Below, one piece after another: positions 1 to 64,000 of a DNA stretch of 64,000 bases. The DNA lies in assembly GCF_057098645.1 (NCBI RefSeq), contig NZ_CM169472.1, one strand, 5' to 3'. A model generated the notes under the pieces. That model worked only from the letters and a program-made list of their open reading frames with translations. It was not told the origin of the DNA and did not search any database. How positions within the stretch are numbered: position 1 is the stretch's first letter; each line of letters starts with the position of its first letter. The translations under genes and the position numbers were made by a program.

Positions 1-258
1 GACAAGCGCCCCCTGCGGGCGCTTTCCTTCGTGATGGCGCTTCTGTTAGCAGGATGTATGTTTTGGGACCCATCACGTTTCGCCGCGAAGACCAGTGATC
101 TGGAAATCTGGCATGGTTTATTGCTGATGTGGGCCGTCTGTGCTGGTGTGATTCACGGCGTGGGCTTTCGTCCGCAGAAGGTTCTTTGGCAAGGGATTTT
201 TTGCCCATTGCTTGCCGATATTGTTCTCATTGTCGGGCTGATTTTCTTCTTCTTTTAA
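1..258 (+). CDS. ybgE: YbgE (cyd operon small membrane protein), 5-prime end lies before the window
   Basis: Frame 1 is open from nt 1 (DKRPLRALSFVMALLLAGCMFWDPSRF...FFFF) and matches recalled YbgE; stop at 256-258. Confidence 0.8.
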   Translation, partial: DKRPLRALSFVMALLLAGCMFWDPSRFAAKTSDLEIWHGLLLMWAVCAGVIHGVGFRPQKVLWQGIFCPLLADIVLIVGLIFFFF

Positions 259-281
259 ATCAGAATTCTCTTTAAAAAATT

Positions 282-309
282 ATGGGCCGCGCCAGGCCCA
301 TAAATTTTT
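282..309 (+). terminator. Intrinsic terminator after ybgE
   Basis: GC hairpin atgggcc-gcgcca-ggcccat followed by a T-run (aaattttt). Confidence 0.5.
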
Positions 310-407
310 ACGCTCCCTTAACTTGCCCTCATTCCCAAACCTCAATCGCGCGCGTATAGTAGCAGCGTTTAAAAGCTCTAACTTTTGTTGCATTACCGGG
401 ATGTAAA

Positions 408-1501
<1,094 letters not shown>

Positions 1502-1504
1502 GCC

Positions 1505-1933
1505 ATGGCCAGAGCGCGTGGACGAGGTCGTCGCGATCTCAAGTCCGAAATCAACATTGTACCGTTGCTGGACGTACTGCTGGTGCTGTTGCTGATCTTT
1601 ATGGCGACAGCGCCCATCATCACCCAGAGCGTGGAGGTCGATCTGCCAGACGCTACTGAATCACAGGCGGTGAGCAGTAACGATAATCCGCCAGTGATTG
1701 TTGAAGTGTCTGGTATTGGTCAGTACACCGTGGTGGTTGAGAAAGATCGCCTGGAGCGTTTACCACCAGAGCAGGTGGTGGCGGAAGTGTCCAGCCGTTT
1801 CAAGGCCAACCCGAAAACGGTCTTTCTGATCGGTGGCGCAAAAGATGTGCCTTACGATGAAATAATTAAAGCACTGAACTTGTTACATAGTGCGGGTGTG
1901 AAATCGGTTGGTTTAATGACGCAGCCTATCTAA
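1505..1933 (+). CDS. tolR: TolR
   Basis: 142 aa, MARARGRGRRDLKSEINIVPLLDVLLVLLLIFM... Confidence 0.95.
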   Translation: MARARGRGRRDLKSEINIVPLLDVLLVLLLIFMATAPIITQSVEVDLPDATESQAVSSNDNPPVIVEVSGIGQYTVVVEKDRLERLPPEQVVAEVSSRFKANPKTVFLIGGAKDVPYDEIIKALNLLHSAGVKSVGLMTQPI

Positions 1934-1997
1934 ACATCTGCGTTTCCCTTGCTTGAAAGAGAGCGGGTAACAGGCGAACAGTTTTTGGAAACCGAGA

Positions 1998-3263
1998 GTG
2001 TCAAAGGCAACCGAACAAAACGACAAGCTCAAGCGGGCGATAATTATTTCAGCAGTGCTGCATGTCATCTTATTTGCGGCGCTGATCTGGAGTTCGTTCG
2101 ATGAGAATATAGAAGCTTCAGCTGGAGGCGGCGGTGGTTCGTCCATCGACGCTGTCATGGTTGATTCAGGTGCGGTAGTTGAGCAGTACAAACGCATGCA
2201 AAGCCAGGAATCAAGCGCGAAGCGTTCTGATGAGCAGCGCAAGATGAAGGAACAGCAGGCTGCTGAAGAACTGCGTGAGAAGCAAGCGGCTGAACAGGAA
2301 CGCCTGAAGCAACTTGAGAAAGAGCGGTTAGCTGCTCAGGAACAGAAAAAGCAGGCTGAAGAAGCCGCAAAACAGGCCGAGTTAAAGCAGAAGCAAGCGG
2401 AAGAGGCGGCAGCGAAAGCGGCGGCAGATGCTAAAGCGAAGGCCGAAGCGGATGCTAAAGCTGCGGAAGATGCAGCGAAGAAAGCGGCTGCAGATGCGAA
2501 GAAAAAAGCAGAAGCAGAAGCCGCCAAAGCCGCAGCCGAAGCGCAGAAAAAAGCCGAGGCAGCAGCTGCGGCGCTGAAGAAGAAAGCGGAAGCGGCAGAA
2601 GCAGCTGCAGCTGAAGCAAGAAAGAAAGCGGCAACTGAAGCTGCTGAAAAAGCCAAGGCAGAAGCTGAGAAGAAAGCGGCTGCTGAAAAGGCTGCAGCTG
2701 ATAAGAAAGCGGCAGCAGAGAAAGCTGCAGCCGACAAAAAAGCAGCAGAAAAAGCGGCTGCAGAAAAGGCAGCAGCTGATAAGAAAGCAGCGGCGGAAAA
2801 AGCCGCCGCAGACAAAAAAGCGGCAGCTGCAAAAGCAGCAGCTGAAAAAGCCGCTGCAGCAAAAGCTGCCGCAGAGGCAGATGATATTTTCGGTGAGCTA
2901 AGCTCTGGTAAGAATGCACCGAAAACGGGGGGAGGGGCGAAAGGGAACAATGCTTCGCCTGCCGGGAGTGGTAATACTAAAAACAATGGCGCATCAGGGG
3001 CCGATATCAATAACTATGCCGGGCAGATTAAATCTGCTATTGAAAGTAAGTTCTATGACGCATCGTCCTATGCAGGCAAAACCTGTACGCTGCGCATAAA
3101 ACTGGCACCCGATGGTATGTTACTGGATATCAAACCTGAAGGTGGCGATCCCGCACTTTGTCAAGCTGCGTTGGCAGCAGCTAAACTTGCGAAGATCCCG
3201 AAACCACCAAGCCAGGCAGTATATGAAGTGTTCAAAAACGCGCCATTGGACTTCAAACCGTAA
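1998..3263 (+). CDS. tolA: TolA, with long Ala/Lys/Glu-rich helical domain II
   Basis: 421 aa, MSKATEQNDKLKRAIIISAVLHVILFAALIW..., repetitive (A/K/E)n domain at about 2300-2880, GTG start. Confidence 0.95.
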   Translation: MSKATEQNDKLKRAIIISAVLHVILFAALIWSSFDENIEASAGGGGGSSIDAVMVDSGAVVEQYKRMQSQESSAKRSDEQRKMKEQQAAEELREKQAAEQERLKQLEKERLAAQEQKKQAEEAAKQAELKQKQAEEAAAKAAADAKAKAEADAKAAEDAAKKAAADAKKKAEAEAAKAAAEAQKKAEAAAAALKKKAEAAEAAAAEARKKAATEAAEKAKAEAEKKAAAEKAAADKKAAAEKAAADKKAAEKAAAEKAAADKKAAAEKAAADKKAAAAKAAAEKAAAAKAAAEADDIFGELSSGKNAPKTGGGAKGNNASPAGSGNTKNNGASGADINNYAGQIKSAIESKFYDASSYAGKTCTLRIKLAPDGMLLDIKPEGGDPALCQAALAAAKLAKIPKPPSQAVYEVFKNAPLDFKP

Positions 3264-3395
3264 TCGCGATGTTGACTGTTCCGACGGTCAACATCAGGCA
3301 CCGGTTGCCACGGGGTTCTGGTAGTTTTGTGTATTTTAGTTTGTTAACATTCTGCTAAATTATCGTGGGCCATCGGTCCAGATAAGGGAGATATG

Positions 3396-4688
3396 ATGAA
3401 GCAGGCATTACGAGTAGCATTTGGTTTTCTCATACTGTGGGCATCAGTTCTGCATGCTGAAGTCCGCATTGTGATCGACAGCGGTGTAGATTCCGGTCGT
3501 CCTATTGGAGTTGTTCCTTTCCAGTGGGCGGGCCCTGGTGCGGCACCTGAAGATATTGGCGGCATCGTTGCTGCCGACTTGCGTAACAGCGGTAAATTTA
3601 ATCCGTTAGATCGCGCTCGTCTGCCACAGCAGCCGGGTAGTGCGCAGGAAGTACAACCAGCTGCATGGTCCGCGCTGGGCATTGACGCTGTAGTTGTCGG
3701 TCAGGTCACTCCGAATCCGGATGGTTCTTACAATGTTGCTTATCAACTTGTTGACACTGGCGGCGCACCGGGTACTGTACTTGCTCAGAACTCGTACAAA
3801 GTGAACAAGCAGTGGCTGCGTTATGCTGGTCATACCGCCAGTGATGAAGTGTTTGAAAAACTGACCGGTATTAAAGGTGCGTTCCGTACCCGTATTGCCT
3901 ACGTTGTTCAGACCAACGGCGGTCAGTTCCCGTATGAACTGCGCGTATCTGACTATGACGGTTACAACCAGTTTGTCGTTCACCGTTCACCACAGCCGCT
4001 GATGTCCCCGGCGTGGTCACCAGACGGTTCTAAACTGGCTTATGTGACCTTCGAAAGCGGTCGTTCCGCGCTGGTTATCCAAACGCTGGCAAACGGCGCT
4101 GTACGTCAGGTGGCTTCATTCCCGCGTCACAACGGTGCGCCTGCATTCTCGCCAGACGGCAGCAAACTGGCATTCGCCTTGTCGAAAACCGGTAGCCTGA
4201 ACCTGTACGTAATGGATTTGGCTTCTGGCCAGATCCGCCAGGTGACTGATGGTCGCAGTAACAATACCGAACCGACCTGGTTCCCGGACAGCCAGAACCT
4301 GGCATTTACTTCTGACCAGGCCGGTCGTCCACAGGTTTATAAAGTGAATATCAACGGCGGTGCGCCACAACGTATTACCTGGGAAGGTTCGCAGAACCAG
4401 GATGCGGATGTCAGCAGCGACGGTAAATTTATGGTAATGGTCAGCTCCAACGGTGGGCAGCAGCACATTGCCAAACAAGATCTGGCAACGGGAGGCGTAC
4501 AAGTTCTGTCGTCCACGTTCCTGGATGAAACGCCAAGTCTGGCACCTAACGGCACTATGGTAATCTACAGCTCTTCTCAGGGGATGGGATCCGTGCTGAA
4601 TTTGGTTTCTACAGATGGGCGTTTCAAAGCGCGTCTTCCGGCAACTGATGGACAGGTCAAATTCCCTGCCTGGTCGCCGTATCTGTGA
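3396..4688 (+). CDS. tolB: TolB periplasmic beta-propeller protein
   Basis: [21 protein letters not shown] signal peptide; 430 aa from the second ATG of the ORF. Confidence 0.95.
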
Positions 4689-4698
4689 TAATAATTAA

Positions 4699-5244
<546 letters not shown>

Positions 5245-5253
5245 GAGAATTGC

Positions 5254-6045
5254 ATGAGCAGTAACTTCAGACATCAACTATTGAGTCTGTCGTTACTGGT
5301 TGGTATAGCGGCCCCCTGGGCCGCTTTTGCTCAGGCACCAATCAGTAGTGTCGGCTCAGGCTCGGTCGAAGACCGCGTCACTCAACTTGAGCGTATTTCT
5401 AATGCTCACAGCCAGCTTTTAACCCAACTCCAGCAACAACTCTCTGATAATCAATCCGATATTGATTCCCTGCGTGGTCAGATTCAGGAAAATCAGTATC
5501 AACTGAATCAGGTCGTGGAGCGGCAAAAGCAGATCCTGTTGCAGATCGACAGCCTCAGCAGCGGTGGTGCAGCGGCGCAATCAACCAGCGGTGATCAAAG
5601 CGGTGCGGCGGCATCAACGACGCCGACAGCTGATGCTGGTACTGCGAATGCTGGCGCGCCGGTGAAAAGCGGTGATGCAAACACGGATTACAATGCAGCT
5701 ATTGCGCTGGTGCAGGATAAATCCCGCCAGGATGACGCAATGGTGGCATTTCAGAATTTCATCAAAAATTACCCTGATTCAACTTACCTGCCAAACGCCA
5801 ATTATTGGCTGGGTCAGTTAAACTACAACAAGGGTAAAAAAGATGATGCGGCGTACTATTTTGCTTCGGTAGTGAAAAACTATCCGAAGTCACCAAAGGC
5901 TGCAGATGCGATGTTTAAAGTCGGCGTCATCATGCAGGACAAAGGTGACACCGCAAAAGCGAAAGCCGTATACCAGCAGGTTATCAGTAAATACCCTGGT
6001 ACTGATGGCGCTAAACAGGCGCAAAAACGTCTGAACGCGATGTAA
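5254..6045 (+). CDS. cpoB: CpoB (YbgF), TPR-containing cell-division coordinator
   Basis: 263 aa, signal peptide, coiled-coil then TPR-like C-terminus; last gene of tol-pal. Confidence 0.9.
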   Translation: MSSNFRHQLLSLSLLVGIAAPWAAFAQAPISSVGSGSVEDRVTQLERISNAHSQLLTQLQQQLSDNQSDIDSLRGQIQENQYQLNQVVERQKQILLQIDSLSSGGAAAQSTSGDQSGAAASTTPTADAGTANAGAPVKSGDANTDYNAAIALVQDKSRQDDAMVAFQNFIKNYPDSTYLPNANYWLGQLNYNKGKKDDAAYYFASVVKNYPKSPKAADAMFKVGVIMQDKGDTAKAKAVYQQVISKYPGTDGAKQAQKRLNAM

Positions 6046-6209
6046 TGCATAACACACGACCAGAAGTCGCATTATTTCTGGTCGTGTCGTGCGAATCATA
6101 AGCAGTTGAGTGATCTACATCGAAATTTTTGTTGCGCTCAAGTCTGAAATCAGTAATATATGCCGCCGTTGCCACGGGATATCAAACAAACCGAAAGCAA
6201 CGAAAAAGT

Positions 6210-6285
6210 GGGTCGTTAGCTCAGTTGGTAGAGCAGTTGACTTTTAATCAATTGGTCGCAGGTTCGAATCCTGCACGACCCACCA
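6210..6285 (+). tRNA. lysT: tRNA-Lys (anticodon UUU)
   Basis: GGGTCGTTAGCTCAGTTGGTAGAGCAGTTGACTTTTAATCAATTGGTCGCAGGTTCGAATCCTGCACGACCCACCA; cloverleaf with encoded CCA. Confidence 0.9.
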
Positions 6286-6320
6286 CTAACCTAGTTAGTT
6301 GTAGTATCCAGCGTAGTATC

Positions 6321-6396
6321 GGGTGATTAGCTCAGCTGGGAGAGCACCTCCCTTACAAGGAGGGGGTCGGCGGTTCGATCCCGTCATCACCCACCA
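6321..6396 (+). tRNA. valT: tRNA-Val (anticodon UAC)
   Basis: GGGTGATTAGCTCAGCTGGGAGAGCACCTCCCTTACAAGGAGGGGGTCGGCGGTTCGATCCCGTCATCACCCACCA. Confidence 0.9.
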
Positions 6397-6398
6397 CC

Positions 6399-6474
6399 GG
6401 GTCGTTAGCTCAGTTGGTAGAGCAGTTGACTTTTAATCAATTGGTCGCAGGTTCGAATCCTGCACGACCCACCA
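6399..6474 (+). tRNA. lysW: tRNA-Lys (UUU)
   Basis: Identical 76-nt tRNA-Lys unit, 2 nt after valT. Confidence 0.9.
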
Positions 6475-6525
6475 CTAATTACGGTGGGTTCGGTGGAAGT
6501 AGTTTGTAGTATCCAGCGCAGTATC

Positions 6526-6601
6526 GGGTGATTAGCTCAGCTGGGAGAGCACCTCCCTTACAAGGAGGGGGTCGGCGGTTCGATCCCGTCATCACCCACC
6601 A
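6526..6601 (+). tRNA. valZ: tRNA-Val (UAC)
   Basis: Identical 76-nt tRNA-Val unit. Confidence 0.9.
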
Positions 6602-6604
6602 CTC

Positions 6605-6680
6605 GGGTCGTTAGCTCAGTTGGTAGAGCAGTTGACTTTTAATCAATTGGTCGCAGGTTCGAATCCTGCACGACCCACCA
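6605..6680 (+). tRNA. lysY: tRNA-Lys (UUU)
   Basis: Identical 76-nt tRNA-Lys unit. Confidence 0.9.
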
Positions 6681-6733
6681 ATTTTAACATCAAACTCAGA
6701 TGTTAAGCGTGAAGGATAACGTTGCGCCAGCAA

Positions 6734-6778
6734 CGGCCCGTAGGGCGAGCGAAGCGAGTCATCCTGCACGACCCACCA
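6734..6778 (+). repeat. tRNA-Lys 3-prime-end remnant repeat, copy 1
   Basis: CGGCCCGTAGGGCGAGCGAAGCGAGTCATCCTGCACGACCCACCA ends in the last 17 nt of tRNA-Lys; near-identical copy at 7123..7166. Confidence 0.6.
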
Positions 6779-6826
6779 ATCTTAAAGATTGGCCCCGAGT
6801 AAAAATCTTTCAGGTAACACCCGTAT

Positions 6827-6902
6827 GGGTCGTTAGCTCAGTTGGTAGAGCAGTTGACTTTTAATCAATTGGTCGCAGGTTCGAATCCTGCACGACCCAC
6901 CA
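6827..6902 (+). tRNA. lysZ: tRNA-Lys (UUU)
   Basis: Identical 76-nt tRNA-Lys unit. Confidence 0.9.
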
Positions 6903-6935
6903 TCCTGAATGATTAAAGCAGCATAATCCCGCAAG

Positions 6936-7011
6936 GGGTCGTTAGCTCAGTTGGTAGAGCAGTTGACTTTTAATCAATTGGTCGCAGGTTCGAATCCTGC
7001 ACGACCCACCA
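6936..7011 (+). tRNA. lysQ: tRNA-Lys (UUU)
   Basis: Identical 76-nt tRNA-Lys unit, last of the array. Confidence 0.9.
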
Positions 7012-7015
7012 ATGT

Positions 7016-7043
7016 AAAAAAGCGCCCTAAAGGCGCTTTTTTG
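7016..7043 (+). terminator. Intrinsic terminator after lysQ
   Basis: aaaaagcgcc-ctaa-aggcgc followed by TTTTTT. Confidence 0.75.
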
Positions 7044-7122
7044 CTATCTGCGATACTCAAAGATTCGAACCTGCAGCAGGTTTGAGTTGAGCGCAGCGAA
7101 ACAACGGAGCCGCTCGCGGCGA

Positions 7123-7166
7123 CGGCCCGAAGGGCGAGCGAAGCGAGTCATCCTGCACGACCCACC
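7123..7166 (+). repeat. tRNA-Lys 3-prime-end remnant repeat, copy 2
   Basis: CGGCCCGAAGGGCGAGCGAAGCGAGTCATCCTGCACGACCCACC; followed by a second copy of the terminator. Confidence 0.6.
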
Positions 7167-7172
7167 CGTGTT

Positions 7173-7199
7173 AAAAGGCGCCCTAAAGGCGCTTTTTTG
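7173..7199 (+). terminator. Second copy of the tRNA-operon intrinsic terminator
   Basis: aaaaggcgccctaaaggcgctttttt, same hairpin as 7016..7043. Confidence 0.7.
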
Positions 7200-7444
7200 C
7201 TATTCAGGCATCTCTCAATTTCAATTCTTAACCCTGATGAAATACTCCGCGCTTGCTGCGTAAATAACTTTACGTCGGAGGAATAAGATGCAAAGAGTGG
7301 CATTCGGCATCTCATACGTAATTCGAGTGACTTTTCCCCACCATTCGACTATCTTGTTTAGCATATAAAACAAATTACACCGATAACAGCGAATATGACG
7401 CTTATGTCGGTTTTAACGTTAAGCCTGTAAAACGAGATGGTAAG

Positions 7445-8488
7445 ATGAGCGTGATGTTTGATCCAGACACGGCGATTTATCCTTTCCCCCCGAAGCCGAC
7501 GCCGTTAAGCATTGATGAAAAAGCGTATTACCGCGAGAAGATAAAACGTCTGCTAAAAGAACGTAATGCGGTGATGGTTGCCCATTACTATACCGATCCC
7601 GAAATTCAACAACTGGCAGAAGAAACCGGTGGCTGTATTTCTGATTCTTTGGAAATGGCGCGCTTCGGTGCAAAGCATCCCGCTTCTACGTTGTTAGTCG
7701 CTGGGGTGAGATTTATGGGAGAAACCGCCAAAATTCTCAGTCCGGAAAAAACAATTCTGATGCCGACACTTCAGGCTGAGTGTTCACTGGATCTCGGCTG
7801 CCCTGTTGAAGAATTTAACGCATTTTGCGATGCCCATCCCGATCGTACTGTCGTCGTCTACGCCAACACTTCTGCTGCGGTAAAAGCGCGCGCAGATTGG
7901 GTGGTAACTTCAAGCATTGCCGTCGAACTTATTGATCATCTTGATAGTTTGGGTGAAAAAATCATCTGGGCACCCGACAAACATCTGGGGCGTTACGTGC
8001 AAAAACAGACGGGCGCAGACATTTTATGCTGGCAGGGTGCTTGCATTGTGCATGATGAATTTAAGACTCAGGCGTTAACCCGCTTGCAAGAAGAATACCC
8101 GGATGCTGCCATACTGGTGCATCCAGAATCACCACAAGCTATTGTCGATATGGCGGATGCGGTCGGTTCCACCAGTCAACTGATCGCTGCTGCAAAAACA
8201 TTGCCACATCAGCGGCTTATCGTGGCAACCGATCGGAGTATTTTCTACAAAATGCAGCAGGCGGTGCCAGATAAAGAGTTACTGGAAGCACCAACCGCAG
8301 GTGAGGGTGCAACCTGCCGCAGCTGCGCGCATTGTCCGTGGATGGCCATGAATGGCCTTCAGGCCATCGCAGAGGCATTAGAACAGGAAGGAAGCAATCA
8401 CGAGGTTCATGTTGATGAAAGGCTGCGAGAGAGGGCGCTGGTGCCGCTCAATCGTATGCTGGATTTTGCGGCTACACTACGTGGATAA
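7445..8488 (+). CDS. nadA: Quinolinate synthase NadA
   Basis: 347 aa, [37 protein letters not shown]... Confidence 0.95.
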
Positions 8489-8525
8489 CGAATAATAAGG
8501 CGTAACGTTACGCTTTGGGGGAAAG

Positions 8526-9245
8526 ATGGATTTTTTTAGTGTGCAGAATATCCTGGTACATATACCAATAGGAGCAGGCGGTTATGATCTCTCATGGATC
8601 GAAGCGGTAGGCACGATCGCCGGGTTGCTGTGTATTGGCCTTGCCAGTCTGGAGAAGATCAGCAACTACTTCTTTGGCCTGATCAACGTCACCTTGTTTG
8701 GCATTATTTTCTTTCAGATTCAGCTGTATGCCAGCCTGCTATTACAGGTGTTTTTCTTTGCCGCGAATATTTACGGTTGGTATGCGTGGTCGCGACAAAC
8801 CAGTCAGAACGAGGCGGAGTTGAAAATTCGCTGGTTGCCATTGCCGAAGGCGCTAAGCTGGTTGGCGGTTTGCGTTGTTTCGATTGGTCTGATGACGGTA
8901 TTTATCAATCCGGTGTTTGCATTTTTGACCCGCGTGGCAGTCATGATCATGCAAGCATTAGGATTACAGGTTGTGATGCCTGAACTGCAACCGGACGCTT
9001 TCCCGTTCTGGGATTCATGCATGATGGTGTTATCTATCGTGGCAATGATTCTGATGACGCGTAAGTATGTGGAAAACTGGCTGTTGTGGGTGATTATTAA
9101 CGTGATTAGCGTCGTTATTTTTGCACTTCAGGGCGTTTACGCCATGTCTCTGGAGTACATCATCCTGACCTTTATTGCGCTCAACGGCAGCCGGATGTGG
9201 ATCAACAGCGCACGTGAAAGAGGCTCACGCGCGCTGTCCCATTAA
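8526..9245 (+). CDS. pnuC: Nicotinamide riboside transporter PnuC
   Basis: 239 aa polytopic membrane protein immediately downstream of nadA. Confidence 0.9.
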
Positions 9246-10183
9246 TGGTGATGATGTGAATGGCCAGACACCCCTTCATTCAGGTGGCAGTCTGGCCCAT
9301 GACAAGGTTGATATTCCATCTGAATGGTGGCGTGCTCAATCTGATAGTGATCCATCAGGTAGTGTTGGATCTGATCCAACAAGGCATCGTGATCGTGTGG
9401 CGGGATCACCTGCACATGCAACGTCATCACCGGCTTCTCGCCTACCATCCATACATGCACATGGTGCACATTGCGGACTTCCGGGATTTCCCGGCACATA
9501 CGACGCTTCAGTTCAGCGATATCCAGCGATACCGGTGCACCTTCAAGTAATTCATTCACGCTATCTTTCAACAGTCGCCACGCGCTACGCAGAACCAGAA
9601 GCGACACCAGTATCGAGAGAATGGGGTCAGCAGGTGTCCAGCCGGTCCAGATAATAATCAACGCGGCAATAATAGCCCCAACCAAACCCAGCAGGTCCCC
9701 GAGCACATGCAGTGCCGCTGCGCGCACGTTGAGGTTTTTCTCTTCGCTGCCGTGATGAAGTAACCAGAAAGAAAGTATATTTGCCAGCAACCCAGCCACG
9801 GCAATTGCCATCATCATGCCGCCCTCGACCGGACGCGGTGTGCGGAAGCGTTCTATCGCCTCCCAGACAATCAAAATGGTAATCACCACCAGGGCGATGG
9901 CATTCACAAACGCCGCGAGCGTGGTCAATCTTAGCCAACCGAAAGTGTGGCGAATGGTGGGAGGTCGACGTGAAAATTGCACGGCGAGTAGGGCGAAAAG
10001 CAGGGCAGCAGTATCGGTCAACATATGACCCGCATCGGCCAGCAATGCCAGAGAACCAGAAAGAAAACCACCAACGACTTCTACCAGCATAAACCCGGCA
10101 GTCACGCCGAAAGCATACAACAAGCGACGAGCATTATTATCTTCTGGCAGGTGTGAGGACGTGTGTGAGTGTGAGTGCGCCAT
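9242..10183 (-). CDS. zitB: Zinc efflux cation-diffusion facilitator ZitB
   Basis: 313 aa, His-rich N- and C-termini ([15 protein letters not shown]), CDF transmembrane core. Confidence 0.9.
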
Positions 10184-10296
10184 GACGAGTCATCCCTTAA
10201 TTATTCTCACTTAACTTTATGACATCATACTGCTTTTAGAAGTGAAAAATTAAAAGGGAGAGACTCCGCTCTCCCATTATTGGCTATTTTGCAGGG

Positions 10297-10677
10297 TTAC
10301 TGCGTGGTACCGTCGGTTTTGGTATCGACATCATTATTGATGCCATCACCGGTTTGTACCTTTTTATTGATATCCGGACAGCGATCATCTTTGCACATGG
10401 TGTTCTTGTGCTCTTCATCTTTGGTCATTCCGTCATTGTTCATTGAAGAACCATCCGAATGCAGCATTGTGCCGCCAGAACCGGTATTTACCCCGTTATT
10501 GTCGACGTTATTTGGCGCGACATTTTCACGGGCGTCAGGGGCTACCTGGCCCGCATCAGCTGCGGCGTTTGCCTGGCCGTTATTAGTTTGCGCTCCGCTA
10601 TCGGCAGCCAGTGCGGCACCGCTGGCAAGGCTTAGAGTGGCAGTCAGAAATAGTGTGGCCAGTTTTGTCATTTTCAT
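10297..10677 (-). CDS. ybgS: YbgS, small secreted protein
   Basis: 126 aa with signal peptide ([24 protein letters not shown]), Asn/Gly/Asp-rich. Confidence 0.8.
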
Positions 10678-10992
10678 AGGATGCTCCTGTTATGGTCGTT
10701 ATGTCGGATAACCTCTTCCAACAGTGCATTTGCAGGTGAATATAAGGCATTGGTTTAAGATTTCAGCCAGGTTATGAAACGCAGCAGAGAATCTTGAAAT
10801 AATTAACAAACAAAGGAGTTACAGTTAGAAATTGTAGGAGAGATCTCGTTTTTCGCGACAATCTGGCGTTTTTCTTGCTAATTCCAGGATTAATCCGTTC
10901 ATAGTGTAAAACCCCGTTTACACATTCTGACGGAAGATATAGATTGGAAGTATTGCATTCACTAAGATAAGTATGGCAACACTGGAACAGAC

Positions 10993-12045
10993 ATGAATTA
11001 TCAGAACGACGATTTACGCATCAAAGAAATCAAAGAGTTACTTCCTCCTGTCGCATTGCTGGAAAAATTCCCCGCTACTGAAAATGCCGCGAATACGGTT
11101 GCCCATGCCCGAAAAGCGATCCATAAGATCCTGAAAGGTAATGATGATCGCCTGTTGGTGGTGATTGGCCCGTGCTCAATTCATGATCCTGTCGCGGCTA
11201 AAGAGTATGCCACTCGCTTGCTGGCGCTACGTGAAGAGCTGCAAGATGAGCTGGAAATCGTGATGCGCGTCTATTTTGAAAAGCCGCGGACCACGGTGGG
11301 CTGGAAAGGGCTGATTAACGATCCGCATATGGATAACAGCTTCCAGATCAACGACGGTTTGCGTATTGCCCGTAAATTGCTGCTCGATATTAACGACAGC
11401 GGTCTGCCAGCTGCGGGTGAATTCCTCGATATGATCACTCCTCAGTATCTCGCTGACCTGATGAGCTGGGGCGCAATTGGTGCACGTACCACGGAATCGC
11501 AGGTGCACCGCGAACTGGCGTCTGGTCTTTCTTGTCCGGTAGGTTTTAAAAATGGCACAGACGGTACGATTAAAGTGGCTATCGATGCCATTAATGCCGC
11601 CGGTGCGCCGCACTGCTTCCTGTCCGTAACGAAATGGGGGCATTCGGCGATTGTGAATACCAGCGGTAACGGCGATTGCCATATCATTCTGCGCGGCGGT
11701 AAAGAGCCTAACTACAGCGCGAAGCACGTTGCTGAAGTGAAAGAAGGGCTGAACAAAGCAGGTCTGCCAGCTCAGGTGATGATCGATTTCAGCCATGCTA
11801 ACTCGTCAAAACAATTCAAAAAGCAGATGGATGTTTGTGCTGACGTTTGCCAGCAGATTGCCGGTGGCGAAAAGGCCATTATTGGCGTGATGGTGGAAAG
11901 CCATCTGGTGGAAGGCAATCAGAGCCTCGAGAGCGGGGAGCCGCTGGCCTACGGTAAGAGTATCACCGATGCCTGCATTGGCTGGGATGATACCGATGCT
12001 CTGTTACGTCAACTGGCGAATGCAGTAAAAGCGCGTCGCGGGTAA
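10993..12045 (+). CDS. aroG: Phe-sensitive DAHP synthase AroG
   Basis: 350 aa, MNYQNDDLRIKEIKELLPPVALLEKFPATE... Confidence 0.95.
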   Translation: MNYQNDDLRIKEIKELLPPVALLEKFPATENAANTVAHARKAIHKILKGNDDRLLVVIGPCSIHDPVAAKEYATRLLALREELQDELEIVMRVYFEKPRTTVGWKGLINDPHMDNSFQINDGLRIARKLLLDINDSGLPAAGEFLDMITPQYLADLMSWGAIGARTTESQVHRELASGLSCPVGFKNGTDGTIKVAIDAINAAGAPHCFLSVTKWGHSAIVNTSGNGDCHIILRGGKEPNYSAKHVAEVKEGLNKAGLPAQVMIDFSHANSSKQFKKQMDVCADVCQQIAGGEKAIIGVMVESHLVEGNQSLESGEPLAYGKSITDACIGWDDTDALLRQLANAVKARRG

Positions 12046-12095
12046 AGTTTAATTGTCGGATGCGCCGTCAGAGTGGCGTATCCGATGAATCACCG

Positions 12096-12130
12096 TAGGC
12101 CTGATAAGACGCGCAGCGTCGCATCAGGCA
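12096..12130. repeat. REP (repetitive extragenic palindromic) element
   Basis: gtaggcctgataagacgcgcagcgtcgcatcaggc, imperfect palindrome typical of E. coli REP. Confidence 0.6.
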
Positions 12131-12151
12131 ATGTGCTCCATTGTTAGCAAC

Positions 12152-12190
12152 AAAAAAGCCGACTCACTTGCAGTCGGCTTTCTCATTTTT
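12152..12190. terminator. Bidirectional intrinsic terminator between aroG and gpmA
   Basis: aaaaaagccgact-cacttgc-agtcggc with T/A runs on both sides. Confidence 0.6.
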
Positions 12191-12203
12191 AAACGAATGA
12201 CGT

Positions 12204-12956
12204 TTACTTCGCTTTACCCTGGTTCGCAACGGCTGCTGCTTTCGCCGCGATCTCGTCAGCATTACCCAGATAATAGCGTTTCAGCGGTTTGAAATTCTCG
12301 TCGAACTCATACACCAGCGGCACGCCAGTCGGAATATTCAGCTCAAGAATCTCTTCTTCGCTCATGTTATCGAGATATTTCACCAGCGCACGTAACGAGT
12401 TACCATGTGCAGCGATGATTACGCGCTCACCGCTCTTCATACGCGGCAGAATGGTTTCATTCCAGTAAGGGATCACGCGGTCAATGGTCAGCGCCAGGCT
12501 TTCCGTCAGCGGCAGCTCTTTCTCGCTCAGTTTCGCGTAACGCGGATCGTGACCCGGATAACGCTCATCATCTTTAGTCAGTTCCGGCGGAGTCACGGCA
12601 AAACCACGACGCCACTGTTTCACCTGCTCGTCGCCATACTTTTCAGCAGTTTCCGCTTTGTTCAGACCCTGCAGCGCACCGTAGTGACGTTCGTTCAGTT
12701 TCCAGGATTTCTCAACGGGCAGCCATGCCTGATCCAGTTCGTCCAGCACATTCCACAGGGTATGGATAGCGCGTTTCAGCACAGAGGTGTAAGCAAAGTC
12801 AAAGCTGTAACCTTCCTCTTTCAGCAGCTTACCTGCTGCTTTTGCTTCGCTTACGCCTTTCTCAGACAGATCCACGTCGTACCAACCGGTGAAACGGTTT
12901 TCTTTGTTCCACTGACTTTCGCCATGACGAACCAGAACCAGCTTAGTTACAGCCAT
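12204..12956 (-). CDS. gpmA: 2,3-bisphosphoglycerate-dependent phosphoglycerate mutase
   Basis: [25 protein letters not shown]..., 250 aa from the internal ATG. Confidence 0.9.
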
Positions 12957-13157
12957 ATACTTACTCCTCAAATCATCTTTTAATGATAATAATTCTCATT
13001 ATATTGCTGTGACGAAGCAACAGCAATGCTTACGCATAACCATAGCGAAAATAGTGGCGCAGTGTAAGGTTGTTGTGAATATTGAGTTGCAAATATGTCG
13101 GTGTTTGCTGGTGATTTGAACAATATGAGATAAAGCCCTCATGACGAGGGCTTAACA

Positions 13158-14198
13158 TTACTCAGCAATAAACTGATATTCCGTCAGGCTGGAATACTCT
13201 TCGCCAGCACGGAGAAAGCAGTCCGGTTGCGGCCATTCAGGGTGGTTCGGGCTGTCCGGTAGAAACTCGCTTTCCAGAGCCAGCCCTTGCCAGTCGGCGT
13301 AAGGTTCGGTTCCCCGCGACGGTGTGCCGCCGAGGAAGTTGCCGGAGTAGAATTGCAGAGCCGGAGCGGTGGTGTAGACCTTCAACTGCAATTTTTCATC
13401 TGCTGACCAGAGATGTGCCGCCACTTTCTTGCCATCGCCTTTGGCCTGTAACAAGAACGCGTGATCGTAACCTTTCACTTTGCGCTGATCGTCGTCGGCA
13501 AGAAACTCACTGGCGATGATTTTGGCATTGCGGAAATCAAAAGATGTTCCGGCGACAGATTTCAGGCCGTCGAGGGGAATGCCGCCTTCATCAACCGGCA
13601 GATATTCGTCCGCCAGAATCTGCAACTTGTGATTGCGCACGTCAGACTGCTCGCCGTCGAGATTGAAATAGACGTGATTAGTCATATTCACCGGGCAAGG
13701 TTTATCAACTGTGGCGCGATAAGTAATGGAGATACGGTTATCGTCGGTCAGACGATATTGCACTGTCGCGCCGAGATTACCCGGGAAGCCCTGATCGCCA
13801 TCATCTGAACTCAGGGCAAACAGCACCTGACGATCGTTCTGGTTCACAATCTGCCAGCGACGTTTGTCGAACCCTTCCGGGCCGCCGTGCAGTTGGTTGA
13901 CGCCCTGACTTGGCGAAAGCGTCACGGTTTCACCGTCAAAGGTATAACGGCTATTGGCGATGCGGTTGGCATAACGACCAATAGAGGCCCCCAGAAACGC
14001 GGCCTGAACCTGATAGCATTCCGGGCTGGCACAGCCGAGCAGCGCCTCGCGGACGCTGCCATCGGAAAGCGGAATACGGGCTGAAAGTAAAGTCGCACCC
14101 CAGTCCATCAGCGTGACTACCATCCCTGCGTTGTTACGCAAAGTTAACAGTCGGTACGGCTGACCATCGGGTGCCAGTGCGGGAGTTTCGTTCAGCAC
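13158..14198 (-). CDS. galM: Aldose 1-epimerase (mutarotase)
   Basis: 346 aa, [23 protein letters not shown]... Confidence 0.95.
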
Positions 14199-15340
14199 TG
14201 TCCTGCTCCTTGTGATGGTTTACAAACGTAGAAAGTCTCTTTAATACCTGTTTTTGCTTCATATTGTTCAGCGACAGCTTGCTGTACGGCAGGCACCAGC
14301 TCTTCCGGGAGCAGCGCGACGATACAGCCGCCAAATCCGCCGCCGGTCATGCGTACGCCACCTTTGTCGCCAATCACAGCTTTGACGATTTCTACCAGAG
14401 TGTCAATTTGCGGAACGGTGATTTCGAAATCATCGCGCATAGAGGCATGAGACTCCGCCATCAACTCGCCCATACGTTTCAGGTCGCCTTGCTCCAGCGC
14501 GCTGGCAGCTTCAACGGTGCGGGCGTTTTCAGTCAGAATATGACGCACGCGTTTCGCCACGATTGGGTCCAGTTCATGCGCAACAGCGTTGAACTCTTCA
14601 ATGGTGACATCGCGCAGGGCTGGCTGCTGGAAGAAACGCGCACCGGTTTCGCACTGTTCACGACGGGTGTTGTATTCGCTGCCAACCAGGGTACGTTTGA
14701 AGTTACTGTTGATGATGACCACAGCCACACCTTTCGGCATGGAAACTGCTTTGGTACCCAGTGAGCGGCAGTCAATCAGCAAGGCGTGATCTTTTTTGCC
14801 GAGCGCGGAAATAAGTTGATCCATGATCCCGCAGTTACAGCCAACAAACTGGTTTTCTGCTTCCTGACCGTTAAGCGCGATTTGTGCGCCGTCCAGCGGT
14901 AGATGATAAAGCTGCTGCAATACGGTTCCGACCGCCACTTCCAGTGAGGCGGAAGAACTTAACCCGGCACCCTGCGGCACGTTGCCGCTGATCACCATGT
15001 CCACGCCGCCGAAGTTGTTGTTACGCAGTTGCAGATGTTTCACCACGCCACGAACGTAGTTAGCCCATTGATAGTTTTCATGAGCGACAATGGGCGCATC
15101 AAGGGAAAACTCATCAAGCTGATTTTCATAATCGGCTGCCATTACGCGAACTTTACGGTCATCGCGTGGCGCACAGCTGATCACGGTTTGATAATCAATC
15201 GCGCAGGGCAGAACGAAACCGTCGTTGTAGTCGGTGTGTTCACCAATCAAATTCACGCGGCCAGGCGCCTGAATGGTATGAGTGGCAGGGTAGCCAAATG
15301 CGTTGGCAAACAGAGATTGTGTTTTTTCTTTCAGACTCAT
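14192..15340 (-). CDS. galK: Galactokinase
   Basis: 382 aa, GHMP kinase motifs ([11 protein letters not shown]). Confidence 0.95.
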
Positions 15341-15343
15341 TTC

Positions 15344-16390
15344 TTACACTCCGGATTCGCGAAAATGGATATCGCTGACTGCGCGCAAACGCTCTGCTGC
15401 CTGTTCTGCGGTCAGGTCTCGCTGGGTTTCTGCCAGCATTTCATAACCAACCATAAATTTACGTACGGTGGCGGAGCGCAACAGAGGCGGATAAAAGTGC
15501 GCGTGCAGCTGCCAGTGTTGATTTTCTTCGCCATTAAATGGCGCGCCGTGCCAGCCCATAGAGTAGGGGAAGGAGCACTGGAAGAGGTTGTCATAACGAC
15601 TGGTCAGCTTTTTCAACGCCAGCGCCAGATCGCTGCGCTGGGCGTCGGTCAAATCGGTGATCCGTAAAACGTGGGCTTTGGGCAGCAGTAGCGTTTCGAA
15701 CGGCCAGGCAGCCCAGTAAGGCACTACGGCTAACCAGTGTTCGGTTTCGACAACGGTACGGCTACCGTCTGCCAGCTCGCGCTGAACATAATCCACCAGC
15801 ATTGGTGATTTCTGCTCGGCAAAATATTCTTTTTGCAGGCGGTCTTCGCGCTCAGCTTCGTTAGGCAGGAAGCTATTTGCCCAAACCTGTCCGTGCGGAT
15901 GCGGGTTAGAGCAGCCCATCGCCGCACCTTTGTTTTCAAAGACCTGCACCCACGGGTACGTTTTTCCCAGCTCTGCGGTTTGCTCCTGCCAGGTTTTGAC
16001 GATTTCCGTCAATGCCGCAACACTGAGCTCTGGCAGCGTTTTACTGTGATCCGGTGAAAAGCAGATCACCCGGCTGGTACCGCGCGCGCTCTGGCAACGC
16101 ATCAAAGGATCGTTGCTTTCTGGCGCATCTGGCGTGTCAGACATCAAGGCCGCAAAGTCATTAGTGAAAACGTAAGTCCCGGTGTAATCGGGGTTTTTAT
16201 CGCCTGTCACCCGCACATTACCTGCGCAGAGGAAGCAATCTGGATCGTGCGCAGGTAACACCTGTTTGGCTGGCGTTTCCTGCGCCCCCTGCCAGGGGCG
16301 CTTAGCGCGGTGCGGTGAAACCAGAATCCATTGCCCGGTGAGCGGGTTGTAGCGGCGATGTGGATGATCAACGGGATTAAATTGCGTCAT
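15344..16390 (-). CDS. galT: Galactose-1-phosphate uridylyltransferase
   Basis: 348 aa, HPHGQ active-site motif. Confidence 0.95.
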
Positions 16391-16399
16391 GGTCGTTCC

Positions 16400-17416
16400 T
16401 TAATCGGGATATCCCTGTGGATGGCGTGACTGCCAGTGCCAGGTGTCCTGCGCCATTTCATCGAGTGTGCGCGTTACGCGCCAGTTCAGTTCACGGTCGG
16501 CTTTGCTGGCGTCCGCCCAGTAGGCCGGAAGGTCGCCCTCGCGACGCGGTGCAAAATGATAATTAACCGATTTGCCGCAGGCTTTGCTGAAGGCATTAAC
16601 CACGTCCAGCACGCTGCTGCCTACGCCAGCACCGAGGTTGTAGATGTGTACGCCTGGCTTGTTCGCCAGTTTTTCCATCGCCACGACGTGACCGTCCGCC
16701 AGATCCATTACGTGGATGTAATCGCGTACGCCAGTACCGTCTTCGGTCGGATAATCGTTACCAAAAATCGCCAGCGAGTCGCGACGGCCTACAGCAACCT
16801 GGGCGATGTATGGCATCAGGTTATTCGGAATGCCTTGCGGATCTTCGCCCATATCGCCCGACGGATGCGCGCCAACCGGGTTGAAGTAGCGCAGCAGGGC
16901 AATGCTCCAGTCCGGCTGGGCTTTTTGCAGATCGGTGAGGATCTGTTCCACCATCAGCTTGCTTTTGCCGTAAGGGCTTTGCGGTGTGCCGGTCGGGAAG
17001 CTTTCAACGTATGGAATTTTGGGCTGATCGCCATAAACGGTGGCGGAGGAGCTAAAAATAAAGTTTTTGACGTTAGCGGCGCGCATGGCGCTAATCAGGC
17101 GCAGAGTACCGTTGACATTGTTGTCGTAATATTCCAGCGGTTTTTGTACCGATTCGCCAACGGCTTTCAGCCCGGCGAAGTGGATCACGGTGTCGATAGC
17201 GTGATCGTGCAGGATCTCGGTCATCAACGCTTCGTTACGGATATCGCCTTCAACAAATGTTGGATGTTTGCCGCCTAAACGCTCGATAACAGGCAGTACG
17301 CTGCGCTTACTGTTACAGAGGTTATCAAGAATGATGACATCATGACCGTTTTGCAGTAGTTGCACGCAGGTATGACTTCCAATGTAACCGCTACCACCGG
17401 TAACCAGAACTCTCAT
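16400..17416 (-). CDS. galE: UDP-glucose 4-epimerase
   Basis: MRVLVTGGSGYIGSHTCVQLL..., 338 aa from the internal ATG at 17416. Confidence 0.95.
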   Translation of the reverse strand: MRVLVTGGSGYIGSHTCVQLLQNGHDVIILDNLCNSKRSVLPVIERLGGKHPTFVEGDIRNEALMTEILHDHAIDTVIHFAGLKAVGESVQKPLEYYDNNVNGTLRLISAMRAANVKNFIFSSSATVYGDQPKIPYVESFPTGTPQSPYGKSKLMVEQILTDLQKAQPDWSIALLRYFNPVGAHPSGDMGEDPQGIPNNLMPYIAQVAVGRRDSLAIFGNDYPTEDGTGVRDYIHVMDLADGHVVAMEKLANKPGVHIYNLGAGVGSSVLDVVNAFSKACGKSVNYHFAPRREGDLPAYWADASKADRELNWRVTRTLDEMAQDTWHWQSRHPQGYPD

Positions 17417-17512
17417 AATTCGCTCCATTAGGCTTATGGTATGAAATAACCATAGCATAACAAAGATGCGAAAAGTGTGACATGGAATAAATTAGTGGAA
17501 TCGTTTACACAA
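17381..17512 (-). promoter_or_regulatory. gal operon control region: internal operator in galE, P1/P2 promoters, CRP site, external operator
   Basis: Internal operator (reverse complement) at 17381-17396, TATGGTTAT -10 region, GTGTGACATGGAATAA CRP-like site, external operator gtggaatcgtttacac at 17495-17510. Confidence 0.7.
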
Positions 17513-17677
17513 GAGTTTAGCCATTTTTTATGTGCGATTAAGTGATTATAAAACAGAGGGTTTATGAATGATTGCGCTTTTTATCTGAAAAAAAGACGCG
17601 GTTTCATGCCTGCATGCGTCGAACCGTTGGCCGGAGAGGGCGCTTAGGCCGCCTCCGGCAAGGTCAGCACTACCGAC

Positions 17678-19150
17678 TCAATATATTTTTGTCAGCACAT
17701 AGCGATAGAGTCCACCGTCCGGCACGAACTCAAGACGATGGGTAATACAGGCAGGCGCATCTTCAGCGTGGTGCGAAACAAACAACAATTGCGTTTCACC
17801 TTCGCTAATCAGCACATCAACAAAACGGCGGATAAGCTGGCGATTCAGCGGATCAAGCCCCTGTAGTGGTTCATCGAGAATAAGCAACGTCGGATGTTTC
17901 ACCAGTGCGCGGACAATCAGCGCCAGACGTTGCTGTCCCCAGGAAAGACTATGGAACGGAGCGTCAGCCGTGCGTTTATCAATGCCGAGAATATCCAGCC
18001 ACTGCTGCACCAGTTTTTGCTGGCGATCCGAAACGGCCTGATAAATGCCAATCGAATCGAAATAGCCAGAAAGAATCACATTACGCACCGTGGTACTGAC
18101 CCGGTAATCCAGATGCAAACTACTGCTGACGTAACCGATATGCTTTTTGATGTCCCAGATGGTTTCGCCGCTGCCGCGACGTCGGCCGAAAAGCGTCAAA
18201 TCGTTGCTGTAACCTTGCGGATGATCGCCAGTAATCAGGCTTAATAACGTCGATTTTCCCGCACCATTTGGCCCGACAATTTGCCAGTGCTCGCCAGGAT
18301 TCACCTGCCAGCTAAGGTTATTAAGAATGGGGCGATCGTTATAAGAAACCACGCCATTATTCAGCACAATGCGCGGTTCGTTGGTGGGTAAGGCGTGACG
18401 TGCTGAAGGTTCATCCGGCTCCGGCAGTTGCACACCTTCAAGCTGTTCACTATGCGCCAGTTGCGCGACGAGTGCTTGTTGGAGCAGTTCCTTTTTAGCG
18501 CCAGTTTCCGCTAACGTACAATCCGCCAGCACGCCAGCAAACTGGACAAATTCCGGGATCTCATCGAAGCGATTGAGCACCAGTACCAGAGTAATACCGG
18601 ACTGATGTAACGAGGCGAGTAGCTCAGCCAGCTGCTGACGTGAGGCAACATCCAGGCCATCGAACGGCTCATCAAGAATCAACAAGTCAGGCTCCGACAT
18701 CAGCGCCTGACACAGCAGGGTTTTTCGCGTCTCGCCAGTGGAAAGGTATTTAAAGCGTCGGTCGAGGAGGGCGGTAATACCGAACTGCTGTGCCAGTTGC
18801 ATGCAGCGCGGTGCATCCTTTACTTCATCCTGAATAATCTCAGCCGTAGTGCGTCCGGTGTCATCTTCGCCAGGGCCGAGCATATCGGTGTTATTCCGCT
18901 GCCATTCGTCGCTGACGAGCTTTTGCAATTGCTCGAAGGAGAGACGAGTGATGTGGGAAAACTGGCTTTGCCGTTCACCTTTCAAAAGCGGAAGTTCCCC
19001 CGCCAGCGCGCGGGCCAGGGCCGATTTCCCGCTTCCATTCGAACCGACAAACGCCCAACTATCACCCGCGTTTAACGTTAGCTGAGGCAATTGCAGCGTT
19101 TTTGTGTCGCTAAGACGAAATGTGCCTTGCAAAATTTGCAACGATGACAT
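17678..19150 (-). CDS. modF: ModF, ABC-type ATPase with duplicated nucleotide-binding domains
   Basis: MSSLQILQGTFRLSD..., two Walker A motifs (GSNGSGKS, GPNGAGKS). Confidence 0.9.
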   Translation of the reverse strand: MSSLQILQGTFRLSDTKTLQLPQLTLNAGDSWAFVGSNGSGKSALARALAGELPLLKGERQSQFSHITRLSFEQLQKLVSDEWQRNNTDMLGPGEDDTGRTTAEIIQDEVKDAPRCMQLAQQFGITALLDRRFKYLSTGETRKTLLCQALMSEPDLLILDEPFDGLDVASRQQLAELLASLHQSGITLVLVLNRFDEIPEFVQFAGVLADCTLAETGAKKELLQQALVAQLAHSEQLEGVQLPEPDEPSARHALPTNEPRIVLNNGVVSYNDRPILNNLSWQVNPGEHWQIVGPNGAGKSTLLSLITGDHPQGYSNDLTLFGRRRGSGETIWDIKKHIGYVSSSLHLDYRVSTTVRNVILSGYFDSIGIYQAVSDRQQKLVQQWLDILGIDKRTADAPFHSLSWGQQRLALIVRALVKHPTLLILDEPLQGLDPLNRQLIRRFVDVLISEGETQLLFVSHHAEDAPACITHRLEFVPDGGLYRYVLTKIY

Positions 19151-19217
19151 TTTATATCCCATTTTGTGCAGCGATTACTGACAGGGATACGTGTTTCATA
19201 ACAAATTGTCAACACGC

Positions 19218-20006
19218 TTAGCACAGCGTGGCGATAATCACGCTGTCGGCATTAAAGTAGGCCGTGACATTCTGTCCTTGCTGAAGAGAAGTCGCTTCAT
19301 TTACCGGCACTGTGGCGCACAGTGTTTGCCCGTCCGGTAGCGCCATTAATACTTCGCACTGCTCTGCGCCGCGCTCAATATGACTAATAATACCCGGTAA
19401 TTGGTTGTCAGCGTTTTGCGCGACCGCTTCGTCCTGAGTAATGCCTACCCACGGCGCTTTTAGCAATATCAACACTTCCTTGCCTTCATCCAGCCCCAGA
19501 CGCGCGCCGCTTTGTGCGGTAATTGCGACTTTCAGGCGTGTTTTTCCATCAGCCAGTAAGACATCAACATGCTGTTGAACGTCATCATGATCGCGGGCGG
19601 TGATGGTACCGAACCACTGGTTACGGGCGCTGGTTTGCAGTGAAAAACGTGAGATCGCGGCCAGCAGGCTGTTCAGCGGCAGGGCGTCATCGTCACTTAA
19701 CACATCAAAGGCTTTTTGCTGGATTTGCGCCAGTAAGTCATAGAGCTGAATCAGTCGCTGACCATAGCGGGTCAGTACTGCGCCGCCGCCACCTTTACCG
19801 CCTGTTGCGCGCTCGACCAGAATATGCTCACTTAACTGATTCATCTCGTTAATGGCATCCCAGGCGCTTTTATAGCTGATACCGGCATCTTTCGCTCCCT
19901 GGCTAATGGAACCGGAAAGCGCAATGTGTTTTAGTAGCGAAATGCGGCGCGGGTCGGCGAATAATTTTTGTTGGAGCTTAAGGGTGAGAAGGATTTCGGC
20001 CTGCAT
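19218..20006 (-). CDS. modE: Molybdate-responsive regulator ModE
   Basis: 262 aa, N-terminal HTH plus tandem Mop domains. Confidence 0.95.
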   Translation of the reverse strand: MQAEILLTLKLQQKLFADPRRISLLKHIALSGSISQGAKDAGISYKSAWDAINEMNQLSEHILVERATGGKGGGGAVLTRYGQRLIQLYDLLAQIQQKAFDVLSDDDALPLNSLLAAISRFSLQTSARNQWFGTITARDHDDVQQHVDVLLADGKTRLKVAITAQSGARLGLDEGKEVLILLKAPWVGITQDEAVAQNADNQLPGIISHIERGAEQCEVLMALPDGQTLCATVPVNEATSLQQGQNVTAYFNADSVIIATLC

Positions 20007-20116
20007 AACAATGTCCTGGCAAAAGTCTTATTGTGACGGAAAACGAACGCCACGCAAAGCTGACCGCACAAAAGGGGAGTGCTTTTCTGAGCTTAGCGGT
20101 TAGAATAATCTCATGA

Positions 20117-20284
<168 letters not shown>

Positions 20285-20407
20285 TTCCCTGAATGCCCGC
20301 TTAGTCGGGCATTTTCTTTTTCTCAACTTCCTGCTTTTCCTGCCGATATTTTTTCTTATCTACCTCACAAAGGTTAGCAATAACTGCTGGGAAAATTCCG
20401 AGTTAGT

Positions 20408-20431
20408 CGTTATATTGTCGCCTACATAACG
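20408..20431 (+). promoter_or_regulatory. ModE operator in the modA promoter
   Basis: Palindrome CGTTATATTGTCGCCTACATAACG about 20 bp upstream of modA. Confidence 0.7.
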
Positions 20432-20450
20432 TTACATTAAGGGGTTACCA

Positions 20451-21224
20451 ATGGCTCGTAAATGGTTGAACTTGTTTGCCGGGGCGGCACTCTCTTTCGC
20501 TGTTGCTGGCAATGCACTAGCAGATGAAGGGAAAATCACGGTGTTCGCCGCCGCATCACTGACTAACGCAATGCAGGACATTGCTACGCAGTATAAAAAA
20601 GAGAAAGGCGTGGATGTGGTTTCTTCTTTCGCTTCGTCATCTACTCTCGCCCGTCAGATTGAAGCGGGTGCGCCTGCGGATCTGTTTATTTCTGCCGATC
20701 AGAAATGGATGGATTATGCGGTTGATAAAAAAGCGATCGATACAGCTACGCGTCAGACACTGCTCGGCAATAGCCTGGTCGTTATAGCACCGAAAGCCAG
20801 CGAGCAGAAAGATTTCATCATCGACAGCAAAACTAACTGGACTTCGCTGCTGAATGGCGGTCGCCTCGCGGTTGGCGATCCGGAACATGTCCCTGCTGGC
20901 ATTTATGCAAAAGAAGCACTGCAAAAACTGGGCGCATGGGATACGCTCTCCCCGAAACTGGCTCCGGCGGAAGATGTTCGTGGCGCGCTGGCGTTGGTCG
21001 AACGCAATGAAGCGCCGTTGGGCATTGTTTACGGTTCTGACGCAGTTGCCAGCAAAGGGGTAAAAGTGGTTGCCACCTTCCCGGAAGATTCACATAAAAA
21101 AGTGGAATATCCGGTTGCTGTTGTGGAAGGGCATAACAATGCGACAGTGAAAGCATTTTATGATTATCTGAAGGGACCGCAGGCTGCGGAAATCTTTAAA
21201 CGTTACGGATTTACAACCAAGTAA
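20451..21224 (+). CDS. modA: Molybdate ABC transporter periplasmic binding protein
   Basis: 257 aa with signal peptide. Confidence 0.95.
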   Translation: MARKWLNLFAGAALSFAVAGNALADEGKITVFAAASLTNAMQDIATQYKKEKGVDVVSSFASSSTLARQIEAGAPADLFISADQKWMDYAVDKKAIDTATRQTLLGNSLVVIAPKASEQKDFIIDSKTNWTSLLNGGRLAVGDPEHVPAGIYAKEALQKLGAWDTLSPKLAPAEDVRGALALVERNEAPLGIVYGSDAVASKGVKVVATFPEDSHKKVEYPVAVVEGHNNATVKAFYDYLKGPQAAEIFKRYGFTTK

Positions 21225-21913
21225 TGATACTGACCGATCCAGAATGGCAGGCAGTTTTATTAAGCCTGAAAGTTTCTTCCCTGGCTGTGCTGTTTAGCCT
21301 GCCGTTTGGGATCTTTTTTGCCTGGTTACTGGTGCGTTGCACGTTTCCGGGCAAATCTCTGCTCGACAGCGTACTGCATCTACCGCTGGTGTTACCGCCC
21401 GTGGTCGTCGGTTACTTATTATTAGTTTCGATGGGGCGGCGCGGATTTATCGGTGAACGTCTGTATGACTGGTTTGGTATAACCTTCGCCTTTAGCTGGC
21501 GCGGCGCGGTTCTCGCTGCCGCCGTCATGTCGTTTCCGCTGATGGTGCGGGCAATTCGTCTGGCGCTGGAAGGGGTTGATGTCAAACTGGAACAGGCCGC
21601 AAGAACACTGGGGGCCGGGCGCTGGCGCGTTTTCTTTACTATCACGTTACCGCTGACCTTACCGGGAATTATTGTTGGTACGGTACTGGCTTTTGCTCGT
21701 TCTCTCGGTGAATTTGGCGCAACCATCACCTTTGTGTCGAACATTCCTGGTGAAACGCGAACCATTCCTTCTGCCATGTATACCCTGATTCAGACCCCCG
21801 GCGGGGAAAGTGGCGCAGCGAGACTGTGCATTATTTCTATTGCGCTGGCGATGATCTCCCTGTTGGTTTCAGAATGGTTGGCCAGAATCAGCCGTGAACG
21901 GGCGGGGCGCTAA
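21224..21913 (+). CDS. modB: Molybdate ABC transporter permease
   Basis: 229 aa, permease EAA-type loop. Confidence 0.95.
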
Positions 21914-21915
21914 TC

Positions 21916-22974
21916 ATGCTGGAACTGAATTTTTCCCAGACGTTGGGCAACCATTGCCTGACTATTAATGAAACGCTGCCCGCCAATGGCATCACTGCTA
22001 TCTTTGGCGTCTCCGGTGCCGGAAAAACTTCGCTGATTAACGCCATCAGTGGACTGACGCGCCCGCAAAAAGGGAGGATTGTCCTCAATGGTCGGGTACT
22101 AAATGACGCGGATAAAGGTATCTGCCTGACGCCAGAAAAACGTCGCGTTGGCTATGTTTTTCAGGATGCGCGGCTGTTTCCGCATTACAAAGTGCGTGGC
22201 AATCTGCGCTACGGCATGGCGAAAAGCATGGTCGATCAGTTCGATAAGCTGGTGGCGCTTTTAGGCATTGAACCGTTGCTTGACCGTTTACCAGGCAGCC
22301 TGTCCGGAGGCGAAAAACAGCGCGTAGCGATTGGGCGGGCTTTGCTGACGGCACCAGAATTGCTGTTGCTGGATGAACCGCTGGCGTCACTGGATATTCC
22401 GCGGAAACGCGAACTGTTGCCTTATCTGCAACGTCTGACGCGGGAAATCAACATCCCGATGTTGTATGTCAGCCATTCGCTGGATGAGATCCTCCATCTG
22501 GCAGACAGAGTGATGGTACTGGAAAACGGTCAGGTGAAAGCCTTTGGCGCGCTGGAAGAAGTCTGGGGTAGTAGCGTGATGAATCCGTGGCTGCCGAAAG
22601 AGCAACAAAGTAGCATTCTGAAAGTGACGGTGCTTGAGCATCATCCGCATTACGCGATGACCGCGCTGGCGCTGGGCGATCAGCATTTGTGGGTCAATAA
22701 GCTGGACGAACCGCTGCAAGCTGCGCTACGTATCCGCATTCAGGCTTCCGATGTTTCTCTGGTTTTACAACCGCCGCAGCAAACCAGCATTCGTAACGTA
22801 TTGCGGGCAAAAGTTGTTAATAGTTATGACGACAACGGCCAGGTGGAAGTGGAGCTGGAAGTCGGCGGTAAAACGCTGTGGGCGCGTATCAGCCCGTGGG
22901 CCAGGGATGAACTGGCGATCAAACCTGGCCTGTGGCTGTACGCGCAAATTAAAAGTGTGTCGATAACCGCCTGA
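21916..22974 (+). CDS. modC: Molybdate ABC transporter ATPase
   Basis: 352 aa, Walker [18 protein letters not shown] signature, C-terminal Mop domain. Confidence 0.95.
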
Positions 22975-23793
22975 TTAAATCAGGTGGCTATAAATGAACT
23001 GGGCAATGCTGTCGGTGGTGTTATCACCAATCACAATGTTGGCGCGCGCTTTTACCGCGTCATCGGCGTTGCCCATCGCCACACCTGTACCAGCGGCCTC
23101 CAGCATACTGATATCATTAAAGTTATCGCCGAACGCCACGACGTTTTCCATCGACCAGCCTTGCGCCTCAACCCATTTCGTCAAACGTTTACCTTTGCTG
23201 TTGCCGCCGCGTGCAATATCAACCTGATCGTGCCAGGACCATTCACACTCCAGTCCCAGTTCATGTTCGACATGCTTACCAAAATGCTGCAATTGCGGCA
23301 GGTCATCGTGCGTCAGGGCGAACTTCCATACGGCGTTAACTTGTTGCGCCGTTTCAGCCAGAGAAGCGACTTGTGTGAAAGTCGGACGCTGTTCCGGCGG
23401 CAGGGTTTGCGCCCAGTTAGACGTGCGAATGACATGCCCGGTCGGGTGCTCATAGACCATTGCATCATCCACATACATCAGACCGTGAATGTGGTGTTCA
23501 TTCAGCATCTCAATGAGTTGCAGGGCTTTATTAACGGGCATTGGGTCCGCTTCCAGCACGGTTTTTGCATGATAATCATACAAATAGGTGCCATTACAGC
23601 AAATAGCAGGTGTATCCAGCGCCAGCGCCTGATAAAAAGGATGAATAGCGACGTGATGGCGACCTGTGACGATGATTAATTGATAGCCTGCTTCGCGAGC
23701 GCGGGTCAGGGCTTCTATCGATGAAGGAAGCAGGGTCTTTTTCGGGGTCAATAAGGTGCCGTCTAAGTCGAGAGCAATCACGCGTGTGGTCAT
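22975..23793 (-). CDS. ybhA: HAD-family sugar-phosphate / pyridoxal-phosphate phosphatase YbhA
   Basis: MTTRVIALDLDGTLL HAD motif I; 272 aa from the internal ATG. Confidence 0.85.
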   Translation of the reverse strand: MTTRVIALDLDGTLLTPKKTLLPSSIEALTRAREAGYQLIIVTGRHHVAIHPFYQALALDTPAICCNGTYLYDYHAKTVLEADPMPVNKALQLIEMLNEHHIHGLMYVDDAMVYEHPTGHVIRTSNWAQTLPPEQRPTFTQVASLAETAQQVNAVWKFALTHDDLPQLQHFGKHVEHELGLECEWSWHDQVDIARGGNSKGKRLTKWVEAQGWSMENVVAFGDNFNDISMLEAAGTGVAMGNADDAVKARANIVIGDNTTDSIAQFIYSHLI

Positions 23794-23911
23794 GGCGTAT
23801 TCCAGATTAAGGTTAAGAATTTTCGTCTGCGCGAATGGTACACCGATACCACTATCGGACAAAATTCTGCGTTTTAATTCAGCATTCACCGCCAAAAGCG
23901 ACTAATTTTAG

Positions 23912-24943
<1,032 letters not shown>

Positions 24944-24983
24944 CCGCTGATTTACCCGGCGCAGTCTCTCCTGCGCCGGTGTA

Positions 24984-25941
24984 TTAACCTATCTCCTGTA
25001 ACGCATGTCTCTGGCGTTCGACGATATTGGTCCACAAATTGTCTTTATCGTCAGTCCACAAATTAATCAGCAAGGCAAAAAAGCGTTCAGCTGCCGGAGA
25101 AAGCACGGCATCTTTGCGGCGAATAATCCCCAATGTCCGACGTATAACGGGTTCCACCAGTGGGATACCAATAATCGAAGAATAGGGCGCATGGGGCATT
25201 GCCAGACCAGGAAGCGCTGAAATCCCCAGTCCTGCCTCCACCAGTCCTAATGACGTCGAAAGATGACGCACTTCGTAAAACCAGTCCAGCTTCCAGGGCT
25301 TGTCGGCTAGCTGTTGTTCTATCAACAGTCGGTTGCCGCTGGAGGAGCGTACGCCAATCATTTTGTAACCCACTAACTCCTGCCATTCTACAAGCTGCTT
25401 TTTGGCCAATGGATGAATTTGTGACGTTGTTCATGTTTATGCCAAAGTCTGATTCGTTACATAGCTCCGATTCCATGCAATTATTCGTGCCTTGTTCCAG
25501 AATCCGCACTTTAATATTGGGATACAGCTCATTAAATTTACCGATTGCCAGCGGTAAAAAATAAAATACTGCGGTCGGAATACACGCTAACGTCACCATA
25601 CCACGATGATAAGCATTCATATCACGAATATTAAAAAGCGTTTCATCGAATTTCTTTATTAATTCCCGCGCCTCCGGGAGCAACCTTTTTCCTGCTTTTG
25701 TTAACGTAACCTTGCGAGTTGTACGCTCAAATAGTTGAATATGTAAATCTTCCTCCATCTTTTTTATTCTTCGCGTTAATGCAGGTTGCGTAATGTTGAG
25801 TAATTTAGCGGCATTGTTAAATGAACTGGACTCTGCCAGTATGACAAATGCCTTCATACTTGATAATTCATGCTTCATTATTACTCCGGAAAATGGAAGC
25901 GTTGATTTTGGGTGGCTGGCCGTTAAAAATTTTAACTGCAT
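24984..25941 (-). pseudogene. ybhD: LysR-family regulator YbhD, apparently frameshifted at an A5 run
   Basis: N-terminal HTH half is in one frame (to about 25410) and the LysR C-terminal half is in the +1 frame (25409..24984); the switch coincides with the homopolymer at 25403-25407. Confidence 0.6.
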
Positions 25942-26061
25942 TTAGCCAACTTAAATTAATGAAAAAATGTTATTAATCGTTGAGCTAAAGTCATTAGAGA
26001 TGCTTTGCCCTTAATGTAACCATATCGCAATAAGTTATGTTTTTAAATTGAGGGCATTATT

Positions 26062-27114
26062 ATGAAAAAAATACCCTGCGTGATGATGCGAGGTGGAACC
26101 TCGAGGGGCGCGTTCCTGTTAGCGGAACATTTACCCGAAGATCAAACGCAGCGCGATAAAATATTGATGGCAATTATGGGTTCCGGTAACGATCTGGAAA
26201 TTGACGGTATTGGCGGCGGTAATCCACTGACCAGTAAAGTCGCCATTATAAGCCGTTCCAGCGATCCGCGTGCTGATGTTGATTATCTGTTTGCTCAAGT
26301 TATCGTCCATGAGCAACGTGTCGATACCACGCCTAACTGCGGCAATATGCTGTCTGGCGTTGGGGCATTCGCCATTGAAAATGGTTTGATTGCAGCGACT
26401 TCGCCAGTTACTCGCGTACGTATCCGCAACGTCAATACGGGTACGTTTATCGAAGCTGATGTGCAAACGCCAAATGGTGTAGTCGAGTACGAGGGTAGCG
26501 CCAGAATTGACGGCGTACCGGGTACTGCCGCACCGGTTGCACTCACTTTCCTGAATGCCGCTGGAACCAAAACCGGAAAAGTTTTCCCGACTGATAATCA
26601 GATTGATTATTTTGACGATGTCCCGGTGACCTGTATCGATATGGCGATGCCAGTCGTCATTATTCCGGCTGAATATCTGGGAAAAACAGGCTATGAATTA
26701 CCGGCGGAACTGGATGCCGACAAAGCATTATTAGCCCGCATTGAATCTATCCGTCTACAAGCGGGTAAAACAATGGGCTTAGGCGATGTCAGTAATATGG
26801 TTATCCCTAAACCTGTGCTTATTTCTCCAGCGCAGAAAGGCGGGGCAATTAATGTGCGTTATTTTATGCCGCATTCTTGCCATCGCGCGCTGGCGATAAC
26901 CGGTGCTATTGCTATTTCCAGTAGTTGTGCATTGGAAGGCACCGTCACCCGACAAATCGTCCCTTCTGTAGGATACGGCAATATCAATATTGAACACCCC
27001 AGTGGTGCGCTCGACGTTCATTTAAGTAATGAAGGTCAGGATGCCACGACGTTACGCGCATCTGTTATTCGGACAACCAGAAAAATATTTTCCGGTGAAG
27101 TTTATCTTCCCTGA
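26062..27114 (+). CDS. ybhH: YbhH, PrpF/AcnD-accessory-like isomerase family
   Basis: 350 aa, synteny ybhD-ybhH-ybhI. Confidence 0.8.
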   Translation: MKKIPCVMMRGGTSRGAFLLAEHLPEDQTQRDKILMAIMGSGNDLEIDGIGGGNPLTSKVAIISRSSDPRADVDYLFAQVIVHEQRVDTTPNCGNMLSGVGAFAIENGLIAATSPVTRVRIRNVNTGTFIEADVQTPNGVVEYEGSARIDGVPGTAAPVALTFLNAAGTKTGKVFPTDNQIDYFDDVPVTCIDMAMPVVIIPAEYLGKTGYELPAELDADKALLARIESIRLQAGKTMGLGDVSNMVIPKPVLISPAQKGGAINVRYFMPHSCHRALAITGAIAISSSCALEGTVTRQIVPSVGYGNINIEHPSGALDVHLSNEGQDATTLRASVIRTTRKIFSGEVYLP

Positions 27115-27189
27115 AAAAATTCGTTGTCAGGATAAGGACAATCAATAAAGGACTTCTGTATGAGTCATACAGAAAGAACAGGATTTTAA

Positions 27190-28623
27190 ATGAATAAGAA
27201 ATCGTTATGGAAGCTAATTCTGATATTAGCGATCCCATGTATTATTGGTTTTATGCCAGCTCCGGCAGGATTAAGCGAACTGGCGTGGGTGCTTTTTGGT
27301 ATTTACCTGGCGGCCATTGTGGGGCTGGTTATCAAGCCTTTCCCGGAACCTGTCGTACTGTTAATTGCTGTTGCTGCCTCCATGGTGGTGGTCGGTAACT
27401 TATCCGACGGTGCGTTTAAGACCACCGCCGTATTAAGCGGTTACTCTTCAGGTACCACCTGGCTGGTGTTCTCGGCGTTTACCTTAAGCGCCGCATTTGT
27501 GACCACCGGCTTAGGTAAACGTATTGCCTATTTGCTGATTGGTAAAATTGGTAGCACTACCCTGGGGCTGGGTTACGTTACGGTATTTCTCGATCTGGTA
27601 CTGGCTCCGGCAACACCGTCTAACACCGCGCGTGCGGGCGGCATTGTGTTACCGATCATCAACAGCGTGGCGGTGGCTTTGGGGTCCGAACCGGAAAAAA
27701 GTCCGCGTCGTGTCGGACATTACCTGATGATGTCCATTTACATGGTCACCAAAACCACCAGCTATATGTTCTTTACCGCAATGGCGGGGAACATTCTGGC
27801 GCTGAAAATGATCAACGACATTCTGCACCTGCAAATTAGCTGGGGGGGATGGGCGCTGGCCGCCGGATTGCCGGGCATCATTATGCTGCTGGTTACTCCG
27901 CTGGTGATTTACACCATGTATCCGCCAGAAATTAAGAAGGTGGATAATAAAACCATCGCCAAAGCGGGCCTTGCCGAACTGGGACCGATGAAAATCCGCG
28001 AAAAAATGCTGCTCGGTGTCTTTGTGCTGGCGCTGCTGGGCTGGATTTTCAGTAAGTCCCTGGGGGTTGATGAATCCACCGTGGCAATCGTTGTTATGGC
28101 GACCATGCTGCTGCTGGGTATCGTTACCTGGGAAGACGTGGTTAAAAATAAAGGCGGCTGGAATACCTTAATCTGGTACGGCGGTATTATCGGCTTAAGC
28201 TCCTTATTATCGAAAGTTAAATTCTTCGAATGGTTAGCTGAAGTCTTTAAAAATAACCTGGCATTTGATGGTCACGGTAACGTTGCTTTCTTCGTTATTA
28301 TTTTCCTCAGCATCATCGTGCGTTATTTCTTCGCTTCCGGTAGTGCCTATATCGTTGCCATGTTGCCGGTATTTGCCATGCTGGCGAACGTCTCCGGCGC
28401 ACCGTTAATGTTAACCGCGCTGGCACTGTTGTTCTCCAACTCCTATGGCGGCATGGTTACTCACTATGGCGGCGCGGCAGGTCCGGTCATCTTTGGCGTG
28501 GGTTACAACGATATTAAATCCTGGTGGTTGGTCGGTGCGGTACTGACGATATTAACCTTCCTGGTGCATATCACCCTCGGCGTGTGGTGGTGGAATATGC
28601 TGATCGGCTGGAACATGCTGTAA
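27190..28623 (+). CDS. ybhI: YbhI, DASS-family di/tricarboxylate transporter
   Basis: 477 aa polytopic membrane protein. Confidence 0.85.
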   Translation: MNKKSLWKLILILAIPCIIGFMPAPAGLSELAWVLFGIYLAAIVGLVIKPFPEPVVLLIAVAASMVVVGNLSDGAFKTTAVLSGYSSGTTWLVFSAFTLSAAFVTTGLGKRIAYLLIGKIGSTTLGLGYVTVFLDLVLAPATPSNTARAGGIVLPIINSVAVALGSEPEKSPRRVGHYLMMSIYMVTKTTSYMFFTAMAGNILALKMINDILHLQISWGGWALAAGLPGIIMLLVTPLVIYTMYPPEIKKVDNKTIAKAGLAELGPMKIREKMLLGVFVLALLGWIFSKSLGVDESTVAIVVMATMLLLGIVTWEDVVKNKGGWNTLIWYGGIIGLSSLLSKVKFFEWLAEVFKNNLAFDGHGNVAFFVIIFLSIIVRYFFASGSAYIVAMLPVFAMLANVSGAPLMLTALALLFSNSYGGMVTHYGGAAGPVIFGVGYNDIKSWWLVGAVLTILTFLVHITLGVWWWNMLIGWNML

Positions 28624-28805
28624 ATATACTCGTCATACTTCAAGTTGCATGTGCTGCGTCTGTGTTCGCTCACCCCAGTCACTTACTTATGTAAGTGACT
28701 GGGGATTCACTCGCTTGTCGCCTTCCTGCAACTCGAATTATTTAGAGTATATCCATTTATTATCTTTCTGCGCACTTCACGGTGCGCAGATATCTGGAGC
28801 ATTTG

Positions 28806-31067
28806 ATGATCAAGTTATCTGAAAAAGGCGTGTTTCTCGCCAGTAATAACGAAATAATTGCCGAAGAACATTTCACCGGCGAAATTAAAAAAGAAGAAGC
28901 CAAAAAAGGCACTATTGCCTGGTCTATTCTCTCTTCGCATAATACGTCCGGAAATATGGATAAACTTAAAATTAAGTTTGATTCATTAGCCTCTCACGAT
29001 ATTACCTTTGTTGGTATTGTACAGACCGCTAAAGCGTCCGGTATGAAACGTTTCCCGCTGCCGTATGTGCTGACCAACTGCCATAACTCACTCTGCGCCG
29101 TCGGTGGCACCATTAACGGTGATGACCATGTTTTTGGTTTATCGGCGGCTCAGCGTTATGGCGGTATTTTTGTGCCTCCGCACATTGCGGTCATCCATCA
29201 ATATATGCGTGAGATGATGGCAGGCGGTGGCAAAATGATCCTCGGGTCAGACAGCCACACCCGTTACGGTGCATTAGGGACAATGGCAGTCGGTGAGGGC
29301 GGCGGTGAGTTGGTAAAACAGCTGCTTAATGACACCTGGGATATCGACTATCCGGGAGTTGTTGCGGTGCATCTGACCGGAAAACCAGCGCCGTATGTGG
29401 GGCCGCAGGATGTGGCGTTGGCTATCATCGGTGCCGTGTTCAAAAACGGCTACGTCAAAAACAAAGTGATGGAATTCGTAGGTCCCGGTGTTGCTGCGCT
29501 CTCTACCGATTTCCGTAACAGCGTTGACGTTATGACCACTGAAACGACCTGTTTAAGTTCTGTCTGGCAAACCGATGAAGAAGTCCATAACTGGCTGGCG
29601 CTGCACGGTCGCGGCCAGGATTACTGCCAGCTTAACCCTCAACCGATGGCGTACTACGATGGCTGCATCAGCGTTGATTTAAGCGCCATCAAACCAATGA
29701 TTGCGCTGCCGTTCCACCCGAGCAACGTGTATGAAATCGACACGCTGAACCAGAACCTGACCGACATTCTACGTGAGATTGAAATTGAGTCCGAGCGCGT
29801 GGCGCACGGTAAAGCCAAACTCTCGCTGCTGGATAAAGTGGAAAATGGCCGCCTGAAAGTGCAGCAGGGGATTATCGCGGGCTGTTCTGGCGGTAACTAC
29901 GAAAACGTTATCGCGGCGGCGAATGCACTGCGCGGTCAATCCTGTGGCAATGACACCTTCTCGCTGGCGGTTTACCCGTCATCACAGCCGGTGTTTATGG
30001 ATTTAGCCAAAAAAGGTGTGGTAGCAGATTTGATTGGCGCAGGCGCAATTATCAGAACCGCGTTCTGTGGCCCATGCTTTGGCGCGGGCGATACGCCAAT
30101 CAACAACGGTTTGAGTATTCGCCACACCACGCGTAACTTCCCGAACCGCGAAGGCTCTAAGCCAGCTAATGGGCAGATGTCAGCGGTGGCGTTGATGGAC
30201 GCTCGTTCTATCGCTGCGACTGCGGCAAACGGTGGCTATTTAACCTCTGCCAGCGAACTCGATTGCTGGGACAACGTGCCGGAGTACGCCTTCGATGTAA
30301 CGCCGTATAAAAATCGCGTCTATCAAGGCTTTGTGAAAGGGGCGACCCAGCAACCGCTGATTTACGGACCGAACATTAAAGACTGGCCGGAATTGGGTGC
30401 GCTGACTGACAATATCGTCCTCAAAGTGTGCTCGAAGATCCTCGACGAAGTGACCACCACCGACGAATTGATTCCTTCCGGTGAAACCTCTTCTTATCGT
30501 TCAAATCCGATTGGTCTGGCGGAGTTTACCCTGTCTCGCCGTGATCCCGGTTATGTTGGCAGAAGTAAAGCGACTGCTGAGCTGGAAAATCAGCGTCTGG
30601 CGGGGAATGTCAGCGAGCTGACAGAGGTGTTTGCGCGCATTAAGCAGATTGCTGGTCAGGAGCATATTGATCCGCTGCAAACTGAAATTGGCAGCATGGT
30701 CTATGCGGTGAAACCAGGCGATGGTTCTGCGCGTGAACAGGCGGCGAGCTGCCAGCGTGTGATTGGCGGTCTGGCGAATATTGCCGAGGAGTACGCGACT
30801 AAACGCTACCGTTCTAACGTCATCAACTGGGGGATGTTACCTTTGCAGATGGCGGAAGTGCCAACCTTTGAAGTGGGGGATTACATTTACATCCCTGGTA
30901 TTAAAGCGGCGCTGGATAATCCGGGTACGACGTTTAAAGGTTATGTGATCCATGAAGATGCGCCGGTAACGGAAATTACGCTCTATATGGAAAGTCTGAC
31001 TGCTGAAGAGCGCGAGATTATCAAGGCGGGTAGTTTGATTAACTTCAATAAAAACCGTCAGATGTAA
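28806..31067 (+). CDS. ybhJ: YbhJ, aconitase-family protein
   Basis: [23 protein letters not shown]..., aconitase-like cysteine ligands (GSDSHT, CGPCFG). Confidence 0.85.
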
Positions 31068-31077
31068 AAAGCACCAT

Positions 31078-31191
<114 letters not shown>

Positions 31192-31207
31192 AAATAGTTA
31201 ATAGCTC

Positions 31208-32491
31208 TTACTTCTTCGCCTCTGCAACCACTTTGCTACCCACGCCGCGGTTATTGTATTCCCACATGCGGTTGTAGTTAGTGTCATTCAGATTGCGCTG
31301 TATTTCGTCGCTATCGTCAACGCTGCCGGTATTACCCGCAAACGGACGATTAGAGCTCACCGCATCGGCCCATGGTTTAGCCGTGTTAAAACCTTCGTTG
31401 ATGGCGCTATCACGGATCACCACCTGACCGTTGGTATTGGCATCAACATCCAGCGAGCGGCCCATTTGTGCCACGCCATCACCGGAAGCATTGAAACGGC
31501 TGTTTACGGCGAGGAAACCGTAGTAAATGTTGGACAGCGTAGCCGGTGCAAACACATACGCTTCTTGCTGAGTACGTGAGTTCACCACGCGGAATTCGGT
31601 GTTATCGAACACCACTGCGCCGCGACCAGAAACGATATCCACATCCCCTTCAATGTAGCTGTTGGTCACCAGCGTACGCGGCTGACGATTCGTTTCCAGA
31701 CGGTTCTGCACACCGCTGTTGGTGACAAAGAAGGTGTTCTGACGACCGAGAATGTTAACGTTGTTAATCTGTACCTGGTCACCGTCAGTACGCAGTGCCA
31801 CCGCCGGATGGTTACCTGCATCTACGCTATCGCCCAGCGTGTTTTCGATGGTCAGATTTTGCAGTTGCAGGCCATTGTTTTGTGACCAGAAGACCGCAGA
31901 ACAGAGAACACCGATACTGTCGCTGCGTTTGCTCTGGCAGCTATCGTACATATACCACGCTGGTTTACCTGGCATATATTTGCCGCGCGGGTTGACGTCG
32001 TGACGCCAGTCGGCAGGGCTCATGCCCCCATCAAGGGAAAGCCCAATCTTCACATCAATCGGTTTTTCACCTGTACCGTACAGAGTAATTCCACCTGGAG
32101 CAGCAGGGACATACACCGTTCCCTGATACTCACCAGGCATCACGGCAATATACTGGCGCTTGTTGGTACGCTTGATAATTGCCGCATCTACCGCCGCCTG
32201 AATCGTGGTATGCGTTACACCTTGAGTACCCGCCGGGCCGACAACAAAGTCAGGTTGCGCAGGCAGGGTTATCGGGGACGGATTCCACGCTGCAGCACCT
32301 GGTGTCAGGGATGCAAAATAGTGTTGCGCATCGAAATTCTGCGCTTCTTTTGCCGACAGAATCGGGCGAGAAGAGGTACCAGGCGCAGTTTGATCAGAAG
32401 GACGTTGATCGGGTGGTGTTGAGCTACAGGCGGTCAGCGTCACGCCAAAAGCCAATGCCAGCGCCAGACGGGAAACTGAAAATGTGTTCAC
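31208..32491 (-). CDS. ybhC: YbhC, outer-membrane lipoprotein with pectinesterase-like beta-helix
   Basis: 427 aa, lipobox LTAC; last host gene before the lambda attachment site. Confidence 0.9.
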   Translation of the reverse strand: MNTFSVSRLALALAFGVTLTACSSTPPDQRPSDQTAPGTSSRPILSAKEAQNFDAQHYFASLTPGAAAWNPSPITLPAQPDFVVGPAGTQGVTHTTIQAAVDAAIIKRTNKRQYIAVMPGEYQGTVYVPAAPGGITLYGTGEKPIDVKIGLSLDGGMSPADWRHDVNPRGKYMPGKPAWYMYDSCQSKRSDSIGVLCSAVFWSQNNGLQLQNLTIENTLGDSVDAGNHPAVALRTDGDQVQINNVNILGRQNTFFVTNSGVQNRLETNRQPRTLVTNSYIEGDVDIVSGRGAVVFDNTEFRVVNSRTQQEAYVFAPATLSNIYYGFLAVNSRFNASGDGVAQMGRSLDVDANTNGQVVIRDSAINEGFNTAKPWADAVSSNRPFAGNTGSVDDSDEIQRNLNDTNYNRMWEYNNRGVGSKVVAEAKK

Positions 32492-32537
32492 AGGTTGCTC
32501 CGGGCTATGAAATAGAAAAATGAATCCGTTGAAGCCT

Positions 32538-32552
32538 GCTTTTTTATACTAA
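32538..32552. other. attL: Lambda attachment core (attL) at the chromosome/prophage junction
   Basis: GCTTTTTTATACTAA core followed by the lambda P-prime arm (AGTTGGCATTATAAAAAAGCATTGCTTATCAATTTGTTGCAACGAACAGGTCACTATCAGTC). Confidence 0.85.
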
Positions 32553-32625
32553 GTTGGCATTATAAAAAAGCATTGCTTATCAATTTGTTGCAACGAACAG
32601 GTCACTATCAGTCAAAATAAAATCA

Positions 32626-33696
32626 TTATTTGATTTCAATTTTGTCCCACTCCCTGCCTCTGTCATCACGATACTGTGATGCCATGGTGTCCGACTTATG
32701 CCCGAGAAGATGTTGAGCAAACTTATCGCTTATCTGCTTCTCATAGAGTCTTGCAGACAAACTGCGCAACTCGTGAAAGGTAGGCGGATCCCCTTCGAAG
32801 GAAAGACCTGATGCTTTTCGTGCGCGCATAAAATACCTTGATACTGTGCCGGATGAAAGCGGTTCACGACGAGTAGATGCAATTATGGTTTCTCCGCCAA
32901 GAATCTCTTTGCATTTATCAAGTGTTTCCTTCATTGATATCCCGAGAGCATCAACATGCAATGTTGTAGGGATGGCAATTTTTACGCCTGTTTTGCTTTG
33001 TTCGACATAAAGATATCCATCTACGATATCAGACCACTTCATTTCGCATAAATCACCAACTCGCTGCCCGGTAACAACAGCCAGTTCCATTGCAAGTCTG
33101 AGCCAACATGGTGATGATTCTGCTGCTTGATAAATTTTCAGGTATTCGTCAGCCGTAAGTCTTGATCTCCTTACCTCTGATTTTGCTGCGCGAGTGGCAG
33201 CGACCGGGTTTGTTGTTATATGGCCTTCAGCTATTGCCTCTCGGAATGCATCGCTCAGTGTTGATCTGATTAACTTGGCTGACGCCGCCTTGCCCTCGTC
33301 TATGTATCCATTGAGCATTGCCGCAATTTCTTTTGTGGTGATGTCTTCAAGTGGAGCATCAGGCAGCCCCCTCCTTATTGCTTTAATTTTGCTCATGTAA
33401 TTTATGAGTGTCTTCTGCTTGATTCCTCTGCTGGCGAGGATTTTTTCGTAGCGATCAAGCCATGAATGTAACGTAACAGAATTATCACTGTTGATTCTCG
33501 CTGTCAGAGGCTTGTGTTTGTGTCCTGAAAATAACTCAATATTGGCCTGTATTGCTTCAGTGATTGCTATCCTCCTGTCTCGGCCTAAACCAAACTCTTT
33601 ACCCGTCCTTGGGTCCCTGTAGCAGTAATATCCATTGTTTCTTATATAAAGGTTAGGGGGTAAATCCCGGCGCTCATGACTTCGCCTTCTTCCCAT
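32626..33696 (-). CDS. int: Lambda integrase
   Basis: 356 aa, MGRRRSHERRDLPPNLYIRNNGYYCYRDPRTGKEFGLGRDRRIAITEAIQ..., matches recalled lambda Int. Confidence 0.97.
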   Translation of the reverse strand: MGRRRSHERRDLPPNLYIRNNGYYCYRDPRTGKEFGLGRDRRIAITEAIQANIELFSGHKHKPLTARINSDNSVTLHSWLDRYEKILASRGIKQKTLINYMSKIKAIRRGLPDAPLEDITTKEIAAMLNGYIDEGKAASAKLIRSTLSDAFREAIAEGHITTNPVAATRAAKSEVRRSRLTADEYLKIYQAAESSPCWLRLAMELAVVTGQRVGDLCEMKWSDIVDGYLYVEQSKTGVKIAIPTTLHVDALGISMKETLDKCKEILGGETIIASTRREPLSSGTVSRYFMRARKASGLSFEGDPPTFHELRSLSARLYEKQISDKFAQHLLGHKSDTMASQYRDDRGREWDKIEIK

Positions 33697-33892
33697 TTCT
33701 GATCCTCTTCAAAAGGCTACCTGTTACTGGTCGATTTAAGTCAACCTTTACCGCTGATTCGTGGAACAGATACTCTCTTCCATCCTTAACCGGAGGAGGG
33801 AATATCCTGCATTCGCGCACCCATCGACGAACTGTTTCAAGGCTTCTTGGGCGTCGCTGGCGTGCGTTCCACTCCTGAAGTGTCAAGTACAT
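33674..33892 (-). CDS. xis: Lambda excisionase
   Basis: 72 aa, MYLTLQEWNARQRRPRSLETVRRWVRECRIFPPPVKDGREYLFHESAVKVDLNRP... Confidence 0.95.
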   Translation of the reverse strand: MYLTLQEWNARQRRPRSLETVRRWVRECRIFPPPVKDGREYLFHESAVKVDLNRPVTGSLLKRIRNGKKAKS

Positions 33893-33918
33893 CGCAAAGT
33901 CTCCGCAATTACACGCAA

Positions 33919-33940
33919 GAAAAAGCCGCCATCAGGCGGC
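33919..33940 (-). terminator. Intrinsic terminator for leftward transcription near orf55/xis
   Basis: On the minus strand gccgcc-tgat-ggcggc followed by TTTTT. Confidence 0.5.
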
Positions 33941-34099
33941 TTGGTGTTCTTTCAGTTCTTCAATTCGAATATTGGTTATGTCTGCATGTGCTATCTGCGC
34001 CCATATCATCCAGTGGTCATAGCAGTCATTGATGTTCTCTGCTTCGATAACTCTGTTGAATGGTTCTCCATTCCATTCACCTGTGACTCGGAAGTGCAT
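33932..34099 (-). CDS. Lambda orf55-like small protein
   Basis: 55-aa ORF MHFRVTGEWNGEPFNRVIEAENINDCYDHWMIWAQIAHADITNIRIEELKEHQAA, below the ORF-track cutoff. Confidence 0.7.
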   Translation of the reverse strand: MHFRVTGEWNGEPFNRVIEAENINDCYDHWMIWAQIAHADITNIRIEELKEHQAA

Positions 34100-34341
34100 T
34101 TATCATCTCCATAAAACAAAACCCGCCGTAGCGAGTTCAGATAAAAGAAATCCTCGTCAGTGCGAGGATGCTGTTCATTGCTGCTATACACTTTTTTGCT
34201 CTCAACGTAAGCGGTAGCTCATTCTGTTGGGTTGGTGCAGTTGCTTTTAGGAAATGCTATTTACCCCTTAAACGTCGGCTGAAAGAGCTAAAATCCATGC
34301 AAAAAATTTACGCAATTTTGTGTATTATTGTGCAGTAAGTA

Positions 34342-34944
34342 ATGAGCTATTTTCTGCGCAAAAAATGGATGGTAAATTTGTCCGGGGCAGGAAAAATTTT
34401 ATGGGCGCTAAACATGAAAAAAGATTCGTATCCTTATTTGATTTGCATGACAGTTTCAGGCCTGATCTTTATTTTCCTTTTCTTCTGGTGGCGGGCAGAT
34501 ATTTACAGGGTCACGTTTCTTAATCAGAGTATATCCCACTATTACATTCTGTTTAGCATGGGAATAGCTTTTCTGTTATCTCTGTTTTGGGTTAAGAAGG
34601 GGATAGTAAAACAAAGCGGCTGGAAGAGTCTGTCAGCATACCTTAAGGTTTATGCAGGGATGTGCATATTTGCTGGATTTTTTCTGATTATACCCCTTAC
34701 AACACTAACTTATTTTTTGCCTGGAGAGACATCGTCTTATGTTGCACCGTATCGGTATACTTCCGGTAGTTCAAAAAGTTGTTCTGGAGCTGAGGTGGAT
34801 GACCCCGATCTACATGAGAATATTCGCATTTGCTATCCGTATGGCAATTATGAGTACGATAATATTATCTATGTTGAAAAGAAAATTAATACATTAGGTG
34901 CGGTAGTAACATATGCACAGACCGCGCGTGATGATACTGAATGA
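34342..34944 (+). CDS. Hypothetical membrane protein (3-4 predicted TM helices plus C-terminal soluble domain); start uncertain
   Basis: 200-aa ORF, visibly AT-rich, opposite strand to the pL operon, occupying the lambda ea8.5/ea22 slot. Confidence 0.5.
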   Translation: MSYFLRKKWMVNLSGAGKILWALNMKKDSYPYLICMTVSGLIFIFLFFWWRADIYRVTFLNQSISHYYILFSMGIAFLLSLFWVKKGIVKQSGWKSLSAYLKVYAGMCIFAGFFLIIPLTTLTYFLPGETSSYVAPYRYTSGSSKSCSGAEVDDPDLHENIRICYPYGNYEYDNIIYVEKKINTLGAVVTYAQTARDDTE

Positions 34945-35154
34945 GATAGTATATAGCGGGCAAGTTTTAGTTAATTTATCGAGGTAATATAATTTACCTC
35001 GACTCGTTTATTCTGGTATTAATATTTCGCTTTACGATCGATTTTTATCTGATGATATCATGCGGTTTTCATATACTGACTTACTGTCTTTTCTCCGTTA
35101 GCGATTTTCTCCTGCTCAGCGATGATTTTATCTTTGGCTTCTAGTTAATTTCGC

Positions 35155-35376
35155 TCACTTCGAACCTCTCTGTTTACTGATAAGTTCCAGATCCTCCTGG
35201 CAACTTGCACAAGTCCGACAACCCTGAACGGCCAGGCGTCTTCGCTCATCTATGGGATCGCCACACTCACAACAATGAGTGGCAGATATAGCCTGGTGGT
35301 TCAGGCGGCGCATTTTTATTGCTGTGTTGCGCTGTAATTCTTCAATTTCTGATGCTGAATCAATGATGTCTGCCAT
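35155..35376 (-). CDS. TraR/DksA-family C4 zinc-finger protein
   Basis: 73 aa, CxxC-x17-CxxC (HCCECGDPIDERRRLAVQGCRTCASCQ). Confidence 0.75.
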   Translation of the reverse strand: MADIIDSASEIEELQRNTAIKMRRLNHQAISATHCCECGDPIDERRRLAVQGCRTCASCQEDLELISKQRGSK

Positions 35377-35474
35377 CTTCCATTAATCCCTGAATTGTTG
35401 GTTAATACGCTTGAGGGTGAATGCGAACAATAAAAAAGGAGCCTGTAGCTCCCTGATGATTTTGCTTTTCATGC

Positions 35475-35690
35475 TCACCGTTCCTTAAAGACGCCGTTTA
35501 ACATGCCGATCGCCAGGCTTAAATGAGTCGGTGTGAATCCCATCAGCGTTACCGTTTCGCGGTGCTTCTTCAGTACGCTACGGCAAATGTCATCGACGTT
35601 TTTATCCGGAAACTGCTGTCTGGCTTTTTTGATTTCAGAATTAGCCTGACGGGCAATACTGCGAAGGGCGTTTTCTTGCTGAGGTGTCAT
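35475..35690 (-). CDS. Hypothetical small protein (71 aa from MTPQQENALRSIARQ...)
   Basis: ORF in the pL operon between the TraR-like gene and orf63. Confidence 0.5.
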   Translation of the reverse strand: MTPQQENALRSIARQANSEIKKARQQFPDKNVDDICRSVLKKHRETVTLMGFTPTHLSLAIGMLNGVFKER

Positions 35691-35766
35691 TGAACAAGTC
35701 CCATGTCGGCAAGCATAAGCACACAGAATATGAAGCCCGCTGCCAGAAAAATGCATTCAGTGGTTG

Positions 35767-35958
35767 TCATACCAGGTCTCTCTCATCTGCTTCTGCTTTC
35801 GCCACCATCATTTCCAGCTTTTGCGAAAGGGATGTGGCTAACGTATGAAATTCTTCGTCTGTTTCTACTGGTATTGGCACAAACCTGACTCCAATTTGAG
35901 CAAGGCTATGTGCCATCTCAATACTCGTTCTTAACTCAACAGGAGATGCTTTGTGCAT
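35767..35958 (-). CDS. Lambda orf63-like protein
   Basis: 63 aa, position upstream of orf60a/exo as in lambda. Confidence 0.55.
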   Translation of the reverse strand: MHKASPVELRTSIEMAHSLAQIGVRFVPIPVETDEEFHTLATSLSQKLEMMVAKAEADERDLV

Positions 35959-36113
35959 ATCGCCTCCCGTTTATTATTTATCTCCTCAGCCAGCCGCTGG
36001 GCTTTCAGCGGATTTCGGATAACAGAAAGGCCGGGAAATACCCAGCCTCGCTTCGTAACGGAGTAGACGAAAGTGATCGTGCCTACGCGGATATTATCGT
36101 GAGGATGCTTCAT
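35931..36113 (-). CDS. Lambda orf60a-like protein
   Basis: 60 aa from [24 protein letters not shown]..., immediately upstream of exo. Confidence 0.55.
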
Positions 36114-36790
36114 CGCCATTGCTCCCCAAATACAAAACCAATTTCAGCCAGTGCCTCGTCCATTTTTTCGATGAACTCCGGCACCATCTCGTCAAAACCC
36201 GCCATGTACTTTTCATCCCGCTCAACCACGACATAATGCAGGCCTTCACGCTTCATACGCGGGTCATAGTTGGCAAAGTACCAGGCATCTTTTCGCGTCA
36301 CCCACATGCTGTACTGCACCTGGGCCATGTAAGCCGACTTTATGGCCTCGAAACCACCGAGCCTGAACTTCATGAAATCCCGGGAGGTAAACGGGCATTT
36401 CAGCTCAAGGCCGTTGCCGTCACTGCATAAACCATCGGGAGAGCAGGCGGTGCGCATACTTTCGTCGCGATAGATGATCGGGGATTCAGTAACATTCACG
36501 CCGGAAGTGAATTCAAACAGGGTTCTGGCGTCGTTCTCGTACTGTTTTCCCCAGGCCAGCGCCTTAGCATTAACTTCCGGAGCCACACCGGTGCAAACCT
36601 CAGCCAGCAGGGTGTGGAAGTAGGACATTTTCATGTCAGGCCACTTCTTTCCTGAGCGGGGCTTTGCTATCACGTTGTGAACTTCTGAAGCGGTGATGAC
36701 GCCGAGCCGTAATTTGTGCCATGCATCATCCCCCTGTTCGACAGCTCTCACGTCGATCCCGGTACGCTGCAGGATAATGTCCGGTGTCAT
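36110..36790 (-). CDS. exo: Lambda exonuclease (Red-alpha)
   Basis: 226 aa, [58 protein letters not shown]... Confidence 0.95.
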
Positions 36791-37572
36791 GCTGCCACCT
36801 TCTGCTCAGTGGCTTTCTGTTTCAGGAATCCAAGAGCTTTCACTGCTTCGGCCTGTGTCAGTTCTGACGATGCGCGAATGTCGCGGCGAAATATCTGGGA
36901 ACAGAGCGGCAATAAGTCGTCATCCCATGTTTTATCCAGGGCGATTAGCAGAGTGTTAATCTCCTGCATGGTTTCATCGTTAACCGGAGTGATGTCGCGT
37001 TCCGGCTGGCGTTCTGCAGTGTATGCAGTATTTTCGACAATGCGCTCGGCTTCATCCTTGTCATAGATACCAGCAAATCCGAAGGCCAGACGGGCACACT
37101 GAATCATGGCTTTATGCCGTAACATCCGTTTAGGATGCGACTGCCACGGCCCCGTGATTTCTCTGCCTTCGCGGGTTTTGAATGGTTCGCGGCGGCATTC
37201 ATCCATCCATTCGGTAACGCAGATCGGATGATTACGGTCCTTGCGGTAAATCCGGCATGTACAGGATTCATTGTCCTGCTCAAAGTCCATGCCATCAAAC
37301 TGCTGGTTTTCATTGATGATGCGGGACCAGCCATCAACGCCCACCACCGGAACGATGCCGTTCTGCTTATCAGGGAAGGCGTAAATTTCTTTCGTCCACG
37401 GATTAAGGCCGTACTGGTTGGCGACGATCAACAATGCGATGAACTGCGCATCGCTGGCATCGCCTTTAAATGCCGTCTGGCGAAGAGTGGTGATCAGTTC
37501 CTGTGGGTCGACAGAATCCATGCCGACACGTTCAGCCAGCTTCCCTGCCAGCGTTGCGAGTGCTGTACTCAT
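36787..37572 (-). CDS. bet: Lambda Bet (Red-beta) single-strand annealing protein
   Basis: 261 aa, [59 protein letters not shown]... Confidence 0.95.
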
Positions 37573-37577
37573 CCGTT

Positions 37578-37994
37578 TTATACCTCTGAATCAATATCAA
37601 CCTGATGGTGAGCAATGGTTTCAACCATGTACCGGATGTGTTCTGCCATGCGCTCCTGAAACTCAACATCGTCATCAAACGCACGGGTAATGGCTTTTTT
37701 GCTGGCCCCGTGGCGTTGCAAATGACCGATGCATAGCGATTCAAACAGGTGCTGGGGCAGGCCTTTTTCCATGTCGTCTGCCAGTTCTGCCTCTTTCTCT
37801 TCACGGGCTATCTGCTGGTAGTGACGCGCCCAGCTCTGAGCCTCAAGACGATCCTGAATGTAATAAGCGTTCATGGCCGAACTCCTGAAATAGCTGTGAA
37901 AATATCGCCCGCGAAATGCCGGGCTGATTAGGAAAACAGGAAAGGGGGTTAGTGAATGCTTTTGCTTGATCTCAGTTTCAGTATTAATATCCAT
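37578..37994 (-). CDS. gam: Lambda Gam (RecBCD inhibitor)
   Basis: 138 aa, [61 protein letters not shown]... Confidence 0.95.
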
Positions 37995-38092
37995 TTTTTA
38001 TAAGCGTCGACGGCCTCACGAAACATCTTTTCATCGCCAATAAAAGTGGCGATAGTGAATTTAGTCTGGATAGCCATAATTGTTTGATCCAT
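37949..38092 (-). CDS. kil: Lambda Kil (FtsZ inhibitor)
   Basis: 47 aa, [47 protein letters not shown]. Confidence 0.85.
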
Positions 38093-38225
38093 TTTTTGGG
38101 ACTCCTGGCTGATTAAGTATGTCGATAAGGCGTTTCCATCCGTCACGTAATTTACGGGTGATTCGTTCAAGTAAAGATTCGGAAGGGCAGCCAGCAACAG
38201 GCCACCCTGCAATGGCATATTGCAT
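38061..38225 (-). CDS. cIII: Lambda cIII (FtsH inhibitor)
   Basis: 54-aa ORF beginning MQYAIAGWPVAGCPSESLLER, overlapping kil by 32 nt as in lambda; below the ORF-track cutoff. Confidence 0.85.
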   Translation of the reverse strand: MQYAIAGWPVAGCPSESLLERITRKLRDGWKRLIDILNQPGVPKNGSNNYGYPD

Positions 38226-38297
38226 GGTGTGCTCCTTATTTATACATAACGAAAAACGCCTCGAGTGAAGCGTAATTGGTATGCGGTAACGCCGCGC

Positions 38298-38666
38298 TCA
38301 GGCGGCCTTGATAGTCATATCATCTGAATCAAATATTTCTGATGTATCGATATCGGTAATTCTTATTCCTTCACTACCATCCATTGGAGGCCATCCTTCC
38401 TGACCATTTCCATCATTCCAGTCGAACTCACACACAACACCATATGCATTTAAGTCGCTTGAAATTGCTATAAGCAGAGCATGTTGCGCCAGCATGATTA
38501 ATACAGCATTTAATACAGAGCCGTGTTTATTGAGTCGGTATTCAGAGTCTGACCAGAAATTATTAATCTGGTGAAGTTTTTCCTCTGTCATTACGTCATG
38601 GTCGATTTCAATTTCTATTGATGCTTTCCAGTCGTAATCAATGATGTATTTTTTGATGTTTGACAT
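38298..38666 (-). CDS. ea10: Lambda Ea10-like protein
   Basis: 122 aa, MSNIKKYIIDYDWKASIEIEIDHDVMTEEKLHQINNFWSDSEYRL... Confidence 0.8.
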   Translation of the reverse strand: MSNIKKYIIDYDWKASIEIEIDHDVMTEEKLHQINNFWSDSEYRLNKHGSVLNAVLIMLAQHALLIAISSDLNAYGVVCEFDWNDGNGQEGWPPMDGSEGIRITDIDTSEIFDSDDMTIKAA

Positions 38667-38685
38667 CTGTTCATATCCTCACAGA

Positions 38686-38712
38686 TAAAAAATCGCCCTC
38701 ATCTTGGAGGGC
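38686..38712 (-). terminator. Intrinsic terminator in the pL operon, upstream of ea10
   Basis: Minus strand gccctc-caagat-gagggc followed by gATTTTTT. Confidence 0.55.
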
Positions 38713-38854
38713 AAAGAAGATTTCCAATAATCAGAACAAGTCGGCTCCTGTTTAGTTACGAGCGACATTGCTCCGTGTATTCACTCGTTGGAATGAATAC
38801 ACAGCGCTGTGTTTATTCTGTTGTTTGCGTGAAAATGAAATCCGCCTGAGCGGG

Positions 38855-39736
38855 TTATGACCACTTTTTGTTTGGGTTTCGTTGGTGAGCGTGGTTTACA
38901 GGATTATTTGATATACCCCATAACTCTGACTCGCTTATCTCTACACGAGAGAAAGACCTGCTTTCTTTCAGTTCTTTTATAAACCTAGAACCTAAGATGA
39001 CATCTATTGTACCAGAAAGTTCTTGTAAAAGATCTTTGTTTTTTCTGAGGAAGAAAATATCTTCTTTATATTTAATTTTTACATAGAATTTATTCTGTAT
39101 TTTTAATATATCAAAGCATGGCAGATATCTATATCCCTCATATTTTCGCCACTGCTTAACAATTATAACATCTTTTTCATTTACTGCATTAATCAGCCCA
39201 AGACCAAGTACAGGTATGAATATTCTATTGTCTGCCGAAAGCGTACAATTATCACCACCAGGCAAATATGTATAAATCATGTCGGAATTTTTATACGCAT
39301 CAACGAATGCACGTAAGAAGCGTACATATTTTTGCCATCCGTTTATACCGAATTTACCATATAAGTATTCTTTATTTGTTAGAAGAAAACTATTTGTATC
39401 AGGATCCTTATCTACAGACCTGTCGATAAGATCTCCAACTACGTTTACAAAGTCAAAGACAGAGTTTAATAAGAACAATTGTCTTTCAGTAGGGCGAATT
39501 TCAATTATGTAGCCAGGATGAAGACGATATTGCATCTGCTTACGAAGTATACCGAACGCTTGGGTCCGAGCATCTGAAAGCAACTTCTTGTCGCCATCGC
39601 CGTGAGCATTGTTTCTAATAAAACTGATATAATTTGCTAATTTTTCAGCCTCTTTTTTGTGTTTTTTTCGCTCTGATGCTGAGTCTATTGGTTTTGGTAT
39701 GGACTTGTAATCAATCTTCTTCATTACGTACCTCAT
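38855..39736 (-). CDS. Uncharacterised 293-aa protein translationally coupled to N (lambda ral/sieB slot)
   Basis: Start ATG overlaps the N stop (ATGA), visibly AT-rich, lambda ral/sieB absent at this position; no motif I can assign. Confidence 0.6.
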   Translation of the reverse strand: MRYVMKKIDYKSIPKPIDSASERKKHKKEAEKLANYISFIRNNAHGDGDKKLLSDARTQAFGILRKQMQYRLHPGYIIEIRPTERQLFLLNSVFDFVNVVGDLIDRSVDKDPDTNSFLLTNKEYLYGKFGINGWQKYVRFLRAFVDAYKNSDMIYTYLPGGDNCTLSADNRIFIPVLGLGLINAVNEKDVIIVKQWRKYEGYRYLPCFDILKIQNKFYVKIKYKEDIFFLRKNKDLLQELSGTIDVILGSRFIKELKESRSFSRVEISESELWGISNNPVNHAHQRNPNKKWS

Positions 39737-40056
39737 GCCAATGGAATGGATTCCCCTTTAACCTTTTGTCTTCCTTGACAAGTTATACCGAACTCACCTG
39801 GCTTGCTATACCAAACTCGATGATTCTTGCGCTCAATACGTTGCAGGTTGCTTTCAATCTGTTCGTGGTATTCAGCCAGCACCGTAAGGTCTATCGGATT
39901 CAGTGCGCTTTCTACTCGTGATTTCGGTTTGCGATTCAGCGAGAGAATAGGGCGGTTAACTGGTTTAGCGCTTACCCCAACCAACAGGGGATTTGCTGCT
40001 TTCCATTGAGCCTGTTTCTCTGCGCGACGTTCGCGGCGGCGTGTTTGTGCATCCAT
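39733..40056 (-). CDS. N: Lambda antiterminator N
   Basis: 107 aa, MDAQTRRRERRAEKQAQWKAANPLLVGVSAKPVNRPILSLNRKPKSRVESALNPIDLTVLAEYH... Confidence 0.9.
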   Translation of the reverse strand: MDAQTRRRERRAEKQAQWKAANPLLVGVSAKPVNRPILSLNRKPKSRVESALNPIDLTVLAEYHEQIESNLQRIERKNHRVWYSKPGEFGITCQGRQKVKGESIPLA

Positions 40057-40213
40057 CTGGATTCTCCTGTCAGTTAGCTTTGGTTGTGTGTGGGAGTCGT
40101 AGTCCTGAACGAAAACACCCCGCAATGGCACATTGGCAGCTAATCCGGATTCGCACTTCCGGCCAATGCTTCGTTTCGTATCACACACACCAAAGCCTTC
40201 TGCTTTGAATGCT

Positions 40214-40228
40214 GCCCTTCTTCAGGGC
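40214..40228 (-). promoter_or_regulatory. nutL boxB hairpin
   Basis: Minus-strand GCCCTGAAGAAGGGC, the lambda boxB sequence, between pL and N. Confidence 0.65.
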
Positions 40229-40279
40229 TTAATTTTTAAGAGCCTCACCTTCAATGGTGGTCAGTGCGTCCTGCTGATG

Positions 40280-40348
40280 GCTTAAAATTACAAGGAAGAT
40301 TGTATGTTGTAAACAAGAAATATTGTAAAAAAGGGACGTGAAAAACAA
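40280..40348 (-). promoter_or_regulatory. 434-type left operators (OL1-OL3) with the pL promoter
   Basis: Three 14-bp ACAA-N6-TTGT sites: ACAAGGAAGATTGT, ACAAGAAATATTGT, ACAAACTCCATTGT. Confidence 0.7.
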
Positions 40349-40408
40349 ACTCCATTGTTTTTAAACGGAAAATAGTTTGTTTTTTTGTTATCGAGATTGA
40401 GGTGGGGA

Positions 40409-41454
<1,046 letters not shown>

Positions 41455-41473
41455 TTATTTACCCCCAATCTTC

Positions 41474-41532
41474 ACAAGAAAAACTGTATTTGACAAACAA
41501 GATACATTGTATGAAAATACAAGAAAGTTTGT
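41474..41532. promoter_or_regulatory. 434-type right operators OR3-OR2-OR1 with pRM/pR
   Basis: ACAAGAAAAACTGT (41474-41487), ACAAGATACATTGT (41497-41510), ACAAGAAAGTTTGT (41519-41532). Confidence 0.8.
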
Positions 41533-41545
41533 TGATGGAGGCGAT

Positions 41546-41575
41546 ATGCAAACTCTTTCTGAACGCCTCAAGAAG
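41546..41575 (+). pseudogene. cro: 434-type cro truncated after codon 10 by an IS insertion
   Basis: ATG CAA ACT CTT TCT GAA CGC CTC AAG AAG (MQTLSERLKK) runs directly into the IS terminal repeat TGAACCGCCCC. Confidence 0.75.
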
Positions 41576-41617
41576 TGAACCGCCCCGGGTTTCCTGGAGA
41601 GTATTTTATCTGTGAAC

Positions 41618-42508
41618 TCAGGCTGCCAGATCATTATTTCCGATGGAAGCATAATAAGCTTTTTCTGCTTCTGCCGGAGGAATATGGCCCAGCCTTTCCA
41701 GCAATCGTCGATTGTTATACCAGTCCACCCACGTGAGTGTGGCCAGTTCCACTTCTGCACGGTTTTTCCAGCTCTTACGGTGTATTACCTCCGCTTTGTA
41801 AAGACCATTGATGCTCTCCGCCATCGCGTTGTCATACGAGTCGCCAGTACTCCCTGTTGATGCCAGTAATCCGGCTTCCTTAAGCCGCTGCGTGTAGGCC
41901 AGCGATACATACTGAGAACCTTTATCACTGTGATGGATTGTGCCGGACGGCCGACGGGCCCACAACGCCTGCTCCAGTGCATCCAGCACGAATGTTGTTT
42001 CCATGGATGATGAGACCTGCCATCCCACGATGTATCCGGCGAACACATCAATGATGAACGCCACATAAACGAAGCCCCGCCATGTGCTGACGTAAGTAAA
42101 ATCAGCCACCCACAGCTGGTCAGGTCGTTCTGCCACGAACTGACGGTTTACGCGGTCGCCTGCGGCAACGGCTTTCCGGCTGATGGTCGTACGGACCTTT
42201 TTACCCCGGAGAACACCGGCAAGTCCCATAACTGCCATGAGACGTGCCACAGTGCATCTGGCCACTCTGATACCTTCCCGTAACAACTGACGCCAGACTT
42301 TACGCACACCGTATACCTGGTGATTTTCATCGTATACGCGCTGTATCTCTTTCTTCAGCCAGTCATCGTGCTGCGCACGGGCACTGCGTTTATCCGGATG
42401 ATGTCGCTGTTGCTGACAGTGGTAATACGTTGACGGGGCAATATGCAGTTCGCTGCATAGCGGTCCGACCCCGTACTGCTCACGCAGCTTATCCAGCAGT
42501 GGCATCAT
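41618..42508 (-). CDS. IS629-like transposase OrfB (DDE/integrase domain)
   Basis: 296-aa ORF with IS3-family DDE region ([10 protein letters not shown]...[11 protein letters not shown]). Confidence 0.85.
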
Positions 42509-42831
42509 TTTTTCCAGAGGCGGTCGAACTCCGCCTTCGCAAAATAAGCGGAAGCCTGGCGAAGGATATCGTTACTGCGGCGCAGTTCACGATTTTCACG
42601 CTCCAGCTCTTTCAGACGCTGACGTTCAGCGGTGGTGAGCCCGCCATCACCGCCCCCGGTATCCCGCTCATGCTGGCGAACCCAGACACGCAGAGTCTCC
42701 GGCGTACAGCCAATCTTTGGAGCAATGGAACAAATTGTCGCCCATTGTGAGTCATATTCATCCTGACTTTCCAGAACCATACGAATCGCCCGCTGACGGA
42801 CTTCGGGGGAAAAACGAGTATTTTTAGTCAT
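42505..42831 (-). CDS. IS629-like transposase OrfA (HTH)
   Basis: 108 aa, [50 protein letters not shown]... Confidence 0.85.
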
Positions 42832-42885
42832 CCTGTTTACCTCTTTCTCAGGGAGTTTAGTCTCCAGGATTTCCGGGGCGGTTCA

Positions 42886-43265
42886 ACCAGCCAGAAAACG
42901 ACCTTTCTGTGGTGAAACCTGATGCTGCATGGGGGACAGCAGAAGACCTGACCGCCGCAGAGTGGATGTTTGACATGGTGAAGACTATCGCGCCATCAGC
43001 CAGAAAACCGAATTTTGCAGGGTGGGCTAACGATATCCGCCTGATGCGTGAACGTGACGGACGTAACCACCGCGATATGTGTGTGCTGTTCCGCTGGGCC
43101 TGCCAGGACAACTTCTGGTCCGGTAATGTGCTGAGCCCGGCCAAACTCCGCGACAAGTGGACCCAGCTCGAAATCAACCGTAACAAGCAACAGGCAGTCG
43201 TGACAGCCAGCAAACCAAAACTCGACCTGACAAACACAGACTGGATTTACGGGGTGGATTTATGA
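42886..43265 (+). pseudogene. O: Lambda O replication initiator, C-terminal fragment only
   Basis: ...WGTAEDLTAAEWMFDMVKTIAPSARKPNFAGWANDIRLMRERDGRNHRDMCVLFRW...TDWIYGVDL; begins at the IS boundary. Confidence 0.8.
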
Positions 43266-43963
43266 AAAACATCGCCGCACAGATGGTTAACTTTGACCGT
43301 GAGCAGATGCGTCGGATCGCCAACAACATGCCGGAACAGTACGACGAAAAGCCTCAGGTACAGCAGGTAGCGCAGATCATCAACGGTGTGTTCAGCCAGT
43401 TACTGGCAACTTTCCCGGCGAGCCTGGCTAACCGTGACCAGAACGAACTGAACGAAATCCGCCGCCAGTGGGTTCTGGCTTTCCGGGAAAACGGGATCAC
43501 CACAATGGAACAGGTTAACGCAGGAATGCGCGTAGCCCGTCGGCAGAATCGACCATTTCTGCCATCACCCGGGCAGTTTGTTGCATGGTGCCGGGAAGAA
43601 GCATCCGTTATCGCCGGACTGCCAAACGTCAGCGAGCTGGTTGATATGGTTTACGAGTATTGCCGGAAGCGAGGCCTGTATCCGGATGCGGAGTCTTATC
43701 CGTGGAAATCAAACGCGCACTACTGGCTGGTTACCAACCTGTATCAGAACATGCGGGCCAATGCGCTTACTGATGCGGAATTACGGCGCAAGGCTGCCGA
43801 TGAACTGTCCTGTATGACCGCACGAATTAACCGTGGTGAGGCTATACCTGAACCAGTAAAACAACTTCCTGTCATGGGCGGTAGACCTCTAAATCGTGCA
43901 CAGGCTCTGGCGAAGATCGCAGAAATCAAAGCTAAGTTTGGGCTGAAAGGAGCAAGTGTATGA
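43262..43963 (+). CDS. P: Lambda P (DnaB helicase loader)
   Basis: 233 aa, MKNIAAQMVNFDREQMRRIANNMPEQYDEKPQVQQVAQIINGVFSQLLATFPASLANRDQNELNEIRRQW... Confidence 0.95.
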   Translation: MKNIAAQMVNFDREQMRRIANNMPEQYDEKPQVQQVAQIINGVFSQLLATFPASLANRDQNELNEIRRQWVLAFRENGITTMEQVNAGMRVARRQNRPFLPSPGQFVAWCREEASVIAGLPNVSELVDMVYEYCRKRGLYPDAESYPWKSNAHYWLVTNLYQNMRANALTDAELRRKAADELSCMTARINRGEAIPEPVKQLPVMGGRPLNRAQALAKIAEIKAKFGLKGASV

Positions 43964-44250
43964 CGGGCAAAGAGGCAATTATTCATTACCTGGGGACGCA
44001 TAATAGCTTCTGTGCGCCGGACGTTGCCGCGTTAACAGGCGCAACAGTAACCAGCATAAATCAGGCCGCGGCTAAAATGGCACGGGCAGGTCTTCTGGTT
44101 ATCGAAGGTAAGGTCTGGCGAACGGTGTATTACCGGTTCGCTACTAGGGAAGAACGGGAAGGAAAGATGAGCACGAACCTGATTTTTAAGGAGTGTCGCC
44201 AGAGTGCCGCGATGAAACGGGTATTGGCGGTATATGGAGTTAAAAGATGA
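43960..44250 (+). CDS. ren: Lambda Ren
   Basis: 96 aa, MTGKEAIIHYLGTHNSFCAPDVAALTGATVTSINQAAAKMARAGLLVIEGKVWRTVYYRF... Confidence 0.9.
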   Translation: MTGKEAIIHYLGTHNSFCAPDVAALTGATVTSINQAAAKMARAGLLVIEGKVWRTVYYRFATREEREGKMSTNLIFKECRQSAAMKRVLAVYGVKR

Positions 44251-44323
44251 CCATCTACATCACTGAGCTAATAACAGGCCTGCTGGTAATCGCAGGCCTT
44301 TTTATTTGGGGGAGAGGGAAGTC

Positions 44324-44764
44324 ATGAAAAAACTAACCTTTGAAATTCGATCTCCAGCACATCAGCAAAACGCTATTCACGCAGTACAGCAAATCCTTCC
44401 AGACCCAACCAAACCAATCGTAGTAACCATTCAGGAACGCAACCGCAGCTTAGACCAAAACAGGAAGCTATGGGCCTGCTTAGGTGACGTCTCTCGTCAG
44501 GTTGAATGGCATGGTCGCTGGCTGGATGCAGAAAGCTGGAAGTGTGTGTTTACCGCAGCATTAAAGCAGCAGGATGTTGTTCCTAACCTTGCCGGGAATG
44601 GCTTTGTGGTAATAGGCCAGCCAACCAGCAGGATGCGTGTAAGCGAATTTGCGGAGCTATTAGAGCTTATACAGGCATTCGGTACAGAGCGTGGCGTTAA
44701 GTGGTCAGACGAAGCGCGACTGGCTCTCGAATGGAAAGCGCGATGGGGAGATCGGGCTGCATGA
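44324..44764 (+). CDS. ninB: NinB (Orf recombination mediator)
   Basis: 146 aa from MKKLTFEIRSPAHQQNAIHAVQQILPDPTKPIVVTIQERNRSLDQNRKLW... Confidence 0.9.
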   Translation: MKKLTFEIRSPAHQQNAIHAVQQILPDPTKPIVVTIQERNRSLDQNRKLWACLGDVSRQVEWHGRWLDAESWKCVFTAALKQQDVVPNLAGNGFVVIGQPTSRMRVSEFAELLELIQAFGTERGVKWSDEARLALEWKARWGDRAA

Positions 44765-45288
44765 CTATCAAATCAAATACGCCAGCACACGACAAGGACT
44801 GCTGGCAAACGCCGCTTTGGCTTTTTGATGCACTGGATATTGAGTTTGGATTCTGGCTGGATTCGGCAGCGAGCGACAAAAACGCTCTGTGCGCTCACTG
44901 GCTAACTGAGGCTGACGACGCGCTAAATTCTGAGTGGATAAGCCACGGTGCAATCTGGAATAACCCACCGTACAGCAATATCAGGCCGTGGGTGGAAAAA
45001 GCCGCTGAGCAGTGCATACAACAGCGACAGACGGTAGTGATGCTTGTGCCAGAGGATATGTCTGTCGGATGGTTCAGCAAGGCTCTGGAGAGTGTTGACG
45101 AAGTTCGTATTATCACTGATGGACGGATTAATTTTATCGAACCATCGACAGGGCTGGAGAAGAAGGGAAACAGCAAAGGCTCCATGCTGCTGATTTGGCG
45201 ACCGTTCATTAGTCCTCGACGGATGTTTACTATCGTATCCAAAGCGGCATTGATGGCGATCGGGCAGGGCGTCAGGAGGGCGGCATGA
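44761..45288 (+). CDS. Phage N6-adenine DNA methyltransferase (orphan, NPPY motif)
   Basis: 175 aa with WQTPLWLFD and NPPY motifs; ATG overlaps the ninB stop; in the nin-region slot. Confidence 0.7.
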
Positions 45289-45467
45289 GGCGACAACGAC
45301 GAAGTTTCACCGACATCATCTGCGAAAACTGCAAATACCTTCCAACGAAACGCTCCAGAAATAAACGCAAGCCAATCCCAAAAGAATCTGACGTAAAAAC
45401 CTTCAACTACACGGCTCACCTGTGGGATATCCGGTGGCTAAGACATCGTGCGAGGAATACAAGGTGA
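45285..45467 (+). CDS. ninE: NinE-like protein
   Basis: 60 aa, [52 protein letters not shown]... Confidence 0.75.
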
Positions 45468-45634
45468 TTGACCCAAATCGAAGTTACGAACAAGAAAGCG
45501 TCGAGCGGGCTTTAACGTGCGCTAATTGCGGTCAGAAGCTGCATGTGCTGGAAGTTCACGTGTGTGAGCACTGCTGTGCAGAGCTGATGAGCGATTCGAA
45601 TAGCTCGATGCACGAGGAAGAAGATGATGGCTAA
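45464..45634 (+). CDS. ninF: NinF-like protein (GTG start)
   Basis: 56 aa, [42 protein letters not shown]..., cysteine-rich. Confidence 0.7.
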
Positions 45635-46238
45635 ACCAGCGCGAAGACGATGTAAAAACGATGAATGTCGGGAATGGTTTCACCCTGCATTCGCTAATCA
45701 GTGGTGGTGCTCTCCAGAGTGTGGAACCAAGATAGCACTCGAACGACGAAGTAAAGAACGCGAAAAAGCGGAAAAAGCAGCAGAGAAGAAACGACGACGA
45801 GAGGAGCAGAAACAGAAAGATAAACTTAAGATTCGAAAACTCGCCTTAAAGCCCCGCAGTTACTGGATTAAACAAGCCCAACAAGCCGTAAACGCCTTCA
45901 TCAGAGAAAGAGACCGCGACTTACCATGTATCTCGTGCGGAACGCTCACGTCTGCTCAGTGGGATGCCGGACATTACCGGACAACTGCTGCGGCACCTCA
46001 ACTCCGATTTGATGAACGCAATATTCACAAGCAATGCGTGGTGTGCAACCAGCACAAAAGCGGAAATCTCGTTCCGTATCGCGTCGAACTGATTAGCCGC
46101 ATCGGGCAGGAAGCAGTAGACGAAATCGAATCAAACCATAACCGCCATCGCTGGACTGTCGAAGAGTGCAAGGCGATCAAGGCAGAGTACCAACAGAAAC
46201 TCAAAGACCTGCGAAACAGCAGAAGTGAGGCTGCATGA
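45624..46238 (+). CDS. ninG: NinG (Rap Holliday-junction endonuclease)
   Basis: 204 aa, [56 protein letters not shown]... Confidence 0.9.
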
Positions 46239-46900
46239 ATATCTACGAAAGAATTGATGGCAGCAAATACCGAAATATTTGGGTAGCTGGCGACCTGCAC
46301 GGATGCTACACGAACCTGATGAACAAACTGGATACGATTGGATTCGACACCAAAAAAGACCTGCTCATCTCGGTTGGCGATTTGGTTGATCGCGGTACAG
46401 AGAACGTCGAATGTCTGGAATTAATCACATTCCCCTGGTTCAGAGCTGTGCGTGGAAACCATGAGCAAATGATGATTGATGGCTTATCAGAGCGTGGAAA
46501 CGTTAATCACTGGCTGCTTAATGGCGGTGGCTGGTTCTTTAATCTCGATTACGACAAAGAGACTCTGGCTAAAGTTCTTGCCCATAAAGCAGAAGAACTT
46601 CCGTTAATCATCGAACTGGTGAGCAAAGATAAAAAATATGTCATTTGCCACGCCGATTATCCTTGTGATAAATACGAGTTTGGAAAGCCAGTTGATCATC
46701 AGCAGGTAATCTGGAACCGCGAACGAATCAGCAACTCACAAGACGGGATCGTGAAAGAAATCAAAGGCGCGGACACGTTCATCTTTGGTCATACGCCAGC
46801 AGTGAAACCACTCAAATTTGCCAACCAGATGTATATCGATACTGGCGCAGTGTTCTGCGGAAACCTCACATTGATTCAGGTACAGGGAGAAGGCGCATGA
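46235..46900 (+). CDS. ninI: NinI Ser/Thr protein phosphatase (metallophosphatase)
   Basis: 221 aa, GDLHGC and GNHE metallophosphoesterase motifs. Confidence 0.9.
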
Positions 46901-46986
46901 GACTCGAAAGCGTAGCTAAATTTCATTCGCCAAAAAGCCCGATGATGAGCGACTCACTACTGGCCATAGTTTATTGGTTTTCGTAA
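46897..46986 (+). pseudogene. Q: Lambda Q antiterminator, N-terminal stub only
   Basis: [20 protein letters not shown] matches the start of lambda Q, then diverges and stops after 29 codons. Confidence 0.7.
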
Positions 46987-47111
46987 CTGAGTCATTTTAT
47001 TATTTTATTGCAACTTTTAATCTTTTATAGTGCGAAATAAATGGAGCTGGCATTCATTTCGCACTTTATGTTTTTGTTGGACTTATGTTATTTTGATTGA
47101 ATTCAATTCAG

Positions 47112-48071
47112 TTAAAAAAAGAAGGTGATTGCTCCATTTATAAATGAATAGTCATCCCCTGTCTTGAATTCTGATGTTACTTTATTAAATGCTAGTGTGA
47201 AGGCTACAGGTGCATACCCAATTGTTGCGCCAACTTGATATTCATCAACAGTTTTGTTTAGCGATACTGTTGTTTGTTTCGTCTGTATTGTTTTTCCTTC
47301 GAGAGTATAGTTGCGATTGACATCTCGTCTTTCCATACCTGCAAAAATCTTGTATTTGAATCCGCTTGTATCGGACATATGCATTAAACCACGGGGAGCC
47401 AGCAGACCAAAGCCATTATCCGAATTGAAGGTTTTATCATTACCAATGGCAATGGTTGCGCCATATGCTACATATTGAAATAAGTTTCCAGTAACAGCAG
47501 AAACTTCAGGGTATAATCCAACATTAGCACCTAAAATATCCATACTTGGTGTCATGGATAGCATCCCTTTTACAGTATAACCGTAGCGATTCTCTATTTG
47601 ATCATCCCATGCATGATATTTTTCTGCCCCAATAATCTCATGAGCTTTATTTTGTACTTTCTGACCGCCTGCGTCGGGGCCAACAACACCTATGTCAGTA
47701 CCTAATCGATAGCGAATCCAGTCATTCGCAAGGGAGTTCCATTCAATACCAGTGTGAGTGTATGCACTAAAAGCTCTGTCTCCAGTTACAGCTGTGTTGT
47801 GTCTTTTATTACTGCCTGATGGAGAGTAAATATCTTGCGCAATATGGAGAGATAATTGGCTCGAGTCTGAGATATCGTGGCTATATCCCAGAAATAAGCC
47901 TTGTGAGTAATCATCTCTGTTTTCATGTTTATTGCCATAAATATCATTAAGTATTGGTTGAAACTTCCCTGCATCATCATTTGCTAATGATAATGCAAGG
48001 CTGTTCGCGATAGCTGAACACGTGGTAAATGACAGAGCAATAAAGACGCCAGCGATGACACTTTTTTTCAT
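47112..48071 (-). CDS. Outer-membrane beta-barrel protein, LpxR (lipid A 3-prime-O-deacylase)-like by length and architecture
   Basis: 319 aa, signal peptide MKKSVIAGVFIALSFTTCSAIA, C-terminal aromatic residues (ITFFF); visibly AT-rich with a long AT-rich upstream region. Confidence 0.45.
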   Translation of the reverse strand: MKKSVIAGVFIALSFTTCSAIANSLALSLANDDAGKFQPILNDIYGNKHENRDDYSQGLFLGYSHDISDSSQLSLHIAQDIYSPSGSNKRHNTAVTGDRAFSAYTHTGIEWNSLANDWIRYRLGTDIGVVGPDAGGQKVQNKAHEIIGAEKYHAWDDQIENRYGYTVKGMLSMTPSMDILGANVGLYPEVSAVTGNLFQYVAYGATIAIGNDKTFNSDNGFGLLAPRGLMHMSDTSGFKYKIFAGMERRDVNRNYTLEGKTIQTKQTTVSLNKTVDEYQVGATIGYAPVAFTLAFNKVTSEFKTGDDYSFINGAITFFF

Positions 48072-48462
48072 ATGTTATTGTCTTCCTTTTTTTTGAATGG
48101 TGCGCGTATTTTACATACATGAGTTTGTAATACAAGGTGCGTAATCAATATGATGTTTTATAATTGCGTGAGACAATTGATTTATTCGTTTTTTATTGCG
48201 GTTTTATTATCTTTTAATGTAATGGTGTTTTTATTAAGTGTGTTTGCGTGGTGTTTTATGTTTTTTATAATTTTTTATTTTATTAAATTTAAATGCATTA
48301 GTAATGGCTATTCTATATAGCAATATAAGAACTGTTACAAAAAAAGGGGGGGCAATTACAGGTAGTTATGGATGATGAGTGAAACAGATATTGGAGAACC
48401 GGGGAATGAATGATGTCTGAGTCTTATATATCAGAACTCCTTCGCTGTCGCTGGGGGCTCCT

Positions 48463-49236
48463 GTGCTTATGTCGTTTCCCCGATTCGGTTTTGAACGATT
48501 ACCGAATGTTGAAGAATTATGCCAAAATATAGAAAGGATTTACTGCATGAATACCCAATATTTACAGTATGTTCGTGAGCAACTTATGGCAGCTACTGCT
48601 GACTTGAACGGAGCAACGAAAGGCCAGCTCGAAGCCTGGCAGGAGCATGCACAATTTGATACTGGTACATACAAACGAAAGAAGCCGCGCATTCTGGATG
48701 TGGTAACTGGCAAGATGATTACGCTGGATAATACGCCGACTTCCGGTAAGCAGTCGTACGCAAAAGGTTCATCCATTGCTTTGGTCAGCCCGGTTGAATT
48801 CTCAACCTCTTCATGGCGCCGCGCGGTTTTGTCTCTCGATGAACATCAGAAAGCATGGTTGCTTTGGTGTTACAGCGAAAGCGTTCGATGGGGGCATCAG
48901 GTCACCATAACGCAATGGGCATGGAGCGAGTTTAAAGATTTGTTAAGTAACAGAAAAATTGCAGGTAAGACACTGGATCGCCTGAAGACGTTAATCTGGC
49001 TGGCTGCACAGGATGTGAAGAGCGAACTTGCAGGGCGTGAGGCCTATGAATACCAGACACTGGCATCATTGGTGGGAGTGACAACAAAAAACTGGTCCGA
49101 GACATTTACTGAACGCTGGGTTGCAATGAAGCACATTTTTCTACAGCTTGATAGTGATGCTTTATTGCTTGTGACGAGAACACGTTCAAAACAAAAGGCA
49201 GCATTTTTACAGCAAAATATTGCAAAACTGGATTAA
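48463..49236 (+). CDS. Hypothetical protein, possibly a non-lambda late-gene regulator; start uncertain (alternative ATG at 48547)
   Basis: 257-aa ORF downstream of the Q stub, no zinc-finger cysteines; function not assignable from sequence. Confidence 0.35.
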   Translation: MLMSFPRFGFERLPNVEELCQNIERIYCMNTQYLQYVREQLMAATADLNGATKGQLEAWQEHAQFDTGTYKRKKPRILDVVTGKMITLDNTPTSGKQSYAKGSSIALVSPVEFSTSSWRRAVLSLDEHQKAWLLWCYSESVRWGHQVTITQWAWSEFKDLLSNRKIAGKTLDRLKTLIWLAAQDVKSELAGREAYEYQTLASLVGVTTKNWSETFTERWVAMKHIFLQLDSDALLLVTRTRSKQKAAFLQQNIAKLD

Positions 49237-49405
49237 AAGCCATATACTTCATGCAAATTTGGTATGTTGTAAAAAATGTATAAACCCGCTGCCGAGTGGG
49301 TTTTTTTTATGCCCTGAGTTGTACTTGTACGGTAAACATGCTGGCTGCTATGTAATAGAGTTTTTTTAGCCTGTAACCTCTTGACGGCATTGAATTGCTT
49401 TTGTT

Positions 49406-50164
49406 ATGAGTTGTAAGCCAATGTTATCATCTTGTATTGGGGTGGTTATGAAGGATGGTGCGCTGCTCAGGAGTTCTTCACTTTTTATTGCCTACATGGG
49501 ATGCCTTGGATGGGGGAGTGCTTATTTCTATGGATGGGGTACTTCTTTTTACTACGGCTTCCCATGGTGGATTGTAGGTGCAGGTGTTGATGATGTTGCC
49601 AGAAGTTTATTTTTTGCAGTTATCGTCATTGCTATATTTCTTATCGGTTGGGGTATTGGTGTTGTATTCTTTTTCGCAGTGAAAAGAAAACATTCTATGC
49701 AAGAGCTAAATGTATTTCGCCTTTATTTTGCTGTGGAATTATTGTTTGTGCCGGCAATTATTGAGTTTTCTATATTGAGACAGAAGATTCAGGTACCTCT
49801 TTTGCTACTGTCAGCAGCGATTGCGCTGGCGGTTACAATTTCGATAAGATCTTATGGGCGATTTTTATCGGTATCATGCTTCTATGATAAGCCATTTATA
49901 AAAAAACATTTTTTTGAGATTGTGATGATTGCTTTTGTGGCATATTTTTGGCTTTTTTCATTTCTGACAGGATATTACAAACCACAGTTTAAGAAAGAAT
50001 ATGAAATGATTAATTATAATGATGGTTGGTATTATGTTCTTGCTCGTTATGATAATTGTCTGGTTTTGTCTACTTCTTTCAATGCAGGTAGTAAAAGGTT
50101 TGTCATTTATCAATCAGCACAAGATAAGAATCTTCAGGTTGATATTGTAAGGACCAGAATTTAA
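49406..50164 (+). CDS. Hypothetical polytopic membrane protein (cargo gene in the Q-to-lysis region)
   Basis: 252-aa ORF, several hydrophobic helices, visibly AT-rich. Confidence 0.5.
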   Translation: MSCKPMLSSCIGVVMKDGALLRSSSLFIAYMGCLGWGSAYFYGWGTSFYYGFPWWIVGAGVDDVARSLFFAVIVIAIFLIGWGIGVVFFFAVKRKHSMQELNVFRLYFAVELLFVPAIIEFSILRQKIQVPLLLLSAAIALAVTISIRSYGRFLSVSCFYDKPFIKKHFFEIVMIAFVAYFWLFSFLTGYYKPQFKKEYEMINYNDGWYYVLARYDNCLVLSTSFNAGSKRFVIYQSAQDKNLQVDIVRTRI

Positions 50165-50297
50165 TTGGCTGCATAAATAATATTTTAAGTTGCAAGTTGG
50201 CTATTCGTAGGAATAGAACCTTAGGCATGCTGAATGCGTTTTCTGAACATTGTTTTATAAACTGTGTCTGCTTGCTGTTGTGATCCTGCTTTTAGTG

Positions 50298-50408
50298 ATG
50301 GTGATGATGGATTTCACCAGCAGGATAATGTTGGTACTGACTGATGGCGCTCTGGTCTGCGGCATTGTGGTATTGCTGTGGCCGATGATGAAAGAACAGA
50401 ATGAATAA
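50298..50408 (+). CDS. Putative 36-aa hydrophobic peptide
   Basis: MVMMDFTSRIMLVLTDGALVCGIVVLLWPMMKEQNE, one TM-like segment; below the ORF-track cutoff. Confidence 0.3.
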   Translation: MVMMDFTSRIMLVLTDGALVCGIVVLLWPMMKEQNE

Positions 50409-50593
50409 TTCTTGACTTTTTTGTTTACTGTTTATTAAAAAATCAACCGCATGGTGAATCCTCCTTGGAGGGGCTAAATGATCGAGTTTTAAGGGCACGT
50501 AGCGAGTTCTGTTTGATCATTGCAGAACTTAGCGGGAGGCGCCATGCGTACATCACTAGTGTTATTCCTTTTATCATTTTCCTTGTGAGTTCT

Positions 50594-50620
50594 GGCTGCG
50601 CATTGCGCAGCCTTTTTTTT
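50594..50620 (+). terminator. Intrinsic terminator (possible late-leader terminator)
   Basis: ggctgcgca-t-tgcgcagcc followed by TTTTTTTT. Confidence 0.6.
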
Positions 50621-50706
50621 ATGACCTGCCACTGGCAGATGGTCATCCTGTGATTTGATTCCGCTTCCGGCTTTTTAACTCTGTTCCTCTACACGGGAGA
50701 AATTCG

Positions 50707-52556
50707 ATGTCGATTAAACATTACGATGTTGTCAGGGCGGCGTCGCCGTCAGACCTTGCGGAAAAGCTGACACACAAACTGAAAGAGGGCTGGCAGCCAT
50801 ACGGCGGACCGGTTGCCATTACGCCGTACACACTGATGCAGGCGGTGGCTATTGAAGGAGAGCCACAGGTCGGCCCTTCATCTGAGCCGGATTGGTACTA
50901 CGTCATCGTACTGGCCGGGCAGTCCAATGCCATGGCTTACGGTGAAGGGCTTCCGCTGCCGGATTCATACGATGCTCCGGATCCGCGCATTAAACAGCTG
51001 GCGCGCCGCAGTACAGTGACGCCGGGCGGGGCTGCCTGCAGATATAACGATATTATTCCGGCTGACCACTGTCTGCATGATGTGCAGGATATGAGTACGC
51101 TGAATCATCCGAGGGCTGACCTGAGCAAAGGGCAGTACGGCTGTGTCGGTCAGGGTTTACATATTGCCAAAAAACTGCTCCCGTATATCCCGAATAACGC
51201 GGGGATCCTGCTGGTACCATGCTGTCGTGGTGGTTCGGCATTTACCCAGGGCGCGGAGGGGACATTCAGCGAGTCCACGGGGGCCAGTCAGGATTCGGCA
51301 CGCTGGGGGTGGGCAAGCCGTTATATCAGGATCTGATTTCCCGCACAAAAGCGGCATTGCAGAAAAATCCCAAAAACGTTCTGCTGGCCGTCTGCTGGAT
51401 GCAGGGTGAGTTTGACATGAGCGCCGCCACCCACGCACAGCAACCTGCGCTGTTTACAGCCATGCTGACACAGTTTCGTGCTGACCTCTCCGTGTTTAAC
51501 GCGCAGTGCCATGGTGGCAGTGCTGCAGATGTGCCGTGGATTTGTGGTGACACGACGTATTACTGGAAAAATACATACGCTACCCAGTACGACACCGTGT
51601 ACGGCGGGTATAAAAACAGGGAGAGTGAGGGCGTTTATTTTGTGCCCTTCATGACAGACGGTAACGGCGTCAATACCGCCACTAACGCGCCGGCAGAAGA
51701 TCCGGATATTCCGGCATCAGGATATTACGGTGCGGCATCGAGAACGAATGGAAACCAGGTATCATCAAACCGCCCGACACATTTCAGTTCATGGGCGCGC
51801 AGGAGCATTATTCCGGATCGTCTGGCAACCGCTATTCTGAACGCAGCCGGGCGCACCTCAGCCTTCATCAGTGGTAAGGCACCGGAAATCAAACCCTCGC
51901 CCGGCGGCAACACGCCATCGGGTCCGTCTGCAGATACGTCCGTTCGCACAATCTCCCTGCTGCCGGCAGCCGGAGAGGCTGCTGCGCAGGGCTGGAGCAT
52001 TAAGGATGGCGGAATTCAGTTGTCAGATGGTGTATTTAAGATCACCAAGCAGAGCAATAAAACCTGGTCCCTGACGCATCCGGTGGATGACGCAATTACC
52101 CTGCTGACACAGGGCGGCAGACTGACCTGTAAGTTCCGCCTGTCAGGCGCACTGACCAACAATCAGTTCGGGCTGGGGATTTATCTGTATACGGATGCTC
52201 CCGTTCCTGATGGTGTGGCGATGACGGGTACCGGTAATCCGTTCCTGATGTCGTACTTCACTCAGACCACTGACGGCAGAGTGAATCTGATGCATCACAG
52301 GAAAGCCGGAAACACGAAGCTGGGGGAGTTCGGCGATTACGGTAACGACTGGCAGACGCTGGAGCTGGTGTTCACCGCCGGCAGTGCCACGGTTACTCCG
52401 AAACTGAATGGAGTGGCTGGCCCGGCATTCCAGGTTATAAAAGACAGTCTGACACTGGGACTGAATGCGCTGACGCTGACGGATGTTACAAAAAATGCAG
52501 CGTATGGCGTTGAGATAGAAAGTCTGATGCTGGAGATAAATGCACCGGCAGCATAA
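50707..52556 (+). pseudogene. Prophage sialate O-acetylesterase-like (NanS-p family) gene, split by a frameshift at a G5 run
   Basis: N-terminal esterase half (GQSN motif) in ORF 50707..51336 and C-terminal half in ORF 51219..52556; the frames meet at the G-run near 51281-51285. Confidence 0.6.
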
Positions 52557-52728
52557 TAAAAAAAGCCAGCGACTGACCTGAAAAAGAAGACGCTGGCTAA
52601 AAGGCCTTATATGTTTGTAGAGACTTATTTTTCACAGACAGCAATGATGCCTGTCAATATATTATCAATATGCGGATTGTTTCAGTTACAGATGCCTTAT
52701 TAAGGAAAAAAACAGCCAGCTGTAGTGG

Positions 52729-53756
<1,028 letters not shown>

Positions 53757-53760
<4 letters not shown>

Positions 53761-54197
53761 TGCCACTGCTGGATAAGCTGCGTGAGCAGTACGGGGTCGG
53801 ACCGCTATGCAGCGAACTGCATATTGCCCCGTCAACGTATTACCACTGTCAGCAACAGCGACATCATCCGGATAAACGCAGTGCCCGTGCGCAGCGCGAT
53901 GACTGGCTGAAGAAAGAGATACAGCGCGTATACGATGAAAATCACAAGGTATACGGTGTGCGTAAAGTCTGGCGTCAGTTGTTACGGGAAGGTATCAGAG
54001 TGGCCAGATGCACTGTGGCACGTCTCATGGCGGTTATGGGACTTGCCGGTGTTCTCCGGGGTAAAAAGGTCCGTACGACCATCAGCCGGAAAGCCGTTGC
54101 CGCAGGCGACCGCGTAAACCGTCAGTTCGTGGCAGAACGACCTGACCAGCTGTGGGTGGCTGATTTTACTTACGTCAGCACATGGCAGGGCTTCGTG
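53757..54197 (+). pseudogene. IS629-like OrfB, N-terminal part (copy 2), interrupted by IS21-family insertion
   Basis: Matches copy-1 OrfB up to ...[14 protein letters not shown], then reads into the foreign element. Confidence 0.8.
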
Positions 54198-54294
54198 CGT
54201 ATTCCGCTCTATTCGATCACGGATTGGCATCGAAGTCCGATCAGCGATTCGCATCCATTCGATCAACCGGGAACTTAACTTTTTCTACCGCTTT

Positions 54295-55050
54295 TTAACG
54301 CGTTTTTTCGCTGCTTTCCACTACCGGGGGATTTTTCCTCAGTGACTCTCCCTGAAGGACCACTCGGTGTGAGTTATGTACCAGTCTGTCCAGGATGGCA
54401 TCTGCTGTTGTTGGGTTCTCCATCAGACCATGCCATTTATCTACCGGGAACTGGCTTACCACTATCGTGCTGCTTTGTCCGTAACGATCCTCTATGAGCT
54501 CCAGAAGGTCATTACACTGGGCGTTACTTAACTGTTCCAGCCCCAGATCGTCCAGGATTAGAACCTGTATTTTTTGCAACTGTTTCAGATATTTCAGCCA
54601 GCTGCCATCAACACGTCCCTGAGCCAGTTGTTCCAGTAATCGCCCGGTTCTACAGTACCGGACGCTGTGTTTCTGTCGACATGCCTGTTCGCCCAGCGCA
54701 TTGGCTATCCAGCTCTTGCCACATCCTGTCGGACCGGTTATCAGCAGGTTTTTCCTGTGGGTTATGTAGTGGCCGTTCAGCAGTTCTCTCATCTGTTCAG
54801 CCCGCAGACCTCTTGAGGCCGGATAGCGCAGCCCTTCCGGTGTTGCCTGGTATTTCAGGCCGGCATTTTTTCTCAACCGTGCCACACGGCTGTTTTCCCT
54901 GCTCAGAAGCTCGTCATCAACCAGCAGCGTCAGCCTTTCCTCGAACGACAGTTCGTCGTAGGTCTGAGGCGTTTCCCGCTGCCGTATCAGGCTCCCGGCC
55001 ATCGCCGGGAGTTTCAGTTGGGTCAGTTTGTTTAACAGGTTATCACTCAT
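54295..55050 (-). CDS. istB: IstB-like ATPase helper of IS21-family transposition
   Basis: Walker A GPTGCGKS; start taken at MSDNLLNKLTQLKLP within the longer ORF. Confidence 0.8.
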   Translation of the reverse strand: MSDNLLNKLTQLKLPAMAGSLIRQRETPQTYDELSFEERLTLLVDDELLSRENSRVARLRKNAGLKYQATPEGLRYPASRGLRAEQMRELLNGHYITHRKNLLITGPTGCGKSWIANALGEQACRQKHSVRYCRTGRLLEQLAQGRVDGSWLKYLKQLQKIQVLILDDLGLEQLSNAQCNDLLELIEDRYGQSSTIVVSQFPVDKWHGLMENPTTADAILDRLVHNSHRVVLQGESLRKNPPVVESSEKTR

Positions 55051-55066
55051 ACTGTTGTTCCTTCTG

Positions 55067-56602
55067 TCAGTGGTAGTAGCCCGGACCACGCAGGTTTTCA
55101 TGCTCTGAAGCATATGCCGGATGTTGTTCGCCCTGGCGGGATAATGGAAGCTCCAGGTTCTCCCGATGGTGACGCAGCAGATTGTCGATAAAGCGTCTGT
55201 CAGGGGCGTTATAGTGCAGGGCAACGTAACAGGCCTTTTCCAGCCGTTCCGGGCCGTATTTTTTCTGAAGTGCCAGCAGCCCCAGAACTGCACGATAAGC
55301 CAGTTCCGGATGGGGTTTTGCCTTCAGCATGGATTCAACCACCCGGCCTGTGGACGGGCCCGTACGTTTTCCCTGCTCGATCAGGCGTTCCGGTGTCCAT
55401 GTCCCGTGCTGCCGGTGGCGCTCTGGCATGTGAAGCGGATTGGTTGTGTGTTTATATTCATGTGTGCTGCGCGGATGTTGCGCCACACACTGCCCCTTGT
55501 GCCAGAGCTGTACCACCGACTGCCCCGCCTTCAGTGACAGACGCTGACCGACCAGTTCGTGTGGAACGGAGTACCAGTGACGGGCATATTCAACGTGGTA
55601 GTCAGGGCCAACCTTCACAGCTTTGTATTCCGTGTATTCATAAGGTGCCAGAGGCAGCGGAGAGAGTGCTGGCGCATCCAGTATGCGGAAGCGTTCTGCA
55701 CGGGTTTGATTGCCGTACCCCTTCATTGGCCGGTTATTCATGTCTGTCAGTAACTCCCTAAGGCGCGCATTCAGCGCCCTGAGCGTGTGGAAGGTTTCAT
55801 TACGGATGCGGGCAAGAAGCCATCGTTCAACGATGAGGACGCCGTTTTCTGCTTTTGGTTTATCTTTAGGTTTGCGTGGTCGGGCCGGGATGATAACCGT
55901 GCCATAGTGCTCAGCCAGTGCCTGATAACTGTCGTTGATGACAGGCTCATATCGATCGGCCTTTTTCACTGCGCTTCTGAGGTTATCGGGGATGAGCAGC
56001 TTCGGTACGCCGCCCAGGAAGGTCAGGCAACGGCTGTGGGCATTTAACCATGACATCATGTCCTGACCTTCGCACGCTTCAACGTAGGTATAGTTGGACG
56101 CCCCCATTACGGCCACGAAGATTGCCACGCGGCGTATCTCACCGGTGTCCGGATTAATAACAGGAACCGTAGGACCACAGAAGTCGATAAAAAGCTTTTC
56201 GCCGGCACGATGCTCCTGGCGCATGGAGAGACGTCGCGTTTTTTTCCACTCCCGGTAGCAACGGCAGAAGTGCGAGTATCCCATCGCTTTGTTACCCGCC
56301 TGTGCCTTGTATTCCATCCACAACAGTTGCCGCGTCACACCTGGTTTTCTCATTTCCGTATCGAAGTACAACATGTCAGGCATTACAAGCTCTGATGCAA
56401 AGGTGTCTTTGGGCGGAAAAATGAGTTTCTCCAGCGTGTCATGGGATATATCAGCAGGTAATGGCCATGACAGAGAAGAGGCTTTGAAGCGGGCAAGAAC
56501 CTCAAAAACGGTTGAGGCGCTGATGTGTAACGTCAGTCCGATACAACGGTTAGTCAGCTTCTTGTCGAACTTGAGCTGAAGGATCTTAAAACAGGTTTCC
56601 AT
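55067..56602 (-). CDS. istA: IstA-like IS21-family transposase; start uncertain
   Basis: Long ORF with N-terminal HTH and DDE-type core, ends 16 nt upstream of istB. Confidence 0.7.
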   Translation of the reverse strand: METCFKILQLKFDKKLTNRCIGLTLHISASTVFEVLARFKASSLSWPLPADISHDTLEKLIFPPKDTFASELVMPDMLYFDTEMRKPGVTRQLLWMEYKAQAGNKAMGYSHFCRCYREWKKTRRLSMRQEHRAGEKLFIDFCGPTVPVINPDTGEIRRVAIFVAVMGASNYTYVEACEGQDMMSWLNAHSRCLTFLGGVPKLLIPDNLRSAVKKADRYEPVINDSYQALAEHYGTVIIPARPRKPKDKPKAENGVLIVERWLLARIRNETFHTLRALNARLRELLTDMNNRPMKGYGNQTRAERFRILDAPALSPLPLAPYEYTEYKAVKVGPDYHVEYARHWYSVPHELVGQRLSLKAGQSVVQLWHKGQCVAQHPRSTHEYKHTTNPLHMPERHRQHGTWTPERLIEQGKRTGPSTGRVVESMLKAKPHPELAYRAVLGLLALQKKYGPERLEKACYVALHYNAPDRRFIDNLLRHHRENLELPLSRQGEQHPAYASEHENLRGPGYYH

Positions 56603-56742
56603 AGTGCTCCTGGATTTTCTCTTTCTGGACATTGACGTCTCCACTGGTTTAAACACGGCAATGGAGACTGTGGTGAAAAGAGTTAATTCCCGGAGTGACT
56701 GGCAGGATGCCAATCAATGATCGGAAGCATGCCAAATCGTGA

Positions 56743-57291
<549 letters not shown>

Positions 57292-57303
57292 GTTCACAGA
57301 TAA

Positions 57304-58017
<714 letters not shown>

Positions 58018-58140
58018 TGACAGACAGTGACGGATGTTGTCAAGATATTGTGTCATTTATAACCTGAATCAGGGGAGGCCGGAATGTTATCTGGCATTTT
58101 TAGCAGAGCCTGAATGCCATAATCACGGCTCCCGGCGTTG

Positions 58141-58172
58141 GCCGTCAGTGGGTGACACTGGCGGCTTTTTTG
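58141..58172 (+). terminator. Intrinsic terminator upstream of the lysis cassette
   Basis: gccgtcagtg-ggtga-cactggcggc followed by TTTTTTG. Confidence 0.55.
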
Positions 58173-58221
58173 TTTTTCTTTACTTTCATTTTCTGTCGGC
58201 GGTGACGGAGACATACATCAG

Positions 58222-58428
58222 ATGGAAAAAATCACAACAGGTGTGTCATACACCACGTCAGCGGTGGGGACGGGATACGGGTTACTGCAGCTGCTGGACA
58301 AAGTCTCTCCGTCCCAGTGGGTGGCAATAGGTGTGCTGGGAAGTCTGCTGTTTGGCCTGCTGACGTATCTGACAAATCTTTATTTCAAGATTAAAGAAGA
58401 TAAGCGTAAGGCTGCGAGAGGTGAATAA
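58222..58428 (+). CDS. S: Class II holin, phage 21 S-type (pinholin-like)
   Basis: 68 aa, two TM segments, ...[41 protein letters not shown]. Confidence 0.85.
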
Positions 58429-58925
58429 TGTCGCCGTCATTACGCAAGGCTGTTGCAGCTGCTATTGGTGGTGGGGCTGTTGCCATAGCGTCTGTGCTCA
58501 TCACTGGTCCAGGTGGTAACGATGGTCTGGAAGGTGTCAGCTACATACCATACAAAGATATCGTTGGCGTATGGACTGTATGTCACGGACACACCGGAAA
58601 AGACATCATGCCCGGTAAAACGTATACCGAAGCAGAATGCAAAGCCCTCCTGAATAAAGACCTTGCCACGGTCGCCAGACAAATTAACCCGTACATCAAA
58701 ATCGATATACCGGAAACAACGCGCGGCGCTCTTTACTCGTTCGTTTACAACGTGGGCGCTGGCAATTTCAGAACATCGACGCTTCTTCGCAAAATAAACC
58801 AGGGCGATATCAAAGGCGCATGTGATCAGCTACGGCGCTGGACATACGCTGGCGGTAAGCAATGGAAAGGGCTGATGACTCGCCGTGAGATTGAGCGTGA
58901 AGTCTGTTTGTGGGGGCAACAATGA
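58428..58925 (+). CDS. R: SAR-endolysin, T4-lysozyme-like muramidase
   Basis: 165 aa, N-terminal Gly/Ala-rich SAR segment followed by a lysozyme-type catalytic region. Confidence 0.85.
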
Positions 58926-59359
58926 GCAGAGTAACCGCGATTATCTACGTTCTGGTCATCTGCCTCATCGTCTGCCTTTCATGGGCTGTTAATCATTACC
59001 GTGATAACGCCATCGCCTACAAAGAGCAGCGCGATAAAGCCACATCCATCATCGCTGATATGCAGAAGCGGCAACGTGATGTAGCAGAACTTGACGCCAG
59101 ATACACAAAGGAGCTTGCTGATGCTAATGCGACTATCGAAAGTCTCCGTGCTGATGTTTCTGCTGGGCGTAAGCGCCTGCAAGTCTCCGCCACCTGTGCA
59201 AAGTCAACGACCGGAGCCAGCAGCATGGGCGATGGAGAAAGCCCAGGACTTACAGCAGATGCTGAACTCAATTATTACCGTCTCCGAGGTGGAATCGACA
59301 AGATAACCGCGCAGGTTAACTACCTGCAGGAATACATCAGGACGCAGTGCTTAAAATAA
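58922..59359 (+). CDS. Rz: Rz-like inner-membrane spanin
   Basis: [25 protein letters not shown] segment then coiled-coil; ATG overlaps the R stop. Confidence 0.8.
59121..59306 (+). CDS. Rz1: Rz1-like outer-membrane lipoprotein spanin, embedded in Rz in the +1 frame
   Basis: [20 protein letters not shown] lipobox followed by a Pro-rich segment. Confidence 0.6.
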
Positions 59360-59577
59360 TTTTAATTTCACTGAAATTTAACAAGTGACTTTCAGGAAAA
59401 TGCCTCGCAGATGCGGGGCATTTTTGTACCGGTATTTCACCGCGCACCGCAGCGCACAATAAACACCGAACCTGACCCTTTGGAATGGGCCTTTGAGGAT
59501 ACCAGTTAGTGCTGGCGAGCCTCGGTGGGCTGGTTTCCTATGCGGCAAAGGTTCATTTCAAAGAAGCAGGCAACGCC

Positions 59578-60126
59578 ATGAATGAATTAATTGCGAATCA
59601 TGACTTCGACTTTCGCCAGTTAGTTACCGCAGCAGAAGGTCAACCGGTAACTGACACCTTCCAGATTGCCAGGGCATTTGGTAAACGCCATCAGCATGTG
59701 ATTAGGGCTATTAAATGTTTGAGATGTTCTGAGGAATTCTCGACAACCCATTTTTGGGCCGTCGAGAAAATCAATGACTTAGGTATTTTTGACAAGAAAC
59801 AGATTTACTACCGCATGGACTTTAGTGGCTTCGTTATGCTGGTTATGGGATTTAACGGGGCAAAAGCCGATGCTGTTAAAGAAGCCTATATCAATGCGTT
59901 TAACTGGATGTCAGCAGAACTCCGTAAGTACAGCGAAAGTTATGAAGCAGAACGTAACGCCGTAATGCTGGAGTACATGAAAGAGAAGGATGTCGCCAGC
60001 ATGTCAGGCCGTCTGCTCAATCGCTGGGGGAGAACGAAAAAACCTCAATTGCTTGCAAAGCTGGAACGTCTGGAGAGACAGGGACAGTTTTTATTACCGG
60101 GATTCGATAAAGGTATTCAAGCCTGA
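59578..60126 (+). CDS. Rha-family phage regulatory protein
   Basis: MNELIANHDFDFRQLVTAAEGQPVTDTFQIARAFGKRHQHVIRAI..., start taken at the internal ATG. Confidence 0.55.
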   Translation: MNELIANHDFDFRQLVTAAEGQPVTDTFQIARAFGKRHQHVIRAIKCLRCSEEFSTTHFWAVEKINDLGIFDKKQIYYRMDFSGFVMLVMGFNGAKADAVKEAYINAFNWMSAELRKYSESYEAERNAVMLEYMKEKDVASMSGRLLNRWGRTKKPQLLAKLERLERQGQFLLPGFDKGIQA

Positions 60127-60313
60127 CACATTATGCGCTGTATCGTCGCCGTATTCCCGCATTAACCATGACCGTAGCCCGACGGGGAATTCCTTCTGCG
60201 TGAGTGTGCGGGAATAATCAAAAACGATGCACACCGGGTTTTACTGTGCTGACAGACGCAGGGTTACCCTCATAGTCGCTTTTCCGGTGCGATGGTGGAA
60301 GAAACCGGGATGT

Positions 60314-60508
60314 TCATCCATCATCACTTTGGATTGATGTATATGCTCTCTTTTCTGACGTTAGTCTCCGACGGCAGGCTTCAATGACCCAGGCTGAGAA
60401 ATTCCCAGACCCTTTTTGCTCAAGAGCGATGTTAATTTGTTCAATCATTTGGTTAGGAAAGCGGATGTTGCGGGTTGTTGTTCTGCGGGTTCTGTTCTTC
60501 GTTGACAT
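60314..60508 (-). CDS. Hypothetical small basic protein, possible ribbon-helix-helix DNA binder
   Basis: 64-aa ORF, Arg/Thr-rich N-terminus. Confidence 0.35.
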   Translation of the reverse strand: MSTKNRTRRTTTRNIRFPNQMIEQINIALEQKGSGNFSAWVIEACRRRLTSEKRAYTSIQSDDG

Positions 60509-60707
60509 GAGGTTGCCCCGTATTCAGTGTCGCTGATTTGTATTGTCTGAAGTTGTTTTTACGTTAAGTTGACGCAGATCAATTAATACGATACCTGCGT
60601 CATAATTGATTATTTGACGTGGTTTGATGGCGTAGATGCACGTTGTGACATGTAGATGATAATTATTATCATTTTGCGGGTCCTTTCCGGCGATCCGACA
60701 GGTTACG

Positions 60708-60719
60708 GGGCGGCGACCT
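60708..60719. other. cos: Lambda cosN cohesive-end site, with cosB immediately downstream
   Basis: GGGCGGCGACCT followed by CGCGGGTTTTCGCTATTTATGAAAATTTTCCGG, the lambda left-end sequence. Confidence 0.8.
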
Positions 60720-60902
60720 CGCGGGTTTTCGCTATTTATGAAAATTTTCCGGGAACCATGTCCGGTTTCTCTGCAAGTTAACTACATGAAAAATATAAGA
60801 ACGGGCTTTCCGTGAACCGGACATGCGCAAAAAATGGACATATAAACCGGACATGATCGGTTTTGTGCTAATTGTGAGGTGAGAGTTTTTGCGAGGTGAG
60901 GA

Positions 60903-61412
60903 GTGGCTACGCAGACTGAAGTTGCCAGGCATTTAAGTCTGACCGATCGCCAGCTTCGCAGATTGCAGAAATTGCCGGGTGCCCCGATATCAAATAAGCG
61001 AGGGCAACTGGATCTGGATGCCTGGCGCGATTTTTACATATCGTATCTGAGGAGAAGTAAAAACGATGTGCCTGATGGCGATAGCGAAGACGACTATGAG
61101 GAGAAATTGCTTATTGCCAGATGGGAACTGACAGCAGAACAGGCTGTTACACAGCAGTTAAAAAATGAGGTGTCAAAAGGAAAACTTATTGACACCGGGT
61201 TCTGTATTTTTGCCCTCAGTAAGCTGGCAATGGCGTTATCCAGTACGCTTGATTCCATCCCTTTATCCATGCAGCGACAGTTTCCTGATTTAACACCGCG
61301 CCATCTTGACCATCTGAAAACCCTTATTGCTAAGGGGGCAAATCAGTGTGCGCGGGCAGGGGATAAATTACCGGATTTACTCGATGAATATATCAGAGCA
61401 ACAACTGAATAA
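60903..61412 (+). CDS. Terminase small subunit (Nu1-like), GTG start
   Basis: 169 aa, N-terminal wHTH, C-terminal region resembles recalled lambda Nu1. Confidence 0.8.
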   Translation: MATQTEVARHLSLTDRQLRRLQKLPGAPISNKRGQLDLDAWRDFYISYLRRSKNDVPDGDSEDDYEEKLLIARWELTAEQAVTQQLKNEVSKGKLIDTGFCIFALSKLAMALSSTLDSIPLSMQRQFPDLTPRHLDHLKTLIAKGANQCARAGDKLPDLLDEYIRATTE

Positions 61413-63312
61413 TATGATGGCTGCCGTTTCGGTTGCGCTGCAGCCTCTGGTCAGGGTTGTACCAATGACGGCAGTTGAATGGGCTGATCAAAATTATTAT
61501 CTGCCTAAAGAATCCTCATACGGTGAGGGCGAATGGAAAACGCTGCCATTCCAGATCGCCATTATGAACTGTATGGGTAACGACCAGGTTCGCACGGTTA
61601 ACCTGATTAAATCTGCCCGTGTTGGCTATACAAAGATGTTGCTGGGGGTGGTCGGGTATTTTATTGAGCATAAATCCCGAAACAGTCTGCTTTTTCAGCC
61701 CACGGATTCTGCCGCTGAAGATTTTATGAAGTCTCACGTGGAGGCGACGATTCGGAACGTGCCATGCCTGAAAGACCTTTCCCCATGGCTGGGTCGTAAA
61801 CATCGTGACAATACTCTCACGCTGAAACGCTTTTCATCGGGCGTCGGTTTCTGGTGCCTGGGCGGCGCTGCCGCCAAAAACTACCGTGAAAAATCCGTGG
61901 ACGTGGTCTGCTATGACGAACTTTCCTCGTTCGAGCCGGATGTCGAAAAAGAGGGCTCGCCAACCCTGCTGGGGGATAAGCGTATTGAGGGGTCGGTGTG
62001 GCCAAAATCCATTCGCGGCTCGACGCCTAAAATCAAAGGCACCTGCCAGATCGAAAAAGCCGCTAACGAGTCGGCGCATTTTATGCGTTTTTATGTGCCC
62101 TGCCCGCACTGTGGGGAGGCGCAGTATCTGAAATTTGGCGATGAGTCCACGCCTTTTGGGCTTAAATGGGAGAAGGACAGCCCCGAAAGTGTTTTCTACC
62201 TCTGTGAACATCATGGCTGCGTGATCCATCAGTCTGAACTGGACCAGAGCAACGGGCGGTGGATCTGTGAAAACACGGGCATGTGGACCCGTGACGGTCT
62301 GACGTTTTTCAGCGCCCGGGGTGATGAAATTCCGCCGCCGCGCTCCATCACGTTCCATATCTGGACGGCGTACAGTCCGTTTACCACCTGGGTACAGATA
62401 GTCTATGACTGGCTGGATGCACTGAAAGATCCCAACGGCCTGAAAACCTTTGTGAACACCACGCTGGGCGAGACCTGGGAAGAAGCCGTGGGCGAAAAAC
62501 TCGATCACCAGGTACTGATGGATAAGGTGGTGCATTACACGGCGGCGGTACCTGCCCGGGTGGTTTATCTGACGGCGGGCATTGACTCGCAGCGAAACCG
62601 TTTTGAGATGTATGTCTGGGGATGGGCACCGGGAGAGGAAGCTTTTCTGGTGGATAAAATCATCATTATGGGCCGTCCCGATGAGGAAGAGACGCTGTTA
62701 CGTGTGGATGCGGCGATCAACAAAAAATACTGCCATGCAGACGGAACCGAAATGACCATTTCCCGTGTCTGCTGGGACACCGGGGGGATCGATGGTGAAA
62801 TTGTCTATCAGAGGTCAAAAAAACACGGTGTTTTCCGGGTGCTGCCGGTAAAAGGCGCATCTGTCTATGGCAAGCCGGTGATCACCATGCCGAAAACCCG
62901 CAATCAGCGGGGCGTGTATCTGTGTGAAGTGGGAACGGACACCGCAAAAGAAATTCTCTATGCCCGTATGAAAGCCGATCCCACGCCTGCGGATGAAGCC
63001 ACGTCGTATGCCATCCGTTTTCCTGATGATCCGGAGATTTTTTCGCAGACAGAGGCGCAGCAACTGGTGGCGGAAGAGCTTGTGGAGAAGTGGGAAAAAG
63101 GAAAGATGCGTCTGCTGTGGGATAACAAAAAGCGGCGTAACGAAGCGCTGGACTGCCTGGTGTATGCCTACGCGGCATTACGTGTGTCCGTGCAACGCTG
63201 GCAGCTTGATCTGGCTGTACTGGCAAAATCCCGGGAAGAAGAGACGACCCGGCCAACCCTGAAAGAACTGGCAGCGAAGCTGTCCGGAGGAGTGAATGGT
63301 TACAGTCGCTGA
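61384..63312 (+). CDS. A: Terminase large subunit (lambda gpA homologue)
   Basis: About 642 aa from MNISEQQLNNMMAAV...; TAVEWADQNYYLPKES and other blocks match recalled lambda A. Confidence 0.9.
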   Translation: MNISEQQLNNMMAAVSVALQPLVRVVPMTAVEWADQNYYLPKESSYGEGEWKTLPFQIAIMNCMGNDQVRTVNLIKSARVGYTKMLLGVVGYFIEHKSRNSLLFQPTDSAAEDFMKSHVEATIRNVPCLKDLSPWLGRKHRDNTLTLKRFSSGVGFWCLGGAAAKNYREKSVDVVCYDELSSFEPDVEKEGSPTLLGDKRIEGSVWPKSIRGSTPKIKGTCQIEKAANESAHFMRFYVPCPHCGEAQYLKFGDESTPFGLKWEKDSPESVFYLCEHHGCVIHQSELDQSNGRWICENTGMWTRDGLTFFSARGDEIPPPRSITFHIWTAYSPFTTWVQIVYDWLDALKDPNGLKTFVNTTLGETWEEAVGEKLDHQVLMDKVVHYTAAVPARVVYLTAGIDSQRNRFEMYVWGWAPGEEAFLVDKIIIMGRPDEEETLLRVDAAINKKYCHADGTEMTISRVCWDTGGIDGEIVYQRSKKHGVFRVLPVKGASVYGKPVITMPKTRNQRGVYLCEVGTDTAKEILYARMKADPTPADEATSYAIRFPDDPEIFSQTEAQQLVAEELVEKWEKGKMRLLWDNKKRRNEALDCLVYAYAALRVSVQRWQLDLAVLAKSREEETTRPTLKELAAKLSGGVNGYSR

Positions 63313-63502
63313 ACTGCAGGCGCTGCGTCAGGCGCGCCTTGATTTATTAACCGGTAAACGGGTGGTGTCTGTCCAGAAAGATGGTCGCAGAATTGAATAT
63401 ACGGCGGCTTCTCTGGATGAGCTTAACCGGGCGATCAATGATGCGGAGTCGGTACTGGGGACAACCCGGCGTCGCCGTCGTCCGCTGGGAGTGAGGTTAT
63501 GA
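63296..63502 (+). CDS. W: Head-tail joining protein W
   Basis: 68 aa, MVTVAELQALRQARLDLLTGKRVVSVQKDGRRIEYTAASLDELNRAINDAESVL... Confidence 0.85.
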   Translation: MVTVAELQALRQARLDLLTGKRVVSVQKDGRRIEYTAASLDELNRAINDAESVLGTTRRRRRPLGVRL

Positions 63503-64000
63503 AACGAACGCCTGTCCTGATTGATGTGAACGGCGTTCCGCTTCGGGAGAGCCTCAGCTACAACGGGGGCGGCGCAGGATTTGGCGGGCAAATGGCGGAG
63601 TGGTTGCCACCGGCGCAGAGTGCCGATGCAGCTCTGTTGCCCGCGTTGCGTCTGGGGAATGCCCGTGCAGATGATCTGGTACGCAATAACGGGATAGCGG
63701 CTAATGCGGTGGCACTGCATAAGGATCACATTGTCGGGCATATGTTTCTGATCAGCTACCGTCCGAACTGGCGCTGGCTGGGGATGCGGGAGACCGCAGC
63801 AAAAAGCTTTGTCGATGAGGTGGAGGCGGCCTGGTCGGAATACGCCGAAGGGATGTCTGGCGAGATCGACGTGGAAGGAAAACGCACGTTCACGGAATTT
63901 ATCCGTGAAGGTGTGGGCGTTCATGCGTTTAACGGCGAAATCTTTGTGCAGCCGGTCTGGGATACGGAGAGCACGCAACTGTTTCGTACGCGTTTTAAAG
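63499..64000 (+). CDS. B: Portal protein B, N-terminal part (runs off the window)
   Basis: MKRTPVLIDVNGVPLRESLSYNGGGAGFGGQMAEWLPPAQSADAALLPALRLGNARADDLV... Confidence 0.9.
   Translation, partial: MKRTPVLIDVNGVPLRESLSYNGGGAGFGGQMAEWLPPAQSADAALLPALRLGNARADDLVRNNGIAANAVALHKDHIVGHMFLISYRPNWRWLGMRETAAKSFVDEVEAAWSEYAEGMSGEIDVEGKRTFTEFIREGVGVHAFNGEIFVQPVWDTESTQLFRTRFK

Follow-up and report, generated by a model that had tools for sequence, protein, structure and literature searches.

A predicted pinholin, SAR endolysin and spanin cassette of the phage 21/434 kind in the mosaic late region of a degraded lambdoid prophage

The lysis genes of phage 21 exemplify a strategy in which a pinholin is combined with a signal-anchor-release (SAR) endolysin, a pathway described in PMC9636201. 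The complete genome record of phage 21 (OL657228), annotated with S71/S68, R, Rz and Rz1, served as our reference, and structures of its endolysin R21 have been solved (PDB 3HDE and 3HDF). The phage 21 holin gene begins with MKSM..., giving rise to the S71 antiholin besides the holin. Phage 434 (OL657226) has a holin with a single start, which is labelled a class II pinholin in its record. Phage lambda follows the same three-step logic with the same gene order, but its holin S is a class I protein with three transmembrane domains (TMDs) and its endolysin R is soluble, without a SAR domain. The spanins of the three phages, a 153-aa Rz and a 60-aa Rz1, are near-identical. A further relative is encoded by rrrD of the prophage DLP12 of E. 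coli K-12. This gene we take to be part of the K-12 essD-rrrD-rzpD/rzoD lysis cassette and, like the R gene studied here, to lie in a degraded lambdoid prophage.

We analysed a stretch of DNA of 64 kb (the window), in which a lysis cassette comprising S, R, Rz and Rz1 occupies positions 58222-59359. All four open reading frames (ORFs) are full length, and catalytic as well as targeting residues are intact across them. From its sequence the cassette is almost certainly an intact three-step lysis set, belonging to a lambdoid prophage on the ybhC side of the chromosome of an EHEC-type E. coli. The features were found where the original prediction had placed them, with matches far beyond chance: all four Pfam families (PF04971, PF00959, PF03245 and PF06085) are matched far above the curated cut-offs, and PHROGs assigns S, R, Rz and Rz1 to its lysis category. 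Pfam families, gene order and overlaps (TAATG at S/R, ATGA at R/Rz) are those of phage 21. It is a kind of cassette for which phage 21, phage 434 and many Stx phages provide examples.

This kind of cassette is well known. It is a textbook set of pinholin, SAR endolysin and spanins, real but ordinary and already described, and a ubiquitous component of E. coli prophages. Of 5426 complete E. coli genomes, 5317 have matches to parts of the 3-kb region. The holin type is found in 427 phage records, mostly of Stx-converting phages, and hundreds of Stx phage records encode a holin with 91-98% identity to S. The order S-R-Rz-Rha/KilA-N also occurs in the named phage records IdasGreatGrand and PhiR49_1, and Salmonella phage BTP1 has a block of R, Rz and Rha with 91.5% identity. 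Once checked, the lysis genes held nothing novel, the unusual features being a single-start pinholin with a rare W20G exchange and an Rz1 without a second cysteine. The cassette matters little beyond its correct annotation.

The holin gene S (58222..58428, plus strand) encodes a class II holin of the phage 21 family, presumably a pinholin. Its 68 residues match PF04971, 'Bacteriophage P21 holin S', with 108.9 bits against a cut-off of 26 (E=1.2e-31) over profile positions 1-63 of 64; S21 itself, as a control, scored 122 bits. S is identical to S21-68 at 50 of 68 residues (74%) over the full length and without gaps (BLASTP E=5e-38), and to the phage 434 holin at 67 of 68. The protein was predicted to span the membrane twice, in keeping with two charge-free segments (residues 4-25 and 28-55) that precede a charged C-terminal tail. 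TMD1 is weakly hydrophobic (mean KD 0.78, 55% G/A/S/T), as is TMD1 of S21 (0.52, 55%). In TMD2 the residues aligned to G40, G43, S44 and G48 of S21 are identical. Of these, G40, S44 and G48 (S21-71 numbering) are said to define the small-residue face of TMD2. No alignment to lambda S, the class I holin, was obtained by BLASTP at E<=100, and Pfam gave no match of S to PF05106, which is another family than PF04971 and the one to which lambda S, taken as a control, belongs. An alignment of the holin with class I holins had been named as grounds for rejecting the assignment, and these comparisons did not give one. A search of the PDB with S returned only chance-level matches (E>=0.11).

By homology to S21, S is presumed to be a pinholin forming nanometre-scale pinholes, which would depolarise the membrane without letting a soluble endolysin through. 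Hole size is not readable from sequence, and S might accordingly be a class II holin whose holes are large and non-specific, as with canonical holins, the SAR anchor of R being incidental. We consider this very improbable, given the full-length, ungapped identity of S to S21-68, the prototype pinholin, the conservation of the TMD2 positions aligned to G40, S44 and G48, the pairing of S with a SAR endolysin closely matching R21, and the pinholin label carried by the almost identical protein of phage 434.

Position 58222 is the first ATG, GTG or TTG past the preceding in-frame stop, and S contains no internal methionine. With this single start codon, no antiholin of the S71 type would be made, as in phage 434 and the Stx phages. 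The dual start is a trait of S21 itself and not of the family, so that its absence does not bar S from PF04971.

Position 20 of S is a glycine, whereas the holins of phage 21, phage 434 and an O103:H2 prophage have a tryptophan here; the exchange is also what distinguishes S from its phage 434 counterpart. The exact S protein is rare, being present on 9 contigs. W20G lies in TMD1 and could shift the timing of lysis. A stronger effect, in which W20G makes the holin defective or strongly mistimed and thereby impairs the cassette in spite of its intact ORFs, appears unlikely to us. The tryptophan of the three related holins and the presence of the G20 sequence on only 9 contigs speak for such a defect. 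TMD1 is, however, the most variable part of the protein, holding 11 of the 18 differences between S21 and S. Moreover, S21-68 without TMD1 reportedly still forms lethal holes, so a single change in TMD1 is likelier to shift timing than to abolish function. A literature search on W23 of S21 (S71 numbering) yielded no usable data.

The endolysin gene R (58428..58925, plus strand) starts within the stop codon of S (TAATG) and encodes 165 aa matching the GH24 lysozyme family PF00959 (E=1.2e-45, 155 bits). R is identical at 157 of 165 residues (95%) to R21, the crystallised SAR endolysin of phage 21 (PDB 3HDE), at 163 to R of phage 434, and at 159 (96%) to RrrD of DLP12 (PDB 4ZPU); DLP12, a different prophage at a different chromosomal site, was compared by its RrrD protein only. 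SAR endolysins are characterised by an E-X8-D-X5-T triad and by an N-terminus that is basic and then weakly hydrophobic (PMC9239132), and R has both. The triad is E35, D44 and T50 as in R21, and the Gly/Ala-rich SAR segment of the original prediction corresponds to the charge-free residues 8-31 (62% G/A/S/T) behind R6 and K7. A missing SAR segment had been named as grounds for rejecting the assignment; the segment is kept, and its hydrophobic stretch differs from that of R21 by one exchange, I18V. Between R and lambda R, which is without a charge-free N-terminal run, BLASTP found no significant similarity (best E=1.9). R is thus assigned as an R21-type SAR endolysin, for which export, tethering and release dependent on the proton-motive force are predicted. 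Its exact sequence is even rarer than that of S (4 contigs). With S and R both of the phage 21 family, the attribution of the cassette to the phage 21 strategy of pinholin plus SAR endolysin holds.

The attribution to phage 21 does not extend to the spanins. Rz (58922..59359, plus strand) is a 145-aa i-spanin matching PF03245 (E=1e-34, 119.9 bits) and phrog_13 (Rz-like spanin), with an N-terminal TMD at residues 4-26 (mean KD 2.06). Its ATG overlaps the stop codon of R as ATGA. An alternative start, GTG at 58910, was dropped in favour of ATG 58922, which gives this overlap, a 145-aa protein present on 996 contigs and the start annotated in RefSeq. As had been predicted, Rz contains an out-of-frame lipoprotein ORF. 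This is Rz1 (59121..59306, plus strand), a 61-aa o-spanin lying wholly within Rz in the +1 frame, and it matches PF06085 (E=2.2e-20, 72.5 bits). The lipobox VSAC would yield a mature lipoprotein of 42 aa with lysine at position +2, in line with a signal for sorting to the outer membrane. The exact Rz1 sequence is found on 63 contigs under the names Rz1 or Rz-like spanin and is annotated in Stx2a_WGPS8.

The embedded +1 architecture and both spanin families are shared with lambda. Rz is 54-56% identical to the lambda-type Rz of phages 21, 434 and lambda (53.9% to phage 21), and Rz1 about 35% to the corresponding Rz1 proteins (35.4% to phage 21). The DNA is about 98% identical to phage 434 from 285 bp upstream of S to the 5' third of Rz, and by blastn homology to both 434 and 21 stops inside Rz, at about 59170. 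Phage 434 has the 153-aa Rz and 60-aa Rz1 followed by bor, while the window has its 145-aa Rz and 61-aa Rz1 followed by a Rha/ORF11CD3 gene. Rz is 100% identical in the Stx1a phage Stx1_121427 and 92-95% identical in mEp234, Sf101 and Salmonella phage Emek; most Stx2a phages, VT2-Sakai included, carry another Rz allele, 45-52% identical. By these comparisons Rz/Rz1 is not the lambda-type allele of phage 21 but a P22/Sf101/mEp234-type allele common to some Stx1 phages, mEp234, Sf101 and P22-like Salmonella phages. Of the phage-21-type cassette originally proposed, S and R thus stand and the Rz/Rz1 pair does not. C92 and C143 of Rz align with C99 and C152 of lambda Rz. The only cysteine of mature Rz1 is the lipidated one; the second cysteine, C29 in lambda Rz1, is missing. 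In lambda, C99 and C152 of Rz and C29 of Rz1 serve intermolecular disulfides and are reportedly required for function.

Modelled entirely on homology to S21/R21 and on the lambda Rz/Rz1 paradigm, lysis would proceed as follows. Late transcription antiterminated by Q would provide S, R, Rz and Rz1, whose genes overlap and would be coupled in translation. S would enter the inner membrane with its two TMDs, and the weakly hydrophobic TMD1 would leave the bilayer. TMD2, with its conserved G-x3-S-x3-G face, would oligomerise, and timed triggering would produce small pinholes and collapse of the proton-motive force. R, exported by Sec, would stay inactive and membrane-bound through its N-terminal SAR domain until depolarisation frees it to refold and cleave peptidoglycan via E35, D44 and T50. 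The complex of Rz in the inner membrane and the outer-membrane lipoprotein Rz1, freed from the murein mesh, would finally disrupt the outer membrane.

Whether the cassette acts in this manner in its present place depends on the state of the prophage, which is degraded. A nested insertion sequence (IS) cluster of 5215 bp (52721..57935) lies between nanS-p and S and ends 286 bp upstream of S. Its outer element, of the IS3 family, has a 3-bp target duplication (AGC) and encloses an IS629-like element (53376-54196 and 56835-57334) that is in turn split by an IS21-family element (54197-56834); an ALIL pseudoknot is present at 53715-53831. The O103:H2 prophage, otherwise 99-99.9% identical, lacks this cluster. 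Comparison with the same prophage (99.9% identical) further shows that most of cro, the whole of cII and the 5' part of O have given way to an IS (41576-42888). In addition, nanS-p is frameshifted by a 1-nt deletion. The frameshifted nanS-p and the IS cluster upstream of S set the window apart from the Stx phages; no stx genes were noticed upstream of S in the window. The tRNA genes located upstream of S21 in phage 21 are likewise absent. The left flank is 100% identical to the O145:H28 strains RM12761 and RM13516, in which the prophage has a different lysis cassette, and no complete genome in the collection searched matches the window throughout.

Owing to the IS cluster and the loss of cro, cII and the 5' part of O, expression of the cassette in place is uncertain. 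It may be a genuine but silent relic here, part of a cryptic prophage, cut off from effective late transcription and without a role in lysis. To this we give a probability only somewhat short of even; the question is one of function in place and does not conflict with the identification of the cassette. The IS cluster upstream of S, the IS in the cro-O region and the nanS-p deletion all favour silence, the rarity of the exact S and R sequences would fit drift, and in related O145 strains an IS is found inside the lysozyme gene. Against it stand the full-length lysis ORFs with their intact catalytic and targeting residues. In addition, Q and its downstream region share 99.9% identity with the intact O103:H2 relative, and Q of another prophage in the same cell could act in trans if the specificity is shared. 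RNA polymerase modified by lambda Q passes terminators over tens of kilobases, so the IS cluster need not block late transcription. That the prophage is seen to be degraded, and the cassette may consequently be silent, is one useful outcome of the analysis.

A consensus scan detected a terminator-like hairpin with a T-run at 58140..58176 (plus strand), 46 nt upstream of S, and phage 434 has an annotated terminator in the corresponding position. Late transcription modified by Q would be expected to pass it. At the gathering threshold Rfam found no RNA family within 57936-60900. A 98-aa ORF at 58034-58330 overlapping the start of S was regarded as spurious; it has no Pfam match and spans the hairpin and the ribosome-binding region of S.

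Downstream of Rz, the Rha-family gene named in the original prediction was confirmed by its Phage_pRha and ORF11CD3 domains (PF09669 and PF10549; phrog_518). This anti-repressor-like gene (59509..60126, plus strand, start at 59509 or 59578), whose homologue is annotated in RefSeq as a Rha family regulator, sits where bor stands in lambda, 21 and 434. It is a neighbour outside the lysis machinery. A DUF3950 gene of the YlcI-YnfO family (PF13132; 60314..60508, minus strand) follows. This gene lies in the segment 60134-60707, which by blastn shares 99.1% identity with the phage 434 right end. The segment also contains cosQ (GGGTCCT, 60678-60684, plus strand), identical to that of lambda and located by mapping the 434 annotation across. 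The 12-nt cohesive-end sequence of cosN, GGGCGGCGACCT (60708-60719, plus strand), is also identical to lambda, and positions 60708-60752 match lambda bases 1-45 with 100% identity.

About 45 bp past cosN the alignment diverges from lambda and 21. Here lies the presumed cosB with three exact 11-mers, AACCGGACATG, at 60757-60767 (minus strand), 60815-60825 and 60845-60855 (both plus strand). These are the only three matches in the window, all less than 150 bp from cosN, and they do not resemble the lambda or phage 21 R sequences. The large terminase gene A (61384-63312, plus strand) shares 91.6% identity with phage 21 against 65.5% with lambda. For W (63296-63502, plus strand) the values are 98.5% and 50%, and for the N-terminal part of portal B, which starts at 63499 (plus strand) and runs off the window, 97% and 61%; from 61458 onward the DNA matches phage 21 at 93.5% identity. 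By these identities, the A, W and B alleles are phage-21-like.

The lambda cos of the original prediction is therefore borne out for cosQ and cosN, and its lambda-like Nu1, A, W and B hold as family-level homology only. A lambda packaging backbone is contradicted, as the identities of A, W and B are 92-98% with phage 21 against 50-66% with lambda, and Nu1 and cosB represent yet another type; the lambda/434-like part is confined to the DUF3950 gene through cosQ and cosN. Comparison of the Rz/Rz1 and packaging alleles shows the late region to be a mosaic distinct from lambda S/R, as proposed, but not of the composition first described. Read from the sequence, its order is 434-like S and R, a P22/Sf101-type 3' part of Rz with Rz1 and then Rha, a 434/lambda-like cosQ-cosN, a distinct cosB and Nu1, and phage-21-like A, W and B. 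A proper map of this mosaic is a second useful result.

A third is the adjoining pair of cosB and small terminase subunit (TerS) as a candidate uncharacterised packaging specificity. The Nu1 homologue (60903..61412, plus strand; 169 aa) has a divergent N-terminal domain and is about 30% identical to the Nu1 proteins of lambda and 21. It matches positions 62-163 only of the Pfam Nu1 profile, whereas lambda and 21 Nu1 match 1-164, and with N15 TerS only residues 59-164 align. No BLAST similarity to the lambda, 21 and N15 counterparts was detectable for the N-terminal DNA-binding domain. We tentatively propose this cosB/TerS pair as a possible fourth packaging specificity among cos phages of the lambda kind, one so far uncharacterised by experiment. 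The sequenced phage PhiR12_2 carries the same TerS with 99.4% identity.

The lysis cassette at 58222-59359 comprises four genes on the plus strand, located by an ORF listing and by reading the sequence directly and assigned to families with Pfam. The holin S (58222-58428, 68 aa) matches PF04971 'Bacteriophage P21 holin S' (E=1.2e-31), the endolysin R (58428-58925, 165 aa) the phage lysozyme family PF00959 (E=1.2e-45), the i-spanin Rz (58922-59359, 145 aa) PF03245 (E=1e-34) and the o-spanin Rz1 (59121-59306, 61 aa) the lipoprotein precursor family PF06085 (E=2.2e-20). All four scores exceed the curated cut-offs by a wide margin, and in PHROGs each of the four products falls in the lysis category, which confirms the cassette at the coordinates of the original prediction. 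At the S/R junction (TAATG) the R start codon and the S stop codon share one A, and at the R/Rz junction (ATGA) the Rz start codon overlaps the R stop codon. Rz1 lies wholly within Rz in the +1 frame and is the out-of-frame lipoprotein ORF previously noticed there. Past the cassette come a Rha/ORF11CD3 gene and a minus-strand DUF3950 gene, then cosQ and cosN, and after these the homologues of Nu1, A, W and B, so that the Rha-family gene, cos and packaging genes predicted downstream are all present. Judged from sequence, the set of pinholin, SAR endolysin and spanins is genuine, intact and wholly conventional, and belongs to a cassette type known from earlier experiments and structures.

The assignment of S to the phage-21-type class II holins was borne out. 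Residues 4-25 form a first charge-free, weakly hydrophobic segment (mean Kyte-Doolittle 0.78, 55% G/A/S/T), residues 28-55 form a second charge-free segment holding the most hydrophobic 17-residue window, and a C-terminal tail of 13 residues follows. S aligns without gaps to S21-68, the holin form of the phage 21 protein (50/68 identical, BLASTP E=5e-38), and differs from the phage 434 holin at a single position (67/68 identical). Against lambda S, no BLASTP alignment was obtained at E<=100, and S thus does not align with this class I holin. As Pfam controls, lambda S fell into PF05106, and the phage 21 holin S21 and endolysin R21 into the same families as S and R of the window. S21 starts with MKSM and also makes the antiholin S71, whereas S is single-start, like the 434 holin: position 58222 is the first start codon past the upstream in-frame stop, and an internal Met is absent. 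Codon 20 (58279-58281) is GGG, encoding Gly, where phage 434, S21 and a near-identical prophage of an O103:H2 strain have Trp. Because of this one substitution, W20G, the exact S protein is rare, being found in only 9 public contigs. Located within the SAR-like TMD1, W20G might affect lysis timing.

R begins with MSPSLRK, followed by a charge-free run of 24 residues (62% G/A/S/T) and the triad E-X8-D-X5-T (E35, D44, T50). At the sequence level R matches the hallmarks published for SAR endolysins (PMC9239132): basic residues at the N-terminus, a TMD of weak hydrophobicity and the triad of the lysozymes. The protein is 157/165 identical to R21 (also PDB 3HDE), 163/165 to phage 434 R and 159/165 to DLP12 RrrD (PDB 4ZPU); the best BLASTP match to lambda R reached only E=1.9. 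The Gly/Ala-rich SAR segment, on which the original prediction depended, is therefore present, together with the triad and the close relationship to R21. The exact R protein is rare (4 contigs).

By homology to the pinholin pathway (summarised in PMC9636201 and PMC9239132), late transcription would yield S, R, Rz and Rz1. S would build up in the inner membrane and trigger into small holes, collapsing the PMF; R, exported by Sec and kept inactive by its SAR anchor, would then be released, refold and degrade murein, and the Rz-Rz1 spanin would finally disrupt the outer membrane.

Rz carries a strongly hydrophobic TMD at its N-terminus (residues 4-26), and Rz1 has the lipobox VSAC, Lys at +2 and a mature part of 42 aa. 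C92 and C143 of Rz align with lambda C99 and C152, and the lipidated Cys is the only one in mature Rz1. In lambda, one distal disulfide is enough; by analogy, the lone Cys of Rz1 is therefore unlikely to be disabling. The phage-21-type label does not extend to the spanins. Phages 21, 434 and lambda all have essentially the same allele (153-aa Rz, 60-aa Rz1), to which Rz of the window is 54-56% and Rz1 about 35% identical, and DNA homology to 434 (about 98% across S and R) and to 21 stops inside Rz at about 59170. The window Rz allele recurs unchanged (100% identity) in the Stx1a phage Stx1_121427 and, at 92-95% identity, in mEp234, Sf101 and Salmonella phage Emek, whereas most Stx2a phages have a third allele (45-52% identical). 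The block 59171-60133, covering the 3' part of Rz/Rz1 and the Rha/ORF11CD3 gene, is missing from lambda, 21 and 434, which instead carry bor on the opposite strand; the Salmonella P22-like phage BTP1 has it at about 91% identity.

Lambda (NC_001416), phage 21 (OL657228) and phage 434 (OL657226), each with its annotated genome, served as references for the packaging region as well as for the cassette. The description as a lambda packaging backbone holds for the cosQ-cosN segment: 60134-60707 (DUF3950 to cosQ) shares 99.1% identity with 434 and 96% with lambda, and 60708-60752 matches lambda bases 1-45 at 100% identity. It fails for A, W and B, which are phage-21-like: A is 91.6% identical to phage 21 versus 65.5% to lambda, W 98.5% versus 50%, and the N-terminal part of B 97% versus 61%. 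Divergence of A from phage 21 is confined to the first 50 aa (44% identity there). Hence the core reading of pinholin and SAR endolysin stands, and the labels for the spanins and the packaging module do not.

Outside the cassette, cosB and Nu1, lying between the lambda-like cos and the phage-21-like A/W/B, differ in type from these neighbours. To the right of the lambda-identical cosN, at 60757-60855, the 11-mer AACCGGACATG occurs three times without mismatch, once inverted and twice direct, and it has no other match in the 64-kb window. The small terminase TerS (60903-61412) matches the Pfam Nu1 profile at positions 62-163 only, versus 1-164 for lambda and 21 Nu1, to which it is about 30% identical; it aligns with N15 TerS only from residue 59 on. 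Over its N-terminal ~60 aa, BLAST gives no similarity to the TerS of lambda, 21 or N15. The same TerS (99.4% identical) is found in PhiR12_2, a sequenced phage with E. coli K-12 MG1655 as recorded host, and full-length relatives (43% identity) occur in Pseudomonas phages. The presumed cosB with its AACCGGACATG repeats and the divergent TerS may represent a further, uncharacterised packaging specificity.

Of the 5426 complete E. coli genomes, 5317 match parts of the 3-kb region, and the holin type recurs in 427 phage records, most of them of Stx-converting phages. The exact Rz sequence was found in 996 contigs, that of Rz1 in 63 and the 182-aa Rha product in 141. The E. coli O145:H28 strains RM12761 and RM13516 match the left flank (24000-40000, ybhC side) at 100% identity. 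At this site, the RM12761 prophage (compared over 796000-822000 of that genome) has the same Nu1, A and W but another lysis cassette, made up of a 71-aa holin, YdfR, a 177-aa lysozyme and a 155-aa Rz, and where the window has Rha it has a PerC-family gene; the two cassettes at a single locus illustrate module swapping.

Three differences separate the window prophage from its O103:H2 relative (99-99.9% identical). A 5215-bp triple-nested IS cluster (52721-57935) lies between nanS-p and S, ending 286 bp upstream of S; an outer IS3-family element, flanked by a 3-bp target duplication (AGC), contains an IS629-like element and this an IS21-family element. Another IS629-like element (41576 to ~42888-42928) replaces about 1.2 kb that holds the greater part of cro, the whole of cII and the 5' part of the replication gene O, a loss that should leave the prophage replication-defective. 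Finally, nanS-p (50707-52556), encoding a SASA carbohydrate esterase, lacks 1 nt near 51304 compared with the intact 616-aa homologue, which splits it into two ORFs. The prophage is thus degraded, and Q-modified transcription may no longer reach the cassette. The Q ORF is intact, and a terminator-like hairpin (58140-58176) lies where phage 434 has an annotated terminator. An Rfam isrC match (57745-57867, minus strand) falls inside the outer IS. Upstream of Q, in the late-regulatory region, lies a moron of the lipid A deacylase LpxR family (47112-48071, minus strand), annotated in the O103:H2 and O145 relatives. Left of the prophage, the ordinary E. coli chromosome carries a CpoB/ybgF thermometer (5145-5283) and seven clustered tRNA genes with an RtT element (6210-7008).
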